Positions 1 to 64,000 of a stretch of DNA of 64,000 nucleotides are shown here, one piece after another; position 1 is the stretch's first letter; every line of letters starts with the position of its first letter. Origin of the DNA: an uncultured bacterium (lineage in GTDB: Bacteria; Desulfobacterota_D; UBA1144; Nemesobacterales; UBA2774). The notes under the pieces were generated by a model that was not told the origin of the DNA, ran no database searches, and saw only the letters and a list, made by a program, of their open reading frames with translations. The stretch spans positions 1,152,001 to 1,216,000 of the forward strand of contig CAWGRW010000009.1 of the NCBI GenBank assembly GCA_963825135.1, written 5' to 3'. The translations under genes and the position numbers were made by a program.

Positions 1-317
1 TCTTCGAGGGGATCGCGATAGGGGATGTCGTGACTGTACAGGTCATCGAGGGGCGCGCGCAAATTATTACGATTGCGGAGGACAAGAAGCCCGAGACGCC
101 CAAGCCTGGAAAAGTGGAAAGCGGCGTTCAGTGGGTCCCGGGCGAGATCGTCTCCATTCAGGGGGGCACATACGACAGCCTCATCAGCGTCAGGATGTCG
201 GACATGACGATCTTCAACATTTCTTCACCAAACGATCTGTTAAAGGGGATTAAGGTCGGAGACCATGTGATAGTTAAGGTCTTCCGGGGGTGGGCGCAGT
301 CGGTCACGAAGAAATAG
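1..317 (+). CDS. 3' part of a hypothetical protein with tandem OB-fold/TOBE-like repeats (5' end outside the window)
   Basis: Frame is open from base 3. Two similar units are visible: FEGIAIGDVVTVQVIEGRAQII and LKGIKVGDHVIVKVFRGWAQSV. Confidence 0.6.
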   Translation, partial: FEGIAIGDVVTVQVIEGRAQIITIAEDKKPETPKPGKVESGVQWVPGEIVSIQGGTYDSLISVRMSDMTIFNISSPNDLLKGIKVGDHVIVKVFRGWAQSVTKK

Positions 318-465
318 ATTATATTGTGAGACAGCGGCGGGCGGGGATAGTTGAAGAGACGAGAATATTTCCTGAATCCATTTCGCTCTGAGCTCTATCA
401 AATGTAGTAGATAGAGAACGATATTTTTGTACATACTCGCACATCCTATACCATCCTCCTTGAGG

Positions 466-499
466 AAAAGAGGCCCTTAGCTTTTGTAAGGGCTTCTTT

Positions 500-500
<1 letters not shown>
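466..500. terminator. Bidirectional intrinsic terminator-like hairpin
   Basis: aaaagaggccctta-gcttttg-taagggcttctttt between convergent genes, with A/T tracts on both sides. Confidence 0.7.
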
Positions 501-1651
<1,151 letters not shown>

Positions 1652-1684
1652 TCTGAGTGCACCTCCCCGCCGTTGATTACCTAC

Positions 1685-1733
1685 CGAGCGCTCGCTCGCT
1701 TTAAATTATAAAAACGTTCGAAGTTTATGTCAA
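1685..1733 (-). promoter_or_regulatory. Consensus sigma70 promoter (TTGACA-17-TATAAT) with a downstream palindromic operator candidate
   Basis: Plus-strand tgtcaa at 1728-1733 and attata at 1705-1710 with a 17-bp spacer; perfect palindrome CGAGCGCTCG at 1685-1694. Confidence 0.75.
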
Positions 1734-1739
1734 GGGGCT

Positions 1740-2363
1740 TTATGTGAGCGACTTTAAAATGAGCTCGGTCTGGATTTTGATGTAGTTTTTGAGGGAGTAG
1801 TTCTTTTGTACCGACCAGCGCCTGAACGCCCACATCTGCCCCTGCACCATTATATTTTCAGCCGCGAGTTTAGCGGTGCTTCTGTCTATCTTAAATACCT
1901 TTTCCTGTATCCCGTGGGTGATAATGTCTTCGAAGATCGCGACAAGCTCCTTCTCGGCCGAGAGTATGTAGCTCCTGTCCGTACGGTTGAGAGATTTCGT
2001 CTCCTGATACAGGAGGAGCGAATAATCCTGTATCTCGTCTATGATGGTGAAGTAGTCGCGGATGGCGTTCTTTAGGTTCTCCCTGGCGTCTTTCTCTCCG
2101 ACCAGGGAACTCTGCAGTTTTTCGCTTACGCTCTTGTGTATATGGTCGCAGACGAGGAACAGGATGTCCTCTTTCGTCCTGATGTAATCGTAGAGCGCTC
2201 CCATGCTCATGCCGAACTCTTTCGCTATCTCCCTGACCGTGGTCTTGTGGAACCCCTTTTTAACGAATAATTCGACGGCGGCGTTCACGAGCTCCTGCCT
2301 CCTTACGCTTATCAGGTCTTTGTCTTTTATATTGGACGCTATTCGGGTCTTTGAGTCGCTCAT
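1740..2363 (-). CDS. TetR/AcrR family transcriptional regulator
   Basis: HTH segment AAVELFVKKGFHKTTVREIAKEFGMSMGALYDYIRTKEDIL. Confidence 0.92.
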   Translation of the reverse strand: MSDSKTRIASNIKDKDLISVRRQELVNAAVELFVKKGFHKTTVREIAKEFGMSMGALYDYIRTKEDILFLVCDHIHKSVSEKLQSSLVGEKDARENLKNAIRDYFTIIDEIQDYSLLLYQETKSLNRTDRSYILSAEKELVAIFEDIITHGIQEKVFKIDRSTAKLAAENIMVQGQMWAFRRWSVQKNYSLKNYIKIQTELILKSLT

Positions 2364-2646
2364 AGTGTCTATCCCTTTTATAACCGTATGATCATACGCA
2401 GGAATTAATGAACCCCGAGAAAAACCAGTCGATGCGTTATTTTACTTTATTATGACCGGGAAATTTAGAGTCTCAATCTTGCTTGTGCTCGGAATGCGTA
2501 TGCGGAGCCCCATATCAAGCAGCCATCAAGGTGCAAGCGTTATCCGGGAAACATAATGATTGCCGCGAACGTTATAACCCCGGCGGGGTACTTATTTCAT
2601 CGGCCGCGCGATCACCCCCCGGGCAGCATTTTGTTCCGGGAACCCC

Positions 2647-3195
2647 TTATTTAAAGGGATTCAGCGTATTGAGGTCGGTCAGGGTTTCGATTAACTTAGG
2701 CTTTTCGACGAACAGCCTGTACTGCATCAATCTCAAGATAGACGACAGGTCTTTCCATTCCGACATGAACGATTCGTGTCCGGTCACGACCTCTTTGGCC
2801 TCACGGATACTCTCGTGGACGTAATCCGAAAATGTTTTTTCGGATATTTCATTTTCGAGCGATTCTATTATCTTGGGCAGCTCGTTCTTTTCGAGCCATA
2901 TCCCCCGGCACGATGGGCAGTAGTTTAATTCTATTCCCGTATGCCCGTACTCGATACTTATCGTCTTGGCGGCGCATGAAGGACATTTCAGATCCGTCTC
3001 TCTCGATTTGAATTTCTCCGGGTGCTTCCATATTTCGAAATCGAGCCAGTCGATGTTGGGGTCGGCGGCTTCCTCGGCCTTGCCCAGTTCCCCCGCGTCG
3101 AGCCATACGCCCTTGCACGACTCGCATTCATCGACGTCTATAGACCCCAGGACCTTTGTTTTAAGCTCTTTACCGCACTTCGGGCATTTTTTCAT
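2647..3195 (-). CDS. Double zinc-ribbon (zf-TFIIB-type) protein
   Basis: Two CPxC...CxxCxGxWL(D/E)xxEL units. Confidence 0.8.
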   Translation of the reverse strand: MKKCPKCGKELKTKVLGSIDVDECESCKGVWLDAGELGKAEEAADPNIDWLDFEIWKHPEKFKSRETDLKCPSCAAKTISIEYGHTGIELNYCPSCRGIWLEKNELPKIIESLENEISEKTFSDYVHESIREAKEVVTGHESFMSEWKDLSSILRLMQYRLFVEKPKLIETLTDLNTLNPFK

Positions 3196-3213
3196 AATAT
3201 CCGCTCCGGTTTA

Positions 3214-3582
3214 TTAGAAATTTTCGACGTCGACGACGCGGTCCTCCATGAAGTAGAGGAACACGCAGTCGTAATCGAGACCGTTATGGGTCTCGCAGCT
3301 ATAGGTCCATTTCTCATCGTACCTGCCCTTCTCCCCGGCCGTATCCTTCTGCCAGGGCTCTCCGTAAGACGCTACTATCTGCTGCTTCGTCATGCCCTTG
3401 AGGTCGGTCCCGTCCACGATCGCCTTCAGCATTTCATTCCCGCTCGATTTGCTCCCGCCCTGGGAGGTCACGACCGGGCTATCGGCGGAGAATGATACCG
3501 TGCTATAGAGTGAGATACATAAAAAGAACACGAAAACCGTCAAGGGTCCGTTTTTCCTGAAAAGTGAGCATGGGAATGACAT
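3214..3582 (-). CDS. Hypothetical exported protein (SmpA/OmlA-like GMTxxQ...GxP...W.Y pattern)
   Basis: Hydrophobic N-terminus; KGMTKQQIVASYGEP...EKWTY; stop abuts the next gene. Confidence 0.55.
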   Translation of the reverse strand: MSFPCSLFRKNGPLTVFVFFLCISLYSTVSFSADSPVVTSQGGSKSSGNEMLKAIVDGTDLKGMTKQQIVASYGEPWQKDTAGEKGRYDEKWTYSCETHNGLDYDCVFLYFMEDRVVDVENF

Positions 3583-3677
3583 TAGTTTCTATTCTCCTCA
3601 GTTTAGTTTGGGATGAAAAGCCGCTTTGGATTCATTAATAATTATAAGCTGAAAATCGAATCAAGTCCTTTATTTCT

Positions 3678-5918
3678 TTATCTGAACTCGAACCCGAGCT
3701 TGTCCCCGCTCGCTACTATCCTTACGCTCCCGCCGCCCGAGGAAAGCTTCCCGAACAGTAGCTCCTGCGTGAGGTTCTGTGTTATCTCGCCGTCTATGAG
3801 CCGCTGTATGGGCCTCGCGCCGAGCTGCTTGTTGTAGCCCTTCTCCGCTATATAAGCCCTCGCTTCGGGTGTGAGCTCGATCGAGACCTTCTTTACCCTG
3901 AGCCTCTCCGCGAGCTGCCCCACCATCTTGTCCACTATCTTCTCCACCACTTCCTTCGATAGAGAGTTAAAATGGAGTACCGCGTTAAGCCTGTTCCTGA
4001 ACTCCGGGCTGAAGTACCTCTCTATCGCCTGGGCGCTCTTGTCCTCAAATTCGTCTTTTTCGAATCCGACCGTCCTCTGGCCGCTCTCCCTCGACCCCGT
4101 GTTCGTAGTCAGGATGAGGACTATCTGCCTGAAGTCCACTTTTCTGCCGTTAGAGTCTGTAAGGGTGGCATGGTCCATCACCTGTAAGAGCACGTTAAAG
4201 ATGTCCTCGTGGGCCTTCTCTATCTCATCGAGCAGGAGCACGGCGTGGGGTTTCTGATGGACGGCCTCGGTAAGCTGACCGCCCTCTTCGTATCCGACGT
4301 ATCCGGGCGGCGACCCTATGAGACGGGAGACCGTGTGCTTTTCCATGTACTCGCTCATGTCGAACCTGATGAACTCTATGCCGAGCGCCTCCGCGAGCTG
4401 CTTCGCGAGCTCCGTCTTGCCGACCCCGGTGGGTCCGGCGAACATGAAGCTCCCGACGGGCTTCATCGGCTCGCTCAGCCCGGAGCGGGACATCTGTATC
4501 GCCGTGACTAGCTTGTCGACGGCCTCGTCCTGACCGTATATGACCTTCTTGAGATCGTCCGCGAGGGTCATGAGCCTGTTCCTGTCGTCGACCTTTACCG
4601 TACGGGTCGGAATCTTGGCTATCTTCGAGACGAGCGCCTCTATGTCCTTGACTGTTACCTGCCTTACAGCGCCACCTGCGCTTCTGAGCTTGACCTCGGC
4701 CCCCGCCTCGTCTATCAGGTCTATGGCCTTGTCCGGGAGCCTCCTGTCGTTCATGTATTTTGCGGAGAGCTCGACGGCGGCTTTGAGCGCGGGCGTGGAA
4801 TATTTAACCTTATGAAAATCCTCGTAGTATTTCTTAAGACCCAGGAGAATTTTTACGCACTCCTCCTGGCTCGGCTCGTACACGTCTATCCTCTGGAACC
4901 TCCGCGCGAGCGCGTGGTCCTTCTCGAACACGCTCCTGTATTCCTTGAGAGTCGTCGTCCCGATGCACCGTATCTCCCCGTTCGAGAGCGCGGGCTTGAG
5001 CATGTTGGAGGCATCGAGAGTGCCTCCCGAGACGGCTCCCGCGCCTATCACCGTGTGTATCTCGTCGATGAACAGGACCTTGTTCTGGTCTCCCCTTACG
5101 CTGTCGATAATGGCCTTGAGCCTCTCCTCGAAATCCCCCCTGTACCGCGTGCCCGCCGTGAGCGATCCCATGTCGAGCGCGTAGATAGCGGTCTTTTCGA
5201 GCGCCTCCGGAACCGCGCCCTGCGCTATCCTGAGGGCGAGACCTTCGGCGATGGCGGTCTTGCCGACGCCGGCGTCTCCTACGAATATCGGGTTGTTCTT
5301 CCTTCTCCTGGCCAGTATGTGAATAGTGCGGTCTATTTCCGATTCACGTCCGATAAGCGGGTCGAGCTTCCCGTCCCGCGCTTTATTCACGAGATCGGTA
5401 CAGAATTCGCCCAGCGGGTCCTTGGGCTTTTGCTGGGTCTCCGTATCCGTCTTTGCGATGCTGGTCGATTTTTCCTTGCCTGCATATGTAGCGCCGCCGT
5501 GAGAAATATAGTGGACTACGTCGTAACGGCTTATACCCTGCGCCGTGAGCAGGTAAACGGCGTGTGACTCGTCGACCCTGAACAGCGCGACCAGAATGTT
5601 CCCTCCGTTGATCTGCGTCTTGTCCGCAGATTCCGCATGCATCGCAGCCAGCCTGAGCACATACTGGCTGCCTGCCGAATACTGAGGGTCAGGCAGGTAC
5701 TCGGAATCGACGGGAGGCATGTTTTCGTCGAAGAAATCCTCCAGGCTCAACCTCAGGTTTTCGAGGTCGACTCCGCAGCCCGCCAGCACATCGCCTGCGT
5801 CCGGGTCGTATGTCAGCTCGAGCAGGATGTGCTCAAGCGTGATAAACTCGTGTCTCCTGTCCTTCGCCTGTTTATAAGCCCTTTTTAGTGTCTCCTCGAG
5901 TTCTCTTGAAAGAGTCAT
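3678..5918 (-). CDS. clpA: ATP-dependent Clp protease ATP-binding subunit ClpA
   Basis: Two AAA+ modules (GDAGVGKT, GPTGVGKT), FDMSEYMEKHTVSRLIGSPPGYVG and a VGF loop; 746 aa; overlaps the clpS stop. Confidence 0.96.
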   Translation of the reverse strand: MTLSRELEETLKRAYKQAKDRRHEFITLEHILLELTYDPDAGDVLAGCGVDLENLRLSLEDFFDENMPPVDSEYLPDPQYSAGSQYVLRLAAMHAESADKTQINGGNILVALFRVDESHAVYLLTAQGISRYDVVHYISHGGATYAGKEKSTSIAKTDTETQQKPKDPLGEFCTDLVNKARDGKLDPLIGRESEIDRTIHILARRRKNNPIFVGDAGVGKTAIAEGLALRIAQGAVPEALEKTAIYALDMGSLTAGTRYRGDFEERLKAIIDSVRGDQNKVLFIDEIHTVIGAGAVSGGTLDASNMLKPALSNGEIRCIGTTTLKEYRSVFEKDHALARRFQRIDVYEPSQEECVKILLGLKKYYEDFHKVKYSTPALKAAVELSAKYMNDRRLPDKAIDLIDEAGAEVKLRSAGGAVRQVTVKDIEALVSKIAKIPTRTVKVDDRNRLMTLADDLKKVIYGQDEAVDKLVTAIQMSRSGLSEPMKPVGSFMFAGPTGVGKTELAKQLAEALGIEFIRFDMSEYMEKHTVSRLIGSPPGYVGYEEGGQLTEAVHQKPHAVLLLDEIEKAHEDIFNVLLQVMDHATLTDSNGRKVDFRQIVLILTTNTGSRESGQRTVGFEKDEFEDKSAQAIERYFSPEFRNRLNAVLHFNSLSKEVVEKIVDKMVGQLAERLRVKKVSIELTPEARAYIAEKGYNKQLGARPIQRLIDGEITQNLTQELLFGKLSSGGGSVRIVASGDKLGFEFR

Positions 5919-6256
5919 TCTCCCTCACCCCCTGTTTCTACTTCAAGTATGCACTTCAACGGGTGCTCGTATTGTTTGGCCAGCTTGTCCACCTGTACGA
6001 TTTTCGTTGTCGCCACGTCGTATGTATATACTCCTATCATGCTTTGTCCGGACGTATGCGCCTCCAGCATTATTCTCGTCGATTCATCCTGACTCTTGAA
6101 AAAGACCCTCATTAAAATCCAGACCACGAATTCCCTGGGAGTGTAGTCGTCGTTAAGGAGCACAATTCTGTACATGTCGGGCCTTTTCAGCTTGGCCCTT
6201 TCTTCTGTGAGAAGCTCCCCTTCCCAGTCCCCGGATTTTATCTTTCCGTCTTCCAT
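5915..6256 (-). CDS. clpS: ClpAP adaptor ClpS
   Basis: YRIVLLNDDYTPREFV motif; directly upstream of clpA. Confidence 0.96.
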   Translation of the reverse strand: MEDGKIKSGDWEGELLTEERAKLKRPDMYRIVLLNDDYTPREFVVWILMRVFFKSQDESTRIMLEAHTSGQSMIGVYTYDVATTKIVQVDKLAKQYEHPLKCILEVETGGEGE

Positions 6257-6366
6257 AAATCCCTACGTCGGATTATTTATCGCATTCGATCAGTTAGCCG
6301 AAACATTCCGCATATTATCCGCTCGCCGCCCCCCACTGGTAAATTTAAGCATAAAATATTTCTTGT

Positions 6367-7521
6367 CTAGCCGCCGTGCAGATATTTTAGGGGCGACTGC
6401 ATATTGTAATGCGTGATGAGGTTCTCTGTATACGTCTTTTCATTCGCCAGATACTTTCGTATCGCTTTGCTCGCGCCTTCGTGAACGATAAGGTGCGAGC
6501 TGTTTGTTGGAACGGCTGCAAAGCCCCTCAGAAATTTATGCTCGCCCTGCGCTCCGGCCTCGAAAATATCGATCCCGTTTCTTATAGAATAATCTATTAA
6601 TCTGTAGAAACAACACTCGAAATGGAGATTCTTGTAGTTGTGAATTGTTCCCCAGTAGCGCCCGAAGAGCCTGTTGTTTTTCACTACGTTAAAACTCCCC
6701 GCCACCCATTTCCCGCTGTTACGCGCCATGACAAGCACGAGGCGTTGTCTGTAATTTTCGAACAACAGGTCAAAGAATTCCCTGTTCAGGTAGGCGCTTC
6801 CCCACTTTCTCGAGTGTGTGTCCGTGTAGAATTCCCATATCGCATCGATGTGCTCGCTTTTTATGTCGTCCTTTTCGATGACCTTTATATCCAGACCCTC
6901 TTCCTCGACCGATTTCCTTTCTTTTCTTATCTGCTTCTTCCTGCCCGAGCGGATGTCCTCAAGAAAATCATCGAATGAATTGTAGCCTCTGTTTCTCCAG
7001 TGGTACTGATGGGTTTTCCTTGTGAGGAATTCCCTGCTTTCCAGAAAGGCGCACTCCCTGTCCGTGAGGAATAGAAAATGTATGGAAGAGCATCTCTCCT
7101 CCCCGCACATCTCTTTCAAACGATCGACCATAATCCCCGCGCATTCTTCAAACTGGTAGTCGGGGTGCACCGAGATGCGAATTCCGGTCGCCGGAGTGAA
7201 CGGAATGGCCACGACCATCTTGGGGTAATACCTCAGCCCCGCGTTCTCGAAAGCCCTTGCCCATTCCCAGTCAAAAATATATTCGCCGTACGAGTCGGAC
7301 TTTATATATGCGGTGACCGCTCCTATGATCCTTTCGGCGTCCCTCAGGACAATATGCCTCGGATTCCAAGCGGTGCGCGGACCGACGCATCCTGATTTCT
7401 CCATAGCTTCGAGAAACTCGTATTCGAGGAACGGATTTTCCCCGTCAACAATCATGTTGTACCCGTCTCTTTCGATGCCCGCTATAGACTCATAAACCGC
7501 CAATCTGTATTCTTTGCTCAT
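6367..7521 (-). CDS. FemAB-like GNAT family protein (DUF482 type)
   Basis: SYGEYIFDWEWA, YYPK..AIPFTPATG, GRYWG, HFECCFY and FEAGAQGEHK motifs. Start taken as the ATG at 7521. Confidence 0.85.
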   Translation of the reverse strand: MSKEYRLAVYESIAGIERDGYNMIVDGENPFLEYEFLEAMEKSGCVGPRTAWNPRHIVLRDAERIIGAVTAYIKSDSYGEYIFDWEWARAFENAGLRYYPKMVVAIPFTPATGIRISVHPDYQFEECAGIMVDRLKEMCGEERCSSIHFLFLTDRECAFLESREFLTRKTHQYHWRNRGYNSFDDFLEDIRSGRKKQIRKERKSVEEEGLDIKVIEKDDIKSEHIDAIWEFYTDTHSRKWGSAYLNREFFDLLFENYRQRLVLVMARNSGKWVAGSFNVVKNNRLFGRYWGTIHNYKNLHFECCFYRLIDYSIRNGIDIFEAGAQGEHKFLRGFAAVPTNSSHLIVHEGASKAIRKYLANEKTYTENLITHYNMQSPLKYLHGG

Positions 7522-7694
7522 CTGCGCCGTTCTAGTTCGCAATTGATAATTTTGAAACCCGGGTCGCCCTTTGGATTAGTATAACACCTGAGCCAAGCTC
7601 GCTTTCCGGTTTCCTCAAAGCGGTTGATATGCATTGCGGATCCGGCATCGCGCGGCCATCTGTCCGATATATCGAAAGCCGTTTGCCCGTCTTG

Positions 7695-7724
7695 TTGACA
7701 ATGGATTGATTAAAGTGAGATAAT
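7695..7724 (+). promoter_or_regulatory. sigma70-type promoter
   Basis: TTGACA (7695-7700), 18 bp, then GATAAT (7719-7724) preceded by an extended -10 TG. Confidence 0.6.
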
Positions 7725-7779
7725 GGTAAATATCAAGTCAGCTGTCCCTGCTAATTAACTGGTCCAGCCGAGGCGGACG

Positions 7780-9006
7780 ATGGGTAGAATGTATAAATCA
7801 CATGCCGGCGCGGGACGCCGGATACTTACTTCCATACTACTGCTTTCATGCCTCAATATTCTCATTAAGGAGCCGAATCAGCTTGTCCCGACTGCCTTTG
7901 CTCAGGGCTCACAGGAATCGGCCGACGTATTCTTTAACCTTAATGAGCACGGCATAAAACCCGATGACGTATCGGGTCTCTACGATTATATAGCCGTGTT
8001 AAAAAACGATCCCGGGCTCGTGATCGTCGTCGACGGTTATTCGGATATAACGGGGGAGGAGCAGTATAATCTCAATCTGTCGAGGTTGAGAGCCGAGGCG
8101 GTCAAGGAATATTACGTAAGCCGCGGTATAGAGCCCGAGAGGATTAAATCGCACGGGAACGGAAAGACCGACAAATTCGACAGCGGAATAGACGAGGAAT
8201 CCCTCAAGCGGAACCGGAGGGTACATGTCACTATCGAACCGTCATCTCGGCCTAAGCCCGCTTCTACCCCGTCTCCCGGTCAGGCTGCCTCTCTGGGAAC
8301 TCCTGCACCCGCCGTAGAGTCCGAACCTCTTGAGGAAAGCCCGCCCGAGGTCGCCCCACCGGATGCGGCCCGGGAGGAGTCCGTACTGGAACCTCAGGCG
8401 CCCGCCATCACGGAACTCTCCACGCCGCCTCCCGACCTTGAACGGGCAATAGGGCATTCCATGAGGAAACTCGCGCCGGGACTGGTGGTATTCGACGCTC
8501 CAGCCGAAATGAACCTCGGGGAATCATGCGAAGTTGAAGTCGACTTGCAGTATTCTTTTCTGAAGGGATTGTCCGAGAGTATTAACGAGATGAGAGCGCA
8601 GGGGTCAAATAAGATCAGATTGGGACAGAACGTCGGCCTTAGTCTCAACGGGCGCGGATTCGACATTAGGCCGGTCACGAAGGCGGAGGGCGAGGAAGAG
8701 CAGTTTCCCGTCGACGATACCGGAATCACACAGCTCGTAACGGAAAATTCGACGCCGGTATGGAAATGGAAGGTTACACCTTTGAAAAGCGGATACAAAT
8801 CACTCCTTTTATCGATCGAGGTAATGGCGGAAGACTCTGAATATAACGAAATGGTTAATAAATATCCGTTATTTCAGAAGGTGATAGAGGTGAAGTCCAA
8901 TTTTCTTTACACCCTGACCAGAAGCTACTGGATGATGGCCTTGTTCATGGTAATTGTCGTCGCGGTCGTGGGCTGGATTCTGATAAAGAAAATGAGAGTA
9001 GGCTGA
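7780..9006 (+). CDS. OmpA-like peptidoglycan-binding domain protein with a Pro-rich linker and C-terminal membrane anchor
   Basis: VDGYSDITG..YNLNLSRLRAEAV...NRRV motif; P/E/A-rich middle; hydrophobic C-terminal helix. Confidence 0.85.
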   Translation: MGRMYKSHAGAGRRILTSILLLSCLNILIKEPNQLVPTAFAQGSQESADVFFNLNEHGIKPDDVSGLYDYIAVLKNDPGLVIVVDGYSDITGEEQYNLNLSRLRAEAVKEYYVSRGIEPERIKSHGNGKTDKFDSGIDEESLKRNRRVHVTIEPSSRPKPASTPSPGQAASLGTPAPAVESEPLEESPPEVAPPDAAREESVLEPQAPAITELSTPPPDLERAIGHSMRKLAPGLVVFDAPAEMNLGESCEVEVDLQYSFLKGLSESINEMRAQGSNKIRLGQNVGLSLNGRGFDIRPVTKAEGEEEQFPVDDTGITQLVTENSTPVWKWKVTPLKSGYKSLLLSIEVMAEDSEYNEMVNKYPLFQKVIEVKSNFLYTLTRSYWMMALFMVIVVAVVGWILIKKMRVG

Positions 9007-9033
9007 GATTGTGAACGGCGGGGGCTACGGGAC

Positions 9034-9471
9034 ATGAAGTGGATCAGCGATATACTCGGCGGCAAGACGCTTTTAAGGGGTCTGGATCATATAGCTATAG
9101 TTGTGAGCGATATGGACCGGTCTATTGAATTTTATACGGGCGTCCTGGGCTTAAAGCTGATCAAGGACGGCAGACAGGAAGGAGGGTTGAAAAAAACGTT
9201 TATCGGAACTGAAAAGAAAGCCGTGCTCGCACTGACGGAGGACAGGTCGCTTTCGCGGGAATCAGGCGGTTCTGCGGAGAGTGTCGATCACATTGCGTTT
9301 TATGTGGACGATATTGAAGGGGCCGGAAGACTACTCGGGGAAAGGGGCGTTCGGTTCATAGAAGAAAAAGCCGGCGAGGACGGCAGGATCAGAGCCTGCC
9401 ATTTTCTCGACCCCGACGGGGTTGAGCTCGAGATTTGCGTTGAAACAGGCAAGGACGCTCCTCAGTATTAA
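9034..9471 (+). CDS. VOC (glyoxalase/bleomycin resistance) family protein
   Basis: LDHIAIVVSDMDRSIEFY, VDHIAFYVDD and FLDPDGVELE. Confidence 0.88.
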   Translation: MKWISDILGGKTLLRGLDHIAIVVSDMDRSIEFYTGVLGLKLIKDGRQEGGLKKTFIGTEKKAVLALTEDRSLSRESGGSAESVDHIAFYVDDIEGAGRLLGERGVRFIEEKAGEDGRIRACHFLDPDGVELEICVETGKDAPQY

Positions 9472-9597
9472 TCATTATTAGGGCGGATATGGGTCTTTTC
9501 GTGAAATACTTCATTTTTCGTCCGACCTTTATTTTCTTCTGGTATACTAAGTTTTCGCAAAAGTCTTTGCTATTTTATCACTGTTGATATATTTTTC

Positions 9598-10818
9598 ATG
9601 TTACTCAAGAGAATATCCGGTCGTTATATGAAACCAACTGATTCTGGAAAATACGGACTGTCTGTACGGTACGGACCTGAAATGCGCGTCCTCATCATCG
9701 GAGGAGGCATATCGGGTTTAACGCTCGCGGGTCTTCTGCAGCAAAGAGGGTTCAAACCCACGGTTGTCGAGAGGACTCCGGAATACGGAGACGAGGGATA
9801 CATAATAGTTCTCTGGCCATCGGGCAGCCGAATACTAAAAGGACTCGGACTTTACCGCAAGCTGCTCGACGCCGGTCTTCCGTTCTCCACATATAATGTA
9901 TGGAACGAGAGGGGAGAGATGCTCCGCTCCTATTCTGTCGAATCGGTAACGGAAAAATACGGGCCCATGATAAGCATACACAGGCCCGAGCTGATTAACG
10001 TCCTCAGAGAGGCCGTCGACCCTGATACGATACGCATGAACACGACCGTGAAGAATATCCGTCAGACCGCGGACGAGGTAAACGTTACTTTCAGCGACGG
10101 GCGGGAGGAGACGTTCGACCTTGTTGTAGGGTGTGACGGGGTCCGTTCAAAGACGCGCGAGATGGTTTTCGGTCACGTGCCCCTCACGTACAGCGGTATG
10201 AAGGGGTGGAGCTTCTGGGTAAAATCGGGCCTCCTTAAAACTGCCCAGATCGCCGAGTATTGGGGTACGGGAAAGTTTTTAGGTATTTGGCCTACAAAGG
10301 GCCGTCTTTCGGTGTTTACAAGCATAAGAAGCCCTGAAGGACTCCCGGGTCCCGTCGAAGACAGGGTGAGCATCATCGAAGAGCATTTCAAGGATTTTGG
10401 CGGGATCGTACCGGACATCCTGGCCGAGCTCGATAACGAAAGTCAGATCTATTTCGATGATTATAACGACTTGAGAATGGACAAATGGTACAGGGGGAGG
10501 GTGGTCCTTTCGGGTGACTCGGCACACGCCGTGCTGCCTACCGCGGGGGGAGGGGTGTCTATGGCAATCGAGTCTGCGGCGGTGCTGGCCGATGAGCTTT
10601 CGAGAGCGGACTCCAAATATATTGCGCATGCGCTCGAGAGTTACGAGTCGAGGAGGCGTCCCCGCGTCATCAAGATTCAGGATCAGTCGCGGATGATGGG
10701 CAAGGTCGCTTTTGCCGACAGCCGGGTGCTGTCCTATGCGAGAAATTTCGTCATGCGTTTTTATTCTAACAGGCTGCATGTTAAGTACTGGGATACCATG
10801 CTGAAAGAGCCCATATAA
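9598..10818 (+). CDS. FAD-dependent monooxygenase (start uncertain, possibly 9628 or 9682)
   Basis: IIGGGISGL, DLVVGCDGVRS and RVVLSGDSAHAVLPTAGGGVSMAIESA fingerprints. Confidence 0.88.
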   Translation: MLLKRISGRYMKPTDSGKYGLSVRYGPEMRVLIIGGGISGLTLAGLLQQRGFKPTVVERTPEYGDEGYIIVLWPSGSRILKGLGLYRKLLDAGLPFSTYNVWNERGEMLRSYSVESVTEKYGPMISIHRPELINVLREAVDPDTIRMNTTVKNIRQTADEVNVTFSDGREETFDLVVGCDGVRSKTREMVFGHVPLTYSGMKGWSFWVKSGLLKTAQIAEYWGTGKFLGIWPTKGRLSVFTSIRSPEGLPGPVEDRVSIIEEHFKDFGGIVPDILAELDNESQIYFDDYNDLRMDKWYRGRVVLSGDSAHAVLPTAGGGVSMAIESAAVLADELSRADSKYIAHALESYESRRRPRVIKIQDQSRMMGKVAFADSRVLSYARNFVMRFYSNRLHVKYWDTMLKEPI

Positions 10819-11032
10819 ATTGGCCTAAGCGCCTTACCCTGCTTGACAATTTCCATGTTCATTCGCCTATTTATTACTACAGGAATATAAATCTTCAGTT
10901 ATAATTTTCTTTGTGTTTTGTAAATTCGGATGTATTACATCCTATATAACTCTATTTAAGATGGTATATGCATCAAAATATCGTTTTACCGTATAAGATA
11001 ATCTTAGGTATAGTGCGGAGGACCCTCGATCC

Positions 11033-12463
11033 ATGATCAGATTAATGAGATTTTCCATTATGACTATGGTCTTTTCCCTGGCTTTGACATTTCTTTATCA
11101 GGCTGCTCAGGCCCAGCAATTCGGCTTTAACTCCCTCGCCCCTCTCGTGAAGAAGTTAAGCCCGTCTGTGGTGAATATAAGCACAACGAGCGTGTCCAAA
11201 GGGCGGAGCTTTTCGTATGAGTCCCCGTTTGAGGGAAAGGAAGGAGATCCGTTCAACGACTTTTTCGATAAGTTCTTCGGCGATGTGCCTGAAAGGGAAT
11301 TTAAGGGCAGGGGACTCGGGTCCGGGTTTGTATTCAGCGAGGACGGCTACATCATTACGAACAACCACGTTGTTGAAAGGGCTACGGATATAAAAGTAAT
11401 ACTCGAGGACGATGAGATCTATCACGCCGATGTTGTTGGAACCGACCCCAAAACGGATCTGGCCTTACTTAAGATAGAGCCGAAGAGGAAGTTGCCAGCC
11501 GTCAAGTTCGGGAATTCAGACGGGCTCGAGATAGGCGACTGGGTACTTGCCATAGGGAATCCCTTCGGGCTCGGACATACGGTCACTGCCGGCATAATAA
11601 GCGCCAAGGGCAGGTCGCTCGGACTCGGTTCATACGACGATTTTATTCAGACGGACGCGGCGATCAACCCTGGTAACAGCGGAGGCCCGCTGTTTAACTT
11701 TAACGGCGAAGTTATAGGCGTAAACACAGCCATCATCGCAGGGGGGCAAGGCATAGGGTTTGCCATACCGATAAATATAGCAAAAAATGTCATAGCTCAG
11801 CTCCGGGACAGAGGAAAGGTGGTTCGCGGGTGGATAGGTGTGTATGTACAGCAGATTACGCCCGAGATCGCCGAAAGCATCAAGCTTCAGGATCCCAAGG
11901 GAGCACTCGTTTCGGATCTATCCCCGGGGGGGCCCGCTGAGGAAGCCGGGGTCGAGAGGGGGGATATCATTGTCGAGTTTAACGGAAACGCGATAGAGAA
12001 CATGTCCGAGTTGCCGAAAACCGTCGCCAATTATGCCCCCGGGACCAAGACACACCTGAAGGTGCTCAGAAACGGTGAGCCGAAGACGCTCGACATAACC
12101 CTCGGGGAGCTGCCTGAAGAGGTCGCCCAGAGTTCAAGGAAATTGCCCGGTAAGGCGGTTGAGGAGGGGTTGGGACTGGCCGTTCAGGAAATTACGCCTG
12201 ACGTGCAGAATACGTTCCAAGCGGATATTTCGAAGGGCATAATAATTACAAACGTCGCTCCCGGAAGCATCGCTGCCAATGCCGGACTCGAACCCGGCGA
12301 CGTCATACTGGAGATAAACAAGCAGAAGGTATCAAACCTCGACAACTATAAAAAATCCATGGATTCAACCGCCGACGGGCAGAATATCCTGTTCCTGGTT
12401 CAGCGGGGCTCGAACACGATCTACGTCGCACTCAAATTTGAAGGGGATGATGGGAAGGGTTGA
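11033..12463 (+). CDS. degQ: Periplasmic serine endoprotease, DegP/DegQ (HtrA) family, two PDZ domains
   Basis: Signal peptide; TNNHVV, DLALLK and QTDAAINPGNSGGPL catalytic triad motifs. Confidence 0.93.
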   Translation: MIRLMRFSIMTMVFSLALTFLYQAAQAQQFGFNSLAPLVKKLSPSVVNISTTSVSKGRSFSYESPFEGKEGDPFNDFFDKFFGDVPEREFKGRGLGSGFVFSEDGYIITNNHVVERATDIKVILEDDEIYHADVVGTDPKTDLALLKIEPKRKLPAVKFGNSDGLEIGDWVLAIGNPFGLGHTVTAGIISAKGRSLGLGSYDDFIQTDAAINPGNSGGPLFNFNGEVIGVNTAIIAGGQGIGFAIPINIAKNVIAQLRDRGKVVRGWIGVYVQQITPEIAESIKLQDPKGALVSDLSPGGPAEEAGVERGDIIVEFNGNAIENMSELPKTVANYAPGTKTHLKVLRNGEPKTLDITLGELPEEVAQSSRKLPGKAVEEGLGLAVQEITPDVQNTFQADISKGIIITNVAPGSIAANAGLEPGDVILEINKQKVSNLDNYKKSMDSTADGQNILFLVQRGSNTIYVALKFEGDDGKG

Positions 12464-12920
12464 AGAAAAGCTGGGCGAGCTCGGCATAAAAATCCCTGAT
12501 GTCCCGACTCCGCTCGGGTCTTACAGGCCCGCCTCGATAACGGGGAACCTTATCTTCGTGTCCGGCCAGCTTCCGCTGTCGGAAGGACATTTATTATTTG
12601 TAGGTAAAGTGGGCGGGGATGTAACTGTTGATCAAGGTGCACAGGCAGCCAGAGCGTCTTCCATAAATGCCCTCGCCGCCATGAGTAAAGAGCTGGGCGG
12701 TCTCGACAGGATAAAAAAGATTGTTAAAGTGACAGGCTATGTAGCAAGCGCGCCGGGCTTTCATGGTCAGGCAGGTGTTTTAAACGGCGCGTCGGACCTC
12801 TTTTTTCAGGTCTTCGGAGAATCCGGACGTCATGCCCGCGCCGCAGTGGGGGTTGCGGAGCTGCCAATGAACGCCCCCGTGGAAGTCGAGCTCATAGCCG
12901 AAATCACCTCCGAGGGCTGA
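12447..12920 (+). CDS. RidA/YjgF family protein
   Basis: IFVSGQLP, NGASDL and GRHARAAVGVAELPMNAPVEVE; overlaps the end of degQ. Confidence 0.9.
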   Translation: MMGRVEEKLGELGIKIPDVPTPLGSYRPASITGNLIFVSGQLPLSEGHLLFVGKVGGDVTVDQGAQAARASSINALAAMSKELGGLDRIKKIVKVTGYVASAPGFHGQAGVLNGASDLFFQVFGESGRHARAAVGVAELPMNAPVEVELIAEITSEG

Positions 12921-12957
12921 ACATCAAATCTCTAAACAGGATTGCACCTTTTCCCGG

Positions 12958-13748
12958 ATGGGCCGCAATTTAATCGTCTTTTTATATACCGATTTTCCGT
13001 CTGAATCATTAAACCCGGAAATCATCACCGAGCATCTGGGCAGGCTCGGCATTTCAGCCGAGATCAGGGGTGACCTGTTTGAATTCCTGCGTGATACTGA
13101 TGAGTTGCGGCGCATTGCCGATCTCCTGGCGGGATCATTGATCTCCGATGTAGAGACGCCTCTCGACAGGATACGCGCACTGGTCCCGAGGAGACGGATT
13201 CGGAGCTGAAGAGGATGTCGGGCCTTGTAAGCGTCAGGGGTCCGTTCTATGACGGTCTCTGGCTTCAGCGTGTATTGTACAAGGCTATTGCCGAGAGGGT
13301 TCCCGCGGAAACGGGCAGAGGTTTTATGCATGCGGTGTTTACGGGCCGTCTCTTCGGCACCTACGACGGCAGGCGGTACCATGCGAGGGTGATTCTCGCC
13401 GGAAGTCCGGCTCTAATATCCACCTCCGGGCTTGTGGAGGCGCCCGCGAAGCCGAGGGAATACTATTTTATCAAAGGCGGCCTCATCCGCAGCGGTAAGG
13501 ACATATCGGAGCTCGACAGGATGTATAGCGGGAGGTACGTGGAATACGACGACCCGAAGACAACCGATATAATAAGATCGTACGCGCTTCAAGCCGTCAA
13601 TTATGAATTAACGGGCAATGAGTTCTGTGATAATCCGGGGTGCTGTATCTACAATTCGCACTGGCAGGAAGAAGTGCTCCAAATTCAGTATCGGGGGGAT
13701 CTCTGTGAAAAGTGTGTTCAGGCGTTTGCCGGGACTGATCAGAGGTAA
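12958..13748 (+). CDS. Putative metallopeptidase-like protein (DUF6775/archaemetzincin-like), split by a single-base frameshift near 13185
   Basis: ORFs 12958-13209 and 13215-13748 join through ...GPEETDSELKRM in the second frame. Motifs RYHAR, GLVEAPAKPREYY, CDNPGCCIYNSHWQ and LCEKC. Confidence 0.6.
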
Positions 13749-13796
13749 TATAGGGAGGGGAAAATGTTCTTTTCCCCTCTTCGCGGTTTATCCGTG

Positions 13797-14612
13797 TTAA
13801 GCCCTTGCCTGCTCCTGCTTCTGGAGTATGTCAATCGCGACCTGAGCAGCTTTCTTTCCCGATAATAGCATTCCTCCGAAAGTCGGCCCCATTCTCGGCA
13901 GTCCGAAAACCGAACTAACCGACATTCCGCAGGCTATAAGCCCCGGGTGCACCTCCCCGGTGTATTCGACCAGGGCGTCTTCCGATCTTTCCACCCACAT
14001 AGAACCGTGGCCCGGAAGCTTCTTGTAGAGCCCCTGCTGGGACAGCCTCGATACGCAGTAAGCGTCGTGACCCGTCGCGTCTATCACGAGCTTCGATTCA
14101 ATGGCAATCGGATCGAGACACGTAATCTCCTTGGGCATGTTGGCGATAGGGGTCCAGTTCATAACTATTCCGGCCACCCTTCCGTTCTCTCTGATTACGA
14201 GGTCGTCGAACATGGTCATGTTCCTGATTTTCGCGCCGGCCTCGCAAGTCATGGCGATGAGCTTCGAGCAGGCGTACGGTCCGTCAGCAACATAGAGCCC
14301 CTTCGAGACCTCTTCGTAGGGCACCTCTATCTCGTCCAGCACCTTGTTTCCGGGCTCTCTGACTGTGACTTTGTTCATCAGGTAGCCGCCTATCCAGAAT
14401 CCGCCGCCCAGGTAGTTCATTCTCTCGACCAGAAGTACCTTATATTTCTGCTTTGCGATGTCTTTGGCCGCCACCAGGCCGCTTGGACCCGCGCCCACGA
14501 CAATTACATCACTCGATATATATTCGTCGAACTCCTTTGCGAAGCCGTCGACGATAGCCCTCGTAACCTCTTTTTCACCGACGGGCGCGAACTTGGTTGT
14601 AAATTCAGCCAT
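13797..14612 (-). CDS. thi4: Thiazole synthase, THI4 family
   Basis: DVIVVGAGPSGL, GGGFWIGG, CLDP, IDATGHDA and RMGPTFGGMLLSGKKAA. Confidence 0.93.
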   Translation of the reverse strand: MAEFTTKFAPVGEKEVTRAIVDGFAKEFDEYISSDVIVVGAGPSGLVAAKDIAKQKYKVLLVERMNYLGGGFWIGGYLMNKVTVREPGNKVLDEIEVPYEEVSKGLYVADGPYACSKLIAMTCEAGAKIRNMTMFDDLVIRENGRVAGIVMNWTPIANMPKEITCLDPIAIESKLVIDATGHDAYCVSRLSQQGLYKKLPGHGSMWVERSEDALVEYTGEVHPGLIACGMSVSSVFGLPRMGPTFGGMLLSGKKAAQVAIDILQKQEQARA

Positions 14613-14838
14613 AAAATGTAATACCTCCGTAATATATCAGTGGCTCTTAAGACCCGTTTACTCTATCACAGAATCGGGGAGCGTCAATAGAATCTATTAT
14701 ACACAATCCCGCGCCGGAAACGCAGTATGCATAGGCAGTTCTGTGGCCATTGACAGAATGATAGGTTATCTTATTATCTTCGGGTAGAAACCGGTTTCAC
14801 ACGGTAAATACTCTAGAATTCGACCGGAGGTAAATTGA

Positions 14839-15588
14839 ATGCGTGCGAAGTTTAAAGTCAGCATAGTTTTGGCGGTGCTTTTCGCTTTTATCGGACTGGC
14901 GGAAGACGCGTATTCGGGTCTGGTAATGGAACAGGTTTATTATCAGCAGGGGTCGACGGACAAACAGAAGGTGACCATCTATGTGCAGGGTAATAAGTTT
15001 AAGCAGGTCGAGAACAACGGCGCTTATTCTCCCGCCGTAATATTCGACCTGAACTCCGGAGATATCATGTTTGTGAACGACGAGAAGAAACTTTATATAA
15101 TCCTGAACAGAGATGAGTATTTAAAATATATTGAATCCGTGATGTCCGAAAATAAGGACCCTTCCGATACCGCCCGGAACGTTACTTTGAAAAAGACGGA
15201 CGATACCGCCAGTATCGCGGGGTATAATTCCAAGAAGTATGAGATTTACGATAACGGCAAACTACAGTCCGAGTATTGGGTAAGCAAGGAGCCTGGATTC
15301 AGCGAAGAGCTCGACATGAACAAGATGACCAAACTTATGAACGACGTAAAAGGGATAAGTCAGAATATCGGCGGCTCCGCTTCGATATCGGACAACGAAT
15401 ATAAGGTATTTCAGGAAATCTACGAAGACGGTTATCCGATGAAAACAGTTTACCATTCACTCGACAGCGATAAAGTGTTCGTGGAGGAGATCGTTGCGGT
15501 GAGGAAGCAGGACCTGCCGCCGAGCGAGTTTCAGCCGCCCGCCGGCTATCAGAAAATCACGTATCAGGACATATTAAAACAGCAGTGA
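14839..15588 (+). CDS. Exported DUF4412-like protein
   Basis: Signal peptide; SIAGYNSKKY..EYWV and EFQPPAGYQK patterns; GGAGG RBS; TTGACA at 14750 and TATTAT at 14772. Confidence 0.7.
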   Translation: MRAKFKVSIVLAVLFAFIGLAEDAYSGLVMEQVYYQQGSTDKQKVTIYVQGNKFKQVENNGAYSPAVIFDLNSGDIMFVNDEKKLYIILNRDEYLKYIESVMSENKDPSDTARNVTLKKTDDTASIAGYNSKKYEIYDNGKLQSEYWVSKEPGFSEELDMNKMTKLMNDVKGISQNIGGSASISDNEYKVFQEIYEDGYPMKTVYHSLDSDKVFVEEIVAVRKQDLPPSEFQPPAGYQKITYQDILKQQ

Positions 15589-15676
15589 AAGCAGTGTTTC
15601 CCCGGCGGTCATGGTGCGTGTGATGCTTAGCAGCACCCGAATCTGTGCCGCGCGGTAACGCGGCCGGTCATGATTA

Positions 15677-16123
15677 CTAGCTTTCTTGTACGACTTCCAC
15701 TGTAATGACGGCCGATACGTCGTGATGAAGCTTTACGGTCACTTCATGCGTTCCGAGCGTTTTTATGGGGCTTTCAAGGTCTATTTGCTTTCTTGAAACC
15801 TCATAACCCAGTTCCCCGAGCGCATCCGAAATGCTCTGAGAAGTGACGGAACCGAATATTTTTTCTTCTTCTCCGACCTTGACCGGAATTTTAACCGCGG
15901 CTCCGTTCAGCTTTGACGCAAATTTCTCGGCGTCTCCTTTGACCTTATCTTCCTTTTTCCTGAGCGCATAGCTTTTTTGCTCCCATATCTTAATATTCCC
16001 CGGGGTCGCCGCTATCGCGAGTCTCTTCGGAAGAAGGAAATTTCTGGCAAAGCCTTCCTTAACGTCCTTTATTTCTCCCTGTTTTCCTATTAACTCGACA
16101 TCGGAAATAAAAATCACTTTCAT
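15677..16123 (-). CDS. rplI: 50S ribosomal protein L9
   Basis: [27 protein letters not shown] and PIKTLG. Confidence 0.97.
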
Positions 16124-16193
16124 AGTTTGTCAAACCTCCGAAACTTGCCGCCGTAGCCGGGCGGCGAATGTAATATATGTTGAGCTTCGTCGA

Positions 16194-16430
16194 TTAATGG
16201 AGAACCGTAAACGGCAGTAACGCCATGAAACGAGCTCTTTTTAGTGCGGTCGAAAGCTCTCTCTGACAACCTGCGCAGAGCCCCGAGTTTCTTCTCGGAA
16301 CGATTTTTTTCCTGTCGGAGATGTATCTGGACATGAGATCGACGTTCTTATAGTCGATTTCAATCGAATCTGTGCAGAATCTGCAGACTTTCTTTTTAGC
16401 GAAATATTTTTTATCGCGCGGGTTTTCCAT
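16194..16430 (-). CDS. rpsR: 30S ribosomal protein S18 (Zn-binding type)
   Basis: [38 protein letters not shown]. Confidence 0.96.
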
Positions 16431-16938
16431 TATTGATCTCCTTCTGTCTGGACCGGCTCCGTCTGAACCGGCTCTGTCTGGACCGGCTCGTCTGGACCGG
16501 CTCCGTCTGAACCGGCTCCGTCTGGACCGGCTCCGTCTGGACCGGCTCCGTCTGAACCGGAGCTACGGCAGGCTCGCTCTGGGCCTTGCTCTCTCTTTCT
16601 TTGGTTTCCGCCGCGAACTTCTCTCTATTGGCGGCGTTTTCGCTTATCTTTACGGTCATGAACCTCAGCACGTCCGTGTTGTAAAACCGGAGATGTCTTT
16701 CGAGCTCTGCGGCCGCACCCGGAAGCGCTTTGAAAATAATGATGTAATACGTGCCTCTGGTGTATTTCTTTATTTCATAAGCGAGTTCCCTCTGCGCCCA
16801 TTTGTCGGACTTGATGATCTCGCCTTCGTGAGCCGATAGCGCCTCGTTGAGCTTCTGCTGTATTTTAGCAAGCTCTTCTTCCTTGATATCGGGTCTCACG
16901 ACATAAAGCGTCTCGTAATAATTTGGCTTGACTGCCAT
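16430..16938 (-). CDS. rpsF: 30S ribosomal protein S6 with a repetitive PVQTE tail (1-bp deletion in one repeat unit)
   Basis: [10 protein letters not shown] and [12 protein letters not shown]. Restoring one base gives (PVQTE)8-GDQ with TAA overlapping the rpsR ATG (TAATG, 16432-16428). Confidence 0.93.
16442..16560. repeat. Eight-unit 15-bp tandem repeat (ctccgtctg[g/a]accgg); unit 16487-16500 is 14 bp
   Basis: Counted directly: units start at 16442, 16457, 16472, 16487, 16501, 16516, 16531 and 16546. Confidence 0.97.
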
Positions 16939-16947
16939 ATTTACTAA

Positions 16948-17009
16948 CCTCCTGTCTCGGTCTATGCGGCTCCGGGATATCAGTTATATCGATGCCCCGG
17001 GGCGACAGA
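16948..17009 (-). promoter_or_regulatory. Probable S6:S18 ribosomal-protein leader RNA
   Basis: Minus strand tctgtc...ccgggg..atc..gat..cccgg...gaCCGagacaggagg: an outer ctgtc/gacag stem next to the SD, an inner hairpin, and CCG in the 3' internal loop, as in the described S6:S18 motif. Confidence 0.55.
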
Positions 17010-17109
17010 TTTTTAACCGGTATATTCTACCTGCTTTATCGGATTTGTGAATTCCTTTGTAAAGTATCTGAAATTGTTAATAATTCATAGGTAAAACGCC
17101 TGTGACCGC

Positions 17110-19152
17110 TCAAGTCAGGAACGGAGCGATAACAACAGCAACTATAGACATCAGTTTGATCAGGATATTCATGGCGGGCCCCGATGTATCCTTGAACGGG
17201 TCCCCTACCGTGTCTCCTACGACCGCGGCCTTGTGGGACTCCGACCCCTTTCCTCCCAGGTTGCCTTCCTCGATATATTTCTTGGCGTTGTCCCATGCCC
17301 CGCCCGAATTGGCCATCATCAGCGCGAGGACGACACCCGTGACGATTGACCCGGCAAGGAACCCGCCGAGGCCTTCCGCGCCGAGAACGAGGCCGATGAC
17401 AATGGGCGCCAGAATCGCGATTACCCCGGGTACGATCATTTCCTTAAGCGCCGCATCGGTGCTAATCCCCACACAAGTGGCGTAATCCGGCTTGGCGTGT
17501 CCCTCCAAGAGCCCCGTGATCTCACGGAACTGCCTTCTTACCTCCTCGACCATCTTCTGAGCGGTCCTCCCCACTGCGCCCATCGTGAGCGCGGCGAGCA
17601 GAAAAGGAACCGTCCCTCCCAGCATCAGTCCCGTAACAACGCGGCTGTGGGTGAGGTCTATGGAGTCGAGGCCGACCGCCTTTGTGAATGCCGCGAACAG
17701 CGCCAGAGCGGCGAGCGCCGCCGAGCCTATAGCGAACCCCTTTCCAATGGCTGCCGTCGTGTTTCCGAGCGAATCGAGCTTGTCTGTAATTTTTCTAACG
17801 TCGTGCCCGAGACCCGACATTTCCGTGATACCGCCCGCGTTGTCGGCGACGGGTCCGTACGCGTCAACGGACATCGTAATTCCGATTGTCGCCAGCATGC
17901 TGACCGAAGCGATGCCGATACCGTATAGCCCGGCGAAAGAGTACGAGAGACCTATAGCTATCGCGATTGCGATCACCGGCAGTGTGGTGCTCATCATGCC
18001 GACTGAAAGTCCTTCTATGATATTGGTTGCGACGCCTGTCTGGGAGGCTTCCGCGATTTTTCTGACGGGGGAGCCCGATGTGTAATATTCCGTAAGCAGT
18101 CCGATTGCAATGCCCGCGAGGAGCCCGAGCACGGCTGAAAGCCATATCCACATTATATAACCGCCGATACCGTCGACCAGGCCTACCATAAGCAGCACGA
18201 TCAGGGAAGCCGCAAGATATATTCCTCCGGTGTAGAAAGTTGCCCGCCTCAGGACCAATTGGGGTTCGAGGTCTTTCATCCATTCGACGCTCTTGGCGCC
18301 TATTATTGACGAGAAGCTGCCTATGGCTATTAGGATTATTGGTATGGCCATCAGTGCGATTTCATTTTTACCGTAACTGGCGGCGATGACGATCGTTGCG
18401 ACAACCGCGCCGACATAGGATTCGAACAGGTCGGCTCCCATCCCCGCCACGTCCCCCACGTTGTCCCCCACGTTGTCGGCAATCGTCGCCGGGTTTCTCG
18501 GATCGTCTTCCGGAATGCCGGCTTCCACTTTACCGACGAGGTCCGCGCCCACGTCGGCGCCCTTTGTATATATGCCTCCGCCTATTCTGGCAAAGAGCGC
18601 AACGGAGCTCGCGCCCATCGCGAAACCGCCTATTATGCCCCCGAACTTCTGAGCGAAAAGCGCAATCCCGGCCGCGTCACCCGGGTTTGACGGGAGACCT
18701 ATGCCGAGAGCAAACGCTGCGGAGAGACCCAGGAGACCGATGCCCGCCACCGAGAGACCCATTACGTTCCCGCCCTTGAATGCGACTGCGAGTGCTTTCC
18801 CCTGTCCTTCCGTGGCCGCCGCGTGGGCTGTCCTAACGTTGGCTTTAGTCGCTGCCTTCATTCCGAAAAATCCGGCCGTCAGGGAGCATACCGAGCCTCC
18901 GACATAGGCTATAGCGGTATTCAGGTTGATGAAAATTGCGAGCAGGGCGAAGACGATAACAACGAATATCCCGATAATCCGGTACTCGCGGCTTAAAAAT
19001 ACCATCGCCCCCTCGGAAATTGCCGCCGCGATTTCCTTCATCTTGTCATTGCCTTCGGGAAGAGCCTTTATCTCGCGATAGACTATAAAGGCATAACCCA
19101 GGACTAATAATCCTATTACGATTCCGAAGAATGATGCTATTGATTCTCCCAT
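17110..19152 (-). CDS. hppA: Membrane-integral pyrophosphatase, K+-stimulated type
   Basis: [49 protein letters not shown] (Ala marks the K+-dependent type); [14 protein letters not shown]. Confidence 0.95.
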
Positions 19153-19172
19153 TTTATAGCGTCTCCTGTAAT

Positions 19173-19775
19173 TTAGCCGTTATCCGGCTGACTCGATTCG
19201 TCTCCGCTCTCCGGCCTGATATTGAACTTGTTCATCGCTGACCCAAGCCCGTGTTGAACGATCTCAAAAACCGCGTCGGTCGCCCTGCTAACGGATTCCA
19301 TTACGATTTCACTCTCTTTCCTCTTGAATTGAGAAAGCACGTGCGAAACTGTAGCGGTTTTCTTTCCGGGTTTCCCTATCCCTATCCTGATTCTGATGAA
19401 ATCCTTGCTGCCGAGCTCTCCGATGATTGAGTTTACGCCTTTGTGCCCGGCGCTCCCTCCCCCTGCCTTGATACGCAATGCCCCTGTCGGCAGGTCCAGC
19501 TCATCGTGGATGACAATGATATTTTCAACCGGAATATTATAGAAGTTGACTGCGCTTGAAACCGATTCGCCGCTCCGGTTCATATATGTCTCCGGCTTCA
19601 GAAGAAGCAGCTTATCGTTGTTTAGAATCCCTTCCCCGAATATGCCTTTGAACTTTTTCTTTTTTAATTCGATTCCAACCCTTTTCCCCAGCTCGTCCAC
19701 GGTCAAGTATCCGAGGTTATGCTTCGTGGAAGCATATTCGCTTCCTGGGTTTCCCAGACCGACCACTAATATCAT
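19173..19775 (-). CDS. pth: Peptidyl-tRNA hydrolase
   Basis: [23 protein letters not shown] and GGSAGHKG. Confidence 0.96.
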
Positions 19776-19784
19776 TTCCTTTAA

Positions 19785-20438
19785 CTATTCTTCTCCGCCT
19801 TCCTTCTTCTCCTCGCCTTCAGCCGCTTTCTCCGCTGTTACCTCTGCGACAACCGGAGCAGCCTCTACTTCCAGCTTGGGCGCTAATATCGTAACAATGG
19901 TCTCGTCGTCGTCTTTCAGGATATTGAAATCCTCGGAGACCTTGAGGGCGCTTACGTGTATGGAATGGCCGATGTCGAGGTCCGTCACGTCGATTTCGAA
20001 GGAGTTCGGGATGTCTTTAGGCAGGCATTCGACCGGGATATCTCGGAGGATCTCTTCCAATATGCCCCCTTCTTTTATTCCCTTAGCCTTTCCGACTATC
20101 TTTACCGGAACGTTTACCGTTATCCTCTTGTTAATATCGAGAGCCTGAAAATCGAAGTGGATCGGCTTGCTGGTCAGGAAGTCGTATTGAATATCGCGGA
20201 GAAGGGATAACTTCCTCGTTTCCTTCGATCCGTCATTGAAAGTTAACTCGAGAAGGGTGTTTTCCCCCGCTTCGGTCGAGAGCGCCTGCTTCAATGCGGC
20301 CGGGTTTACGGCTAACATTGTGGGTTCGGTGCCTTTCCCGTATAGAATCGCCGGTATATTCCCGTCTCTCCTGACTTCCTTTGCCCCGCTTTTTCCGGGT
20401 TTCTGCCTTACCGATACTTCTAATGTGTTCTGTGCCAT
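19785..20438 (-). CDS. rplY: 50S ribosomal protein L25 / general stress protein Ctc
   Basis: RRDGNIPAILYG, HFDF and C-terminal TL5 domain; prs-rplY-pth synteny. Confidence 0.95.
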   Translation of the reverse strand: MAQNTLEVSVRQKPGKSGAKEVRRDGNIPAILYGKGTEPTMLAVNPAALKQALSTEAGENTLLELTFNDGSKETRKLSLLRDIQYDFLTSKPIHFDFQALDINKRITVNVPVKIVGKAKGIKEGGILEEILRDIPVECLPKDIPNSFEIDVTDLDIGHSIHVSALKVSEDFNILKDDDETIVTILAPKLEVEAAPVVAEVTAEKAAEGEEKKEGGEE

Positions 20439-20457
20439 TTTGCAAGCTCCTTATTTT

Positions 20458-21399
20458 TTAGTTAAACAGGCTGCTGATCGACTCGCCTTTCGCTATTCTC
20501 TTTATCGCCTCTCCGAGGAGGTTCGAAATGCTTATTACCCTGATTTTATCGCATCCTGCGGTATTTTCCGAAGGCGCTATAGTGTCGGTAATTATAATTT
20601 CCTCGAGGTCGGAATTCTTTATTTTCTCAATGGCGCTTCCTGAAAGGACTCCGTGCGTGCAGCAAAGGGTTACGCTTTTCGCCCCTTCTCTGAATAGTGC
20701 TTTTCCCGCCTGTATGGCTGTCCCGGCGGTGTCCACGAGGTCGTCAACGAGGATTACGGCTTTACCCTCGACGTCCCCTATCACGTTCATGATCTCTGCT
20801 TCGTTCGGGTTTGGACGTCTTTTGTCCGTCATCGCGAGTCCGGAATCGAGGATTTTCGCATATGACCTCGCCCTCTCCATACCCCCGGCGTCGGGCGAGA
20901 CTATAACCATTTCATCTTTCTTGAACTTATCTTTTATATAATTGATGAATACGGGTGTCGCGTATATGTGATCAACAGGGATATTGAAAAACCCCTGTAT
21001 CTGCCCCGCGTGCAGGTCCACTGTGACGACCCTGCTTATCCCGGCGGTGGTAATGAGGTCCGCAACGAGTTTGGCCGAGATCGGCGCTCTCGGCTGGACC
21101 TTTCTGTCCTGTCTCGCATATCCATAGTATGGTATGACCGCGGTTATCGCCCTGGCGGACGCTCTTTTCAGCGCATCGGTGATGACGAGCAGCTCCATAA
21201 TGTGTTCGTTCACCGGTGGGCAGGTCGACTGGATTACGAATATATGAGAACCGCGCACGCTCTCCGATATTTCGACAAACAGCTCCCCGTCGCTGAATCT
21301 CCTTACTTCAGCTTTCCCGAGGGGAACGTCCAGGTACTTACATACAGCCTTCGCAAGGGGAACGTTCGAAGTCCCGCAAAAAATCTTCGCATTGTCCAT
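20458..21399 (-). CDS. prs: Ribose-phosphate pyrophosphokinase
   Basis: FSDGE, PYYGYARQDRK, DLHAGQIQGFF, VSPDAGG and VDDLVDTAGT. Confidence 0.97.
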   Translation of the reverse strand: MDNAKIFCGTSNVPLAKAVCKYLDVPLGKAEVRRFSDGELFVEISESVRGSHIFVIQSTCPPVNEHIMELLVITDALKRASARAITAVIPYYGYARQDRKVQPRAPISAKLVADLITTAGISRVVTVDLHAGQIQGFFNIPVDHIYATPVFINYIKDKFKKDEMVIVSPDAGGMERARSYAKILDSGLAMTDKRRPNPNEAEIMNVIGDVEGKAVILVDDLVDTAGTAIQAGKALFREGAKSVTLCCTHGVLSGSAIEKIKNSDLEEIIITDTIAPSENTAGCDKIRVISISNLLGEAIKRIAKGESISSLFN

Positions 21400-21507
21400 T
21401 TGATCTCACATGAAATTATAAAATCACGATGCCCTGATAAAAAACAAGGTATTATAAAATAGATAAATGAGAATTCAAGTTTGGGCGGCGGGATCGGAAG
21501 GTGCGGA

Positions 21508-21942
21508 TTGACGGCGATACCTGAGGATAGAGAAGAGGGGGTCATACGCTCGGCCAGGGTAGCCAGGATGGCGACAGCGGACGGGTCCGGGAGGCCGCTC
21601 GTGGTGCCCGTCTGTTTCGTATACGACGGGCGGTTCGTTTTCACCCCCGTCGACAAGAAGCCCAAAAGTGTCCCGGGCGGGGAATTGAAACGGATTAAAA
21701 ACATCCTGTCGAACCCGCGCGTATCCCTTGTCATCGATGGATATTATGAGGACTGGAGCAGGCTTTATTACGTAATTATTCATGGGCAAGCCGGGGTGAT
21801 GGAGAGCGGCGAAGAGTATCGGAACTCGCTGGGGCTCCTCAGTAAAAAATACCGGCAATATAAAAAAATGGGTCTTGAGAGCGCCGGCCTGCCCGTCATT
21901 AAAATCGTCCCGGAACAGATAGTCTCCTGGGGAGACCTCTGA
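21508..21942 (+). CDS. PPOX-class (pyridoxamine 5'-phosphate oxidase-like, putative F420-dependent) oxidoreductase
   Basis: ARVARMATAD..PLVVPVCF, TPVDKKPK and NPRVSLVIDGYYEDWSRL; TTG start after GGAAGG. Confidence 0.8.
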   Translation: MTAIPEDREEGVIRSARVARMATADGSGRPLVVPVCFVYDGRFVFTPVDKKPKSVPGGELKRIKNILSNPRVSLVIDGYYEDWSRLYYVIIHGQAGVMESGEEYRNSLGLLSKKYRQYKKMGLESAGLPVIKIVPEQIVSWGDL

Positions 21943-22123
21943 CCCTTTAAACGTCTCCGCTCTATGGTTAAATAGCTCTGATGGAAAGCTTGGGGGACGA
22001 AAGGTTTCCTGAAAAAAGTAATAATAAGGGGAGAGTGCGGATACTTTTTAGTGAATACCCACTAGCGTCTGATGATTATGTATGATAAGATTGTTTGTTA
22101 AGGGTCTATAGAAATTGTAAATA

Positions 22124-22208
22124 GCCGAAGTGGCGGAACTTGGTAGACGCGCTGGATTCAGGATCCAGTGGGTGCAAGCTCGTGGGGGTTCAAATCCCCC
22201 CTTCGGCA
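22124..22208 (+). tRNA. tRNA-Leu(CAG), CCA not encoded
   Basis: GCCGAAG/CTTCGGC acceptor stem; CTGGA-TTCAGGA-TCCAG anticodon arm; long variable arm; GGGGG-TTCAAAT-CCCCC T arm. Confidence 0.97.
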
Positions 22209-22228
22209 TGGACTGTAACGTACTCGGC

Positions 22229-23023
22229 ATGAGAGAGCTTAAACCGAAATTGATGATTGCTAACTCGGGAAGAAGAAGGCGCGGCCTCGGCGGCGGGTTC
22301 TGGACTTTTCTGACATTTCTCATTGTATTCCTCGTAGGCGTCTACGTGGGAACAAAGGTCGACGATATGTATTCAGCCGGGGAGCGGCCCTCGCAGGCGA
22401 AAAAGGAGAGCCCGGCGGTTAAGAACACCGTAAGGTATGAAACGGATACCGAACCGATAATCGATAAGAGCGAGATTACTGCCGGCAGCGCGGATACCAC
22501 GGATAATGGAGAGGCCGTGTTATCGGAGGATAATAAGATTTCCCGGGAGATGATCGCAGCTGAACCCAGATTGTCTGTAACCGCTCCCGGTGAGGATGCT
22601 AAAACGGACCCCGGGCTGACTTCGATCGATCCCGCGCAGATGTCGGGAGAGGCGGCAGCTGTCGATAATGCGGCTCCGGTCAAGCTTGAAACCCCTGCTC
22701 CGGACCAGGTAAAGGCGGATGAGACCAAAGCTGGAAAAGCGCCAAAAAAGGGATACACGCTCCAGGTAGGGGCATTCGCGAATAAAGCGGATGCGGAGAA
22801 AGCCGTAAATGAATATCGCGGTAAAGGATTCGGCGCGTATACCGTCGAGGTGGAAAATTCAAAGGGCGAGAAGTGGAACCTTGTCAAAATAGGCAAATAC
22901 GGCACTATCGAGCAGGCCTGGAACCAATCAGCTATCTTTAAGAAGAGTGTCGGAAAGGAAGCATACGTCGAATCCCTCGGGAGCAAGACGGTGTTCAACG
23001 AATCTTGGGGTAAAAATGAATAG
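22229..23023 (+). CDS. Membrane-anchored SPOR domain protein (FtsN/DedD-like)
   Basis: N-terminal TM segment, low-complexity linker and YTLQVGAFANKADA...VKIGKY SPOR motif; ATG at 22229, just after the tRNA. Confidence 0.85.
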   Translation: MRELKPKLMIANSGRRRRGLGGGFWTFLTFLIVFLVGVYVGTKVDDMYSAGERPSQAKKESPAVKNTVRYETDTEPIIDKSEITAGSADTTDNGEAVLSEDNKISREMIAAEPRLSVTAPGEDAKTDPGLTSIDPAQMSGEAAAVDNAAPVKLETPAPDQVKADETKAGKAPKKGYTLQVGAFANKADAEKAVNEYRGKGFGAYTVEVENSKGEKWNLVKIGKYGTIEQAWNQSAIFKKSVGKEAYVESLGSKTVFNESWGKNE

Positions 23024-23118
23024 TCAATGTGCCGGTTTTATGTATAAAACTAAATACGATATTTTGTTAGCTTCTGCGTATTAGGATTCCGGCTGTTTCA
23101 TGTTATCCTCTTAGATTA

Positions 23119-23196
23119 TTGCATAATATATGCAACATGCGTAATTTTGCATATGCGAAGAATTTGCTTGACAATAAACCCCTCGAACCGTATATT
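23119..23196 (+). promoter_or_regulatory. sigma70 promoter with an upstream inverted repeat
   Basis: TTGACA (23168-23173), 17 bp, TATATT (23191-23196); perfect 7-3-7 IR TTGCATA-ATA-TATGCAA at 23119-23135. Confidence 0.65.
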
Positions 23197-23272
23197 AATA
23201 TAGTTGAGGAGCTGTCGGCTTTAAAAAGCAATACAATTCACAATATTTTACTTATCCAGGAAGGGTGTGAGA

Positions 23273-24472
23273 ATGAAATCGGCAAAATTCAGAGAGGTTG
23301 AGCACGCAGCTCCGGAAATAGAAGCCATAGAAAACTATAACGATCAGGAAGAAGAATCATTTTCATCTCTGGGCTTTAGGGACGATGCTATCATCGAGAG
23401 CGAAGAGTCGGACTTCGGCTTTGAGCTCGAGGACAATACCGTTGTCGAAGACCAGGAGCCTGAAGAATGGACCCCGGACGAACAGTTCAGGCTTCTTTAC
23501 GTTTATTTCAAGGATATGGCCGTTGAATCCCTCCTGACCGCGAAAGAGGAAATAGAGGTTTCCGCCCAGATTAAGAAATGCGAATCGAAGTCAAGAGAGC
23601 TCACGTTCAATATTCAAAAGTTGTCTAAGAAGAAAGAAGCCTTCACGGTCAGGAAAACGAACGGGAAACCCGTGATTACCGAAAAGGATCTCACCAAGAG
23701 GATAGAGAGTCTTCTGGCGTTCGTAAAGGTATATTCCGAGCGGGCTTGCGAGCTCAAGGAAAGGTTCGTCAAAGCTAACCTCAGGCTCGTCGTAAGCATA
23801 TCGAAAAGGTACATGGGGCGCGGACTCCCTCTGACGGATCTTATACAGGAAGGCAATGTAGGCCTCATGAGGGCGGTCGAGAGGTTCGACCATACAAAGG
23901 GTTATAAATTTTCGACCTATGCCTCCTGGTGGATACATCAGGCGATCTCTCGGGCCCTTCTCGATCAGACGAGAACCATCAGGGTCCCTGTCTACGTGCT
24001 GGAGCAGGCAAGCAAGGTTTACAGGATAAGCTCCATGCTCCATAAGGAGCTTGGAAGAAAGCCTCTGCCCGATGAGGTAGCTGAAGTTGCCGGCATATCG
24101 GTCGAGGGAGTAAAGAGGATTCTCGAGTCTACGAACGATGCCGCGCGGCTCGATACCCCGATACTGGACGGGGAGAAAACCACTCTGCTCGATTTTATCT
24201 CCGACGACAACTCTCCCGCGCCGGACTCGGTCATGGCTAATACTGCGCTGACCCATGAGATCAGGGATGCGCTTAATATTCTTACTTCGAGAGAAGAAGA
24301 GATAATTAGGCTCAGGTTCGGGATCGATCAGGACTCCACGTACACCCTTGACGAGATCGGCAGAAGGTTCGATCTTACGCGCGAGAGGATTCGGCAGATA
24401 GAGAAAAGGGCCCTCGAGAAGCTGGCCACTTCCGAAATGGGTGAGATTCTCAGAAGCTTTCTTGCCCGTTAA
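23273..24472 (+). CDS. RpoD/SigA-like group 1/2 sigma-70 factor with a short acidic N-terminus
   Basis: ANLRLVVSISKRY, DLIQEGNVGLMRAVERFD, KFSTYASWWI and TRERIRQIEKRALEKL. Confidence 0.92.
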   Translation: MKSAKFREVEHAAPEIEAIENYNDQEEESFSSLGFRDDAIIESEESDFGFELEDNTVVEDQEPEEWTPDEQFRLLYVYFKDMAVESLLTAKEEIEVSAQIKKCESKSRELTFNIQKLSKKKEAFTVRKTNGKPVITEKDLTKRIESLLAFVKVYSERACELKERFVKANLRLVVSISKRYMGRGLPLTDLIQEGNVGLMRAVERFDHTKGYKFSTYASWWIHQAISRALLDQTRTIRVPVYVLEQASKVYRISSMLHKELGRKPLPDEVAEVAGISVEGVKRILESTNDAARLDTPILDGEKTTLLDFISDDNSPAPDSVMANTALTHEIRDALNILTSREEEIIRLRFGIDQDSTYTLDEIGRRFDLTRERIRQIEKRALEKLATSEMGEILRSFLAR

Positions 24473-24617
24473 TTCCCGCTATCGCTGCCGCGTGTATCAT
24501 TCCCTGCAATTGCAACGCTCACAGGCGGAGGTCTATCCGCCCTCAAACCCGCCCGCTTCGAGAGTTCTGTGCAGGACCATTGTTATTACGCCACATGTAG
24601 TATAATTTCACATTGAA

Positions 24618-25487
24618 ATGAGCGCCCTCCCTCCAGTAATCATCATCGGAATGAGTCGTTCAGGCACAAGCATGCTCACACGCATGCTCGGCAATCTCGG
24701 GCTCTTCGTCGGGAGCAGGGTTACGAATAACCACGAGGCCTTGTTCTTCCGGGACTTGAACGACTGGCTTCTGACTCAGTGCAGCGGGGGTCTCGAAAAC
24801 CCGGGCGTGATTAAGCACCTGCTCCAGGACCGGGAAGCCAGGTCTCTGTTCGGCGATTTTATGAAATATGTTATGAAGACGCCGCGCGCTATCTCATACC
24901 TGGGGTTAGGGAAATATATCCGCTACGGGACGCCCGCGGGGCTCGATATCCCCTGGGGCTGGAAGGACCCACGAAATACATTCACCCTGCCATTCTGGCT
25001 CGACATTTTCCCCGGGGCGAAAGTAATCCATATTTATCGCCACCCGCTCGACATAATAAACAGCCTAAGGACGCGGAGGGCGAAGGGGCTCCTGCGGCTC
25101 AAGGATAAACACGCCGCATACAGACCCGTTTACTGGTATTACCTGATGCGGAAGTTCATAGGGGGCAGACGGGTGTTCGTGGATTTGAGGGGCGCCTCCC
25201 TCGACGAGGGGTTTATCCTGTGGGAGGAATATATGACAGAAGCGCGCGGGCACGTGGAGATGCTCGGGGAGAATGCCGTTGAAATCAAATATGAATATTT
25301 TCTCGAAAATCCCGGCGATGTCTTGAACACTCTGGCCGATTTTTGCGGTCTCGGAGCCGGTAAGAGCGAGATTGAAAAAGCCGCGGCCGAGGTTAACAAA
25401 TCCAGGGGTTTTGCTTTTCTTAACGACCCGGAGCTCAAGTCCTATTCCGTTGATATAGCCGGCCGCCTTGAGAGATACGGATACTGA
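24618..25487 (+). CDS. Sulfotransferase family protein
   Basis: IIIGMSRSGTSML PAPS-binding loop, WGWKDPR, IHIYRHP and IKYE. Confidence 0.85.
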   Translation: MSALPPVIIIGMSRSGTSMLTRMLGNLGLFVGSRVTNNHEALFFRDLNDWLLTQCSGGLENPGVIKHLLQDREARSLFGDFMKYVMKTPRAISYLGLGKYIRYGTPAGLDIPWGWKDPRNTFTLPFWLDIFPGAKVIHIYRHPLDIINSLRTRRAKGLLRLKDKHAAYRPVYWYYLMRKFIGGRRVFVDLRGASLDEGFILWEEYMTEARGHVEMLGENAVEIKYEYFLENPGDVLNTLADFCGLGAGKSEIEKAAAEVNKSRGFAFLNDPELKSYSVDIAGRLERYGY

Positions 25488-25550
25488 CCGGGGGCTGGTG
25501 CTAAACACCTTAGAGTATTTCTCATACCCGCGCCTGCGGCGCCGCCCAAG

Positions 25551-25934
25551 TCACTTCTTTAGTAGTTCCGCGAACCTCATGGCCAGGAGAACGTTTCCCG
25601 AGAGTTTTATCTTTCCCGTGAGGAGCGCGCTTTCGGGGGGCAGCTTGCCGGTGAATAGGTCGATAAAATGCACATCCAGGATATGGATCGTACACTCCGC
25701 ATCCTCGTCAGCTTCCCTTACGCCCAGGGTTTCTTCCCGCAGGTCTATGATCCACGTCCCCCCCTCGGGGCCGTTGATCAAGAACTTATAGACAGCGCCT
25801 ATCGCGATGAATTCGGCGGGCTTTTCTCTCAGCTTTCTTTCCACACGTTCAAATATCTCTATTGTCCTGGACACAGAGCTTTTACTCCCGGAAGGATGAG
25901 AAACCATTTTACCATCTATGCCTTTATATTCCAA
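25551..25934 (-). CDS. SCP2 sterol/lipid-binding domain protein
   Basis: GGTWIIDL and LFTGKLPPESALLTGKIKLSGNVLLAMRF. Confidence 0.85.
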   Translation of the reverse strand: MEYKGIDGKMVSHPSGSKSSVSRTIEIFERVERKLREKPAEFIAIGAVYKFLINGPEGGTWIIDLREETLGVREADEDAECTIHILDVHFIDLFTGKLPPESALLTGKIKLSGNVLLAMRFAELLKK

Positions 25935-26006
25935 AGTCGGCGCCGAGAATTGACGGTTCCTATTTAACTATTTACAATTCTTATGGAATTTTAAGGGGGC
26001 ATCAAT

Positions 26007-27920
26007 TTGGGCATAGAATATCCTGTGAATTGCGATGTGATCGTTATAGGGGCCGGGCACGCCGGATGCGAAGCCGCTCTCGCTGCGTCCAGAATGGGGT
26101 GCCGCACCCTGGTTCTGACCGCTAATATCGATACCATCGGGCTTATGTCGTGCAATCCCTCTATCGGAGGAGTCGGTAAGGGGCACCTCGTAAAGGAGAT
26201 CGACGCCCTGGGCGGAGAAATGGGGAAAGCCGCTGATTACGCGGCCATTCAGTTCAGACGGCTGAATACCCGAAAGGGGGCCGCTGTCCAGGCGACAAGG
26301 ATCCAGGCAGACAGGCAGGCATACAGAGCATATATGAAAAGCGCGCTCGAGGCCCGGAAGAACCTGGACATCAAACAGAGGATGGCTGAAGGCCTCCTCG
26401 TCGCAAACGGCGGGGTGGTCGGGGTGAAAACGACGCTCGGCGAGCATTTCTACTCCGATGCGGTCGTAGTAACGCCGGGGACGTTTCCGAACGGGCTGAT
26501 ACACATCGGGACTACAAAGATTTCCTCGGGGCGGGCGGGGGAGGCCGCGGCGATCGGCATCTCGGATTCATTCGGAAGCCTCGGGTTTAAGGTGGGCAGG
26601 CTCAAGACGGGGACACCTCCCAGGCTTGACGGCAGAACCATTAAGTGGGAGATGCTCGAGCCTCAGCACGGGGACGAGAATCCCATACCCTTTTCTTTCT
26701 CCGGCGGTTCTATAACGAGGGAGCAGATGCCCTGCTATATCACATACACGAATGAAAACACGCACCGCGTGATAATGGAGAACCTCCACAAGTCTCCGCT
26801 CTACTCGGGGGAGATAAAGGGGGTCGGGCCCAGGTACTGCCCCTCGATTGAGGACAAGGTGGTCAAGTTCCGCGATAAGGACAGGCACCAGATATTTCTC
26901 GAACCCGAGGGCGCCAATACTTATGAAATCTATCCGAACGGTATCTCCACGAGCCTTCCTCTCGAAGTCCAGTATGAGCTCGTGAGGACCATCGACGGGC
27001 TCTCTGACGCCGAAATCATGAGGCCGGGCTACGCGGTCGAATACGATTTCGTCGATCCCGTCCAGTTAAAGCCCACGCTCGAGACAAAGATTGTCGATAA
27101 CCTCTACTTCGCGGGACAGATAAACGGCACTACCGGGTATGAGGAAGCGGGGAGTCAGGGGCTCATAGCGGGCATAAACGCGGCGCTGCGCGTAAAGGGG
27201 GAAGAGCCGCTCGTTCTTGACCGCTCCGAATCGTACATCGGCATCATGATCGACGACCTTGTGACAAAAGGCGTCGACGAGCCTTACAGGATGTTCACCT
27301 CGAGGGCCGAATACCGCCTCCTGCTGAGAGAGGATAACGCCGACGTCAGGCTCGGCGAAAAAGGGTTCAGGATCGGATTATTAAGCGAGGAAATGTACGT
27401 GAAGTCTCGGATAAAGCAGAACGCTATCGTTGATGAGCTCCGGAGGCTCGAGAATATTAAGGTCATGCCGAGCGCGGGAGTCAACGAAATGTTGTCGAGA
27501 CTCGGTTCCTCCCCGCTGAAAAAGCCGCAGTCGCTTAAGGAGATTTTGAGAAGACCTGAAATCACCTGCGGCGAGCTGGAATTGGTCAGCGGCGGTGAAT
27601 ACACGCGCCCTGTAAATGATGAATACGTAATACAGATTGAAATGGAAGTTAAATACGAAGGGTATATCAAAAGACAGTTCGAGCAGATCGATAGATTCAA
27701 GAAACTCGAAAACATGACTATACCGCTTGATTTCTCTTACGACAGCATCCCCGGATTGTCAAAAGAGATAGTGCAAAAACTGTCAAAGGTGCGTCCCGGG
27801 TCTTTGGGGCAGGCCGGCAGGATCTCCGGAATCACTCCTGCCGCTATTTCTGTGCTTATGGTTTATTTAAGAAAGGGTGAATTTGAAAAACGAGCCGGCT
27901 TTCATTCTTTTTCTTCCTGA
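26007..27920 (+). CDS. mnmG: tRNA uridine 5-carboxymethylaminomethyl modification enzyme MnmG (GidA)
   Basis: VIGAGHAGCEAA, MSCNPSIGG, GPRYCPSIEDK, AGQINGTTGYEEA and EPYRMFTSRAEYRL; TTG start. Confidence 0.97.
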   Translation: MGIEYPVNCDVIVIGAGHAGCEAALAASRMGCRTLVLTANIDTIGLMSCNPSIGGVGKGHLVKEIDALGGEMGKAADYAAIQFRRLNTRKGAAVQATRIQADRQAYRAYMKSALEARKNLDIKQRMAEGLLVANGGVVGVKTTLGEHFYSDAVVVTPGTFPNGLIHIGTTKISSGRAGEAAAIGISDSFGSLGFKVGRLKTGTPPRLDGRTIKWEMLEPQHGDENPIPFSFSGGSITREQMPCYITYTNENTHRVIMENLHKSPLYSGEIKGVGPRYCPSIEDKVVKFRDKDRHQIFLEPEGANTYEIYPNGISTSLPLEVQYELVRTIDGLSDAEIMRPGYAVEYDFVDPVQLKPTLETKIVDNLYFAGQINGTTGYEEAGSQGLIAGINAALRVKGEEPLVLDRSESYIGIMIDDLVTKGVDEPYRMFTSRAEYRLLLREDNADVRLGEKGFRIGLLSEEMYVKSRIKQNAIVDELRRLENIKVMPSAGVNEMLSRLGSSPLKKPQSLKEILRRPEITCGELELVSGGEYTRPVNDEYVIQIEMEVKYEGYIKRQFEQIDRFKKLENMTIPLDFSYDSIPGLSKEIVQKLSKVRPGSLGQAGRISGITPAAISVLMVYLRKGEFEKRAGFHSFSS

Positions 27921-28078
27921 TCTTCATCTTCTTCAGATTCCGCCAGCTCCTGCTCGAGCAGTTCCATCATATCCTCATAATCCCCGCCTATGTAGCCGGA
28001 GTTTTCCGGGTCTTCGAGCATGTCAACGAGGTCTTTTATTTTTCTTTTACCTCTTTTACTAACTTTCTTTTCTTCCAT
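27902..28078 (-). CDS. Small acidic hypothetical protein
   Basis: GAGGTG RBS ahead of the ATG at 28078; K-rich N-terminus and E/D-rich C-terminus. Confidence 0.5.
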   Translation of the reverse strand: MEEKKVSKRGKRKIKDLVDMLEDPENSGYIGGDYEDMMELLEQELAESEEDEDQEEKE

Positions 28079-28312
28079 CGCTTTCACCTCACTTTAATAA
28101 ACTCATGTAATATTTTAACACATACTCCTTTCGACAATTAAAGCTCGAAAAGAAATTACGCCGGACAACGATCGTTATTCAAGAGAAAATAAAATTATAA
28201 GACCGCACGACTGAAAAGCAACTTTTGTTTTCTGTAAATTGTTCATAATCGGAAATAGAATATCAATCATGTTTTCATTGCGGCGAAATATTGTGATAAG
28301 CGATCATATTAT

Positions 28313-30508
28313 CTATTTAGCGAGAAGCTCGAGCGCTTTATGCAAATCCGTCGTCGGAAGGTTACAGATATAGTTTAAACAAACATATGCGGTCGCTTTC
28401 CCGTCGATTGAAGACTGCCCCCTGGTAAATTCCGCTACGTCCGTGATGCCGGATTCGCTGCCGGCACCTTTGAACAGGAGCACTTTATTCGGGTTGAACT
28501 GCTTTCTGAGCGCGTCCAGCATTTCTTTCGTGTCCGGCGACCTCGCGTCCCCCACTACCACTACTTCATATGACGGGCCTATCGCGAAATCGAGACTCGA
28601 AAGGAGCTGCGTATAAGCCATCGGAGCCCCCTCCACCGTGTGCGAAAACGCTCTCGCGAGCCTCGCGGCCATATCGTCATAGGACGTGTTTCCCGTTATC
28701 CTTCCGATCTTGAGAAGGTTCAGCATCGCGACCGAGTTGCCGGAGGGTATCGCGCCGTCATAAACCTCTTTCTGACGCGATATCAGTTCTTCCGCCCCAT
28801 GTGATGTGAAATAGAAGCCGCCGTTCTTCTCGTCCCAGAATAGTTCCGTCATATCGGTTTGAAGGTCGAGCGCGGCCTTCAGATATTTGAAGTCGAATGT
28901 GGCTTCGTACAGCTCAAGCAAGCCCCAGATAAAAAAAGAATAGTCGTCGACGCTCCCCCCTATCCCCGCTTCACCGTCCCTCCAGCGGTGCAGCAGACGC
29001 CCTTTGCCGTCCCTCATTTTGTCAAGCACGAAGTCCGCGGCGCGCCTCGCAGCATCGCTGTAGAGGGGCTCGCTGAAGACGCCTGAGCCTCGTGAGAGGG
29101 CCGCGATCATCAATCCGTTCCAGTCTGTCAGAACCTTATCGTCCTTATGCGGGTGCACCCTCTTTTCCCTTTCCTCGAAAAGCTTCTTCCTCGACTCTTC
29201 TATTCTGTCCCCGAACGCCTTAGCGCTCATTCCGAACGACTGCGCAAGCTCTTGCACAGGTTTCTTGAGATAGAGAATATTCGAGCCGGTTTTTTCCCCG
29301 GATGCCTCTTCGCTGAAGTTCCCGGATTTATCCACGTTATACGCTTTCATTATCAGCTCTGCGTCTTCCTTTCCCAAGACCGCAATTATTTCTTCGGCGG
29401 ACCATGCATAGAACTTACCCTCTACGCCTTCACTGTCCGCGTCTTCCGCTGAATAGAATCCTCCTTCGGGCGCCGTCATGTCCCTCATTACGTATGCGAA
29501 GACCTCCCGCGCCGTTTCCTCATACTGTTTTTTACCTGTGGCCTGATAGGCTTCCGTGTAAACCAGGGCGAGCATCGCCTGGTCGTACAGCATTTTTTCG
29601 AAGTGGGGAAGAAACCATCTGGGGTCAGTCGAATAGCGGTGGAATCCGAATCCGACGTGATCGTAGATACCGCCTTTCCGCATCGCGCCGAGGGTCGTCT
29701 CCACCATGGAAAGCGCCTGCCCGTCGCCTGTCCGTTTCCAGTACCGGAGGAGGAAAAGGAGGTTGTGGGCGGTCGGGAATTTGGGCGCCGTCCCGAACCC
29801 TCCGTTCGTCTCGTCGAATCTGCCCAGGAGCTGGTTGTAGCCGGCCGTCAGCGTCGCCGGACCGAGGTCGTTTCCCGCGGAGTCCTGCGACAGGTCGGTT
29901 GCTTGCTTCACCGCCGAAGTGATGCTGTCCGCGGACTTCAGAACTTCATCCCTCTGTTTTTCCCATACCTCCCTTATCCTGGGTACGAGCTCGACCATGC
30001 CTATACGACCGAACCGCGTTTCTTTCGGGAGATAGGTCCCCGCGAAGAACGGCTTCTTGTCGGGTGTCATGATAATATTCAGAGGCCATCCGCACCCGCC
30101 TTTGGAGAGGAGCTGACATACCGTCATGTATACGTTGTCTATGTCGGGCCTCTCTTCCCGGTCGACCTTGATCGAGACGAAAGACTCGTTCATCAGTTTT
30201 GCAACTTCCGGGTCCTCGAACGATTCGTGCTCCATCACATGGCACCAGTGACAGGTCGAGTATCCGATGGAAAGGAAAATCGGCTTGTCCTCGCGGGCGG
30301 CCTTTTCAAACGCTTCTTGTCCCCACGGGTACCAGTCGACGGGGTTGTCGGCGTGCTGGAGCAGGTATGGGCTCTTTTCGTTCTTGAGTCTATTTCGGCC
30401 GGTCATGGGTTCGGTTTTCTTAGCATTAGCCGATATGGTCAATCCGGGGCAGACGGCTGATGTGGAAAGTAGAGCCGTAACTATAAATGCGACTGCGGCG
30501 TAGCTCAA
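28313..30508 (-). CDS. Thioredoxin-domain YyaL/SSP411 (DUF255) family protein
   Basis: [54 protein letters not shown] and [11 protein letters not shown]. Start uncertain. Confidence 0.92.
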
Positions 30509-30692
30509 TATCGGATTCTTTGCTATCCCTATCGTCGTTCTCTCGCTGCATTATATTCTCATAACTGTATTTTACTGAGTTTACTGCCTGCCGTTATATT
30601 TACAAGTCGATACGTGGGACCGGAGAACCTCCTCTGGGGCCCGAAATATTCATAGCATGCTTTGTTGGTTATAATTGAGGTACGGACCGGAT

Positions 30693-32409
30693 ATGCAGAT
30701 ACTGGATGACAAGTACTCGAAGATCGTGCTCGAGGAGAAGCTGCTCCTTCAATCCCTCCTTGCCGAGATAAAGGAGCTCTCGGACACAGAGCTTGAGAAC
30801 AGGTTAAATTCAGTCCGCGAGAGCCTGGACAATCTATTCTCCCTGGTCTTTATAGGGGAGTTCAGCACGGGCAAATCGTCCATTATCAACGCCCTTCTGG
30901 GGCAGGACATCCTCCCGAAAGGCATTACGCCTACGACGGGCGAGATAACCGTGATAAAGCACGGTGAGCTCGACGCTGAGAAAGTTGAAAACGGGTGCCG
31001 GGTCATCTCGGTTCCCCAGGACAGACTGAAGGGGCTATTCATCGTCGATACCCCGGGCACCAACGTTACGATAGAGCAGCACGAGCGGCTTACTCAGGAT
31101 TATATTCCGAAGGCGGACATCGTGTTTTTTACGATCGGGGCCGAACGCGCCGTAACCGGAAGCGAAGCCAAGCTGATCAAATTTATTAAAGAGAGCTGGT
31201 TAAAAAATATTGTTTTCCTTTTGAACAAAATAGACATCGCGAAGGACGACGACGAGCTCAATTCACTGATACGCCACGCCGAAGGAGAGCTCGAACGTTC
31301 GTTCGGAATAAAACCGCACCTGATACCCGTTTCCGCGAAATTCGCCTGTGAGGGCAGGGCCGCTTCCGATGGGGACTTTATTCGCGAGAAGCGGTTTCGA
31401 AGGGCTTGAGAAATACATATTCAGCACTCTGAGCGAAGAAGAGCGTATAAAGATGAAGATCCGGGCGACCTCGGAATTCGCCGTCAGCCTTTGCGCGGAA
31501 ACGGAAAGAGCGCTCGACGGACACATCAACAGGATTTCAGAAGATATGCAGAGGCTCGGGGAATTCGAGAAGAAGCTCGACGCGATGAAGGATGAGATTG
31601 TGGAGAATTCCTCTCAATTTACCGAAAGGATAAGGAGCAGGCTCCTCGAATTTAAGACGAGGGGGATAGAGTATATAGACGAGCTGATAAGGTTCACAAA
31701 TATCTTCAAGCTAATGAGCAAACAGAAGATCGCGAAGGAGTTCGAGTACAGGGTTTCCCGTCAGACGGTGTCCGAGCTCGAAAAGGACCTGGACGCGATG
31801 GTCATGTGGACGGAAAAGTCTGCGCGGACACTGCTTGACAGCACGATCGAGTTTTATAACAAATCGATAAGGGCCGAGTCCTCGAACGTCACTACCGGCT
31901 TTATATACGACAGGACGAGGCTCGTGGATACCGTGAGGAGCGAGCTCGAAACGAAGAGAAAAGCGATAGACCCCGCAACCCTGGGCGGCAACCTCGTCGA
32001 TTCCGCGAGAGGGGCGGTGGCCTCGGTGCTGGGCGTTCAGGTGGGTTCCCTCGCAATAGGGGCCGCGGTCGTATCCGCTTTTTCGTCGCTGCTTGTCGAT
32101 ATCACCGGTATCCTGGCGACCGTCGCCGTTATGGCGACTGCATTTGCCATTCTCCCCAAAAAGAGGAGGGACGCCGTGAAGGAATTCAGCGGCAAGGTCG
32201 ACGCGCTCATTGAAGAGATGATATCGGGGGTGAGCTCCCAGCTGGAGAGAGACTTCAGCGGGATTAAAATTCAGGTGAACGACTCCCTTTCGCCGCTAAG
32301 GAATTTCTATAAGATGGAGAAGCAAAAGTTGTCCGAGTCCAGCATCAGGGTAAATGAGATCAAGTCTAAATTCAGCGAAATAAACGAGAAGGCGATATTG
32401 AAGAGTTAG
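30693..32409 (+). CDS. Bacterial dynamin-like protein, split by an extra T near 31378
   Basis: GEFSTGKS, PTT, DTPG and NKID GTPase motifs. The second ORF supplies the helical stalk and hydrophobic hairpin; the joined reading is ...GDLFARSGFEGLE. Confidence 0.85.
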
Positions 32410-32437
32410 ATCGCCCATGCCGTATCGACTAGCGGAA

Positions 32438-32857
32438 TCATGATCCGAAATCGCTCGTCCCGGAGATAGCTGAATAGATTTCGTTGATTTCTTCCCTTCG
32501 GCCGGAAACTTCGATCCCCATATACCATTTCTCGGAATTCGAGTGATAGAGCCACCTGATGGTACCCTCGAACCTTATTGTCTTCTCTCCGGCGAATAGG
32601 ATCCCCTCTATTTTAAAATTAGGGGGGAAACCCTTAGTCCCTTCCATTCCGATACCGTGCTCTGAAATGTTAAAGGTGACGCCTTGAAAAAACAGGTTCT
32701 CATCTCCCCTCCCGGTTTTTCCGTTCAGGAGTCCGTACTTAAGTTTTTGATAGTACGGGAGCCTCGTCGAGCGCCTCAATACACTTGTCGAGGCCTCGGG
32801 ACCTGCTGTAAGCTCGCCCAGCTTGATTACCTTGTTATGGGAATGACCGTTTTCCAC
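32438..32857 (-). CDS. PilZ domain protein
   Basis: RRSTR (RxxxR) and NISEHG (D/NxSxxG) c-di-GMP-binding motifs. Confidence 0.8.
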   Translation of the reverse strand: MENGHSHNKVIKLGELTAGPEASTSVLRRSTRLPYYQKLKYGLLNGKTGRGDENLFFQGVTFNISEHGIGMEGTKGFPPNFKIEGILFAGEKTIRFEGTIRWLYHSNSEKWYMGIEVSGRREEINEIYSAISGTSDFGS

Positions 32858-33062
32858 CTGTAAATGTTAAATGGGACCCGGTCATATTACAATTAGACTT
32901 TAGTTAGTAATTGACATAAGACTTTCGTCCGGTTCGGGCAGTGAGAGTATATAGCTGACCTCTCATAAAATAATACGTAGCGGGGTATGATATGTCTTAA
33001 TCGAACTTATGTCCCCCATCCTGCCGTCATTCTAATCGTTAATTCCTTTCGCCGAAACGATA

Positions 33063-33092
33063 AGGGCGCTCGAGACTTTCTCCGAGCGCCCT
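33063..33092. terminator. Hairpin downstream of the fasciclin gene
   Basis: agggcgctcg-N10-cgagcgccct perfect 10-bp stem. Confidence 0.65.
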
Positions 33093-33113
33093 GTTATTTA
33101 TGACGGTATCGGT

Positions 33114-33683
33114 TTAGTTTGGCAGTAGAACCGTATCTATAACCTGGATAACACCGTTTGACTGAATTACATCATAAGTGGATATGTCTGCTACATCGCC
33201 CTTTTCGTCCTTAATAACGATATTGTGGGGACCGTTCATCCATACCGTCAGCGTGTCTCCGCTTACGGTCTTGAGCTCGGCCTTTCCGTTGCCTGCGTTA
33301 ATCTTCTCGACGAGCGCATCGAACGTGAGGCGTCCCGGTACGACGTGGTAGGTGAGGACTTTCGTCAGCGCGTCCTTGTTCTCCGGCTTGAGCAGCGTCT
33401 CAACAGTTCCGTCCGGAAGATCCTTGAACGCGTCATTCGTAGGAGCGAACACCGTGAACGGGCCCGGTCCTTTAAGAGTCTCTACTAACCCCGCAGCCTT
33501 TACCGCAGCTACGAGCGTCGTGTGGTCGGGTGAATTGACCGCGTTGTCTACTATATCCTTCGTGGGATACATGTCCTCTCCGCCGACCATAACAGTCGTG
33601 TCGGCAGTCGCAGTTAATCCGGCTACAGTAATAACCGCCACCGTTATCGGCAGCATGAAAAGCTTTTTGAATGTCTTGTGCAT
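33114..33683 (-). CDS. Secreted fasciclin (FAS1) domain protein
   Basis: Signal peptide; GPFTVFAPTNDAF, LTYHVV and SNGVIQVIDTVLLP. Confidence 0.93.
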   Translation of the reverse strand: MHKTFKKLFMLPITVAVITVAGLTATADTTVMVGGEDMYPTKDIVDNAVNSPDHTTLVAAVKAAGLVETLKGPGPFTVFAPTNDAFKDLPDGTVETLLKPENKDALTKVLTYHVVPGRLTFDALVEKINAGNGKAELKTVSGDTLTVWMNGPHNIVIKDEKGDVADISTYDVIQSNGVIQVIDTVLLPN

Positions 33684-33718
33684 TTCTGCACCTCCTTAAA
33701 ATTTGTGAATTTGAATAT

Positions 33719-33746
33719 TTATACGGGGGACAATATTTTTTGGATC
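33719..33746 (-). promoter_or_regulatory. ECF-sigma-type promoter GATCC-N16-CGTATAA (proximal)
   Basis: Plus-strand ggatc at 33742-33746 and ttatacg at 33719-33725, with a 16-bp spacer, just upstream of the fasciclin RBS. Confidence 0.7.
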
Positions 33747-33938
33747 TCGTTATCAGGAAATTATTTCGAATCGACGAATAAATATTGCAGCGTAACGCAG
33801 CATAGATATATATAATATATTGATTATATATAATGCCAAGCCGTGATTCGCTGTCGGGGACGTAATGAGACGCCCGAGCGGGAGGGTTTGCCTTAAAAAG
33901 TATCAGGCGTTGTTCGGGTTAGAACTGCGTCTTACTGG

Positions 33939-33966
33939 TTATACGTAAAAAACCGTCATCCGGATC
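33939..33966 (-). promoter_or_regulatory. ECF-sigma-type promoter GATCC-N16-CGTATAA (distal copy)
   Basis: Plus-strand ggatc at 33962-33966 and ttatacg at 33939-33945; same boxes and spacing, 220 bp upstream of the first copy. Confidence 0.65.
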
Positions 33967-34287
33967 GCATCTATTTGGTTATAGAGGAGCAAATTTCGCA
34001 GGCGGCGTTAGAAGGTCGATCGCAGGCAATAGATCTCAGAGCCGTGCTAATAAAGGGCATGCGCGATGCGGAGCGCGGCGTTGAATAAACCGCCCGGCAT
34101 GGTTAAATTAATTAAAAGGGTTAGCGGCTGACTGTTTTAAATTCCGGTAAAAGCTAGAATTGAGCAACTCTCTTTCGGGACGGCGGATTTTCCGGATTTC
34201 CTGCATATCTCTCACGGTAGTGTATATTTAACATCTGCATTTATATATGAATATTCGTTAAGTACTGAGGAGACTGAATAAATCTAT

Positions 34288-36117
34288 ATGAGAAACGAAA
34301 ATATCAGAAATATTGCGATCATAGCACACGTCGATCACGGTAAAACGACCCTCGTCGATGCCATGCTCAGGCAGAGCGGCGTATTCCGCGAGAATCAGGT
34401 CGTTGCGGAAAGGGTTATGGATTCTATGGACCTGGAGAAGGAGCGCGGTATTACAATTATGGCTAAAAACACCGCGGTCCTCTATCAAGGCATAAAAATC
34501 AATATAGTGGACACCCCCGGGCACGCCGATTTCGGCGGCGAGGTTGAGAGGAGCCTCAACATGGTTGACGGCGCGCTTCTTCTCGTCGATGCAAGCGAAG
34601 GTCCGCTCCCCCAGACGCGTTTCGTCGTAAAGAAGGCGCTTCAGAAGAAGCTCCCCATAATACTTGTCATAAACAAAATAGACAGGAGCGACGCCCGCCC
34701 CGCCGAGGTAATTAACGAGGTGTACGACCTCTTTATAGAGCTCGACGCGGACGAGAAGCAGATCGAATTCCCGATTATTTACACCAACGCCAAGATAGGC
34801 TCCGCCCGGCATAACCTGGGGGAGGATTCTACTAACCTGCTCCCGCTCTTCGATACTATAATTTCAGCGATACCAGGCCCCGAGATCGGGGACGGCACCG
34901 TTACGCAATTCCTGGTTACGAACCTCGATTACGACAATTACGTGGGAAGGATAGCGATAGGGAGGCTCATGAACGGGTTGCTGGAGTCCAACAAAAGCTA
35001 TACCCTCTGCGGCGAAGCGGGAGTTAACACCCCAATCAAGATTTCAGTCCTGTACACATTCAGCGGTCTCCAGAAAACGCAGGTGGAGCGGGTCGAAGCT
35101 GGCGATATTGCGTCCATAGCGGGCGAGGATGACGTCAAGATCGGCGATACGATATCCGACCTCGAGAACCCCGTACCGCTCGAGCGCATAAAGGTTGACG
35201 AGCCCACCATATCGATGATCTTCTACGTCAATAACAGCCCTTTCGCGGGCAAGGAGGGGAAATTCCTCACCTCCCGCCACTTGCGGGACAGGCTCCTCAG
35301 GGAGAAGCTCGGGAACGTCGCCATCGAAGTCAAGGAGACGGAGAGGGCCGACGCGTTTGAAGTATCGGGGCGCGGAGAGCTTCAGATGGTTGTCCTTATA
35401 GAAATGATGAGACGGGAAGGGTATGAATTCATGGTCTCAAAGCCCCGGGTGCTGACAAGGATGGAGAACGGAAAGGTTACAGAGCCCGTCGAACGTATAT
35501 TCGTCGACGTGCCCGAGGCGTTCGTTGGAGCCATTACCGAAGCAATCTCGTCGAGGAAGGGGCGCATGGAAAACCTCCGCAACAACGGGAACGGAAGGGT
35601 GGATATAGAGTTCCTTATTCCGTCCAGAGGGCTCATAGGTTTCAGGAGCCAGTTCCAGATACTTACAAAGGGCTCGGGCGTCATCAATACGCTCTTTGAA
35701 GGGTACGAGCCGTGGTATGGCCCCATCCCCCAGAGGTCTACGGGCGCGCTCGTGTCCGACAGAAGCGGCAAGGTAACCACCTACGCGTGCCTCTCGATGG
35801 CCGACAGGGGAGAGTTATTCGTCGATATCGGGACCGACGTCTATGAGGGTATGACCGTAGGCGAAAGGAACCGCAGCGGAGACCTGAACGTGAACATAAC
35901 GAAAGAGAAGAAGCTCACCAACATGAGGAGCTCCACGGCAGAGACGACCGTGGTTCTGAGGCCCCCGAGACCGCTGTCCCTCGATCAGGCGATAGAGTTT
36001 ATCGCAGAGGACGAGCTCGTCGAGATCACACCCCTGAGCCAGAGGCTCCGTAAATTCGAGCTCTCCGCTACGAAAAGAGAGATCGAGCAAAAGCGTGAGA
36101 AGAAATACAGTCAGTGA
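34288..36117 (+). CDS. typA: Translational GTPase TypA/BipA
   Basis: [44 protein letters not shown] and KKLTNMRS. Confidence 0.97.
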
Positions 36118-36154
36118 TTTTTACCCGGTACGCGCTGGTAAGTTGTAAGCTCCG

Positions 36155-36751
36155 ATGGAAAAGCCCTTCAGCCAGTCCTGCGAAAACAATAAAGAGCCCA
36201 TACTCCGTGTATTAAAGGGAGCGTTCAGCGGGGCCGCGCTCGTATTGGAGATCGGGAGCGGGACCGGCCAGCACGCCGTACACTTCGCGCGCAACCTCCC
36301 CCATCTGATATGGCAGCCATCCGACCTTCCTGATAACATACCGGGCATGAAGCTCTGGTTCGACGAGGCGAAGCTCCCTAATATAAAGGAGCCTGTCGCG
36401 CTGAACGTCTCCGACGCGATGTGGCCCGTCGGGGAAGCGGACGCAATTTTTACCGCGAACACGCTTCACATAATGGCCGGGTCCAAGGTCGAGTGCATGT
36501 TCGACGGCATGGAGCCCGTGCTTAAGGCTGGCGGGACACTCTGCATATACGGGCCCTTCAATTACGGCGGGAAATACACGAGCGAGAGCAATGAGAAATT
36601 CGACGCCTGGCTCCGCGGGCAAAACCCCCAGAGCGCCATACGCGATTTCGACTGGGTGAATTCACTTGCGGAAAAAATAGGCCTTAAGCTCGTAAAAGAC
36701 CACGAGATGCCCGCTAATAACCGGCTGCTCGAGTGGCGGAAATCCGCCTGA
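36155..36751 (+). CDS. DUF938 family SAM-dependent methyltransferase
   Basis: NKEPIL, VLEIGSGTGQHA, WQPSD, YGPF and MPANN. Confidence 0.88.
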   Translation: MEKPFSQSCENNKEPILRVLKGAFSGAALVLEIGSGTGQHAVHFARNLPHLIWQPSDLPDNIPGMKLWFDEAKLPNIKEPVALNVSDAMWPVGEADAIFTANTLHIMAGSKVECMFDGMEPVLKAGGTLCIYGPFNYGGKYTSESNEKFDAWLRGQNPQSAIRDFDWVNSLAEKIGLKLVKDHEMPANNRLLEWRKSA

Positions 36752-36836
36752 TTCCGCCCGCCTTTATTTTTGAACGAACTGCGTTAATATTCTTACGTCG
36801 GCCCGGCTGACTATATGCCGTCCCACGAATTTTGAC

Positions 36837-37352
36837 ATGGCTAGAGACATTATCACCCTCGTCGTCGGGAATTATTTCCTGACCCTCCTTATCATAGGTC
36901 TGATTGCCGGATTCCTGTCGATCATAAATAAACCCAAGCCCCGTTCTATGAACTTGATCGCCGAGGCACTGCTCTCTTATTACATGCTTTTCGCGATAGG
37001 GATAAACAACCTGGTCAATTTCGTATTTCACGTTTTTTTCGGAGAGATGGCCGCGAGCTTTATCGGCTGGGCCGACAGCCCGTTTCAGGCGGAGGTGGGT
37101 TTTGCGAGTCTCGGCATCGGTATCGTCGGCGTGCTGGCGTTCCGGGCGGGATTACCCTTCCGTGTAGCCGCGTACATCCCTCCGGCCGTCTTTTCGCTCG
37201 GCGCTGCGGGGGGCCATATCTATCAAATGATAGCCGCGCATAATTACTCGCCCGGCAATGTTGGGCTTGTCCTGCCGACAGACATCATACTCCCCGCCGT
37301 CGGTTTCGTATTGTTATGGCTATCTTATATGCACCCGAAGCCCAATCGGTGA
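36837..37352 (+). CDS. Integral membrane protein (DUF6790-like)
   Basis: Several TM segments; IGWADSPFQAEVGFASLG and GHIYQM..NYSPGNVG. Confidence 0.7.
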   Translation: MARDIITLVVGNYFLTLLIIGLIAGFLSIINKPKPRSMNLIAEALLSYYMLFAIGINNLVNFVFHVFFGEMAASFIGWADSPFQAEVGFASLGIGIVGVLAFRAGLPFRVAAYIPPAVFSLGAAGGHIYQMIAAHNYSPGNVGLVLPTDIILPAVGFVLLWLSYMHPKPNR

Positions 37353-37573
37353 ATTGAAGGGGTATACACCCTCACGGCGAGAATGAACTTAACTTTCCTC
37401 AATAACGAGAAATGTTTACTAGCCAACGGCCTCTCAAATATAGAAAATAAAATCAGCAGCCAACGCCGCGCACACCAAAACAGCGCCGCATTTTCAAAGT
37501 TTATTACTTTCTTCGTTATGTTATATTTCAGAAAACTTTGTTACTTGCCGGTCTCAAATTGGGAGATGAAACG

Positions 37574-38809
37574 ATGGGAAAGGTGAAGAAATCGGACGCC
37601 TCAACGCCCGAACCGTTCGTGCCGGACAAGGTCTTCTCGGCCGAAGCAAGCGTGAATAAAATCATTCCAAATGTTTTGAATTCCCCGCAAAAGTACATCC
37701 AGGGAGACGGTGTTCTGAACGATCTCGGACTATACCTCGGGCTAATCCACAGCAAGCACGCCGCCGTTCTGATCTCGGGAGGAGGGGAAAAAAGGTTCGG
37801 CGAGATGATAACACAAAGCTTAAAACGCTCGGGCATTGCCGGGACCCTCGTCACATTTTCCGGGGAGTGTTCTTTCGAGGAAATCGAGCGTGTGACTGAG
37901 TTATTGAGGAAAGTGAAAACGCCGGTCGATTCGGTTGTCGCGATCGGCGGAGGAAAGTGCCTCGATACGGGGAGGGGCGTGGCTCACCGCCTGTCCGTGC
38001 CCGCCGTCGTATGTCCGACGACCGCATCGACGGACGCCCCGTGCGCGGGCTTGTCGGCGATATATTTTTCTGACGGTAAATTTCGGGGCGTCGAGCTCTA
38101 TCCGCTCAACCCGGCCCTCGTGGTTGTCGACACGAGAATCGCCGCTCAGGCTCCCGTGCGTTTCATCGTATCCGGCATGGGCGATGCGATGGCTACATGG
38201 TATGAAGCGCGCACCTGTTACCAGAACCCGAAGGGCAAAGCTATACTGGGCACGCGCCCCACTATAGCCTCTGTCGCAATAGCCGAGCTATGTGCAACTA
38301 CTCTCTATGACCGCGGCGTTAAGGCTGTCGAAGCCGTAAGGGATTCGCAGGTAAATGAATCTGTCGAGCGTATTGTCGAGGCTAACACACTCATGAGCGG
38401 AATAGGATTCGAAAGCTGCGGTGTGGCCGCAGCACACTGTATCGCTCAGGGCCTTACGGTAATTCCCTCCCTTCACAAAAACTACCTCCACGGCGAAATG
38501 GTTGCGATCGGGCTGATGACGCATCTCGTTCTCGAGGGAAAAGACGACGAGGCCCATAAAGTCGGCGCTTTCTTTTCCAGTGTGGGCCTGCCGGCGCATC
38601 TGGGTCAGATGTCGTTAGACCCGGCGCAGGATATGGAGACACTCCGCAATATCGCCCGCGCCTCTGTTGACTTACCGTTCATTCACAACGAACCCTTCGA
38701 TGTTTCTGAAGACTCGCTGCTTGACGCCATGTTGAAGGCGCACAAGCTCGGCCTTGAAATTACCGAGTCATTCGGGGACGCCGCGTACTTATCCCTGCAC
38801 GGCAAGTAA
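37574..38809 (+). CDS. gldA: Glycerol dehydrogenase (Fe/Zn-containing ADH family)
   Basis: SPQKYIQG, GGGKCLD, PTTASTDAP, SGMGDAMATWYEA and HGEMVA. Confidence 0.88.
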   Translation: MGKVKKSDASTPEPFVPDKVFSAEASVNKIIPNVLNSPQKYIQGDGVLNDLGLYLGLIHSKHAAVLISGGGEKRFGEMITQSLKRSGIAGTLVTFSGECSFEEIERVTELLRKVKTPVDSVVAIGGGKCLDTGRGVAHRLSVPAVVCPTTASTDAPCAGLSAIYFSDGKFRGVELYPLNPALVVVDTRIAAQAPVRFIVSGMGDAMATWYEARTCYQNPKGKAILGTRPTIASVAIAELCATTLYDRGVKAVEAVRDSQVNESVERIVEANTLMSGIGFESCGVAAAHCIAQGLTVIPSLHKNYLHGEMVAIGLMTHLVLEGKDDEAHKVGAFFSSVGLPAHLGQMSLDPAQDMETLRNIARASVDLPFIHNEPFDVSEDSLLDAMLKAHKLGLEITESFGDAAYLSLHGK

Positions 38810-38926
38810 TTGCAATCGCCTTTCTTACCCCAGGCTCAAGTGAATTTCTCAGAGATTCTATATCTTAAGCGTCGTATCGGCCCACTTTGCAACCCTTTCA
38901 TAACCATGGTAATGTAAACCTTATCA

Positions 38927-39313
38927 ATGGCCAGTGATCTGAAATTTGCACACCCTAAATACCTCCTTGTCCCCGTCATTGCTATATTTTTTATACTCTT
39001 TTCAGTCTCCCGGGACGAATCTCCCAACGTTGAATTCGTGAATGTCCCCTGCTCGAGCGCCGTCGTAGTGGCTCATGGCTTCGGGACGTCCTCGCTTTCT
39101 ACGGGACCGAGCGCGCCCGGAAATCAGTCTATGTTGAGTCTCGGTCAGACCGCCATTTTCAGCAAAAGCAGTCAGCTAGTCGGTCTTAACAGTCATAATC
39201 TTTTTTCATACAACGCCGATATGGACTTCCTTCGTATTTATGAGCGGGAAGTAAAATACGATTTAGTTATCTCAAGCAACACCGGCCGTTCCCCTCCTTT
39301 CTCAATTTCTTAA
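38927..39313 (+). CDS. Putative regulatory leader/arrest peptide with an N-terminal hydrophobic segment and C-terminal RSPP
   Basis: KYLLVPVIAIFFILFSV N-terminus; ends NTGRSPPFSIS*; 91 bp upstream of the copper operon. Confidence 0.65.
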   Translation: MASDLKFAHPKYLLVPVIAIFFILFSVSRDESPNVEFVNVPCSSAVVVAHGFGTSSLSTGPSAPGNQSMLSLGQTAIFSKSSQLVGLNSHNLFSYNADMDFLRIYEREVKYDLVISSNTGRSPPFSIS

Positions 39314-39404
39314 TCTCATTTTTTTCATCTCAAATAATAAGAAGTTGGCTGCGGAGAGATAGATTATTTCACCGCCGCGAATTATTGCGTAGAGGAGGAG
39401 TCCT

Positions 39405-40304
39405 ATGTTGCATATTAAATACAAATTACATCTGCTATGCGGAATCGCTTTTGTGCTGGTTTTAGTTTCAATGCCGGCGTCGTCCTGGCCTCACGGGTAT
39501 GCGGGCAAGCGTTTTTTCCCCACCACGCTATCGGTGGAAGACCCGTTCGTGTCAGACGAGTTTTCGTTTCTATTCGGGTATCTCAAAGAGGAGGAGGGCG
39601 AACAGAACTACGATCTCTCGGTCGAGTATTCCAAACGCATTACGCCGCACCTGGGTTTTGCGATTGAAGATTCGTACGAGTTTATAAAGGCTAAAGGAGA
39701 AAAAACACAGCACGGGTTTTCAAACCTTGGGCTGGGTCTTAAGTATCAGTTCCTAACGAACGCCCCGCACGAGGCCATCATGTCGATCGGTCTGGATGCC
39801 GAGATCGGGCACACGGGTGACAGCTCCGTTGACGCGGATGATTTCACGACGCTCGCCCCCGGATTATTCTTCGGGAAGGGGTTCGGCGACCTGCCGGAGA
39901 CGCTGAAATTCCTGAGGCCGCTCGCGATCACCGGAGTGATCGGCCCCGCGTTTACGATCGACAGCGAGGAGCCCGACGTGTTCGAATACGGGTTCACCCT
40001 CCAGTACAGTTTTCAGTACCTAGAGTCTTTCGTGAAGGATGTCGGACTCCCCGTGCCTTTGAACCGTATGATTCTGGTCGTTGAGTTCCCGTTCGAAACA
40101 GCACTGAACGAGGGCAGCGGCGGGGAGACGGAGGGCTTCATCAACCCCGGTATAATATGGTTCGGTAAATATATTCAGCTCGGGGTCGAGGCGCAGATTC
40201 CGGTCAACGACAACTCGGGCGACGGGGTCGGGGTCCTGGCCATTTTCCACGTATTCATCGATGACCTCTTCCCGAACAGTTTGGGGAGGCCTATTTTCAG
40301 ATAG
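39405..40304 (+). CDS. Exported, probably outer-membrane beta-barrel protein linked to copC-copD
   Basis: Signal peptide followed by HGYAGKRFFPTTLSVEDPFVSDE; alternating beta-strand patterns (GFSNLGLGLKYQF, QLGVEAQIPVN); strong AGAGGAGGAG SD. Confidence 0.7.
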   Translation: MLHIKYKLHLLCGIAFVLVLVSMPASSWPHGYAGKRFFPTTLSVEDPFVSDEFSFLFGYLKEEEGEQNYDLSVEYSKRITPHLGFAIEDSYEFIKAKGEKTQHGFSNLGLGLKYQFLTNAPHEAIMSIGLDAEIGHTGDSSVDADDFTTLAPGLFFGKGFGDLPETLKFLRPLAITGVIGPAFTIDSEEPDVFEYGFTLQYSFQYLESFVKDVGLPVPLNRMILVVEFPFETALNEGSGGETEGFINPGIIWFGKYIQLGVEAQIPVNDNSGDGVGVLAIFHVFIDDLFPNSLGRPIFR

Positions 40305-40317
40305 GGGATCAGGAGCC

Positions 40318-40683
40318 ATGAAGAAGGTGTTAAACGTCATTATCCTGTCGTGTCTCGTGTACCTGGGCGTACAGACTGCGGCCCGGGGGCATGCGTTTCC
40401 CGATCATTCGGAACCCAGGGTAGGATCGACGGTAAGCGCTTCCCCGCCCGTGGCGCGTGTCTGGTTCGACAGCGAGCTCGAGGGCGAATTCAGCGAGATT
40501 CGGGTCGAGAACGCCGATTCGGAGCGGGTCGATAAGGGAGACGGGCACGTTGACGAATCCGATTCGAAGCTGCTCGAGGTCGACTTGCCGCCGCTAAAGC
40601 CCGGCACTTACCGTGTGACCTGGGCCGCCGTGTCGAGGGACGGTCACCGTACCGAGGGGAGTTATACGTTCACGGTCAAATGA
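40318..40683 (+). CDS. copC: Periplasmic copper-binding protein CopC
   Basis: Signal peptide, then HAFPDHSEP (His1) and GTYRVTWAAVSRDGHRTEGSYTFTV; no Met-rich Cu(I) loop. Confidence 0.92.
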   Translation: MKKVLNVIILSCLVYLGVQTAARGHAFPDHSEPRVGSTVSASPPVARVWFDSELEGEFSEIRVENADSERVDKGDGHVDESDSKLLEVDLPPLKPGTYRVTWAAVSRDGHRTEGSYTFTVK

Positions 40684-40692
40684 GATGATACG

Positions 40693-41682
40693 ATGATACT
40701 GAATAAACTCGTCCACAGCGCGCCGACATTGTTCGACCTGTTCGCGCTGACCATCTGCATCGGCGCTCTTTCCTGCAGACTATGGGTGCTGCGTGTGACC
40801 GGCAATGTGCCGCACGATCGGGACGAGGGGCTGCTCCTGGCTAATGTGTGGAAGCTGCTTGGCGTCCTGGCCGCGATGCTTGTTTTAAGCAGCTCGATAC
40901 TTCTTCTTACGCGTACGGCCGAGATGAGCGGACTCCCTCTGACGGCCGGTTTCTCGGCCGTACCGAGGGTCTTGCTCAAGTCACATTACGGCCGGGTGTG
41001 GCTGTTACGCGTATCAGCCGTTGCCGTATTATGCACAGCATGGTTAATCGGCAGGGGAGATCTGTATGCGCGCCGGTATCCGATATGCATGTTTATTGCC
41101 GCTGCGGTTATAGCGGCAACCCGCAGCGCTTCGGGACACGCGGCGGACGCGGGGGATTTCAGCATGCCCGAGATTTCTGACTGGCTCCATCTGATGGCCG
41201 CGTCGATATGGGGAGGCGGTCTCATCGCGCTTTCTATCGCCGTTTTACCGATAGTATGGAGGGCGTCCGGAGAACGTCGAAAAAATATTGCGGACATCGC
41301 CGTCCGGTTCTCAGGCCTTGCCGGTATTGCGCTTGTCGCGATTGTAATAACCGCCGGATACAACGGATGGACCGAGGTGGGGAGTTTACGCGCCCTTTCG
41401 GAGACCGACTACGGAAAGATTATTATGGTCAAGATAATTCTCCTCGCCGCGCTCGTTATAGTCGCCGCGTCGAACCGCTACATCAGCATCCCGCGCATCA
41501 TGGGACAATCGGAATCTCGTCGTGGGAACGGCGGCGCGATCGCGTGGTTTATACGTAAGGTCGGGGCGGAAGCCGTTCTTATTCTGGCGCTTCTGGTGTG
41601 CACGGCGCTTCTTCTCCACAATATGCCGGCGAAACATCTTTCTCACGCCGGGCATGAGCACGTGCATGGTATCAAGAAATAA
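40693..41682 (+). CDS. copD: Inner-membrane copper uptake protein CopD
   Basis: Multi-TM; SHYGRVW, SASGHAA, DWLHLMAASIWGGGL and TDYGKIIMVKI; His-rich C-terminal tail. Confidence 0.9.
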   Translation: MILNKLVHSAPTLFDLFALTICIGALSCRLWVLRVTGNVPHDRDEGLLLANVWKLLGVLAAMLVLSSSILLLTRTAEMSGLPLTAGFSAVPRVLLKSHYGRVWLLRVSAVAVLCTAWLIGRGDLYARRYPICMFIAAAVIAATRSASGHAADAGDFSMPEISDWLHLMAASIWGGGLIALSIAVLPIVWRASGERRKNIADIAVRFSGLAGIALVAIVITAGYNGWTEVGSLRALSETDYGKIIMVKIILLAALVIVAASNRYISIPRIMGQSESRRGNGGAIAWFIRKVGAEAVLILALLVCTALLLHNMPAKHLSHAGHEHVHGIKK

Positions 41683-41780
41683 AAGACGATGGAGATGCGG
41701 ATGCCGTGACGAATACCGCTCTAAAATGGCAAGTGTTGGATTTGCAAAAAACAAACAAATTCTGGATAAAGGAGAGTAAA

Positions 41781-42215
41781 ATGAAAAAGTATCTATTGTC
41801 ACTTGCGGTTCTATTTGTTTTGACGGGTCTTTCCTTCGCGCAGAGCAAGGTCGTCGTTGAAGACGCATGGGTGGGGGAAGTGCCCCCTTCCTCTCCGGTT
41901 GCCGCGGCTTACATGACCATCAAGAATGAAGGCAATGCCGACGACAAGCTGCTCAGCGTTACGAGCAGTATTTCGGGAAGCTCTATGATACATCAGACCG
42001 TGATCGACGAGCAGAGCGTCGCGAAAATGGAGATGGTCGATGCGCTCGTTATCCCGGCGGGCAAGAGCGTCGTGCTCAAGCCGGGCGGCACCCATGTAAT
42101 GCTCATGGACCTGAAAGAACCGGTCACAGGTAAAGAGAAGATAGAGCTCGACCTCAAGTTCGAAAACGCCGGGGATATTAAGGTCGAAGCGCCGGTCAAG
42201 AGTCTCAGCAACTGA
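41781..42215 (+). CDS. Periplasmic copper chaperone PCu(A)C
   Basis: AAYMTIKN..DKLLSV and the H...M...LKPGGTHVML copper motif; ATG at 41781 after AAGGAG. Confidence 0.92.
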   Translation: MKKYLLSLAVLFVLTGLSFAQSKVVVEDAWVGEVPPSSPVAAAYMTIKNEGNADDKLLSVTSSISGSSMIHQTVIDEQSVAKMEMVDALVIPAGKSVVLKPGGTHVMLMDLKEPVTGKEKIELDLKFENAGDIKVEAPVKSLSN

Positions 42216-42405
42216 GAGGTTCTGTATACGAAAGCCCCGATGGAATCTTTACCGCCTGAGGATAAAGACGGCTTAAGCATGGGATAGACGTATCGGGTTC
42301 GGATGAGGATTTCTGCCTGATAAGCGCGGCGTTGGCCTCCCCTGATGCCGCTGTGTTGTGCTATACTGCATATCAATCCGTATATGCATATAAAGGAGGT
42401 CTACT

Positions 42406-43354
42406 ATGGCGTCATCAGGCCGTTCAAAGAGCAGCGTAAATACCGAGGCATGGCCGAGCCTACCGCTCGATGAGTGGAAGGAAACATATGCGACCCTCCA
42501 CATGTGGACTCAGGTAGTCGGCAAGATCAGGTTCGCTCAGACCCCCTGGGTCAACCACTCGTGGCACGTGACGCTCTACGTGACGAGCCGCGGGCTCACG
42601 ACCTCGCCAATCCCCTACGGCGAGAAAACATTCGAGATCGATTTCGATTTTATAGACCACAGGCTCGTTATTGAGACGAGCGCCGGCGACGTCAGACATA
42701 TAGAGCTCCGCCCGCGCACGGTCGCCGATTTTTACGGGGAGGTCATGTCCACTCTGCGTGACCTCGGTCTCGACATACGCATTCATACACTGCCGAACGA
42801 GGTCGCCGATCCCGTCCCGTTCGAGAAAGACCTGCAGCACGCTTTCTATGATCCTGACTACGCCAACCGTTTCTGGCGCATATTAGTCCAAACGGACCGT
42901 GTGTTCAAGGAGTTCCGCGCGCGATTCATCGGCAAGTGCAGCCCCGTGCATTTCTTCTGGGGGAGCTTCGACATGGCGGTGACGCGCTTCTCCGGGCGGA
43001 CCGCTCCCCCGCATCCCGGAGGCGTGCCGCACCTCCCCGACGTGGTCGCGCGGGAAGCATACTCGCACGAGGTGAGCAGCTGCGGGTTCTGGCCGGGCGG
43101 CGGCCCCGTGCCCTATCCTGTTTTCTATTCGTACGCGTACCCGGCGCCCGAAGGGTTCAAGGATGCCGCCGTGAAACCGCCTGCCGCTTTCTACAGCGCA
43201 GACCTCGGGGAGTTCCTCCTTCCCTACGACGAGGTGAGAACGGTCCAAACGGCCCGACGACGTGCTCCTCGATTTCCTCCAGAGCACCTATGAGGCTGCA
43301 GCGGATCTCGCGAAGTGGGACCGCCCTGCGCTTGAGCGCGACAAGCTCCCGTAA
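42406..43354 (+). CDS. DUF5996 family protein, frameshifted by an extra base near 43240
   Basis: TLHMWTQVVGK, SPVHFFWGSFD and EAYSHEVSSCGFWPG. The C-terminus LLDFLQSTYEAAADLAKWDR lies in another frame and ends with TAA at 43352-43354. Confidence 0.8.
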
Positions 43355-43372
43355 CGATTAAGAGAGACGACG

Positions 43373-43395
43373 AAGGCTGAGGGGTTTCAGCTTTT
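43373..43395. terminator. Hairpin between convergent DUF5996 and nnrS genes
   Basis: aaggctga-ggggtt-tcagctttt. Confidence 0.55.
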
Positions 43396-44606
43396 AATGG
43401 CGAAAGAAGCTCATGCCTTTTCTCCACGGAGGGTTTCCACAGCATCGGCAGAAATACGATCGCAAAAATAAGGAAAGACAGAATCCACAGGATTTGCGAA
43501 ACGGCGATCCAGAGCCCGTAATTGCCGCCGTCTATTAGCGGGAAGAACACCCTCACGATAGCCCCGGCGAGCAAGACCGTAAAAATCCAGAACACTATCC
43601 GGGGCGGCGCGAATACGTTCCTTCCGGTATGCCCCAGGATCACGCGGGACATGAAGCCGACCGTCATGATTCCGATCCCGCCGTATGTGAAGCTGTGAAG
43701 CGCGGGAAGCTCCGGGATATTGAAATAGAGGGAGAGGAATTTAAGGCCGAACCCTATCGCGATCCAGGCATAAGCGACGAACAGGACCCAGAGCATGGGT
43801 TTGTCCCATATCCCTTTTGAGTACCACCCGTATAACCTGACCGAATAGATCAGAGCGAGTATTCCCGAGATTATCGAAACGAATTTTCCGCTCGTAAAAA
43901 CGAGCTCCGGGAAGAAAAACAAAACGAAGAAGAAAACGCTCAGCATGTCGATGACTCTCCAGTTCCTGGGCTCGAATTTGAACCCGAAACCGTTCCTGAT
44001 AAAGAGGGGTATCATCATCCGGCCCATGAGCAGGATAATGGATATGACAAGGAATAGGGCCGAATATACGCCCCAGCGCTGGCCGTCCGTCAGTACCCCA
44101 AACACGCCGAGATAAAATATAACGTTGCTAACGGCTATCAGCCCAAGGTGAGCGGCGAGCGCCGTTTTCTCCCGGTCCATACCCCTTATTACCGGATACA
44201 ATGTTCTGATAGCGAGAATCAGAACAAACAGGCAATCGAGAATCGCCCCGGCCATCCAGGATATGTCCGTAATCAGGGTTAACGAGATAAACACCCTCGC
44301 GAGTATCCAGAGGGCAATCAATATAACGAGCGCGGATTTTTTACTTATCAGGGCCCCGAATCTGTACTTCTCAATCGTTAGCAGAAAACCGGCTATTACC
44401 GCTATTGTATAGCCGAACAGCATCTCGTGGGCATGCCACATAGTCGGGGAAATATTCTCGAAATTCAGCCTGAGCTTGAAGGTATAGAAGGCTGTCCACA
44501 ACGTCATATAGAACAACGATGACACCGTTGCCAGTATAAAAAACGGCCTGTAGGCGGATTCGAACATCGAGAAATTCCGGTCGCTGCTCGTTATTATTCG
44601 TTTCAA
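43394..44606 (-). CDS. nnrS: NnrS family heme/copper membrane protein (3' end probably frameshifted; both ends approximate)
   Basis: YRPFF, WHAHEMLFGY..AVIAGFLLT, LWVLFVAYAW and MSRVILGHTGR motifs. Confidence 0.85.
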
Positions 44607-44817
44607 CTTAAACCCCGTGTTCGTAGCAAGTGAGCACTCACTCAATATCTTACGTGCCCGGCTTCGCCTGTAAAGTCTCATGTGTGATTCTCGGCCAATC
44701 ATCGTTAGTCGGCCGATAAGCTGCCGCCGGTGCGGGAATCTCGGGCGTCAACTGGTATACTAGAAATATAAACTTTAAGAAGCTCACCCACAAAATACTC
44801 TCAATGCAGGAGGAACA

Positions 44818-45243
44818 ATGAAAAGAAACGGTTCTGCGGTATGGAAAGGAGACCTCAAAAGCGGTCAGGGTACGGTATCGACAGAGAGCGGCGTGCTCTC
44901 CGACACTCAGTATTCGTTCAAGACCCGTTTTGAAGACGGGAAGGGCACTAATCCCGAAGAGCTGATCGCCGCGGCACACGCGGGCTGTTTCTCTATGGCG
45001 CTCTCCTCAGAGCTGGGCAAGCTCGGTGCGACCGCCGAGAGTATCAGGACGACGGCTACGCTCTCTTTCGAAAAAACGGACGCGGGGTTTACGATTACGG
45101 CCATTCATCTGAATACGAAGGCCAAGGTGCCCGGGGCGGATAAAGCGACGTTCGATAAGGCCGCTGATAACGCGAAGAAGGGCTGCCCCGTTTCCCGTGT
45201 CCTCAACGCCCAGATCACACTCGACGCGACGCTCGAGAGCTGA
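44818..45243 (+). CDS. osmC: OsmC family peroxiredoxin
   Basis: [21 protein letters not shown] and AKKGCPVS. Confidence 0.95.
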
Positions 45244-45303
45244 GAGTAACAGCCCGGCGCTATTGCCGTGATATTTTGATATATACGGTAAGGTCGGAAA
45301 GGA

Positions 45304-45337
45304 CACTTTGACTCCCCTGTGTAGCGGAGTCAAAGTG
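45304..45337. terminator. Perfect 12-bp inverted repeat between convergent genes
   Basis: cactttgactcc-N10-ggagtcaaagtg. Confidence 0.7.
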
Positions 45338-45357
45338 CGTTTTATAATTCCCGGGAT

Positions 45358-45732
45358 TTACCAAAGCCCTTGTATCGCTACACCGTTGTGCGCCGTCACA
45401 ACCTTGCACTTCCCCGCCCATTCTACCAATGCGCCTATGTCTGTCCACTCTTTCGGTGCCCTCTTCCAATGATCGTCGAGGCCAGCCTGTTTCTCGTACA
45501 ACTCGTCCAAAACGAACATAGTGTTGCCCGTCGGCGCCGAGGTCGGATCCAAAGGATTCGCCAGTTCCGGCCCTTTGATGATGTTATAACGAAGCATCGC
45601 TAATTCGCCCGTCCTGTGATGCGTCGCCTCCATCCATTTAGCGTGGCTTGCGAAAATTCTCTCTCCCTCGGCTACATGCTCCTTGGGGCATATAAACGTA
45701 ATGGTAATCTGTGTTTTGCCTATAGTAGACAT
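45358..45732 (-). CDS. Hypothetical protein, possibly ABM-like dimeric alpha-beta barrel
   Basis: AAGGAGG RBS; FVLDELYEKQAGLDDHW resembles the ABM E.Y/W......H pattern. Confidence 0.6.
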   Translation of the reverse strand: MSTIGKTQITITFICPKEHVAEGERIFASHAKWMEATHHRTGELAMLRYNIIKGPELANPLDPTSAPTGNTMFVLDELYEKQAGLDDHWKRAPKEWTDIGALVEWAGKCKVVTAHNGVAIQGLW

Positions 45733-45987
45733 ATACACACCTCCTTAATAGGTTTTTTGATTATTCTTATATATACGTCGAGCAAAGTAATACGGTTTGC
45801 CCGAATCATACCGGTATATATGTACATACAACACAAATTGAGCTTATTTGTCAATGAGCAGCCTGTAGGAATCGTGAAGCGAAATCATTACAATCGGTTG
45901 GTCGAAATTTTAGAGAGTTGATTATTGTGAATACCGGTAAGCTTAAACCGGTCAAAATCATCTCCGGAATAGCGGGCCCGTGAAGAA

Positions 45988-47532
45988 TTAATCCTCTCTT
46001 AAGAACAGATACAAGGTTATTTGATTGTTAGTGTCATCCCTTCTTGGCTTACCGTGCTTACGCGTATCGGGAAATTCTTTTTTCTCTATGATTCGGTAAG
46101 GCGCATATCCGGAGTTCAATAAGAATTCGCGGAATTCTTCCGGCAGAGGATATGGCTTTTCTCTAACGACTACCCATATCCGATTATTATCTGACACACA
46201 TCCGTCCAGTTCGTTTTTGATCTCCTCAGCATCAGTAAGGCGTTTTTTTATGAGGCACGGCTTCAGATTGCCCCGGTAGTACCAGTTAAAATCGTCGTAG
46301 ACCTGGCCGCTGGTATCATCCGGAAATACGATTGCGTCGTTTGTCTTCCCCTGATTCCCGACATAGGCCGCGACCTCTCTCCACTGCTCGCGGACGGGCT
46401 CTACGTAGAATTGATGGAGGCCCGGAACAATGAGGATAAGATAGGCTGCGAAGGTTATTCCCAATGGCACGACTTTCCCCATCTTTACCAAGACGAGCGC
46501 GATCAGGATGTAAAAAGCCGGCGATGAACAGCTCACATATCTATGAAGGTACATCGGCTTTATAAATTCAGATAACAGGAAAGGCGTTAATATTGGGAAT
46601 ATCAGCCAAACGGCTACCAGCAGCGTTTCACGTTTATGGCCGTTCAGGTTCATTAAATTCTCCGGGAGGGATTTGAGCGAGGCGAGCCACCGCTCGGCTC
46701 CGACATACCGTGCAAAAAGAAAGGTGGCTAGAACGAAGAAGAGGAGAGCGGCCGCAATTGTCATCGGGGAGGGGTAATCGAGCCCTGATCCGACATACTG
46801 CATAAGAGTCATTAACGGCATCCACGGTGGGGGCGCCGGTATCCAATTCGGGCCGATGCCCCCGGCGGCGGCGTCGTGTAAACTGGATAGAATGGAGGGA
46901 AGTATCCCCGCCAGGATAATTGCCTGGCTGAGGAACCACCGCGGGATAAGTCCCTTCATGGATCTGACGCATACGACAAAATAAATGCCCTGCGCGGCAA
47001 TTATAAGCAACCCGAAATCGTGCGTGTAATAGAGGAGTACCGTGGATAATGAATACAATAAGAAATAGAGGAGCCTTCTTTTTCCAAGTGCATTGATATA
47101 AAAATAGAAACTAAGAAGTGTCAACAATACGAAGAGACTGTAGTAACGCAGATCTTGAGAATAATATATTTGATATTGGGAAACGGCCATCAGGAGGGCG
47201 CTCACGAGGCCTATTTTTTCATCGAACAGCGCTTTCCCGACACAATAAATTAAAGGTATGGATATCGTTCCGAGAAGCGCGGGCAGCATCCTTGTCGCGG
47301 CCTCGGAGGTCCCGAAGAGAGCTATCCAGAAGTGAGCGAGTATCACGAATAACGGCGGTCTGCCGCCCAATAATATGGAACCGAGGTCTCCCCGGGCGAC
47401 CCGGAGCATAATAATTTCATCGTGCCAGTAGCTCTCGCCGCTAAGGTCATAAATCCTCAGTACTGCTGACAGGACAACGATGAGAAGTAATAAGTAATAG
47501 CCGCTATATTTTGCTTTACAAACAGTATTCAT
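45988..47532 (-). CDS. GT-C glycosyltransferase (GT39/PMT, ArnT-like)
   Basis: ESYWHDE, PPLF, IYYSQDLRYY and about 12 TM segments plus a periplasmic C-terminal domain. Confidence 0.85.
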   Translation of the reverse strand: MNTVCKAKYSGYYLLLLIVVLSAVLRIYDLSGESYWHDEIIMLRVARGDLGSILLGGRPPLFVILAHFWIALFGTSEAATRMLPALLGTISIPLIYCVGKALFDEKIGLVSALLMAVSQYQIYYSQDLRYYSLFVLLTLLSFYFYINALGKRRLLYFLLYSLSTVLLYYTHDFGLLIIAAQGIYFVVCVRSMKGLIPRWFLSQAIILAGILPSILSSLHDAAAGGIGPNWIPAPPPWMPLMTLMQYVGSGLDYPSPMTIAAALLFFVLATFLFARYVGAERWLASLKSLPENLMNLNGHKRETLLVAVWLIFPILTPFLLSEFIKPMYLHRYVSCSSPAFYILIALVLVKMGKVVPLGITFAAYLILIVPGLHQFYVEPVREQWREVAAYVGNQGKTNDAIVFPDDTSGQVYDDFNWYYRGNLKPCLIKKRLTDAEEIKNELDGCVSDNNRIWVVVREKPYPLPEEFREFLLNSGYAPYRIIEKKEFPDTRKHGKPRRDDTNNQITLYLFLRED

Positions 47533-47592
47533 AACCTCTAAAGACCCCTGCTTTGTACGCTTCGAATAAATATCCCAATATTTATTCGGGAT

Positions 47593-48594
47593 TCATATTA
47601 AACCGTTTGCTTCGTACCATTCATATGTTTTTTTCAGCCCTGTCCTTAAATCTGTCTTGGGTTGGAAACCCAGCTCCCTTTTCGCTTTTGATATATCAAA
47701 AGCCCTGTTACTTCTGAAGAATTCAATCCTCCTTGGATATATGGGCGGATTTATATTCAGCGGTTTAAACGCCCATTCGCAAGTTTTAGCAAGGTAGTAA
47801 ACCGGGAGAAATGGCAAACGGAAACCTGGAATATTTACACCAAGAATATTTGAAATAATTGATACAAGCGCGTTGAGCTTCACAAATTCATCAGATCCAA
47901 GAATATATATATTCCCTGCTGCTTCCTCCCTCTTTCCGCATAGAAGAATGCCTTCTATCAGATCATCGATATAAATCATATGATATTGCACATCGCCGGA
48001 GCCTAACATTACGAAATAACGTTTTTTTATCGCCCGGAAAAGCTTCAAAAATCTGAGATCTCCGGGGCCATAAATACCGCAAGGCCGAAAAATTACTATG
48101 GGCAATTTATTTTCTCTTGAGTACCCGGAAACTATTCGCTCGCCTTCGACTTTGGAAAGTTGGTAATCATCCTTAGGCGAGAAGTGGGAATTCTCATCGG
48201 CAGAGGCCGTTAAAACAGACCCATGAACCCCTACGGTGCTGCAATGAACAAATCTCTTAACCCCTTCCTCAAAAGCGGCTTTCAGTATATTCTTGGTACC
48301 GGTTACATTAGTTTCGAATAGATCCTTTTTATTCAGGTTATCACGCCAGGCCGCAGCGAGATTAAAAACAATATCAATCCCGATCATAGCTCTTTGAAGG
48401 GAGTAGAAATCCCTTAGATCCCCGATCGCCGTTTCGAAGCCTTTCGTTTTGAGTTGCTCTGCTTTTTGCGGATTTCTGACAAGGGCTCTAACGGTATAGC
48501 CATCGTATTGCAGGCGTTCGCAAAGATTACTGCCTAAAAAACCCGTGGCGCCGGTAACTAACACTTTCATATTTTCAGGCCTAGTGTAAACCAA
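47593..48594 (-). CDS. NAD-dependent epimerase/dehydratase (extended SDR)
   Basis: VLVTGATGFLG, HCST, YQLSK and IYGPGD. Confidence 0.9.
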   Translation of the reverse strand: MVYTRPENMKVLVTGATGFLGSNLCERLQYDGYTVRALVRNPQKAEQLKTKGFETAIGDLRDFYSLQRAMIGIDIVFNLAAAWRDNLNKKDLFETNVTGTKNILKAAFEEGVKRFVHCSTVGVHGSVLTASADENSHFSPKDDYQLSKVEGERIVSGYSRENKLPIVIFRPCGIYGPGDLRFLKLFRAIKKRYFVMLGSGDVQYHMIYIDDLIEGILLCGKREEAAGNIYILGSDEFVKLNALVSIISNILGVNIPGFRLPFLPVYYLAKTCEWAFKPLNINPPIYPRRIEFFRSNRAFDISKAKRELGFQPKTDLRTGLKKTYEWYEANGLI

Positions 48595-48633
48595 TTTTAT
48601 CTGAAAATCTTTAATCCCGTTTTAGCGCTGTGC

Positions 48634-49584
48634 CTAAGATGTCTGAATTGTTTTTCTCGCTTCAAATAACCCTCCGACCATGCCTGGAATGACGTTGATA
48701 ATTGCAAATACGATTATCGAATACGCGAATGCATCGTTATTGTTAACCCCAAAAGCACCCAATAGGAGAATGAAAGAGCTCTCTCTCAAACCCAGTCCCG
48801 ATATCGAAATGGGGATCATAGTCACCAGCACTACCACGGACCTTATCCATCCCAAAGCGACGAAGGGAACATTTGCATCTATCGATAGTAGAATCAGGTA
48901 ATAAATAATGAGGCTGATCAGCTGTGAGATTACAGAAACTATTACCATTATGGCGACTGATGAAAACGGGACTTTTCCGAGAGTAGACAGGTTCTTGATG
49001 GACTTATTTAATCTGGGCGATTCGTACACCCTATTCGCAAGCTCGAGGAGTTTTCCTATTGCTCTATGGTCTCTATCAAAGAATATCAAAAAACATAAAG
49101 CCGCAAGCCCTGCCAGTATTGAAACCATTACAAGGACCAGCAAATAGGAATCCTTAGGAAAGCTCATAACCCAAAAGAGCAGGCCGACTGCGCAGAGCGC
49201 GATAGTCGCGAATACCCGGTCTAACGCTAAAGCAACCAGAGCTTCCGATAGTTTATTGTCCTTGCCGGAGAGCTTGTAGAATTTTATCGCACCCCCCGTC
49301 AGATTCCCGCCGGGAAGGAAAAGGCCGTAAAACACAGTGCTGAGGTTAATCTCGAATGCCTGAAATGTGGTTATGTTCAGGCCCTGACGAGCTGAGAAGA
49401 ACTTGAGTCTATACGAAGCAATAAGCCATACAACAAAATCTAAAACGAGGGCGAATATCAAATAAACATGGTTTGCGGACAGGATCGAGCTTTTTACGTC
49501 GGAAAGATTGATTTTAGACAAAAGGTATAAAATAATTGCGAACGCAACGGCAAATCTAAGGATAATCCATATTCTTTTTTTCAT
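48634..49584 (-). CDS. Lysylphosphatidylglycerol-synthase TM / flippase-like membrane protein
   Basis: FLPGG..GG, LDRVF and IPISISGLGLRE motifs; multi-TM. Confidence 0.82.
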   Translation of the reverse strand: MKKRIWIILRFAVAFAIILYLLSKINLSDVKSSILSANHVYLIFALVLDFVVWLIASYRLKFFSARQGLNITTFQAFEINLSTVFYGLFLPGGNLTGGAIKFYKLSGKDNKLSEALVALALDRVFATIALCAVGLLFWVMSFPKDSYLLVLVMVSILAGLAALCFLIFFDRDHRAIGKLLELANRVYESPRLNKSIKNLSTLGKVPFSSVAIMVIVSVISQLISLIIYYLILLSIDANVPFVALGWIRSVVVLVTMIPISISGLGLRESSFILLLGAFGVNNNDAFAYSIIVFAIINVIPGMVGGLFEARKTIQTS

Positions 49585-49702
49585 GTATCGATACGCAGCC
49601 GCCCTGAGAACCGGATAGATACGCTATGTCCTCATCTGCAATAAGACTACTTGCTCGACAGGGAAAGCCTCGATTAATTTAGCCTTACCTTACCTTGTTA
49701 CT

Positions 49703-50917
49703 TTAATTGTGGAAAGCGCACTTCCCCTTTAAGTATGACGGTCGTTCACACCCGAGCAGGTCAAGCACCGTCGGAGCGAAATCTATAGTCTCGATCTCTT
49801 TTTTATCGGCTTTATACCTGTCGTCCGTGAGGATTAACAAACCCTTTTCGGATTCGTTTTCCGGCAGGTAACCGTGATACCCTCTGTATACCGGGTCGTT
49901 GAGCCTTTTCCTCTGCTGCCCGTTTGTGACTCCGAGATATAAATTTCCTAACGGCTGATAGAAATCGTTCGGGAAGAAAATATAGCCGGGATTCAATATA
50001 AGATAGTATTCGCCGCACCTGTCGTTTTCGAACCTAACATTATATTTGTGTAAATCGTCGTACCTCATAAGATTTCCGTTTTGGATCCCAGAAAGATAAT
50101 GCAGGAGCTTTTCCCGTGCGGTGTCCGTATGGAACCAGAACCTCGCCTTGGACGCTTCTATATAATAGGTGATTTCATGATTTTTTATCCCGAGCTCTTC
50201 CATTTTTTCGATCAAATTGAACGTACCTTTGACGGCTTCCTGACCATGGTCTGACAGGATAAGCAGAGTCGCACCGTTCTTAATGCACAGGGAGTGAAGC
50301 TTTCTCATAAAGTCATCGAGCTTTTTAAAGATCTGGTTGATTTTTTCATTATCGTCTAGGTTCCAGTGCTCGAGTGTATCGATAGCGTGTGTTTGTATCA
50401 TTTCCAGTCTCTTGGAATGATTGAAGAGGCGGGACAGTACCTCTTCCAGACGGTCGAGCCTGCTGTTGAAAAAGTAAGTGCAATTATCCTCTCCAATCAT
50501 GCCGAGGAACGTATCATGATCGTTGAGTTTTTGATAATGTTTTAAATCTTGTTTCATGTACTTAGTCTTAAAAATTTCAAACCGTTTCCTCCGCCAGGGC
50601 GGTATAGATGCCAGATCGTAAGAACCTGTCACCATGTGGGCGAAACACTGCGCAGTTGTTGTGGCTATGTCGGGCAGATATTCATATGGCGCTTTATTAT
50701 CGAGGTTAATATCCGACTTTAGTCTGACCTGCCATATCTCATGCTCATGAGGATATAGACCGGTGTAAAGACTCGGTATGAGATCGACCTCGGGGAACGT
50801 ATTAATTCTCGTCCACGGATATTTATCAATGAGACCGGTCATGTAGGGCGTATTTGCATGATCCAATCTTCTTAGGTCGAGCGCAGTTGCATAAAAAACC
50901 ATTAATTTGTCGATCAT
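49703..50917 (-). CDS. Alkaline phosphatase superfamily (nucleotide pyrophosphatase-like) protein
   Basis: LYTGLYPHEH, ILSDHG, RGYHGY and IDFAPTVLDLLG. Confidence 0.75.
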   Translation of the reverse strand: MIDKLMVFYATALDLRRLDHANTPYMTGLIDKYPWTRINTFPEVDLIPSLYTGLYPHEHEIWQVRLKSDINLDNKAPYEYLPDIATTTAQCFAHMVTGSYDLASIPPWRRKRFEIFKTKYMKQDLKHYQKLNDHDTFLGMIGEDNCTYFFNSRLDRLEEVLSRLFNHSKRLEMIQTHAIDTLEHWNLDDNEKINQIFKKLDDFMRKLHSLCIKNGATLLILSDHGQEAVKGTFNLIEKMEELGIKNHEITYYIEASKARFWFHTDTAREKLLHYLSGIQNGNLMRYDDLHKYNVRFENDRCGEYYLILNPGYIFFPNDFYQPLGNLYLGVTNGQQRKRLNDPVYRGYHGYLPENESEKGLLILTDDRYKADKKEIETIDFAPTVLDLLGCERPSYLKGKCAFHN

Positions 50918-50986
50918 CTTGCCTGTCCTCTTCGTCCGTTGATTTATACCATTTATTCCTTATATTCGATTAAAGTAGAGCCTCGA

Positions 50987-51712
50987 CTATACATTCTTCA
51001 CAGCCTTCATTACTATCGGGTTACCAAATAGATTTGTAATATGCAGGATTCTGAATATTTCTTCAATTTTGATTGATATTGCCGGGCGATTAACCCAGCG
51101 GTGAAAAGCCAGAGGCATAAAAAATTGTTTCTCGGCGTGAATAGCTTGAAACCCGTTTTTCCTTATTTCCTCTGACGCTTCCCTCAGTGAGATAATATTA
51201 TAGACTCTTGTTTCGGGCAAGAACAGCTTAATTAATCTCTTGAGCAGTATGTCCGCGCCGGCAAAACTAAAGATAGACGGAAAGTCTATAACGAATTCCC
51301 CGCCCGAGACTCTGCAAATCTCCCGAACCCCCTTCCTCCAATCGCGGAGGTGCATGAGCATCCTCGAAGAAACGACACAGTCAAAGGCACCGTCTTTAAA
51401 TGAGAGCAGGTACGCATCACAAACTACCGCCTTTATGTTCAATCCCAGCTCATCAGCCTTTACCTTCGCAACCCCGAGCATCTCCGGCGACATATCAGAC
51501 GCTATAACCTCCTTCGATGCGAGGAGTAAAGGGATTGTGAGCTTTCCGGTCCCGGCCCCCAGATCCAAAATAGCAATGTTTACAGGGCCTACTAATGAGA
51601 GAAACGTGGATGCTTCGAGGCCCTCCAGGTAACGTCCAAAACGACTGCCGTACCTGTCCCCGTCGAACCTCCGGGCGACGTTTTCATTCCGGTAATAAGA
51701 GGCTTTATTCAT
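50987..51712 (-). CDS. Class I SAM-dependent methyltransferase
   Basis: ILDLGAGTG, SDMS, FDCVVS and LMHL. Confidence 0.88.
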   Translation of the reverse strand: MNKASYYRNENVARRFDGDRYGSRFGRYLEGLEASTFLSLVGPVNIAILDLGAGTGKLTIPLLLASKEVIASDMSPEMLGVAKVKADELGLNIKAVVCDAYLLSFKDGAFDCVVSSRMLMHLRDWRKGVREICRVSGGEFVIDFPSIFSFAGADILLKRLIKLFLPETRVYNIISLREASEEIRKNGFQAIHAEKQFFMPLAFHRWVNRPAISIKIEEIFRILHITNLFGNPIVMKAVKNV

Positions 51713-53388
51713 ATTGAGTAAGGTGCGAAAAATTTTGAACGAATCTCGTTCTTTTCTTCTTTAACCCTTAATTCGCCCCAGCCGAGCTCCCGTGCCATGA
51801 TTTCGGCGTATTCGTCCAGGTTGCTTTTTATGTTTGCGATGTTTAAGCAAAGATCGGTTCGCCTGAAAACCACGTCGCTCAATTTCCCGGCCATTTCTTC
51901 TTTAATTGCATAAATGATCCGAGCTTTGATCACGGACCGCCCGTCAAACATTTCTGATTCGCGTTCCCGCGCGGGGTCCGCGCATTTTAGGACTTCTCGA
52001 TAAGATGAGCCATATGCATATATGAGCTTCCGGATGAACGACGGGTCTAATCTCGGGTCGTTCTTCATTATCTCCTCATTGATATAATGCTCCGGCTCAC
52101 CGTACCCGGCGCAGCTCAAGACGGTAGATTCGGTTTTTGAAGGACAGTGCGCCTTGCCCATTTTTCTTAATACCGTATCTATGGTTTTTTCGGCGACAAT
52201 CCTGGCGTCGCTAAGTTTGACGCCGATTACCGAGATCAGGCCCTTCATCCCCCGCTCCTGTCCATGGTCGAGGATGCGATTATTATTTTCGATTCTTGCG
52301 CGACCGTTACCGTCGATCCGGGTGGGTATATAACCTCCGTAAACGAACGCGATATTTTCCATCTTCAGGGAAGCGGAAGGAAATGAATCATTGATCTCGT
52401 TTAAGAAAGAGCTTGATTCCTCTTCCGTGATATAAAAATTATCGGGTTCCGATGACGATGTCAGATGTTCGGTCCCTATCAGAGATCTGGTATTCCACGG
52501 CGTTATGAATAAATACCTGGAATTCCGCGAAAGCAAGCCGGCTGTATCCCTGTTTTGAATTCTTCTATAGAGTCCCAGGGCATACCCGGAGGTCAATTGG
52601 CGATCAACGAGCAGGTTAAACGCCCTCGAAATTCCGTATTGCCTGGTGGAGGCGTTATTACCCAAACGGTTAAGCAAGCCTATTAGCCACGGGCCTGACG
52701 CGTTCACTATGAATCTGGCGCGAATCTCGAAATTGTCCCCTGTAAGATTGTCTTTAACCTTGGCTCCCCTTACCCCCGTATCGTCTTTCAGTAATTCAAC
52801 GACCTCGAGGTAATTCGCGAGGTCGGCTCCCTCCTTGGACGCGGAAACCGCAAGCTCCAGGGTAAATCGCTCCGAGTCGGATAACTGGCAGTCGGTGAAG
52901 ACTATCCCTCCTCTGAGGTTATTATGCTCAAGGCCCGGGATAATTTCCATGCACTCTTTTCCCGACAGGGCCCGGTTCTCGAACTTCACGCTGTACATGC
53001 TCCGGGTTCCGGTAAGTCCTGAGCCGAGCAGGTTATAGACTCTGACCGCGGCGGCCAGAGATTCTTTTCTCAGGATATGATTCCCGTAGACGGGGATCAT
53101 TACCGGCATCGGGCGCACCAGGTGCGGAGCCATATTCATGAAAATAGCTTGTTCCCGGATGCATAGTCTGGCGTTCCTGAGATCAAATGAACGGAGGTGC
53201 CTAAATCCTCCGTGTATTATTCTCAGGGAGTTCGAAGAAGTACCGCTTCCGAAGTCCGATTTGTCAGCGAGAGCCACCGACAACCCCCGAAGCGCTGCGT
53301 CCCACGCCAGGAAGAGCCCGAATATCCCGCCCCCGATGACAAGAAGGTCGTACTCTTTTTCGGATAGTCGGTGCAATTCCCTCTTCAT
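51709..53388 (-). CDS. FAD-dependent glycerol-3-phosphate dehydrogenase/oxidase-like protein
   Basis: DLLVIGGGIFG..AWDAALRGL, DFGSGTSSNSLRIIHGGFR, VNASGPW and LSDVVFRRT. Confidence 0.85.
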   Translation of the reverse strand: MKRELHRLSEKEYDLLVIGGGIFGLFLAWDAALRGLSVALADKSDFGSGTSSNSLRIIHGGFRHLRSFDLRNARLCIREQAIFMNMAPHLVRPMPVMIPVYGNHILRKESLAAAVRVYNLLGSGLTGTRSMYSVKFENRALSGKECMEIIPGLEHNNLRGGIVFTDCQLSDSERFTLELAVSASKEGADLANYLEVVELLKDDTGVRGAKVKDNLTGDNFEIRARFIVNASGPWLIGLLNRLGNNASTRQYGISRAFNLLVDRQLTSGYALGLYRRIQNRDTAGLLSRNSRYLFITPWNTRSLIGTEHLTSSSEPDNFYITEEESSSFLNEINDSFPSASLKMENIAFVYGGYIPTRIDGNGRARIENNNRILDHGQERGMKGLISVIGVKLSDARIVAEKTIDTVLRKMGKAHCPSKTESTVLSCAGYGEPEHYINEEIMKNDPRLDPSFIRKLIYAYGSSYREVLKCADPARERESEMFDGRSVIKARIIYAIKEEMAGKLSDVVFRRTDLCLNIANIKSNLDEYAEIMARELGWGELRVKEEKNEIRSKFFAPYSI

Positions 53389-53392
53389 CTTC

Positions 53393-54157
53393 TTATTTAA
53401 TTACCTTCGCGATCAGGTGGTGCCCGACACCCTTAACGAGTTTTCTTGGGATTAGATTGAAGGCCGGAACAAAAAGATAGTTGTATAAGTATGAGGTGGC
53501 GCCCCTGTTTAATTTAGTTTTAACCGGATACCGGTCTGTAACAATCTCAAGCCTTGAGAAACAACTCAACAGCCCACGGAGCTGATTTATAGAATACTGT
53601 CTGAAGACTGGGGCGTCGTCTCTCATCAGTCCGATATTAAAAGTCGTGTGGAGAAAGTTCAGCCACGAATCAGAGTGATATACGACAAGACACGCCTCAC
53701 CGCCCGGTTTAAGAACCCGGTGCATTTCCTCTACCATCCTTTTAGGGCTCGGCGTGTAGGAAAGGGGTGAGTGAGAGTAAATCGCATCGAAGCTGTTGTC
53801 TCCAAAATTTAAATCCTCTCCGTTCATTTGAAGAACCTCTCCGGAAATCCTTTCAAGCTCCAAATGTTTTCTCGCCAGCGCTACAGCAAAATCCGTAAGA
53901 TCCACCCCTGTAACTATCGCTCCCCCCTTGGCAAAACTAATAAGATCGGTACCGAAACCACAGCCCACTTCCAATAATTTCTTTCCTTTATAACCGTCAA
54001 AGTCAACGTGCCTTTTCAGGTAATTGAGCTTTTGATAATGATACTTCTCGACGTCGCGAAAGAATTCGACAGTCCCCGGAGGGTCTTTTGACACTTCGAA
54101 CTCGTGCGGTTTCTTAGTCCAGTATTCCCTTACAAGATCTATTTGAGTTTGTTTCAT
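53393..54157 (-). CDS. Class I SAM-dependent methyltransferase
   Basis: LLEVGCGFGTD, GVDLT, SFDAIYS and HRVLKPGG. Confidence 0.9.
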   Translation of the reverse strand: MKQTQIDLVREYWTKKPHEFEVSKDPPGTVEFFRDVEKYHYQKLNYLKRHVDFDGYKGKKLLEVGCGFGTDLISFAKGGAIVTGVDLTDFAVALARKHLELERISGEVLQMNGEDLNFGDNSFDAIYSHSPLSYTPSPKRMVEEMHRVLKPGGEACLVVYHSDSWLNFLHTTFNIGLMRDDAPVFRQYSINQLRGLLSCFSRLEIVTDRYPVKTKLNRGATSYLYNYLFVPAFNLIPRKLVKGVGHHLIAKVIK

Positions 54158-54215
54158 TTTTTTCGCCCGCGCATGCTGCTGGGTAATATTATTTCAAAAT
54201 TGAAGCGTGATCGAA

Positions 54216-55403
54216 TCATCTCATTATAGGGCTCTCTGATGTGATAAGGTCGAGTATTTGTCTGACCTTTTCTATTTTTTCTTCGGAACTGTAATTAGTT
54301 TCAAAATATCGCTTGGACCTTGTACCCAGTCCTTCAGCATAAGAAGGATCGTCCAGGAGCGAGATTACACCGTACGCAATTGATTCGGGGCGAGGATCGA
54401 CCAAAACGGCTATTTCGTTATTTAGAATTTGAGTGTGCGCTTCAATGTTTGTAGCCACTATCGGCTTTCCCGATTGCATGTAGTTGTAGATTTTCAGGGG
54501 AGGGTTAGTGCCTGTAATCCTCGTGGATATCAGAACATCGGCAATGTTTACAAACGCCGGCAGCGCCTCTACGGGTAACGACCCGGTAAAATGAAAATTA
54601 GATATAATCCCGAGCTGTTCAATGAGCTTACTCAGGCTTTTAATCTGCTGAGGTCTGCCGCCGATTAGAACGAACAGTACGTCATCCCTTTGTTTTGCTA
54701 TCAGATTTGCGGATTCGATGAGAAGCTCCAGTCCCTGATAAACTTCGAACGTCCCCGCGTATAATACTATTTTCCTGCAGGCTATACCAAGCTGGGGAAG
54801 CTCGACAGAAGTCAAACCCAGGTTACTGATATCCGGGGAATCGGGTGTCGGACCGTTCTCTATCATTACACTAGCCACCCTGTCGTTGATTCTCCTGACA
54901 TAATTATCCAGCATCGGGGAGACGGTAATGACGCCATGGCTTGAATTGATTACCCACCTTTCAATTAATTCGAGCATAGATATTATGGGGGAATAGCCGG
55001 AATACCCGAAATTTCTCATAGCCTGCGGAATGGAAGAATGAAAATCATACAGGTGTCTGACTTTGAAAATTTTAGAGAGCGCCACACCGAATATAGAAGC
55101 CTCTTCATGCGAATGCAGAAGGTCGTACCGGTTCTTTATCAAGATGCGGACCGCTTTAATAATAACGAAAGCGTCGAGAAAGATTTTATTTATAGAAGGT
55201 CCCACGGCTACTTCTTTAATAAACGGGAAATTCATTATGCGGTGAATTCTTACGCCGGGAATTATGACGTCCTCTCCCAAATGATATGTTATGACGTCCA
55301 CCTCATGTCCGAGTTCGGAAAAAGCCGCCAGCCTGGATTTGATAGCGATAGGCGTACCGCGCGGAGAAAAAAAGGGCTGTGGCGCTAACATTAATATTTT
55401 CAT
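54216..55403 (-). CDS. Glycosyltransferase family 4
   Basis: APQPFFSPRGTP, LYAGTFEVYQG and PLKIYNYMQSGKPIVAT. Confidence 0.9.
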   Translation of the reverse strand: MKILMLAPQPFFSPRGTPIAIKSRLAAFSELGHEVDVITYHLGEDVIIPGVRIHRIMNFPFIKEVAVGPSINKIFLDAFVIIKAVRILIKNRYDLLHSHEEASIFGVALSKIFKVRHLYDFHSSIPQAMRNFGYSGYSPIISMLELIERWVINSSHGVITVSPMLDNYVRRINDRVASVMIENGPTPDSPDISNLGLTSVELPQLGIACRKIVLYAGTFEVYQGLELLIESANLIAKQRDDVLFVLIGGRPQQIKSLSKLIEQLGIISNFHFTGSLPVEALPAFVNIADVLISTRITGTNPPLKIYNYMQSGKPIVATNIEAHTQILNNEIAVLVDPRPESIAYGVISLLDDPSYAEGLGTRSKRYFETNYSSEEKIEKVRQILDLITSESPIMR

Positions 55404-55440
55404 GATTCAGGATTGGATCACCGGGCCCGGGGTTTCCCTC

Positions 55441-56421
55441 TCATTTCCTCGAATTTGTCTCTAAAACTTTCCTTATCATGTAAGTGGGTTTATTTTGGGT
55501 TTCATAGTGACTCCTTACGACGAGTTCACCCAATAATCCCATCGTGCCGAGCTGCACGCCGAATATAATTAAAAGCACCGCCATTAACAGGAGCGGTCTC
55601 TCCGCCAGGGGATGGCCGAAAAATATTTTGAGAAAGGATAGGTATGTAGCTATAACCAATCCCGAGAAGAGCGATGCAATCCCGAGCAAGCCGAAAATCC
55701 TGAGGGGGCTGGTAGAATAGCCTAAAAGAAACTTGACCGTGATCAAATCCAATATGACTCGCGGAGTCCTCATTATCCCGTACTTGGACTTGCCTGAATT
55801 TCTCCGCAGATGTTTTACCTCCACCTCGCCCACACTGACCCCCATCCAGCTTGCTATTGCCGGAATGAATCTGTGCATTTCGCCGTAAAGTTTTAAATTT
55901 TTAACTATCTCGCTTTTGTACGCTTTCAAAGAGCAGCCATAGTCGTGAAGCTCGATCCCCGTGATACGTGAGAGAATGAAATTTGCAATGCGGGAAGGCA
56001 ATTGTCTCGTTAGCGGACCATCGGCTCTGTATTTACGCCAGCCGCTGACGATATCGTACCCCTTCTCCATCTCCGCCAGCAGATTCGGGATGTCCGCCGG
56101 GTCGTTCTGCATGTCGCCGTCCATCGTCACGATAACGGCGCCCCTTGCCCGATCGAAGCCCGCTGTGAAGGCCGGGGTCTGGCCGAAGTTTCGGCGGAGG
56201 CTGATTACTATCAGGCTCGGGTCGCCCGATTGTAGTTTATTCATTATTTCGAAGCTGTTATCGGTGCTCCCGTCATCGACCATGATGATCTCGTAATTTC
56301 TCTTTATCTTATCGAGCGTCTCCTTCAGCTTATTGAATAGCGGAATAATATTCTCCGCTTCGTTAAATACGGGGATAACTATCGATAGCTCAACATCATT
56401 TACAGTCATGGTAGAGACCAT
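55441..56421 (-). CDS. Glycosyltransferase family 2, polyprenyl-phosphate glycosyltransferase (ArnC/GtrB-like)
   Basis: SIVIPVFNE, VDDGSTD, RNFGQ, MDGDMQNDP and HRFIP; two C-terminal TM helices. Confidence 0.92.
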   Translation of the reverse strand: MVSTMTVNDVELSIVIPVFNEAENIIPLFNKLKETLDKIKRNYEIIMVDDGSTDNSFEIMNKLQSGDPSLIVISLRRNFGQTPAFTAGFDRARGAVIVTMDGDMQNDPADIPNLLAEMEKGYDIVSGWRKYRADGPLTRQLPSRIANFILSRITGIELHDYGCSLKAYKSEIVKNLKLYGEMHRFIPAIASWMGVSVGEVEVKHLRRNSGKSKYGIMRTPRVILDLITVKFLLGYSTSPLRIFGLLGIASLFSGLVIATYLSFLKIFFGHPLAERPLLLMAVLLIIFGVQLGTMGLLGELVVRSHYETQNKPTYMIRKVLETNSRK

Positions 56422-56864
56422 TTTATCTTGATTGCTCCCGATTTGAAAGTGCGGGGGGTCGCGGGGTCGAATTCCGGCATGAGACGATCCCTCTTGAGCT
56501 ATACATGGTAATCACTTGCGGGAAAAGACTCGCGCGGACTTAACTAATGCTGAATATTGAGTGAAACGATGGCGGGCTTGGAGGAACGCAAAACCCTTCC
56601 GAATCGAATCAAACCCGCTGCCCGCATAAGGGGACATACAACTCCGCGCCCGCCCGGAATCGCACCAGGTGTACTCGGCGAATTCCCTACTTACGGGTCA
56701 CAAATCGTAAGGCTCAAGGGACAGGTCAGCTTGCTGATTAATCCGGTGTCTGTTGGCAGAAGTCTCCGGATCGTACGGCCTCTTAGACGTTATGCCGGTC
56801 GTTGTAAACACGCCGGCAGTCGGTTACCTTCACTTTTAAGTAATGCCAAAACTGGAGGTAAATC

Positions 56865-57479
56865 ATGCGCTCTGATATTCGTGAAGGTTTGCGGTTTCCC
56901 GACTATGAACTGCCTGACCACTCAGGCGACACGCGGAAGCTCTCGGACTTGCAGGGGAGCAACCCCTTGGTGCTCCACTTGTCGCGGGGCGGGTTCGACC
57001 CCAAGGAGCACAGATACCTCCGCCGCCTGGTCGACTCGTGGCCCGACTTCAAAGCCGCCTATACGCGAATCGTCGTGATATCGACGGATAACCAGCTCGA
57101 GATTAACGAGTTCCGCGACAGTCTGGGGGCGGAGTTCCCTTTCCTGTCCGACCCGGGTCGAAAGATTCAGAAGGACCTCGATATCCAGGAATACACCGAT
57201 CCGGTGCACGACCCTATGATTCCGCATACTTTCGTTCTCGAGCCCGGTCTGATTATCTCCAGGATTTATAACTGCTACTGGTACTGGGGCCGTCCCACGA
57301 TATCCGAACTGCACATCGACCTGCGGGCCGTATTCCGAAAAGTCCGTCCGGACTTCGACCTCAGCGCTCCCGGCCTGCGAGAGGCGTGGGAACGCGGCGA
57401 CCGGGATCAGTTCCTGGTCGCCCCGATCGAAAAAGCCATCCGCTATACCGAGGGGACATCGATAGGCGTCAAGCGGTGA
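56865..57479 (+). CDS. Redoxin (AhpC/TSA-like) domain protein lacking the expected active-site Cys
   Basis: FPDYELPDH..KLSDL, RGGFDPKE, VVISTD and FPFLSDP; GGAGG RBS. Confidence 0.75.
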   Translation: MRSDIREGLRFPDYELPDHSGDTRKLSDLQGSNPLVLHLSRGGFDPKEHRYLRRLVDSWPDFKAAYTRIVVISTDNQLEINEFRDSLGAEFPFLSDPGRKIQKDLDIQEYTDPVHDPMIPHTFVLEPGLIISRIYNCYWYWGRPTISELHIDLRAVFRKVRPDFDLSAPGLREAWERGDRDQFLVAPIEKAIRYTEGTSIGVKR

Positions 57480-57481
57480 GT

Positions 57482-58357
57482 TTAGGCAGCCTTCTTCCCG
57501 GCCGCGGTATTCTTGTCGAGAAATCGTTCGATGTGGCCGGCAATGACATCTACGTGCGATTCGAGCGTAAAGTGTCCGCCGTCGAGTAAATGGACCTCGA
57601 TATTCTTCAAATCCCGCTTGTATGCGGTTCCGCCTTCGTTGGTGAAGAATATGTCATTTGTTCCCCAAGCCACCAGGGTAGGAGGCTGGTGCTTTTTGAA
57701 GTAGGCTTGCAAGCCCGGATACCCTTTCAAGTTGTTTTGATAATCGTAGAGTAACTCGATCTGTATATCGACGCGTCCCGGTAGATTCAAGTAATAGAGA
57801 TCCATATTCCAGGCATCGGGGCTGACCTTTGCGGGGTCGGGCTCTCCGTTTACGTAAAGATACTTCACCGTGTCATGAGTAAGCACTTCCCTCAGGGGCT
57901 TTTCGGTACTTTCGTTCCTGTTTTTCCATAGCTCCCTTACAGGATCGAAGCCTTTTCCGATGCCCTCCTCGTAAGCGTTCGAGTTTTGAATTATCAGGGC
58001 CTCTATCCACTCCGGATGCCTGGCCGCGATACGAAATCCCACGGGGCCGCCGTAGTCCTGGACGAACAGACTGAATGTGCTGAGCCCGATCTTCCGTATG
58101 AACTTCTCCATCACCTCGGAGAGATTATCGAAGCTGTATTCAAACTTGTCCACGGGAGGACTGTCGCTGTTGCCAAAACCGGGATAATCCGGCGCGACGA
58201 GATGGAACTTCCCGGACAAAGCCGTGATCAGGTTCCGGTAATAGTGGGACGACGAGGGAAATCCATGCAGCAATAGAATGGTCGGGGCGTCCTTCGGTCC
58301 CGCCTCCCTGTAAAATATTTCAAGCCCGTCTACTGCAATCGTACGATAATCCGTCAA
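57482..58357 (-). CDS. Alpha/beta hydrolase (epoxide hydrolase/dehalogenase-like)
   Basis: LLHGFPSS, APDYPGFG, QDYGG (Asp nucleophile) and GGHF; TTG start after GGAGG. Confidence 0.9.
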   Translation of the reverse strand: MTDYRTIAVDGLEIFYREAGPKDAPTILLLHGFPSSSHYYRNLITALSGKFHLVAPDYPGFGNSDSPPVDKFEYSFDNLSEVMEKFIRKIGLSTFSLFVQDYGGPVGFRIAARHPEWIEALIIQNSNAYEEGIGKGFDPVRELWKNRNESTEKPLREVLTHDTVKYLYVNGEPDPAKVSPDAWNMDLYYLNLPGRVDIQIELLYDYQNNLKGYPGLQAYFKKHQPPTLVAWGTNDIFFTNEGGTAYKRDLKNIEVHLLDGGHFTLESHVDVIAGHIERFLDKNTAAGKKAA

Positions 58358-58552
58358 TATAGCCTCCGCTGTTCAGTATTTAAAGAGTATTAGACGCAGT
58401 GGTTATGCCGAGGGATCCAGGTTATTTTTTTCCGCTTCATGGAGATGCCCCCCATGAGTAAAATTGAGACTGTCAAAAAAGCAGGTCCTGAATGTATACA
58501 TGCGGATTGTACAATCCCTAATCGTTTCAGAAGTTAACAAAATCCCGCATAC

Positions 58553-58597
58553 GGATTCCTGATCCCGGAGTCGGAGGTTCGAGCCCTCCCGGGGACG
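58553..58597 (+). pseudogene. 3' half of a tRNA (Arg-CCT-like), probable att-site remnant
   Basis: gga-ttcctga-tcc anticodon arm, ggagg-ttcgagc-cctcc T arm and cggggac-g acceptor strand; no D arm or 5' acceptor strand upstream. Confidence 0.75.
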
Positions 58598-58977
58598 CAA
58601 TGGTCTAATGTAGTTACAGCGCCCCGGGAGTGAATGAACACAGGGCACTCGATAACATGACGCCTGAGGAGTATGTGAAAAAGCACGTAAAGACATCAGA
58701 AATCTCTAATTCACACGGTAGAGCTTTTGGGTGAGGCCCAAAATATGTAAAACCTGACTTAAATCATGGACCTCTTACAGGGGAGCAGGACGGAGAACTG
58801 GTCTTGACACGGGGCTCTTTTTTTGAGATAGTAGGACTAGAAAAGGTTCATGCGTAAAATGGATTTATTTTGTTGCGGGCACGAAAGTTAGCATAGTAGT
58901 TTTTGCGGAATCTTTAGTACTTGGCCCGTCCAAATGACTGTCGTTCCGATGACATTAACACAATAAAGGAGAATGCC

Positions 58978-59295
58978 ATGAAGTACATGATCAGCTGGTT
59001 CGAGCGCCCGCAAGGTTCGCCTGCGGAGTACGAGAACGCCCAGAAGCGCATACTCGAAGTGTTCACTCAATGGAAGGCGCCCGACAATTTCAATATCGAA
59101 TTGTTCGTAGTGCGGGTCGGTGAGTGGGGCGGGCATTTGTTGGTGGACTGCGACGATCCCCTGGCTATTCACAAATTTTGTTCGACCTGGCCTGCTTTCG
59201 AATTCCAGGCACGGCCCGTGATTCCCGTGGAGGACGCTGTCCGCGTCGAGCTCGAGGCTATGGCCTGGCGGGATAGTCTGAAGAAAGGCAAATAA
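58978..59295 (+). CDS. DUF3303 family protein
   Basis: MKYMISWFERPQGS..QKRIL..W..P pattern; AAGGAG RBS; TTGACA (58804), 17 bp, GATAGT promoter candidate upstream. Confidence 0.7.
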   Translation: MKYMISWFERPQGSPAEYENAQKRILEVFTQWKAPDNFNIELFVVRVGEWGGHLLVDCDDPLAIHKFCSTWPAFEFQARPVIPVEDAVRVELEAMAWRDSLKKGK

Positions 59296-59316
59296 AGCGG
59301 CTATTTCCTTCGGCTG

Positions 59317-59796
59317 TCAATATGGCGTTCCGTCTTTGTGGACGAACTTCCACTTACCCTCCGCTAGCGAAGCCGCGAGATCGTCGTCGGGGTAGTGTCC
59401 TTCATCTCCCGGCGTTCTGTCGCCCACTTCGAGGTACACGACGTCCTCAGCGGTTTCGTTGATCAGATGGTGACCGTTGCCTGTGCCCGCTTTGAAACCT
59501 GCGCACATTCCCGGAGAGAGCACCGTATGACCTTCGTCCGTGTGTAATGTCGGACTACCCCGCAAGACGTAAATGAACTCGTCTTGTTTGGTGTGATAGT
59601 GACGGATAGACGAGATTGCATTGGGCGCCAGGCGTGTGAGGTTGACGCCAAAGTTGGTAAGGCCGAACAAATCTCCTAGCGGCCGTTTCTCCCTGCCCGT
59701 CATCTGTGAAGCGAATGGCTCAGGGTAGTTTGACGGCTTGGTCCGTGCGGGCGCCTCAGCCGCATCGACGGCGACAGGCCTTGTTTCTTGTGACAT
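59317..59796 (-). CDS. Cupin domain protein
   Basis: GLTNFGVNL, SIRHYHTKQDEFIYVL, GFKAG..NGHHLIN and YPDDDL; CAGGAGG RBS. Confidence 0.9.
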   Translation of the reverse strand: MSQETRPVAVDAAEAPARTKPSNYPEPFASQMTGREKRPLGDLFGLTNFGVNLTRLAPNAISSIRHYHTKQDEFIYVLRGSPTLHTDEGHTVLSPGMCAGFKAGTGNGHHLINETAEDVVYLEVGDRTPGDEGHYPDDDLAASLAEGKWKFVHKDGTPY

Positions 59797-60022
59797 ATAT
59801 GCCTCCTGATCCTGCATGGTGAGTTTCGGCGTATCCGGTTCCATCTTCATTTTTTGAATCCGGGTTCATCACATATCTGACGTCTGTAATCGGCTAATCG
59901 ATGAACTCTCGAAGCAGACACGTAAATCTTAGCAATAATTATATCCTTTGGTCAAATCGGCCAGGCGGATCGATGCCGGTCGAGTTATTTCCTTTGCTGC
60001 TTTACGGTTACATCGCCTGGTG

Positions 60023-60071
60023 CAATGGCGGGCGATGGGGGACTCGAACCCCCGGCCTCAGGCTTCGGAGG
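60023..60071. repeat. 49-bp perfect direct repeat of the tRNA-Arg(CCG) 3' part (att site); partner at 62281-62329
   Basis: caatggcgggcgatgggggactcgaacccccggcctcaggcttcggagg is identical at both positions. Confidence 0.97.
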
Positions 60072-60187
60072 ACGCGAGCAAACTAGTAAAGCGTAATATA
60101 CATTCGTATTGAATCTCAGCAATCACAGAATGTTGAGTTGTTTTTCTACGCAACACCAATTTATACAGAATGGTGAATAACGGCACA

Positions 60188-60211
60188 ATATGGACACTTA
60201 TATGGACACTT
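60188..60211. repeat. Tandem 12-bp repeat ATATGGACACTT x2 (arm-type site candidate)
   Basis: Perfect tandem copies; related TGGAC boxes at 62193 and 62206 near the other end. Confidence 0.7.
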
Positions 60212-60270
60212 CCATTTTAATGCGTGGCCGAGCTTATGGTGTACTTACGCCAGATGTCCTTCACCACTCG

Positions 60271-60984
60271 TTATGCTGCGTTGTCGTTTGGTGTAACCAT
60301 GCAAAGAAACGCAACCCTTTTGTAAAAGGCCAAAACCCAAGCACTCATTGTATCGTGGCCTTGAACCCGTTGAAACCAATATGCAAAGACGTTTTCACCG
60401 AACACATTCGGTGAATTTCGTGTCACCTTATCGAAGATGTCAAGGACCCGCACCGTGGCATCGGAGTCGATGTTTGTAAGGCCCGCCGCAGAATAAGCGG
60501 TGACGTGAAAGTATTCGGGAATACGTTTGCCAAATTCGTGGAAATACAAACCGGTTGTGATTCTTGCGGCCACACGATCGAGACGGGAGAGATCGACATC
60601 ATATCCAGGTGCAGTTCCGAGGTAGATTCCACCAGCAGATAAGAGATCAAGATTACCCATGCTATTGAAGAATGCTTGCTGGAATCCCTTCTTCGATGGT
60701 TTTTGTAGGGATCGGTAGATCGAAGGCAGAATTGCTTTGACGGCGGGATGATCACCTGTATCGTGGCGCATGGAAATCACGAGCCGGAAGTATTCGTCGT
60801 CTCTGGATGCACCTTCGTTGCAAGATCGGCAACTGGGAACAGTGATCAGATTCGACGGTCTCGGTTTCGGAAAGAGAGTTTTCGGCGGAATGTGATCGTC
60901 GGTCAACGCTTCCGCACTACCGCAATAAACGCAAAAATAATTCGTAACATTGGGTCCGTCATATGTGTTGACTACCATTTTCAT
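60271..60984 (-). CDS. HNH endonuclease with a zinc finger and C-terminal extension
   Basis: CVYC..TDDHIPPK..LITVPSCRSCN..SRDDEYF. Confidence 0.85.
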   Translation of the reverse strand: MKMVVNTYDGPNVTNYFCVYCGSAEALTDDHIPPKTLFPKPRPSNLITVPSCRSCNEGASRDDEYFRLVISMRHDTGDHPAVKAILPSIYRSLQKPSKKGFQQAFFNSMGNLDLLSAGGIYLGTAPGYDVDLSRLDRVAARITTGLYFHEFGKRIPEYFHVTAYSAAGLTNIDSDATVRVLDIFDKVTRNSPNVFGENVFAYWFQRVQGHDTMSAWVLAFYKRVAFLCMVTPNDNAA

Positions 60985-61912
60985 ACTCTTGATCTATCTC
61001 TCCTAATAGTTCTAAAATATATGAATGTTTGTTAGATAAAAAGCTTGCGAAAATATAAGCATCTTTTTCAGACAAGGTACTCTTCTCGCCGTCTTCAAAG
61101 AAGGATTCAAGCTTTCTAATTGGATAGAGAACGTCGTCTATACCGTGGATAAATACATCGTTTGCGGGATATTCTCCTCTTTCTTTGAGCTTTTCTATTA
61201 GCTTGTTGTAACGATCATGAATAAGCTTCAAGCAAATAGCCCCAATCTTCCTATTTGAAGTTGTAAGAATGCCATCAAATACCTTTTCAAATTCGTAACT
61301 CATACCATGAGGGAGCAAGTTGACCAATTTTTCCATGCGAAACTTCTCCTTGTGTGCTTTCTCTTCCGCTTCCAATCTGCCCGTTAACGTGAACAGAATC
61401 GAGGAAATATATTTTCTTTGCTCGGCTACCCATCTAGGAATGTTGATGTCCCTATGCTCGGAGGTGCCATCGATGTAAAAAGAAAAGATACTAAAGCCGG
61501 CCGGACCCAGCGACGCTCTTGAGATATAATGATAGGAGATAGGCTTCGATTTTGTCTTGGCCCGTTTTGTGGGATGTCCAACAGCATCGTTCCGTATCCT
61601 ACGAATCTCTAATAGTATTGGGTAGTTGTTAATCTTCTCTGAAATTGCAAGCGATTCGCAAAGATTGTCAACTGCATCTTGCTGGACATACATTGCTTGG
61701 AGAAGCCCATAGACCGTAAGGTAGTAAACTGCCGTGCTATCTCCAAACTCCTTTGCCTCGAAAGCGGTAATCGCTTCTTCCGTGTCTCCGATCACATCAA
61801 GCGAACTGCAAAGTTGAGAAAACAACGGTTTGTTCTGTCGTAACTCATAATGCATTCGCGGATCGTTTATATGCTCGCGAATTTGTTTTATCCGGTTTTG
61901 AACTGGATTCAC
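60959..61912 (-). CDS. Hypothetical protein with a HEPN-like RNxxxxH motif (probable GTG start at 61912; ORF extends to 62011)
   Basis: Sequence looks largely helical; IRRIRNDAVGHP at 61594-61574; stop overlaps the HNH start. Confidence 0.65.
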   Translation of the reverse strand: MNPVQNRIKQIREHINDPRMHYELRQNKPLFSQLCSSLDVIGDTEEAITAFEAKEFGDSTAVYYLTVYGLLQAMYVQQDAVDNLCESLAISEKINNYPILLEIRRIRNDAVGHPTKRAKTKSKPISYHYISRASLGPAGFSIFSFYIDGTSEHRDINIPRWVAEQRKYISSILFTLTGRLEAEEKAHKEKFRMEKLVNLLPHGMSYEFEKVFDGILTTSNRKIGAICLKLIHDRYNKLIEKLKERGEYPANDVFIHGIDDVLYPIRKLESFFEDGEKSTLSEKDAYIFASFLSNKHSYILELLGEIDQEYENGSQHI

Positions 61913-62283
61913 GTTTTCAGCCCTATCTTTGTGAGAGACGTTAAATATTTCTAAGCGCTTTACTTGCTGATTATACGAAATATTTCCATCTAACCAGATT
62001 AAGAATAACAAAATTTGTAGATTTTATCTAACGTCTGTTATCTCTTTATAAGCTTTTCATGATAAGCCTGTGATAGTAGCGGACATTCCATATGGATGTA
62101 TTGATAGATGACATGGATGGTACGCGCTCAGGCGGTTCTATAAGCCGTCATCATCAATAGTGTGTATCGATAGATATACGACATGTGAATTGTGGACGCC
62201 CTGCGTGGACACTAGTATTAATATCACCACCCTCGTGTAAACAAAATACTCGATGTAATTAACTCTAAGCATTGAAAAAACAA

Positions 62284-62359
62284 TGGCGGGCGATGGGGGA
62301 CTCGAACCCCCGGCCTCAGGCTTCGGAGGCCTGCGCTCTATCCACTGAGCTAATCGCCC
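62284..62359 (-). tRNA. tRNA-Arg(CCG), CCA encoded
   Basis: GGGCGAT/ATCGCCC acceptor stem, CAGGC-CTCCGAA-GCCTG anticodon arm and GGGGG-TTCGAGT-CCCCC T arm; 76 nt. Confidence 0.97.
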
Positions 62360-63152
62360 GGTTTTGAGATTCCAAGCTCCTTCATCACTACCTGCATATC
62401 TTCCCAGAGCGGCTTCTTGAAATTCGGGTTCCTGAGAAGGGCCGCAGGATGATAAGTTACCATAAGTTTCGCCCTTCCGTATTGATGGAACTTCCCCCGG
62501 AGGCTCCCGAGGCTCTGCTTCGTTTTAAGTATGGACTGCGCGGCCGTGCTCCCTAGGCACACTACGACCCCGGGCTCTATCGACCTTATCTGCTTGAATA
62601 GGAACTGCTCGCAGGTCGCCATCTCGTCGGGCTCTGGAGTCCTGTTCTCGGGCGGGCGGCACTTCACCACGTTGCATATATATACGTCCTCTCTCTTTAG
62701 CCCCATCGCCTCTATTATCTTGGTGAGGAGCTGTCCCGACCTCCCCACGAACGGCGTCCCTGCAGGTCCTCGTCCCTCCCCGGCCCTTCCCCCACGAATA
62801 CGAGCCTCGCCTTCGGGTTCCCTTCCCCGAACACCAGATTCGTCCTCCCCTCGTGGAGCTTGCACCGGGTGCAGTCCCCTATCTCCGCCCTTATCTCTTC
62901 GAGCGTCATCTTTTTAGCGGAGGCGTCGAATATGCCGATCTGCTCTTCTATTCTTATAACGTCGTCCTTTTTTTCGGGTGATGTCTGAGCTTTTGGTTGC
63001 GTCCTCACGGGTTCTTTCCCGGGCGCCTTCGGGATGGTCTCTTCCTTGGCCTTTTTTTCCACCGGCGCCCTCGCGACTCCCATGGATTTCTCAAATTCGA
63101 GACGCCTCTTCAAGTCCTCGATGATCCCTTTCAGCTCTGATTCACGGCTCAT
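62350..63152 (-). CDS. Family 4 uracil-DNA glycosylase (Fe-S type), frameshifted near 62757
   Basis: CTRCKL, VFGEG and FVGEGPG in the first ORF; PFVGRSG, NVVKCRPPENR and TYHPAALLR in the second. Confidence 0.9.
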
Positions 63153-63177
63153 ATCAGAATCCTTCTTTCTCTAACTT

Positions 63178-63301
63178 CCCTCTCCCCTCTGTGGAACGGC
63201 TGCAAGCGAGCGCGCAGTCGGACGCCCTATAACAAAGGCTCTGAAGCACCTTAACTCCCGGCTCAATGCTGCCCAAACCAAAGAGGGTCAGGGTGAGGGG
63301 G
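63178..63301. repeat. REP-like CCCTCTCCC...GAGGGTCAGGGTGAGGGG element with an internal spacer
   Basis: ccctctcccctctgtgg (63178-63194) and agagggtcagggtgagggg (63282-63300) are separated by about 87 bp. Confidence 0.45.
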
Positions 63302-63436
63302 TACATTAATATAATAAAACACGGTTTATGCCGAAAAATCCATATCCCGGAAATATACGTATTCTTTGTCCTATGCCTCCGGTTATGGTAAATATTTCTA
63401 TCCTTATTATAAACGGCCGGAGCCTGAGAGCACGCG

Positions 63437-64000
<564 letters not shown>

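Follow-up and report, generated by a model that had tools for sequence, protein, structure and literature searches.

A putative ribosome-stalling leader peptide at the head of a copper uptake and delivery operon, akin to CutF and CruR

The small open reading frame that precedes a barrel-copC-copD-PCuAC operon in an uncultured bacterium is apparently a new relative of the copper-sensing, ribosome-stalling leaders CutF and CruR. It lies in a stretch of 64,000 nucleotides, the whole of which is referred to as the window. With moderate confidence we read it as a CutF/CruR-like stalling leader: a ribosome standing on its last Pro-Pro codons would cover an RNA strand that otherwise pairs with the Shine-Dalgarno (SD) site of the operon, so that the operon is on. 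Directly supported by the data are the conservation of the ORF under purifying selection, the presence of R[SA]PP in homologous and non-homologous leaders, the constraint on CCUCC and the predicted SD helix.

The leader ORF and the operon behind it

The leader ORF extends from 38927 to 39313 on the + strand, as do all features described here. It starts with ATG, encodes 128 aa with the C-terminus TGRSPPFSIS and stops with TAA (39311-39313), 91 nt before the next ATG at 39405. This ATG opens the gene of an outer-membrane beta-barrel protein of 299 aa (39405..40304), for which Pfam gave no match and whose assignment comes from AlphaFold2 and Foldseek. The model shows a signal helix and about 13 beta strands (mean pLDDT 61), and in the PDB it matches outer-membrane barrels best, namely FapF (E 7e-5, TM 0.41-0.50) and also the COG4313 channel 4rl8. 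An alignment of 11 sequences (A4) revealed a conserved N-terminal motif after the signal, with His-Gly and Gly-Lys-Arg-Phe-Phe-Pro among its elements. The following genes encode CopC, a periplasmic copper-binding protein (40318..40683, start refined; PF04234, 3.5e-20), CopD, an inner-membrane copper transport protein (40693..41682; PF05425, 1.6e-17), and a PCuAC periplasmic copper chaperone (41781..42215, start refined; PF04314, 2.1e-37). Pfam, AlphaFold2 and Foldseek thus confirm the operon proposed in the initial annotation, which had also described the ORF correctly (128 aa, export-type N-terminus, RSPPFSIS end, 91 nt before the four genes).

Codons 12-27 (38960..39007) specify a hydrophobic, uncharged segment of the export or anchor type, with K6 and K11 ahead of it and R29-D30-E31 behind, which is kept in alignments A1 to A3. 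Sequence inspection adds a putative Ser-Val-Ser cleavage site to this segment and the preceding positive charges. AlphaFold2 predicted a helix at residues 10-25 (pLDDT about 65-75) as the sole confident part of a model that is uninformative overall (mean pLDDT 46.5); past this helix it gave no confident fold. The sequence also bears out the claim of a single Cys without CxxC: C42, within VPCSS (codon 39050..39052), is the only one, 78 residues from Arg121, and CxxC was not found in the 128 residues. Among 38 aligned sequences only 7 columns are invariant, including Pro41-Cys42 and Pro123-Pro124, and the alignments of the family hold no second conserved Cys or His. Of the features whose conservation was to be checked, the hydrophobic segment and Cys42 are kept; of the three His (9, 50 and 90), His50 and His90 are not conserved. 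A single Cys is, to our knowledge, no recognised copper site.

Elsewhere in the genus, 7 of 9 genomes contain strong homologues with an open frame (E 3e-58 to 7e-46), and the search gave nothing convincing in G001 (86% complete) and G006 (92% complete). Weaker homologues are present in two further genera. A further 34 homologues are metagenomic, and all of them end in R[SA]PP plus 3-4 residues. Even so this group, designated family A, is small: a search of 1.84 billion representatives gave 5 clusters at E<=1e-10. Pairwise comparison of 7 loci gave dN/dS values of 0.16-0.56 for the whole ORF (21 of 21 comparisons) and of 0.09-0.46 across codons 36-100. These values indicate that the ORF is a conserved gene under purifying selection, and for both reasons it is probably translated. 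At every locus of its own family with downstream DNA the leader heads the copper operon, as proposed initially; the barrel gene is always next, 86-137 nt on, and the genes upstream vary. Judged by this gene order the leader is linked to the downstream gene, not to the upstream one.

The sole conserved stretch 5' of the ORF, present in 10 of 10 aligned type-A loci, is a promoter-like block (38887..38915) made up of TTGCAA (38887-38892), 17 nt, and TGn plus TAATGT (38907-38915). As a promoter it is putative, because a strict sigma-70 consensus scan of 38600-42500 yielded 0 promoter-like sites. The block ends about 11 nt ahead of the ATG, so the RNA preceding the ATG would be only about 4-6 nt long, and its position fits a near-leaderless start. 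This bears on whether the ORF is translated at all. The region might be a structured non-coding 5' leader, for instance a metal-responsive RNA, in which the open frame is incidental. Such a view could call on the ATG, which has no SD site ahead of it in the sequence, and on strong predicted structures, including a hairpin inside the gap for which RNAalifold found compensatory changes at 4 pairs among 14 type-A loci. We nevertheless hold it to be very improbable. The frame is open in 33 of 33 loci and in the 34 metagenomic proteins, dN/dS is well under 1, the hydrophobic segment and the Pro-Cys motif are kept at the protein level, and no Rfam family matches the region. The position of the promoter-like block, in keeping with a near-leaderless start, also counts against it.

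Constraint on the RSPP codons and their pairing with the SD site

The best conserved block of the ORF in alignments A1 to A3 comprises codons 110-124 (KYDLVISSNTGRSPP; 39254..39298), within which the 3' ends of the loci show synonymous variation. It is roughly as long as needed to occupy the upper exit tunnel during the predicted stall. At its end lie the Arg-Ser-Pro-Pro codons CGT TCC CCT CCT (39287..39298; CCCCUCCU as RNA), which are at once the candidate arrest site and the candidate anti-SD strand (CCUCC). Only the four tail codons FSIS and the TAA stop follow (39299..39313), a tail length shared by 26 of the 33 loci in our codon table. R[SA]PP is found in 29 of these loci, five of the 33 having Ala instead of Ser (RAPP). 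The remaining 4 carry Lys. Lys-Ser-Pro-Pro is present in the homologues from genus g4 (3 loci) and in an analogous ORF from g11.

The codon table suggests that two kinds of selection act on this short stretch. Arg is encoded by CGT, CGC, CGG, AGA or AGG, Ser/Ala by TCC, TCT, TCA, GCC or GCT, and the second Pro by all four codons; one locus (L035) retains RAPP despite loss of the helix described below. These variations argue that the amino acids of R[SA]PP are under selection. The first Pro codon, by contrast, is CCT in 32/33 loci, although CCT makes up 20% of the Pro codons of this genome and 29% of the first codons within its Pro-Pro pairs, and CCTCC is retained in the Ser-Pro-Pro codons of 32/33. 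Furthermore, dS of codons 101-128 was below that of codons 36-100 in 20 of 20 computable pairs, the 21st being saturated in the middle of the ORF. The CCT bias, the retention of CCTCC and the low dS at the 3' end point to selection on the RNA at CCUCC.

The partner of CCUCC would be the SD site of the barrel gene. In the minimum free energy and partition-function folds the 5' arm of a long-range helix (39289..39296) pairs with a 3' arm formed by this SD site (GAGGAGGAG; 39392..39400), which is also apparent from the sequence and the computed duplex (-15.2 kcal/mol). The predicted probability that the SD core is paired with the stretch from RSPP to the stop is 0.99 in the window and at least 0.97 in 14 of 15 type-A loci. 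In loci of other leader families (B, C and D) it is 0.40-1.00 (9/9 evaluated, gaps of 95-261 nt). The flanks of the helix vary between families, with complementarity retained; within family A the closing helix is invariant, and for this reason shows no covariation there. In between, the 91-nt intergenic region (39314..39404) is predicted to form internal hairpins (e.g. 39351-39375). Pairing of this strength is not rare: among 400 control genes with a strong SD site from this genome, 39, about 10%, also reached at least 0.97 (median 0.62), as did one barrel locus without an upstream ORF (0.97). We count the frequency among control genes against the arrest reading.

The motif recurs where the peptides cannot be aligned. 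An operon with the 299-type barrel is present in 13 of 120 genomes of the phylum, and in 12 of these 13 a small upstream ORF has a hydrophobic N-terminus and ends in R[SA]PP plus 3-7 aa, G047 lacking an R[SA]PP leader ORF upstream. The expectation that RxPP would be conserved upstream of homologues of the barrel gene was thus borne out, even among unalignable peptides. These leaders fall into at least two families without detectable homology. Families B/C and D do not align with family A, and hhalign gave 2.8% for A against C, 1.3% for A against B and 97.4% for C against B. Of the genomes carrying a related 293-type barrel, 5 of 15 miss the leader ORF.

A predicted translational switch and its alternatives

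In the reading we favour the leader is a translated, exported peptide encoded at the 5' end of the barrel-copC-copD-PCuAC mRNA, and acts in cis as a translational switch. Codons 39287-39298 would have a dual role. On the peptide side they would specify a RAPP-like, stall-prone motif four codons ahead of the stop; on the RNA side they would pair, in a long-range helix, with the SD site at 39392-39400. Without a ribosome at RSPP the helix would mask the ribosome-binding site and the operon would be poorly translated. A ribosome that pauses or arrests when the two Pro codons occupy its P and A sites would cover the anti-SD strand, the SD site would be freed and initiation on the copper operon could take place. 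Once the nascent chain is released, termination four codons further on would allow the helix to re-form and shut the operon. Arrest at RSPP is inferred. Its release may depend on co-translational export, on metal binding (Cys42) by the part already exported, or on both; Cys/His or the export force may thus be the sensor, as the initial annotation proposed. Copper is the putative signal, and by analogy with CruR, and from the uptake and delivery functions of the operon, we expect it to be ON at low copper.

Several published observations, as given in the available parts of the papers, make such a switch plausible. RSPP was recovered from random arrest screens, is under-represented in proteomes and, when it replaces RAPP in ApdA/ApdP, is partially permissive for arrest (PMC12992588). 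In the genome studied here it is found 8 times in ORFs of at least 150 aa, against 16.9 expected. PMC12992588 also places small secretory proteins with RAPP/RGPP 5' of metal genes, PCu(A)C among them, and states that arrest by CruR was demonstrated in vitro. CutF regulates cutO through the unfolding of an SD-shielding stem-loop (PMC9973294), and in vivo pairing of ribosome-binding sites with aSD-like sequences hundreds of nucleotides away has been described (PMC12697547). Other reports weigh against arrest. The proline-rich motif of CutF caused no strong stalling in the authors' assays, according to the accessible text of PMC9973294. Mutagenesis of ApdA/ApdP found Arg irreplaceable (PMC12992588, available part) and Ser only partially permissive, yet Lys variants occur in g4 and g11. 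An EF-P is also encoded in the genome studied here, and EF-P would relieve ordinary Pro-Pro pausing, a further point against arrest.

The same helix could serve plain translational coupling, which would involve neither arrest nor sensing. A ribosome translating through the 3' end of the ORF, or terminating there, would melt the anti-SD:SD helix; the product would be either a small protein for export or a disposable peptide, and RSPP mainly the anti-SD strand (CGU UCC CCU CC) read in frame. The near-invariance of CCTCC and of the first CCT codon is what coupling would predict, and in families B, C and D the helix takes in the Arg and Ser codons too. Because CCUCC itself appears to be selected as RNA, Ser-Pro-Pro could partly be a by-product of an in-frame anti-SD strand. 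For the Lys variants the folds predict that the final codons and the stop, not the Pro codons, are the partner of the SD site, a pattern that fits termination coupling. The stop follows Pro-Pro by only 2-7 codons, so a terminating ribosome would cover the strand as well, and purifying selection on codons 36-100 is what one expects of a protein with a function of its own. What makes us consider coupling possible but rather unlikely is the behaviour of the peptide motif. At least three leader families that are unrelated to one another always read Pro-Pro in this frame, and Arg is kept through codons that differ as RNA (CGN, AGA, AGG), as is Ser/Ala through its five. The Arg and Ser codons are conserved even though the helix leaves them out in most family-A loci, and L035 has RAPP without any helix. 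In addition, RSPP is a known stall-prone, proteome-depleted motif, and AlphaFold2 gave no confident fold past the N-terminal helix.

A stalled ribosome might also act on transcription. As described in the part of PMC9426467 available, CruR, an exported peptide with RAPP three residues from its end in front of a copper-repressed uptake operon, does not need its signal peptide for its action, which proceeds by Rho-dependent termination within a gap of 162 nt. By analogy, a ribosome stalled at RSPP would mainly block loading of Rho on the C-rich, G-poor segment that is conserved after the stop in family-A loci; release would lead to termination in the 91-nt gap, SD sequestration being secondary. 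The terminator scan was empty in this gap, with no U-tract terminator, a further point in favour of this view. However, the gaps of families A and A' are short (84-137 nt) compared with that of CruR, and the feature conserved across unrelated families is the SD-anti-SD helix. We therefore think attenuation of this kind improbable.

Relation to CutF, CruR and RAPP-like arrest peptides

The initial annotation considered the ORF a distinct class of arrest peptide, and this can be rejected. A rule-based CutF-like class has been defined as products of a first gene that are shorter than 150 aa and exported, with Pro-Pro within the last 15 residues; it is encoded upstream of copper genes, including those for PCuAC-like chaperones, and comprises many unrelated clusters with Cys and/or His motifs (Ozturk et al. 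2023, PMC9973294, in the text available). The leader has 128 aa, Pro123-Pro124 five and six residues from its end, and a 91-nt gap followed by barrel, CopC, CopD and PCuAC genes. [quoted passage not shown] It fits this published CutF-like/RAPP-like class as a variant, not as a separate class.

The leader is set beside CutF by described features, not by sequence similarity. Common to both would be action in cis on the next gene, with an SD site hidden in mRNA structure that a lingering ribosome opens, which in the present case is predicted, like the shielding structure itself. The differences are considerable. CutF has CxxxC, whereas the leader has no CxxxC, one Cys and no Cys/His metal-binding motif beyond the invariant Pro-Cys. 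Its motif is Arg-Ser-Pro-Pro, and its anti-SD strand lies on the Pro-Pro codons inside the coding region rather than in an intergenic stem-loop. The genes behind it serve uptake and delivery instead of encoding a multicopper oxidase, and its lineage is Dadabacteria/Thermodesulfobacteriota, not Rhodobacter capsulatus.

Like CruR of Bordetella pertussis (Roy et al. 2022), the leader is probably exported, of similar size (about 130-145 aa), located before a copper-related uptake operon and endowed with R-x-P-P 3-4 residues ahead of the stop. It differs in having RSPP for RAPP and a single Cys for CxxC, and in that the conserved feature is a predicted SD-sequestering helix and not Rho-dependent termination. 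DUF2946 (PF11162) genes are often followed by those of PCuAC, CopC and similar proteins (PMC9426467, available part). The leader does not belong to DUF2946, as Pfam gave no family for it at E<=0.1 and no match for six related or analogous leader peptides at E<=10, and a six-frame search for DUF2946 in 120 genomes of the phylum had 0 hits over the cut-off; the check proposed initially is thereby answered.

With ApdA, ApdP, SecM (RAGP) and the RQH family (Sakiyama 2021; Fujiwara 2024, 2025; Morici 2024) the leader shares a putative localisation signal at the N-terminus, a conserved R-(A/G/S)-P-P core near the C-terminus after a family-specific conserved stretch, a position immediately 5' of the gene that is, or here would be, regulated and a patchy phylogenetic distribution. 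The ApdA/ApdP/SecM type precedes Sec/YidC genes and the leader copper genes, but the wider RAPP-like class does include metal genes, and the natural core RSPP of the leader, where arrest is predicted, is only partially permissive in ApdA/ApdP (PMC12992588, in the part available).

Sister leaders come closer to CruR in one respect. The CxxC of CruR lies 45 residues before RAPP, and that of family C 43 residues ahead of RSPP. Two more ORFs of the same genome end in RSPP, each with a hydrophobic N-terminal segment and a predicted probability of SD pairing of 1.00. One of them, without a Pfam match at E<=1, has CxxC 44 residues ahead of RSPP and precedes a porin-like gene and genes for ZnuA, an ABC ATPase and an ABC-3 permease, that is, a ZnuABC operon.

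The leader ORF and the copper operon

The leader ORF occupies positions 38927-39313 of the plus strand. It starts with ATG and encodes a peptide of 128 aa that ends in TGRSPPFSIS and is followed by a TAA stop codon. Residues 12-27 form an uncharged hydrophobic stretch, preceded by Lys6 and Lys11 and followed by Arg-Asp-Glu. The peptide has three histidines and a single cysteine (C42, within VPCSS), and a CxxC motif is absent. A gap of 91 nt separates the ORF from the next gene, which starts at 39405 on the same strand and encodes a product of 299 aa belonging to no Pfam family. Further downstream on the plus strand lie the genes for CopC (likely start 40318; PF04234, 3.5e-20), CopD (directly downstream of CopC; PF05425, 1.6e-17) and PCuAC (likely start 41781; PF04314, 2.1e-37). 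The initial annotation had listed the ORF, its hydrophobic N-terminus, lone Cys and RSPP end, the 91-nt gap and the four-gene operon, and was correct wherever we checked it. A model of modest confidence (mean pLDDT 61), built for the 299-aa product from an 11-sequence alignment, consisted of a signal helix and approximately 13 beta strands. Its best PDB matches were outer-membrane barrels (FapF, E 7e-5, TM 0.41-0.50), with the COG4313 channel 4rl8 ranking lower.

A gene encoding a DUF5996 protein (42406-43293, plus strand; E 4.5e-134) follows the PCuAC gene, as it also does in the metagenome loci L033 and L037, and may therefore be part of the operon. Its end overlaps by about 70 nt, as called, with a convergent gene for NnrS (43224-44702, minus strand; E 8.4e-86).

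Searches of the leader ORF against Pfam and NCBIfam gave a single line (gntP, E 0.068), which was judged to be a chance match, and Rfam gave no match in the window at 38700-39500 with E<=1. The only confident fold in an AlphaFold2 prediction from 38 sequences was the N-terminal helix, which does not tell the different readings of the ORF apart. A C-terminal sorting signal and a RiPP precursor were considered and dropped, neither motif nor partner genes being present.

A six-frame search of 40 relatives revealed strong, uninterrupted matches to the leader ORF (63-74% identity) in seven of the nine other genomes of the genus and no convincing match in G001 (86% complete) or G006 (92% complete). 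Weaker matches were found in the genera g5 (32%) and g4 (approximately 22-25%). A collection of 5.8 billion proteins contained 34 homologues, located in Dadabacteria/Thermodesulfobacteriota bins and called 'hypothetical' where named. When 1.84 billion cluster representatives were searched with a profile, only five clusters reached E<=1e-10; three extra matches at E<=0.001 were discounted as long proteins that aligned in several short stretches. Judged by these searches, the leader family (family A) is small and lineage-restricted.

The dN/dS ratio ranged from 0.16 to 0.56 in all 21 pairs derived from seven loci. Purifying selection thus acts on the frame, and this strongly, if indirectly, argues for translation of the leader ORF. 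No Shine-Dalgarno (SD) site precedes its ATG in the window sequence. The sole conserved DNA 5' of the ORF is a block of TTGCAA, 17 nt and TGn-TAATGT, which is present in 10 of 10 aligned loci with differing upstream genes and ends 11 nt before the ATG. This block may be a promoter giving rise to a near-leaderless mRNA, a reading drawn from its conservation since a strict sigma-70 consensus scan of 38600-42500 called no promoter-like site.

In G009 (loci L008, L063 and L068; 7% contamination) the leader ORF looks disrupted by an N-terminal frame break. A 293-aa barrel gene of this genome also looks disrupted, being split and carrying one in-frame TGA. In G007 (L010, L022) the 299-aa barrel is split across two frames. 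These breaks could mean that the entire unit is decaying or could stem from faulty assembly.

The R[SA]PP end and other leader families

All 34 metagenomic homologues terminate in R[SA]PP plus three or four residues, and the two most divergent representatives end in NRSPP plus two or four residues. Seven columns are invariant in an alignment of 38 leader sequences (Met1, Pro41-Cys42, Pro64, Leu113 and Pro123-Pro124), and Arg121 is conserved to at least 90%. Lys replaces Arg in the distant homologues of genus g4 (three genomes; L025:2964-3338, L026:2983-3357 and L027:2994-3368), which end in Lys-Ser-Pro-Pro plus four residues. These homologues sit between leuS and a glutaredoxin-like gene, and copper genes are not adjacent.

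That RSPP serves as a stall motif is plausible in view of PMC12992588. According to this paper, Ala-to-Ser was partially permissive in a systematic mutagenesis of ApdA and ApdP, random arrest screens yielded RxPP with x being Gly, Ala, Ser or Pro, and RSPP ranks with the most under-represented tetrapeptides of bacterial proteomes. In G000, the genome of the window, RSPP was observed 8 times against 16.9 expected in a crude set of ORFs of at least 150 aa. The Arg is described in the same paper as irreplaceable, which counts against arrest in the Lys-bearing versions of genera g4 and g11.

Among 120 genomes of the phylum, 13 possessed the 299-aa barrel, each time with CopC following it and, where the DNA continued, with CopD as well. 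In 12 of these an ORF of approximately 100-150 aa with a hydrophobic N-terminal segment and R[SA]PP plus three to seven residues at its end lies directly 5' of the barrel gene, so that two of the features proposed for ORFs upstream of homologues of the 39405 gene were recovered in all genomes except G047, where a divergently transcribed gene is found upstream. Besides family A, the leaders of orthologous barrel operons fall into families B, C and D. Family C (genera g17, g20 and g21; L012, L043, L045-L048) is Cys-rich, with CPxH and CxCxxC motifs and a CxxC 43 residues before RSPP. Family B (g19; L011, L041, L042), which is His-rich and has one Cys in approximately 101 aa, is related to family C (hhalign 97.4%, E 1e-11), being shortened and having lost CxCxxC. 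It represents a second, independent CxxC-less leader version in front of the barrel operon. Family D (g10, a high-GC genome) differs again. Between family A and families B and C no relationship was detected past the last few residues (hhalign 1.3% and 2.8%, respectively). In other words, leaders of orthologous copper operons have only three things in common, namely an N-terminus of the export type, one or more Cys, and R[SA]PP a few codons ahead of the stop. Arrest peptides are recognised by such a pattern of shared features, as stated in PMC10987492.

In most genomes of the genus a 293-aa barrel (Pfam Phenol_MetA_deg) takes the place of the 299-aa barrel-CopC-CopD unit. It occurs in 15 of the 120 genomes; seven of them have a family-A leader, two carry different ORFs with an [RK][SA]PP end (one of these ORFs is doubtful), five lack a leader ORF and one further genome was not assessable. 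The doubtful case, a RAPP-ending ORF at L065 (g26), has no clear hydrophobic segment and a predicted SD pairing probability (P) of 0.04. At L060 (G018, genus g6) a cupredoxin-like 136-aa gene precedes the 293-type barrel in place of an RSPP leader.

Leaders of this kind are not confined to the window. A scan of G000 for ORFs with [RKH][SAG]PP near the stop codon revealed two more with hydrophobic N-terminal segments, both outside it on the same contig (C9). The first (G000:C9:1144883-1145272, minus strand; L050:4887-5222) lies about 7 kb before the window start and has an RSPP end, a hydrophobic segment, His residues and a CxxC 44 residues before RSPP. It is located 211 nt 5' of a porin-like 464-aa gene, which is followed by genes for ZnuA, an ABC ATPase and an ABC-3 permease. 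The second (G000:C9:2307255-2307662, minus strand; L051:2259-2663), of 135 aa and with AGA as the Arg codon, follows a TonB-C gene and precedes by 92 nt the gene of a 108-aa secreted protein with sub-threshold similarity to CusF/DUF1344.

Predicted pairing of the Pro-Pro codons with the Shine-Dalgarno site

CCUCC is complementary to the Shine-Dalgarno core. The Arg-Ser-Pro-Pro codons of the window are CGT TCC CCT CCT, and across all families the first Pro codon was CCT in 32 of 33 loci; CCTCC was likewise present in 32 of 33. In G000, CCT makes up 20% of Pro codons and 29% of first codons in Pro-Pro pairs. Furthermore, dS was lower in codons 101-128 than in codons 36-100 in all 20 computable pairs, the 21st being saturated in the middle.

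The folded span began 15 codons ahead of the leader stop and included the first 15 nt of the next gene; P was scored as pairing of the SD core with the stretch from RxPP to the stop codon. The predicted P was 0.99 in the window and at least 0.97 in 14 of 15 family-A loci; the exception, L035 (P 0.00), has the Pro codons CCC CCT and a longer gap. In families B, C and D predicted values of 0.40-1.00 were obtained in all nine loci evaluated, with gaps of 95-261 nt; L043 was left out of the scoring because it has no standard SD, its GTG start following a GGGGGA stretch. The Znu-operon leader and the third RSPP leader of G000 have the Pro-Pro codons CCT CCG, a matching CG or ACG precedes the downstream SD, and P was predicted to be 1.00 in both. 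In the three g4 loci, where the SD is that of the glutaredoxin-like gene, P was 0.97-1.00, and the predicted partner is not the Pro codons but the final codons together with the stop. The Lys-bearing versions of g4 and g11 are those in which the SD would pair with the stop-codon region.

Pairing at a single locus is unremarkable, since 39 of 400 strong-SD genes of G000 also reached P >=0.97 (median 0.62) and six barrel loci without a leader ORF gave 0.40-0.97. What is remarkable in these predictions is that unrelated leaders repeatedly offer the same partner strand. On either side of its core the helix varies between families yet remains complementary, as seen when the duplexes were tabulated; within family A the helix never varies, and covariation is absent there. 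An internal hairpin in the gap (39314-39404) shows compensatory changes at four pairs in 14 family-A loci, and a C-rich, G-poor stretch after the leader stop is conserved (alignment columns 70-100). These two elements might hold the helix arms together or serve Rho loading. In a 2025 preprint (PMC12697547), anti-SD-like sequences hundreds of nt away are reported to pair with the ribosome binding site in vivo and to be depleted from genes. In G000, CCTCC and CCTCCT occur at 0.79 and 0.63 of the codon-shuffle expectation.

Peptide and RNA both seem to be constrained. In the 33 loci CGT, CGC, CGG, AGA and AGG all serve as the Arg codon, five codons are used for Ser or Ala, and each of the four Pro codons occurs at the second Pro. 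For most family-A loci the helix does not include the Arg and Ser codons, the frame is invariably Pro-Pro, and L035 retains RAPP where the helix is absent. All of these observations favour a constraint on the peptide. The near-fixed CCT, the depressed dS and the helix itself favour one on the RNA. Plain translational coupling at the end of the leader ORF seems to us a rather unlikely account of the locus.

Proposed arrest-gated unmasking and known systems

A stalled ribosome shields about 12 nt of mRNA on its 5' side and about 15 nt on its 3' side. If it stalled with Pro123 and Pro124 in the P and A sites, its footprint would extend to the stop codon and cover the entire anti-SD strand. This would free the SD at 39392-39400 and allow the copper operon to be translated; upon release, termination four codons on would let the helix re-form. 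On balance we favour this arrest-gated unmasking of the SD as the way in which the copper operon is controlled. As EF-P is encoded in the genome, ordinary pausing at Pro-Pro would probably not suffice by itself. By analogy with CruR, as described in PMC9426467, copper bound to the nascent chain would relieve the arrest and shut the uptake operon. Alternatively, the stall might be controlled by export pulling force or by a periplasmic interaction of Cys42. The one conserved Cys of the window peptide lies 81 residues before Pro-Pro, so that by the time of the stall it would have left the ribosome and probably crossed the membrane.

Unmasking of an SD is known for SecM-secA. The same logic has been shown for CutF-cutO (PMC9973294). 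In the window, in contrast to both, the repressor strand would be the stall site itself. Taken together, the Ser-Pro-Pro codons might form a dual-coded switch in which the peptide stall site is also the mRNA anti-SD strand and the arrested ribosome sits on the repressor strand. Such a design would have evolved or been kept in at least three leader families without detectable homology, as a general post-transcriptional switch of metal-uptake operons (copper, Znu-type) in this uncultured phylum; the window's family would have lost, or never had, the CxxC sensor and would read out another cue, for instance the pulling force of export or an interaction of its lone Cys in the periplasm. We hold this wider reading only tentatively.

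By the Pfam profile the leader ORF is not a member of DUF2946/CruR, and the same applies to related leaders, the Znu leader and the 120 genomes of the phylum. It fits the rules for CutF-like proteins (PMC9973294, section 10), having less than 150 aa, a Pro-Pro among its last 15 residues, a putative N-terminal signal and a same-strand neighbour, and differs from them in lacking a Cys/His pair. PCuAC-like chaperones are among the commonest neighbours of CutF-like proteins (PMC9973294, section 11). The ORF therefore belongs to a published class and is not the distinct class of arrest peptide for which it had been taken; what survives of the earlier proposal is a good candidate for a stalling leader of the copper operon. 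The kind of system is known; new are the sequence family, the natural RSPP core, the lack of a CxxC sensor, the lineage and the fact that the stall codons and the anti-SD strand overlap. Full-text literature searches found no description of the leader family or of this overlap, and supplementary lists of CutF-like or RAPP-like proteins might include members.

To our knowledge, experimental work on metal-sensing stalling leaders (CruR, CutF) has so far been done in Proteobacteria and arrest work in Streptomyces peptides, and RSPP is known as an arrest motif only from mutants or libraries. The leader ORF and its relatives would supply a natural RSPP-type family in an uncultured phylum. Leaders with and without CxxC before orthologous operons offer a ready comparison for the role of the sensor part, and the overlap suggests, in simple physical terms that can be tested, how a stalled ribosome may activate the next gene; both lend themselves to direct experiments. 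A suitable search rule would be a small exported ORF with RxPP near its stop codon and a CCUCC complementary to the next SD. For annotation, 'hypothetical proteins' of 100-150 aa before copper or zinc operons are probably regulators and not structural proteins.

PMC12992588 reports arrest of CruR in vitro and places small secretory proteins with RAPP or RGPP upstream of genes for PCu(A)C, YcnI, TonB receptors and thioredoxin/DsbA, across phyla. The thioredoxin/DsbA genes are reminiscent of the glutaredoxin-like gene that follows the g4 homologues.

Follow-up and report, generated by a model that had tools for sequence, protein, structure and literature searches.

Islands that enter tRNA genes by means of a tyrosine integrase cross over in the region of the anticodon stem and loop, which leaves a direct repeat of the tRNA 3' part, starting in the anticodon stem, and their integrase gene lies next to the tRNA. 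The primary papers on cis-mobilizable elements (CIMEs) and their accretion are said to be Pavlovic 2004 and Bellanger 2011. As described in two further papers, CIMEs and tandem accretion are known from ICESt1/ICESt3-type elements of Streptococcus thermophilus; CIMEs are flanked by attL and attR, have lost the genes for integration/excision and transfer, and are mobilised with a related integrase-bearing element after accretion (PMC5704250, PMC6323972). For the tycheposons of Prochlorococcus, the source describes repeated integration at one tRNA that moves older units inward, with partial tRNA copies separating the units, degenerate remnants and fragmented integrases scattered through the islands, and defence genes among the cargo (bioRxiv 10.1101/2020.12.28.424599).

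Here, we observed the anatomy of an integrase-less island at a tRNA-Arg(CCG) gene, its homology to integrase-bearing elements, and its presence or absence at the locus in related genomes. It belongs to a known kind, namely small gene packets stacked at bacterial tRNA genes. The window, i.e. the whole 64,000-nt stretch of DNA that was analysed, corresponds to positions 1152001-1216000 of contig C9 (2.79 Mb) in a 3.13-Mb genome, and its features are listed in Table 1. Repeat finding and pattern searches, exact and with three mismatches, delimited the 2.26-kb island by two identical direct repeats 2258 bp apart, which were matched in none of 100 dinucleotide shuffles. According to the initial annotation, a perfect 49-bp repeat starts at position 31 of tRNA-Arg(CCG) and extends 3 bp beyond the encoded CCA, and pattern search, ARAGORN and Rfam all agree with this; in nine other copies among relatives the repeat starts at position 30 or 31. 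Its further statement that two co-oriented genes and no integrase are enclosed was likewise borne out, as neither of the two overlapping ORFs holds a recombinase domain and none of the eight PF00589 matches in the genome falls within the window. An Rfam scan of the island yielded no match besides tRNA-derived pieces, and promoter and terminator counts were not above those of shuffles.

Table 1. Features of the tRNA-Arg(CCG) locus in window coordinates.
Feature	Position	Strand	Basis
Variable DNA, ~15 kb, between island and ancestral flank	45244..60022		Comparison with congeners
Distal 49-bp core repeat, a displaced tRNA 3' half identical to the proximal core	60023..60071		Repeat and pattern searches, comparison with relatives
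Exact tandem pair TGGACAC-N5-TGGACAC, 119 nt from the distal core; read as distal arm-type sites (putative)	60191..60209	+	Pattern search
Short piece matching DNA read by eye as IS3-family transposase orfA in G003 and G004 (31 nt, 97%)	60228..60262		Alignment; G003/G004 loci scanned against no family library
Cargo gene 2 (P0002), 235-237 aa; N-terminal HNH-type nuclease motif and unnamed C-terminal domain	60271..60984	-	ORF list, profile searches
Cargo gene 1 (P0001), ORF up to 350 aa, relatives ~312-320 aa; unnamed family	60959..62011	-	ORF list, profile and structure searches
Last 17 codons and stop of a tyrosine-integrase gene (remnant); read as proximal arm (putative)	62187..62240	+	Alignment with integrase-bearing relatives
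tRNA-proximal 49-bp core repeat (tRNA positions 31-76 plus 3 bp)	62281..62329		Repeat and pattern searches
tRNA-Arg(CCG), intact, CCA encoded; 3' part from position 31 is the tRNA-proximal att core	62284..62359	-	ARAGORN; Rfam 73.3 bits

The island descends, by reduction, from an integrative element specific for tRNA-Arg. An integrase gene beside tRNA-Arg is absent here and present in three relatives (G020, G093 and G050). The ~100 nt beside the tRNA could be aligned with six sequences, from three further cassettes without an integrase and three elements with one (mean column identity 69%, GTGTCCA block invariant). Where an integrase gene is present, its 3' tail occupies this stretch and encodes ..DTY(L/M)DTK... 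Given this homology and the 17-codon integrase tail, of the two origins offered by the initial annotation that of a cleanly reduced island holds. Integrase remnants, which it had listed as speaking against its view (simple decay), are present; they amount to just ~54 nt doubling as a putative arm and not to a decaying pseudogene.

The GTGTCCA-type repeats are putative arm-type sites of the cognate integrase, as judged from motif position and conservation. The proximal remnant holds one exact site (TGGACAC, 62206-62212) and one degenerate site (62192-62198), spaced 14 nt apart instead of 12 and thus decayed, while the GTGTCC start lies 72 nt past the tRNA end, the same as in the integrase-bearing relatives. 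On the distal side, the 3.13-Mb genome contains a single exact tandem pair; the same pair recurs at an identical distance (-138/-126) in the island of G010, which has no integrase, and adjoins partial copies of other tRNAs in G006 and G007. The IS3-like piece next to it also adjoins the same pair at G006:C407. Thirteen integrase loci were examined, nine of which also hold a tRNA, with those of G093 and G050 adjoining tRNA-Arg(CCG); GTGTCC was found ~50-90 nt beyond the tRNA 3' end in eight of these nine, the exception being G020, whose integrase-bearing element at tRNA-Arg has no GTGTCC at all. Behind core copies, GTGTCC starts at +68 to +78 in 6 of 38 flanks against ~0.002 expected per flank, in a range picked after the data had been seen and with two of the six flanks being homologous cassettes. 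The domain Arm-DNA-bind_2 was matched by the integrase of G020 (32.2 bits, cut-off 22), scored 21.8 bits in that of G050, and was not detected in those of G006 or G093. With identical cores and GTGTCCA-type repeats on both sides, both cores and both putative arms survive, in line with the intact att sites claimed at the outset. In IMG/VR, the tandem-pair pattern matched one contig, on which the pair lies on both sides of a partial tRNA, with no integrase of the clade within 3 kb; this contig was set aside as support, since it may represent either an attP or a joint between stacked units.

Taken together, we consider it probable that the island is a CIME-type element, i.e. an integrative island that lost its integrase and kept both recombination sites. 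An element belonging to one family of tyrosine-integrase elements would have crossed over with tRNA-Arg(CCG) around the anticodon stem/loop and thereby duplicated tRNA positions 31-76; the integrase and the remaining backbone would have been lost later, leaving the distal arm and ~100 nt of the tRNA-proximal end, in which a decayed integrase tail of 17 codons is included. Having no recombinase of its own, the island would depend, for site-specific movement, on an integrase of its family borrowed from elsewhere. Such an integrase might act in trans, or an integrase-bearing relative might insert adjacent to the island so that the pair excises together in cis. Alternatively, units may be swapped by homologous recombination via the common tRNA and att sequences. 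We predict that this copy of the island is still excisable. The proposed search of the genome for a helper came out negative, as no integrase of the cognate clade was matched at E<=1e-40 in this assembly, which is rated 94% complete; the best tblastn match to the clade shares 32% identity and adjoins tRNA-Met.

The tRNA-Arg(CCG) locus is a hotspot. Comparison of the locus among relatives, as advised by the initial annotation, showed the full island in 1 of 101 genomes of the order, and other segments bounded by extra partial tRNA copies in 9 of 20 relatives and on contig C7, which stems from a sister strain in the same assembly. The absence of the island from the 100 other genomes searched and from the co-assembled sister strain fits the recent integration that had been proposed. 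Only 1 of 16 bounded segments holds an integrase, a count based on domain scans of the window and on 105 ORFs from 13 loci for the remainder. In G020, the tRNA is followed by an integrase-bearing element, a core copy and an integrase-less cassette, which is an accretion layout that does not occur in the genome studied here. The VOC sibling cassette was recently transferred between species, given that the copies on C7 and in G003 are 99.0% identical over 520 nt while their flanks are 83.1% identical over 800 nt. An empty site was seen in G005, where the tRNA is joined directly to sequence matching the far flank of the C7 array (96.0% over 973 nt). Near the last partial tRNA copy on C7, a 24-residue tblastn match to the catalytic part of the integrase was noted (54% identity, E 0.002-0.25).

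The G+C content of the island is ~38-49%, compared with ~52-58% to its right (62.2-64 kb) and ~52-57% over 1 kb to the left of the far repeat; some nearby stretches, at 47-51 and 54-56 kb, are as low as the island (42-47%). The ancestral flank is marked by an OsmC gene (44818-45243), which in the congener G006 is separated from the tRNA by a single gene (LigD_N). Neither a partial tRNA copy nor an integrase was found in the variable DNA in between (45244-60022), and a relaxed blastn-short search for partial tRNA copies in 45-60 kb returned only chance words of 8-13 nt. The ~15 kb beside the island can therefore not be divided into units. No congener showed an empty site matching the arrangement in the window, because the cupin and DUF3303 modules beside the island are placed elsewhere in these genomes, in other places or in swapped order and with no att copy between them.

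This relocation of the cupin and DUF3303 modules in congeners points to general recombinational shuffling, and speaks for the alternative that the island is an inert scar, i.e. a dead remnant beyond the reach of any integrase. On this view, strains and species differ because related DNA was taken up and exchanged by homologous recombination between the conserved tRNA/UDG flank and either the partial tRNA copies (40-49 bp) or other flanks in common. The lack of a helper integrase in the genome and the partial decay of the proximal sites agree with this, as does the absence of the distal GTGTCCA pair from most sibling cassettes (VOC, TIR, and those of G004, G007 and G009). The latter indicates that the stacked units are not uniformly complete and that homologous recombination could explain their exchange. 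However, the distal partial tRNA copies have no coding role, and nevertheless 9 of the 11 in the genus are free of mismatches where they align, while flanks differ by 4-17%. In addition, the spacing of the arm motifs is kept across different genera, and the distal pair, which is exact, has no second copy in the genome. We therefore regard a dead remnant as possible, though unlikely.

An artefact, in which the 49-bp repeat made the assembler join two co-occurring strains so that island plus flank exist in no single cell, appears very improbable. Strain mixing is real, as C9 and C7 carry two versions of the locus that are ~98% identical over 4.6 kb. The repeat, however, measures just 49 bp within a 2.79-Mb contig, comparable bounded segments exist in nine other genomes, and a 158-nt contig of a public run spans 62229-62386 with one mismatch, joining island, core and tRNA body, although this run is possibly the source sample and hence perhaps not independent. 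No public run contained half or more of the sampled words of the stretch (best share 0.12). Four runs, all kept as contigs, offered low-depth pieces of ~150 nt only; the joints table was empty, and the far island junction was bridged by no piece listed.

The cargo consists of two unrelated stand-alone genes, which are probably defence-like. Members of the P0001 family share an invariant R..R....GHPT motif, and their C-terminal part is a helical bundle. No credible match to P0001 was found in Pfam, NCBIfam or PADLOC, the only rows being a Pfam entry (E=0.14) and a pair of weak PHROGs entries (E 0.0035 and 0.015) for which no function is given, and Pfam matched none of 25 family members. Its AlphaFold2 model (mean pLDDT 81.6) gave no Foldseek match to the PDB at E<=0.001; VIA-align returned generic helical bundles only (residues ~165-297, Z up to 11.3, within the helical background), and the protein atlas contained unnamed clusters only. 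Within the motif, R-x5-H is invariant, and we compared it with the Rx4-6H motif of HEPN RNases, which lies in a helical HEPN fold; the fold searches were dominated by the C-terminal bundle. The P0002 gene overlaps that of P0001 by 26 nt. Its product scores just below the Pfam cut-off for HNH (21.0 bits, cut-off 21.4) and below that for HNH_5 (20.8, cut-off 27.5), matches PDC-M01B/PtuB-type PADLOC models over residues 14-60 only, and shares invariant Y, C, G, D-H and C..C-N with 25 relatives. No transfer-related match in Pfam, NCBIfam or PHROG was obtained for either ORF. A dedicated two-gene system was considered and dropped, as relatives of P0002 occurred near those of P0001 at none of 18 metagenome loci and relatives of P0001 near those of P0002 at none of 80 genome loci, so that the pairing is local. 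Both families occur as solitary genes across many unrelated contexts and phyla, which would also suit a unit spread by its HNH-type protein as a homing-type nuclease, with the tRNA repeat being incidental; we find this barely credible, since the ends are tRNA-derived cores with putative integrase-family arms and not nuclease target duplications, and a tRNA of any kind occurs in just 3 of 80 loci with a P0002 relative.

Beyond the CIME-type element itself, this tRNA-Arg(CCG) gene and the other tRNA genes used by the same integrase clade in this order might form an integron-like exchange platform. In it, small integrase-less cassettes, many for phage defence, would carry a minimal att composed of a tRNA half and GTGTCCA arms, one arm being a fossil integrase 3' tail, and the integrases of transient elements would insert, excise and pass these cassettes between species. 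We put this forward tentatively and regard it as rather doubtful. The island is a well-resolved example, from an uncultured lineage, of the way in which a tRNA gene can serve to park and swap single defence-type genes that have no recombinase of their own. With an integrase clade as candidate helper and a motif as candidate arm site, mobilisation in trans becomes testable at the bench. Furthermore, a search for islands that relies on the presence of an integrase would overlook 15 of these 16 bounded segments at the locus.

The island resembles CIMEs in being flanked by att sites (identical 49-bp cores and, on each arm, GTGTCCA-type sites that integrase-bearing relatives also have), in having no transfer genes and no integration/excision genes beyond the 17-codon integrase tail, and in deriving by deletion from an integrative element. 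It also sits at a tRNA 3' end where elements stack, and G020 holds integrase-bearing and integrase-less elements in tandem. It differs from CIMEs by its very small size (2.26 kb, two genes), its uncultured host and a cis-mobilisation that is predicted only; it has no known conjugative parent, and in the integrase-bearing relative in G020, which encodes UmuDC, SRAP and a DnaB-like/AAA_25 protein, no transfer genes were detected. Islands built by tycheposons, as portrayed in the preprint, are alike in their stacked integrations at one tRNA, partial tRNA copies between units, remnants and defence cargo. Tycheposons, in contrast, own a tRNA-specific recombinase and often a replication module; this island has neither, whereas the G020 relative possesses an integrase and the DnaB-like/AAA_25 protein. 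The island also shares with integron cassettes the format of units with one or two genes and no recombinase, bounded by recombination sites, arranged in arrays and often carrying defence cargo. Unlike these cassettes, however, no IntI-type integrase or attI platform lies beside the array, as judged from the absence of PF00589 matches in the window, and the recombination site is a tRNA 3' half with putative lambda-style arms instead of a folded attC.

Two identical copies of a 49-nt direct repeat (60023-60071 and 62281-62329, spacing 2258 bp) were found by repeat and pattern search of the window, while none of 100 shuffles in the control gave a repeat match. Given the placement of tRNA-Arg(CCG), the repeat covers tRNA positions 31-76 including the encoded CCA, plus 3 bp. 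The initial annotation, which had described a perfect 49-bp repeat, its coverage of the tRNA, two co-oriented genes and the lack of an integrase, proved right in all details. Domain search of the two ORFs, P0001 and P0002, revealed no recombinase domain, and none of the eight Phage_integrase matches in the genome (17 contigs, 3.13 Mb, rated 94% complete) lies inside the window, which spans C9:1152001-1216000. The G+C content of the island is ~38-49%, compared with ~52-58% in the right-hand flank and in 1 kb of DNA to the left of the distal repeat copy, but comparably low values also occur in some other nearby stretches.

Features of the island and of contig C7, a second contig of the same assembly
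Feature	Position	Strand	Remark
Exact TGGACAC-N5-TGGACAC pair	60191-60209		119 nt inside the distal core (att core copy)
P0002 ORF	60271-60984	minus	between the repeat copies, overlaps P0001
P0001 ORF	60959-62011	minus	between the repeat copies
Putative integrase 3'-tail remnant	62187-62240		17 decayed codons and a stop
Degenerate TGGACAC copy	62192-62198		within the integrase-tail remnant
TGGACAC	62206-62212		within the integrase-tail remnant
tRNA-Arg(CCG)	62284-62359	minus	ARAGORN and Rfam
C7 segment			161-aa 3-dmu-9_3-mt ('VOC') gene
C7 segment			244-aa TIR protein, full-length PADLOC ThsB match, E 9e-119
C7 segment			3.9 kb with fragmented Upx-type gene

In the right-hand flank, the family-4 uracil-DNA glycosylase (UDG) gene is split into overlapping minus-strand frames (62350-62865 and 62715-63152) in the window's contig C9 and forms a single intact ORF of 264-267 aa in C7 and the other genus relatives inspected; the split reflects a frameshift or else an indel of the assembly. 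A stretch of ~150 nt in the UDG-leuS gap (about 63165-63320) is a dispersed repeat, with 72-80% identity to many places in the source genome and its genus relatives.

This tRNA site is a hotspot. The tRNA-UDG neighbourhood is kept in 40 of 41 genomes searched. The first 4567 nt of C7 (11 kb) are 98.0% identical to the window's tRNA and right-hand flank, and this contig is presumably a second version of the locus from a co-assembled sister strain. Its DNA behind the tRNA is quite unlike that of the window and consists of three segments with partial tRNA-Arg copies between them (locus L007, 4491-10015), carrying the VOC-type gene, the ThsB-like TIR gene, which is an orphan as no ThsA was seen on C7, and the Upx-type defence gene, which is in at least four pieces. 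Extra partial tRNA-Arg copies were present at nine of 20 relatives' loci (G009, G003, G004, G007, G002, G020, G019, G010 and G028) and absent from the other 11. Among other cargo, sibling segments carry, in G004, a NotI-type restriction enzyme together with a D12 methylase, and beyond that a pentameric ligand-gated channel homologue, genes for RND efflux and several proteins without a name. Among the 16 segments bounded by tRNA-derived copies in the window, C7 and the relatives, only the tRNA-proximal 8.3-kb segment of G020 contains an integrase, a count that outside the window derives from 105 ORFs (≥60 aa, chosen greedily) of 13 loci searched against Pfam, leaving out seven more relatives' loci without extra partial tRNA copies (≥26 nt).

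Three domains (Arm-DNA-bind_2, Int_N, Phage_integrase) were assigned to the G020 integrase, which at E≤1e-40 has relatives in 27 of 101 genomes and none in the source genome. Close relatives (61-100% identity) directly adjoin tRNA-Arg(CCG) in three of 30 fetched loci (G020, G093, G050); other loci of the clade adjoin tRNA-Gly, Leu, Ala, Met and further tRNAs. At their 3' end, these integrase genes encode ..(M/I)DTY(L/M)DTK.., a peptide that is a tandem TGGACAC pair at the DNA level. A tRNA is present at nine of 13 integrase loci examined, and in all of these except G020 GTGTCC lies ~50-90 nt past the tRNA 3' end. The integrase-less cassettes retain the integrase-tail stretch. An alignment of the ~100 nt that adjoin the tRNA or core copy, made with integrase-less DNA (the window island, cassette 2 of G009, the cassette of G002, the DNA behind the second copy in G007) and integrase-bearing DNA (G093, G050, G006), had a mean column identity of 69% with an invariant GTGTCCA block. 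GTGTCC starts at +68 to +78 in six of 38 flanks behind a core copy against ~0.002 expected per flank, although this range was picked after the data had been seen and two of the six flanks are homologous cassettes. No further integrase remnant was detectable in the island by tblastn at E up to 10.

At the distal end, the exact TGGACAC-N5-TGGACAC pair is unique in the genome, in which the 7-mer occurs 141 times on both strands. The same pair at the same distance (-138/-126 from position 31) is found in G010, a member of a different genus, within an RND island that has no integrase; G019 has degenerate versions, and on contigs G006:C159 and G007:C7 partial copies of other tRNAs stand ~130-150 nt from the pair. 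Beside the pair, a piece at about 60228-60262 matches DNA in G003 and G004 that was read, by eye rather than by family scan, as an IS3-family orfA. Because this piece also adjoins the same pair in G006:C407, the distal end is a shared backbone piece. Taken together, the proximal tail sites, the distal pair and the identical cores indicate that the island keeps both cores and both candidate arms. Not every stacked unit is complete: the VOC and TIR cassettes and those of G004, G007 and G009, which make up most of the siblings, lack the distal pair. On an IMG/VR contig (L216, about 2990-3320), the tandem GTGTCCA pair stands on each side of a partial tRNA 3' half; no integrase of this clade lies within 3 kb, and the neighbouring ORFs look, by eye and unscanned, repressor-like and transposase-like.

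In G006, a congener, LigD_N, OsmC, NnrS, DUF5996 and PCuAC genes come after the tRNA, without an extra tRNA copy. The same genes lie at ~41.8-45.2 kb of the window, and therefore ~17 kb accumulated in the source genome, of which only the last 2.26 kb are repeat-bounded. The block between the OsmC flank, which is ancestral, and the island (45244-57480), missing at the matching position in G006, is mostly on the minus strand, of lower G+C (42-50%) over most of its length, and encodes glycosyltransferases, PMT_2, an epimerase, LPG_synthase_TM, methyltransferases and a DAO oxidoreductase. A clean empty-versus-filled pair is provided by G005, in which the tRNA directly adjoins the sequence that in C7 comes after the final partial copy (96.0% over 973 nt). 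The VOC cassettes of C7 and G003 share 99.0% identity over 520 nt, whereas the UDG flanks share only 83.1% over 800 nt, and an integrase-less unit has therefore moved recently between species. The window island in full occurs in one of the 101 genomes of the order, the source genome itself; G050 holds a 313-nt P0001 fragment at another place.

Next to the island, a cupin module (59310-59968) and a DUF3303 module (58788-59291) are adjacent in the window, in swapped order in G002 (L063, G002:C14), with a partial tRNA-Arg copy after the cupin gene, and on separate contigs in G007; they move independently, with no visible att copies. Upstream of the DUF3303 gene, a stretch of ~70-90 nt (about 58788-58873) recurs with 78-85% identity on several contigs in G052, G050, G094, G003, G049 and G026, with one further copy in the source genome (C9:150253-150294).

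P0001 belongs to an unnamed family of at least 351 clusters at E≤1e-3 (relatives about 312-320 aa) and had no credible match in Pfam, NCBIfam or PADLOC, the sole rows being one Pfam at E=0.14 and two weak PHROGs of unknown function. HEPN proteins carry an Rx4-6H signature, which the invariant R..R....GHPT motif of the family resembles as a possible, unconfirmed counterpart. Fold searches with its structure model (pLDDT 81.6) returned only generic helical bundles in the C-terminal half. Relatives in metagenome loci L068-L079 are solitary genes wedged among housekeeping genes (twice after dnaX-ybaB-recR, in the dnaK/dnaJ gap and in the fusA/rpsJ gap), some near OLD-type and HepT/MNT genes, which suggests that a single gene forms a selfish or defence-type module. 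At its N-terminus, P0002 carries a putative HNH-type motif (Pfam HNH 21.0 bits, cut-off 21.4), and it matches PADLOC PDC-M01B/PtuB-type models over residues 14-60 only. The Cys pairs and D-H are invariant in 25 relatives, and at least 291 clusters from many phyla match the protein. The 26-nt overlap suggests that both genes may be co-expressed. Their pairing is local, as the families were neighbours in none of 18 and none of 80 loci elsewhere. From their domain content and the defence cargo of sibling cassettes, both are probably defence genes.

The best reading of the island is a cis-mobilizable element (CIME), in the published definition a unit flanked by attL and attR that has lost its integration/excision and transfer genes. 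Its main rival, in which the island is an inert scar and homologous recombination shuffles the locus, is less likely but still credible. Current mobility is spoken against by the decayed proximal arm sites and by the lack of an integrase of this clade in the assembly (best hit 32% identical, beside tRNA-Met); the share of the stretch in any public run was too small to test excision. An assembly artefact is unlikely, since the repeat, at 49 bp, is short and lies within a contig of 2.79 Mb, and a public contig spans the junction next to the tRNA.

An integrase-less unit at a tRNA gene is of an already known kind. To this, the present case adds a conserved arm sequence tying such a unit to one specific integrase clade, the suggestion that a fossil integrase-gene 3' tail serves as one of the arms, and direct evidence of between-species transfer of a sibling cassette. 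The CIME reviews (PMC5704250, PMC6323972) describe a tandem 'accretion' state, and G020 shows the same layout of tRNA, integrase element, core copy and integrase-less cassette, the latter starting with sequence resembling the resident integrase tail. The stacking of units at the present locus likewise matches that reported for tycheposon-built islands (bioRxiv 10.1101/2020.12.28.424599).

Follow-up and report, generated by a model that had tools for sequence, protein, structure and literature searches.

HEPN-like and HNH nuclease-like genes carried by an integrase-less tRNA-Arg mini-island of an uncultured bacterium

Introduction

HEPN proteins are recognised by an Rx4-6H motif that, in the sections of Anantharaman et al. 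(2013, PMC3710099) dealing with it, is placed where the third core helix ends or the following loop starts, with a polar residue after the arginine. In the stand-alone HEPN proteins of abortive infection (Abi)—AbiU2/AbiUii, AbiD/F, AbiJ, and AbiV—the motif takes the form R-[N]-x4-H and helix 2 carries an acidic residue. In the AbiU system of Lactococcus, a nuclease gene lies beside a HEPN gene; the part of the published account available to us describes the nuclease-like AbiUi as FokI-like and the HEPN protein AbiUii as lowering its activity (PMC13064643). Among the HNH proteins, Septu PtuB and the PADLOC candidate PDC-M01B have a Cys4 zinc-ribbon core with characteristic D-H and N residues. 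Finally, several kinds of elements are known at tRNA genes—CIMEs, tandem island accretion at tRNA att sites, and tycheposon-type tRNA islands—whose common feature is att-flanked DNA without a recombinase of its own.

Here, we compare with these systems two overlapping genes, g1 and g2, carried by a small island of an uncultured bacterium of the Desulfobacterota_D (GenBank assembly GCA_963825135.1, contig CAWGRW010000009.1). The window, that is, the whole stretch of DNA that was analysed, is 64,000 nucleotides long (positions 1,152,001 to 1,216,000 of the contig), and all coordinates below refer to it.

Results

A small island without integrase at a tRNA-Arg gene

The integration target of the island is a tRNA-Arg gene with anticodon CCG (62284..62359, minus strand), found by ARAGORN and matched by the Rfam tRNA model with 73.3 bits. 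A perfect direct repeat of 49 nt, composed of 46 nt of the 3' part of this tRNA plus 3 nt, lies at the tRNA-proximal end (62281..62329), and a BLAST search with it returned a copy at 100% identity at the far end (60023..60071), where Rfam reports only an 18-nt tmRNA/tRNA-like scrap. The island restores the 3' part of the tRNA gene, which is therefore intact. Between the two att repeats, the 2,209 bp of the interior (60072..62280) hold g1 and g2 as sole cargo in the ORF list, with neither a recombinase or integrase gene nor an antitoxin-like small gene, and Rfam has no match there. The GC content of the island (0.38-0.50) is lower than that of the flanks (0.52-0.62). The interior is absent from 30 related genomes (query positions ~1370-3350 are unmatched), and the tRNA-Arg gene and its UDG neighbour are kept in the sister species. 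These terminal repeats, the recombinase-free interior, and the absence from relatives are the features of an integrase-less, att-flanked (CIME-like) island. We infer that it was inserted by site-specific recombination, with a recombinase that would have been supplied in trans or later lost; the genome has eight tyrosine-recombinase matches, all elsewhere on the contig.

A GTGTCCA motif lies 69 nt inside the tRNA-proximal end (62206..62212, minus strand), with further copies in the same orientation near the distal end (60203-60209 and 60191-60197). The copies are possible arm-type recombinase sites or regulator sites. Scans for promoters and terminators gave counts no higher than those of shuffles. 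None of the public sequencing runs contained more than 0.15 of the sequence words, and no RNA run was listed. In the contigs of four such runs no excision junction was seen: island fragments were found only in run X1 (three of them, 100% identical), and the contigs of runs X2, X3, and X5 reach both flanks, with the cupin gene and with tRNA/UDG, but leave g1 and g2 uncovered.

The tRNA-Arg(CCG) gene is a cassette hotspot in sister species

The same tRNA gene is a site of repeated integration in sister species. The loci L171 to L175 each have one to three extra copies of the tRNA 3' part, with a spacing of 0.65-3.9 kb, and at locus L176 an att copy lies beside a cupin gene. The cargo varies by locus and includes a NotI-like endonuclease with a D12 methylase, a pLGIC-like gene, and a gene of the 3-dmu-9_3-mt family. 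There is no integrase between the att copies at the hotspot loci, and in none of the 6 loci that we examined was an integrase-bearing parent element found at this tRNA. Counting the window, 6 of the 7 arrays have GTGTCCA ~40-110 nt downstream of an att copy (seven att copies in all). The island in the window is best read as a single cassette belonging to an integration hotspot at tRNA-Arg(CCG), where sister species hold other integrase-less cassettes, such as the one with the NotI-like restriction-modification (R-M) system. The likeness to CIMEs and to tandem accretion lies in the stacking of several units behind one tRNA gene, with cargo that differs among sister species. In contrast to CIMEs and tycheposons, the units of this hotspot are very small: 0.65-3.9 kb, with one to four genes.

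g1 has a conserved motif of HEPN type

The g1 ORF occupies 60959..61912 on the minus strand and encodes 317 aa from a GTG codon; its start is uncertain, since a TTG codon at 62011 is an alternative that gives 350 aa. In the 317-aa form, residues 102-113 read IRRIRNDAVGHP. In an alignment of 114 members of the family, R107, H113, and P114 are invariant—three of only eight such columns—and N108, R104, and G112 are conserved in at least 90% of the sequences, as is D79. With conservation of this kind at R107, N108, and H113, the motif is far from a chance Rx5H. The orphan family is sizeable, with 2628 representatives at E<=1e-3, nearly all of ~310 aa, and its distribution across bacteria and archaea is wide and patchy.

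The structural model of g1 (pLDDT 88.6) has long helices at residues 28-52, 60-87, 98-111, and 158-190. It suggests an N-terminal four-helix HEPN-like domain, a three-stranded beta insert (127-157), and, at the C-terminus, a bundle of four helices (184-316). In the secondary structure of the model, from which alone this placement is taken, helix 98-111 ends inside R107-N108-x4-H113, and H113 falls in the next loop. The family has the spacing Rx5H with a polar residue, N108, after R107; the model puts the motif where helix 3 ends and the acidic D79 in helix 2 (60-87). Spacing, polar residue, and placement are those expected of HEPN proteins.

Four long helices are predicted, and the lists of the fold searches were filled by the bundle 184-316. 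Foldseek returned nothing at E<=1e-3 against PDB and BFVD, and the VIA searches returned no HEPN structure; the latter barely probed residues 1-180 because the C-terminal bundle filled the match lists. A sequence search of PDB had no match, and the ESM Atlas gave unnamed clusters only, with nothing above 0.77 for residues 1-185. Neither PADLOC (models of PADLOC-DB 2.0.0, 2023) nor NCBIfam matched g1. Two Pfam HEPN families had sub-threshold matches among the 114 members: HEPN_AbiU2 (PF18734) in five (best score 14.9 bits, for a cut-off of 26.8) and HEPN-like_int (PF18867) in one (E 7.4e-4). All the sub-threshold matches that we inspected align at the motif region. PF18867 had no matches in 400 gammaproteobacterial genomes, and AbiU2 is present in only 1 of 120 genomes of the window's phylum. 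AbiU2 proteins have the same Rx5H spacing, with G or A before the histidine (e.g., RNEAFGH and RNKIFGH). Membership of g1 in HEPN_AbiU2 was rejected, given the score below the gathering cut-off and a profile-profile match that was not significant: when the g1 family was compared by hhalign with an alignment of 20 AbiU2 sequences, only 19-20 motif columns aligned, at a probability of 0.6-0.8% and a score of 18.0, with controls at 15.8 (unrelated) and 12.4 (reversed). Comparisons with one AbiU2 protein, with three, and with the AbiU2 protein of locus L083 (see below) were not significant either. A protein search returned only 3 AbiU2 relatives.

The closest known counterparts of g1 are the stand-alone HEPN Abi proteins, with which it shares the form and position of the motif, the polar residue after R, and the acidic residue of helix 2. 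The AbiU2 profile also has ~105 helical residues ahead of the motif, as does g1. Further likenesses are the occurrence as a single gene in neighbourhoods of R-M, toxin-antitoxin (TA), and defence type, and the patchy, wide distribution. Set against these, g1 has no significant profile match to AbiU2 or any other Pfam HEPN family, and it has the beta insert after the motif, the additional C-terminal bundle, and the invariant, family-specific blocks GHPTK, SSLDVIxDT, and QQDA. g1 is most likely a stand-alone, metal-independent RNase of HEPN type and of the abortive-infection kind.

g2 is a nuclease-like protein of HNH type

The g2 ORF (60271..60984, minus strand; 237 aa) encodes the motif residues C18xxC21, D30-H31, and C52xxC55-N56, followed by ~180 further residues. 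Among 32 aligned sequences, C21, D30, H31, C55, and N56 are invariant, C18 and C52 are conserved in at least 90%, N45 is conserved, and DDEY (62-65) is invariant. The Pfam HNH profile matches residues 18-58 with E 3.7e-4 and 21.0 bits, just under the cut-off of 21.4, and a PDB profile search matches HNH domains with E 0.006. In the model (pLDDT 91), two strands (27-32 and 47-52) lead into a helix (53-71) in the beta-beta-alpha arrangement. The conserved H31, N45, and N56, the CxxC...CxxC pair, and the hairpin with its helix are those of the HNH/beta-beta-alpha-Me fold and support the assignment of g2 to the HNH-type nucleases. Among the g2 relatives listed, 9 of 120 have a precomputed PF14279 or PF01844. 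The family comprises 291 clusters and 375 metagenome loci.

The architecture suggested by the model is an N-terminal Cys4 zinc-ribbon HNH core (~15-70) followed by an alpha/beta C-terminal domain of ~165 aa. The latter is modelled with confidence, yet no known structure matches it, and it may therefore represent a new fold of sensory or regulatory kind. NCBIfam has no match for g2, and the PADLOC matches are limited to the HNH core (residues 14-60: PDC-M01B with E 4.8e-7 and PtuB with E 6.6e-4). We rejected g2 as a Septu PtuB or a PDC-M01B because only ~45 of the 216-366 model positions are matched and the island has no ATPase gene. What g2 has in common with them is this ~45-residue core with its D-H and N residues; in g2 it is N-terminal instead of central, and there is no PtuA-like ATPase nearby.

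Most of what the earlier note had read from the letters of this DNA agrees with these results: a g1 of about 317 aa with R-N-x4-H and a second helical region behind it, a g2 of HNH type with CxxC...DH...CxxCN and a long C-terminal part, an overlap of 20-26 nt between them, their place as the sole cargo of a tRNA island, and the lack of a match to a named system. Its description of g1 as a HEPN protein stood in part: the motif is conserved and lies where it should, and the HEPN fold was not confirmed by any fold or profile comparison.

g1 and g2 do not form a conserved pair

The stop codon of g1 (TGA, 60961-60959) lies inside g2, and the genes overlap by 26 nt if g2 starts at ATG 60984 or by 20 nt if it starts at ATG 60978. 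The longer overlap is also expected of a true operonic pair.

The earlier note's central proposal was a coupled RNase plus DNase system of two genes. None of 79 g1-family loci in genomes has a g2 relative, a count outside which stand the closest g1 relatives (P0002, P0004, and P0007, at 75-80% identity); at least 750 nt were available downstream of g1 in 72 of the 80 fetched loci. In the 80 metagenome loci of the g2 family, among them loci of g2 relatives at 72-82% identity, there is no g1 relative; 49 of these 80 loci offer at least 950 nt upstream. g2 is missing altogether from three whole genomes with g1. On the Marinobacter plasmid pMAQU01 we found the only other joint occurrence: it concerns distant members of the two families, encoded on the same strand 1.7 kb from each other, and two genes intervene. 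The proposal of a conserved two-gene system fails by a criterion that the note itself had set, a lack of co-occurrence elsewhere. That they are almost never found together points to two separate stand-alone genes rather than to one system.

Both families lie in variable contexts rich in defence and mobility genes

No conserved partner was found for either family: the most frequent neighbour families are seen in at most 4 of the 79 g1 loci and at most 6 of the 80 g2 loci. The immediate neighbours are of R-M, TA, TIR, AAA_21, DUF499, nuclease, transposase, or integrase type in 25 of the 79 g1 loci (32 with ambiguous cases), counts that have no matched background control, and many others are housekeeping genes. 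Nuclease-type neighbours occur in only ~6 of these loci. The neighbours of g2 include PemK, Fic, Eco57I, Mrr_cat, the Cap15 receptor domain, integrases, and HEPN proteins, and the TA genes near the two families are TumE, ParD-like, Gp49, Fic, and PemK. Among 2.9 million viral contigs, there is no g1 relative and one g2 relative. We rejected a general association of the families with tRNA genes: among the scanned loci, the fetched flank contains a tRNA in only 4 of 60 for g1 and in 4 of 36 for g2, in the latter always 2.3-2.7 kb away. No secretion or delivery domains were detected in g1 or g2. Our literature search found no paper naming either family, which carries little weight because families of this sort lack a name to search for.

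The HEPN neighbours of g2 deserve separate mention. In 6 of the 80 loci, representing four distinct contexts, a g2 relative directly adjoins a HEPN protein of one of four families. These are HEPN_AbiU2 in loci L083 and L084 (84 nt downstream; at 40.7 bits it passes the cut-off), HEPN PF05168 in L143 (57 nt upstream), ApeA_NTD1 with HEPN_Apea in L154 and L158 (4-nt overlap), and DUF4145 in L116 (99 nt upstream). The g1 loci, used as a control, have one HEPN-type neighbour in 79 (an ApeA N-domain, L027), and the difference of four contexts versus one is not significant.

Discussion

We consider it fairly probable that g1 and g2 are two independent, horizontally mobile, single-gene nuclease modules in an integrase-less tRNA-Arg mini-island, and that their role is anti-phage. 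R107 and H113 would then be the catalytic pair of g1, helped by N108 and by D79 of helix 2; HEPN RNases require two such motifs that face one another. The protein would probably be kept inactive until infection, the beta insert and the C-terminal bundle being its regulatory or sensing part. g2 would be a stand-alone HNH DNase, with H31 as general base, N56 as metal ligand, a Cys4 zinc ribbon that holds the core, and a C-terminal domain that gates or targets the nuclease. Each would be able to work alone, and the two would be packed together and co-transcribed here by chance. Their 26-nt overlap would reflect compaction and translational coupling within the cassette and not an obligate partnership, and the cassette itself may be mobilised in trans.

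The overlap can also be taken as the mark of a modular system of AbiU type, in which the HNH DNase of the g2 family works with, or is tuned by, an interchangeable HEPN RNase encoded next to it, g1 being one such. This is unlikely in our view. It draws on the g2 relatives that adjoin bona fide HEPN proteins of four Pfam families, on the AbiU2 spacing of the g1 motif, on the proximity of the two families in pMAQU01, and on lactococcal AbiU itself, with its nuclease-like AbiUi and HEPN AbiUii (PMC13064643, in the part available). Locus L083 is the closest parallel, with a close relative of g2 (74% identity) followed by a true AbiU2-family gene. Yet 74 of the 80 g2 loci have no recognised HEPN neighbour, the HEPN gene lies upstream at some loci and downstream at others, the g1-locus control has its own HEPN-type neighbour, and a nuclease-type neighbour is seen at few g1 loci. 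HEPN genes are moreover common in defence islands generally, according to the relevant sections of Anantharaman et al. (2013, PMC3710099). The pair also differs from AbiU in that AbiUi is described as FokI-like and g2 is HNH, that the HEPN-like gene comes first in the window, and that the pairing is unconserved in both families. Similarly doubtful is the broader proposal of a partner-swapping dual-nuclease defence, in which a g2-family DNase would act with any adjacent HEPN RNase (g1 in the window; elsewhere one of AbiU2, ApeA, HEPN-T, or DUF4145 type). This AbiU-like logic would have spread among phyla, and a tRNA-anchored site whose recombinase acts in trans would shuffle it in cassettes of one or two genes.

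Two further readings were considered. Quite unlikely is that one or both nucleases are selfish addiction or toxin cargo, acting as post-segregational toxins that keep the cassette stable or as simple toxins in inter-bacterial conflict, without a role against phages. The cassette is tiny and mobile, its neighbourhoods elsewhere are rich in TA genes, and HEPN and HNH are both typical toxin domains (for HEPN, the sections of PMC3710099 that concern it). This reading is at odds with the lack of an antitoxin-like small gene in the island, of a conserved small partner in either family, and of detected secretion or delivery domains; proteins of 237-317 aa with additional regulatory-looking domains are a better fit to self-controlled effectors of Abi type. 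Very improbable is that the cassette owes its mobility to g2, as an HNH endonuclease of homing type that would cut the tRNA-Arg site, with g1 as cargo or helper. Some mobile elements do home by HNH nucleases, and the island has no integrase of its own. But a tRNA 3' part duplicated perfectly over 49 nt is the attL/attR signature of a tyrosine integrase and not of homing, the other cassettes of the hotspot share the repeats and lack g2, and g2 relatives seldom lie near a tRNA gene, and then at a distance.

The finding that the pair is not conserved avoids a wrong annotation as a new two-gene system. Both families are sizeable and lack a model in Pfam, NCBIfam, and PADLOC alike; the catalogue of anti-phage effectors would grow by two families if these are single-gene defence nucleases. 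The tRNA-Arg hotspot, for its part, would be one more case of recombinase-less mini-cassettes that shuffle defence genes.

The island and its two genes

The HEPN-motif gene (g1) and the HNH gene (g2) are overlapping open reading frames on the minus strand. g1 (window 60959-62011) encodes 350 aa from the TTG at 62011, or 317 aa from the GTG at 61912, the start taken in the earlier note; g2 (60271-60984) encodes 237 aa. The stop codon of g1 lies inside g2, an overlap of 26 nt, or of 20 nt if counted from g2's second ATG. The stored gene call of g1 (P0001, 298 aa) begins too far downstream to include R12 and N16, two positions with at least 90% conservation among family members; translation probably starts at the GTG or the TTG instead (N-terminus at 61855-61912). 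A tRNA-Arg(CCG) gene, identified by tRNA prediction and Rfam, is encoded on the same strand at 62284-62359. A perfect direct repeat of 49 nt, of which 46 belong to the 3' part of the tRNA and 3 lie outside the gene, occurs at 62281-62329 and 60023-60071. The 2,209 bp between its copies hold g1 and g2 as sole content, with no recombinase gene and no Rfam match, and the island has a GC content of 0.38-0.50 vs 0.52-0.62 outside. The observation in the earlier note of two overlapping genes forming the sole cargo of a tRNA island was thus upheld in all its parts.

Two other features of this region deserve mention. The non-coding stretch from g2 to the distal repeat (around 60155-60260) has matches of 54-72 nt at 82-89% identity in six places of three sister genomes, and also matches one contig of the public sequencing run X3; it is a small dispersed repeat. 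In the 500-bp gap left of a DUF3303 gene, an inverted repeat (58577-58639) carries GTTCGAGCCC, a string resembling a tRNA T-arm. ARAGORN and Rfam make no call there; an older insertion at another tRNA fragment may have left it as a scar.

tRNA-Arg(CCG) as a hotspot of small cassettes

A 4.3-kb query spanning the island was run against 30 related genomes. Across the genus, the tRNA and the neighbouring uracil-DNA-glycosylase (UDG) gene are conserved, with 85-96% identity for six of nine sister species; the part bearing g1 and g2 had zero matches in the 30 genomes. We fetched six tRNA-Arg loci (L171-L176) and mapped repeats of the tRNA 3' part. Several relatives have one to three additional copies near tRNA-Arg, of 32-49 nt, 93-100% identical and spaced by 0.65-3.9 kb. 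There are three in L171 (spacing of about 0.65, 0.9, and 3.9 kb), two each in L172 and L174, and one each in L173 and L175; in L176 an att copy adjoins a cupin gene and the contig ends before the tRNA. L171 is an 11-kb second contig of the window's own assembly (G000:C7:1-11045), with other cassettes behind the tRNA. It provides a second tRNA-Arg/UDG flank (G000:C7:3658-4567, 97% identical to window 62284-63155), and this reflects either a true duplication or a strain variant that was binned together with the genome.

The cargo between repeats varies among loci and includes a gene of the 3-dmu-9_3-mt family. A 2.9-kb att-flanked cassette of the related genome G004 (L174:6739-9475) encodes a NotI-like endonuclease (PF12183, E 2.9e-56), a D12-class adenine methylase, and a 297-aa protein without Pfam match; from its gene content, it is predicted to be a complete restriction-modification system in the form of an integrase-less tRNA cassette. 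Two sister species have a separate att-flanked cassette made up of a gene resembling pentameric ligand-gated ion channels (Neur_chan_LBD and Neur_chan_memb; L174:4707-5813, L172:6641-7168). No inter-repeat unit of the fetched loci contains an integrase, and the eight tyrosine-recombinase matches in the genome are all far off on the contig. The additional tRNA 3' copies and the differing, integrase-less cargo therefore identify tRNA-Arg(CCG) as a hotspot for small att-flanked cassettes lacking a recombinase. The nearest known concept is that of cis-mobilizable elements, which undergo tandem accretion at tRNA att sites.

Seven att copies are followed, ~40-110 nt downstream, by the string GTGTCCA (often TAGTGTCCAAA), always in one orientation. 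It is found near att in six of seven arrays (the window, L171-L173, L175, and L176); in the window it occurs at 62206-62212, 60203-60209, and 60191-60197, the latter two being a tandem pair near the distal island end. It is a candidate site that may serve as a recombinase arm-type site or bind a regulator. No excision junction was seen in the contigs of four public runs, three of which have no cover over g1/g2; one of the four has three fragments identical to the island. On the far side, the island is flanked by cupin and DUF3303 genes (58921-59850), whose order differs in the related genome G002 and which lie on different contigs or in different places in another, G007 (comparison with L176 and G007), so that variability extends past the distal att as well.

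The two protein families

The Pfam HNH profile matches residues 18-58 of g2 with an E value of 3.7e-4 (21.0 bits vs a cut-off of 21.4). PHROGs and PADLOC models match only those 45 residues, so that likeness to the known models PDC-M01B (E 4.8e-7) and PtuB (E 6.6e-4) is confined to this core. A search of the PDB with the family profile gave HNH nuclease domains (E 0.006). Among 32 aligned relatives, C21, D30, H31, C55, N56, and D62-D63-E64-Y65 do not vary, and conservation at C18, C52, and N45 is 90% or higher. The AlphaFold model (pLDDT 91.0, pTM 0.87) has the order strand-strand-helix (27-32, 47-52, 53-71). The domain call made from the sequence was right for g2.

g1 has no match among Pfam, NCBIfam, or PADLOC models, and two weak ones in PHROGs (E 0.0035 and 0.015), both to functionally uncharacterised families; neither gene matches a named system. 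Its family comprises 280 clusters in a word-indexed search, and an exhaustive profile search (E<=1e-3) gives 2628 representatives, nearly all of ~310 aa. An alignment of 114 sequences has eight invariant columns, including R107, H113, and P114, with R104, N108, G112, and T115 at least 90% conserved. The model (pLDDT 88.6) shows long helices at 28-52, 60-87, and 98-111, then a three-stranded section (127-157), another long helix (158-190), and finally four helices forming a C-terminal bundle. The motif closes helix 98-111, N108 is next to R107, and D79 lies within helix 60-87. Passages of Anantharaman et al. (2013, PMC3710099) describe in HEPN domains an Rx4-6H motif placed where the third helix ends and the next loop begins, an N, D, or H usually following the motif R, a conserved acidic residue in helix 2 and, in the family Csx1, a beta-hairpin that directly succeeds the motif. 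On each of these points g1 agrees.

Six of the 114 members have sub-threshold matches to Pfam HEPN families (AbiU2 in five, HEPN-like_int in one), and in the four inspected (three to AbiU2 with E up to 0.03, one to HEPN-like_int) it is the motif region that aligns. The 19 AbiU2 proteins that we collected mostly share the Rx5H spacing of g1, with A or G preceding H. A profile-profile comparison with a 20-sequence AbiU2 alignment covered the 19-20 motif columns and nothing more, with a score of 18.0, barely above the unrelated (15.8) and reversed (12.4) controls. Fold searches returned no HEPN structure; their lists were filled by generic matches of the C-terminal bundle and barely probed the N-terminal domain. 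The HEPN call made from the sequence is plausible for g1. Since motif placement agrees but the profile comparison is near control level, and matches to named HEPN families are sub-threshold, we term g1 HEPN-like. Our working model, which we regard as reasonably likely, is a metal-independent RNase.

Two long members, P0261 (542 aa) and P0244 (574 aa), have C-terminal extensions of ~230-260 aa; that of P0261 bears a second motif, RNYLIH (Rx4H), and the protein may be a tandem HEPN form.

g1 and g2 do not form a conserved system

We fetched 80 loci with relatives of g1 from one-genome-per-species contigs, with hosts as varied as Anaerolineae, Planctomycetota, Acidobacteriota, Shewanella, Marinobacter, Kordia, and two methanogen-related archaea. 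Of the 80, 79 yielded g1 itself, and 72 extend at least 750 nt further downstream; tblastn and the g2 family HMM found g2 in none of the 80. Conversely, no relative of g1 was found at 80 loci of g2 relatives fetched from metagenomes (eight at 72-82% identity), 49 of which extend at least 950 nt further upstream. g2 is also absent throughout three complete genomes bearing g1, and no family of neighbouring ORFs recurs in more than four of 79 g1 loci or six of 80 g2 loci. The sole other joint occurrence is on plasmid pMAQU01 of Marinobacter nauticus VT8, with distant members (33% and 23% identity) 1.7 kb apart. There (L210, NC_008738.1:9050-15963), a same-strand row between transposases consists of a SIR2-family gene, the g2-like gene, two hypothetical genes, the g1-like gene, two further hypotheticals, and a PAPS-reductase-family gene; it looks like a defence island or cassette array. 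The earlier note had proposed a coupled RNase plus DNase system and had itself named a lack of co-occurrence elsewhere as a refutation. Because joint occurrence is absent at the 79 and 80 loci, pMAQU01 aside, g1 and g2 are not a conserved system, and the coupling is unsupported.

A looser pairing, in which the g2 DNase works with any adjoining HEPN RNase, seems to us improbable. Some relatives of g2 do directly adjoin recognised HEPN genes, which belong to four different families: AbiU2 (L083 and L084, score over the Pfam cut-off), PF05168 (L143), ApeA (L154 and L158, 4-nt overlap), and DUF4145 (L116). Lactococcal AbiU is described in PMC13064643 as a nuclease-like protein accompanied by a HEPN protein lowering its activity. 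However, 74 of the 80 g2 loci have no recognised HEPN neighbour, the side on which the HEPN gene lies varies, and the g1 loci, used as a control set, likewise have a HEPN-type neighbour in one case of 79.

Genomic context and interpretation

We scanned 144 ORFs neighbouring g1. Immediate neighbours of defence or mobile-element type (restriction-modification, toxin-antitoxin, TIR/SEFIR, AAA_21, DUF499, nuclease, transposase, or integrase) occur in 25 of 79 loci as a raw count (32 with ambiguous cases), and the remaining loci have housekeeping neighbours or no Pfam match. For g2, we scanned 104 of 117 neighbour ORFs, excluding near-duplicate loci (L090, L096, L097, L120, L127, L134, and L158) and the upstream neighbour of L100, and re-scanned at a looser threshold 45 adjacent same-strand ORFs, mostly unmatched or unscanned before. 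The g2 neighbours include PemK, Fic, an Eco57I-type methylase, Mrr_cat, HNH genes, integrases, transposases, and a Cap15 cyclic-dinucleotide receptor domain. As raw counts, these defence- or mobile-type surroundings are suggestive only. Among 2.9 million viral contigs, we found no relative of g1 and one of g2, which fits host rather than phage genes.

In our best reading, g1 and g2 are nuclease modules of one gene each that are independent of one another: g1 would be a HEPN-like RNase and g2 an HNH DNase whose C-terminal domain is novel, both probably serving in abortive infection or defence. The two would have been packed together in a single integrase-less cassette at the tRNA-Arg hotspot. 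They thus represent new families inside known kinds of effectors, rather than a new kind of system.
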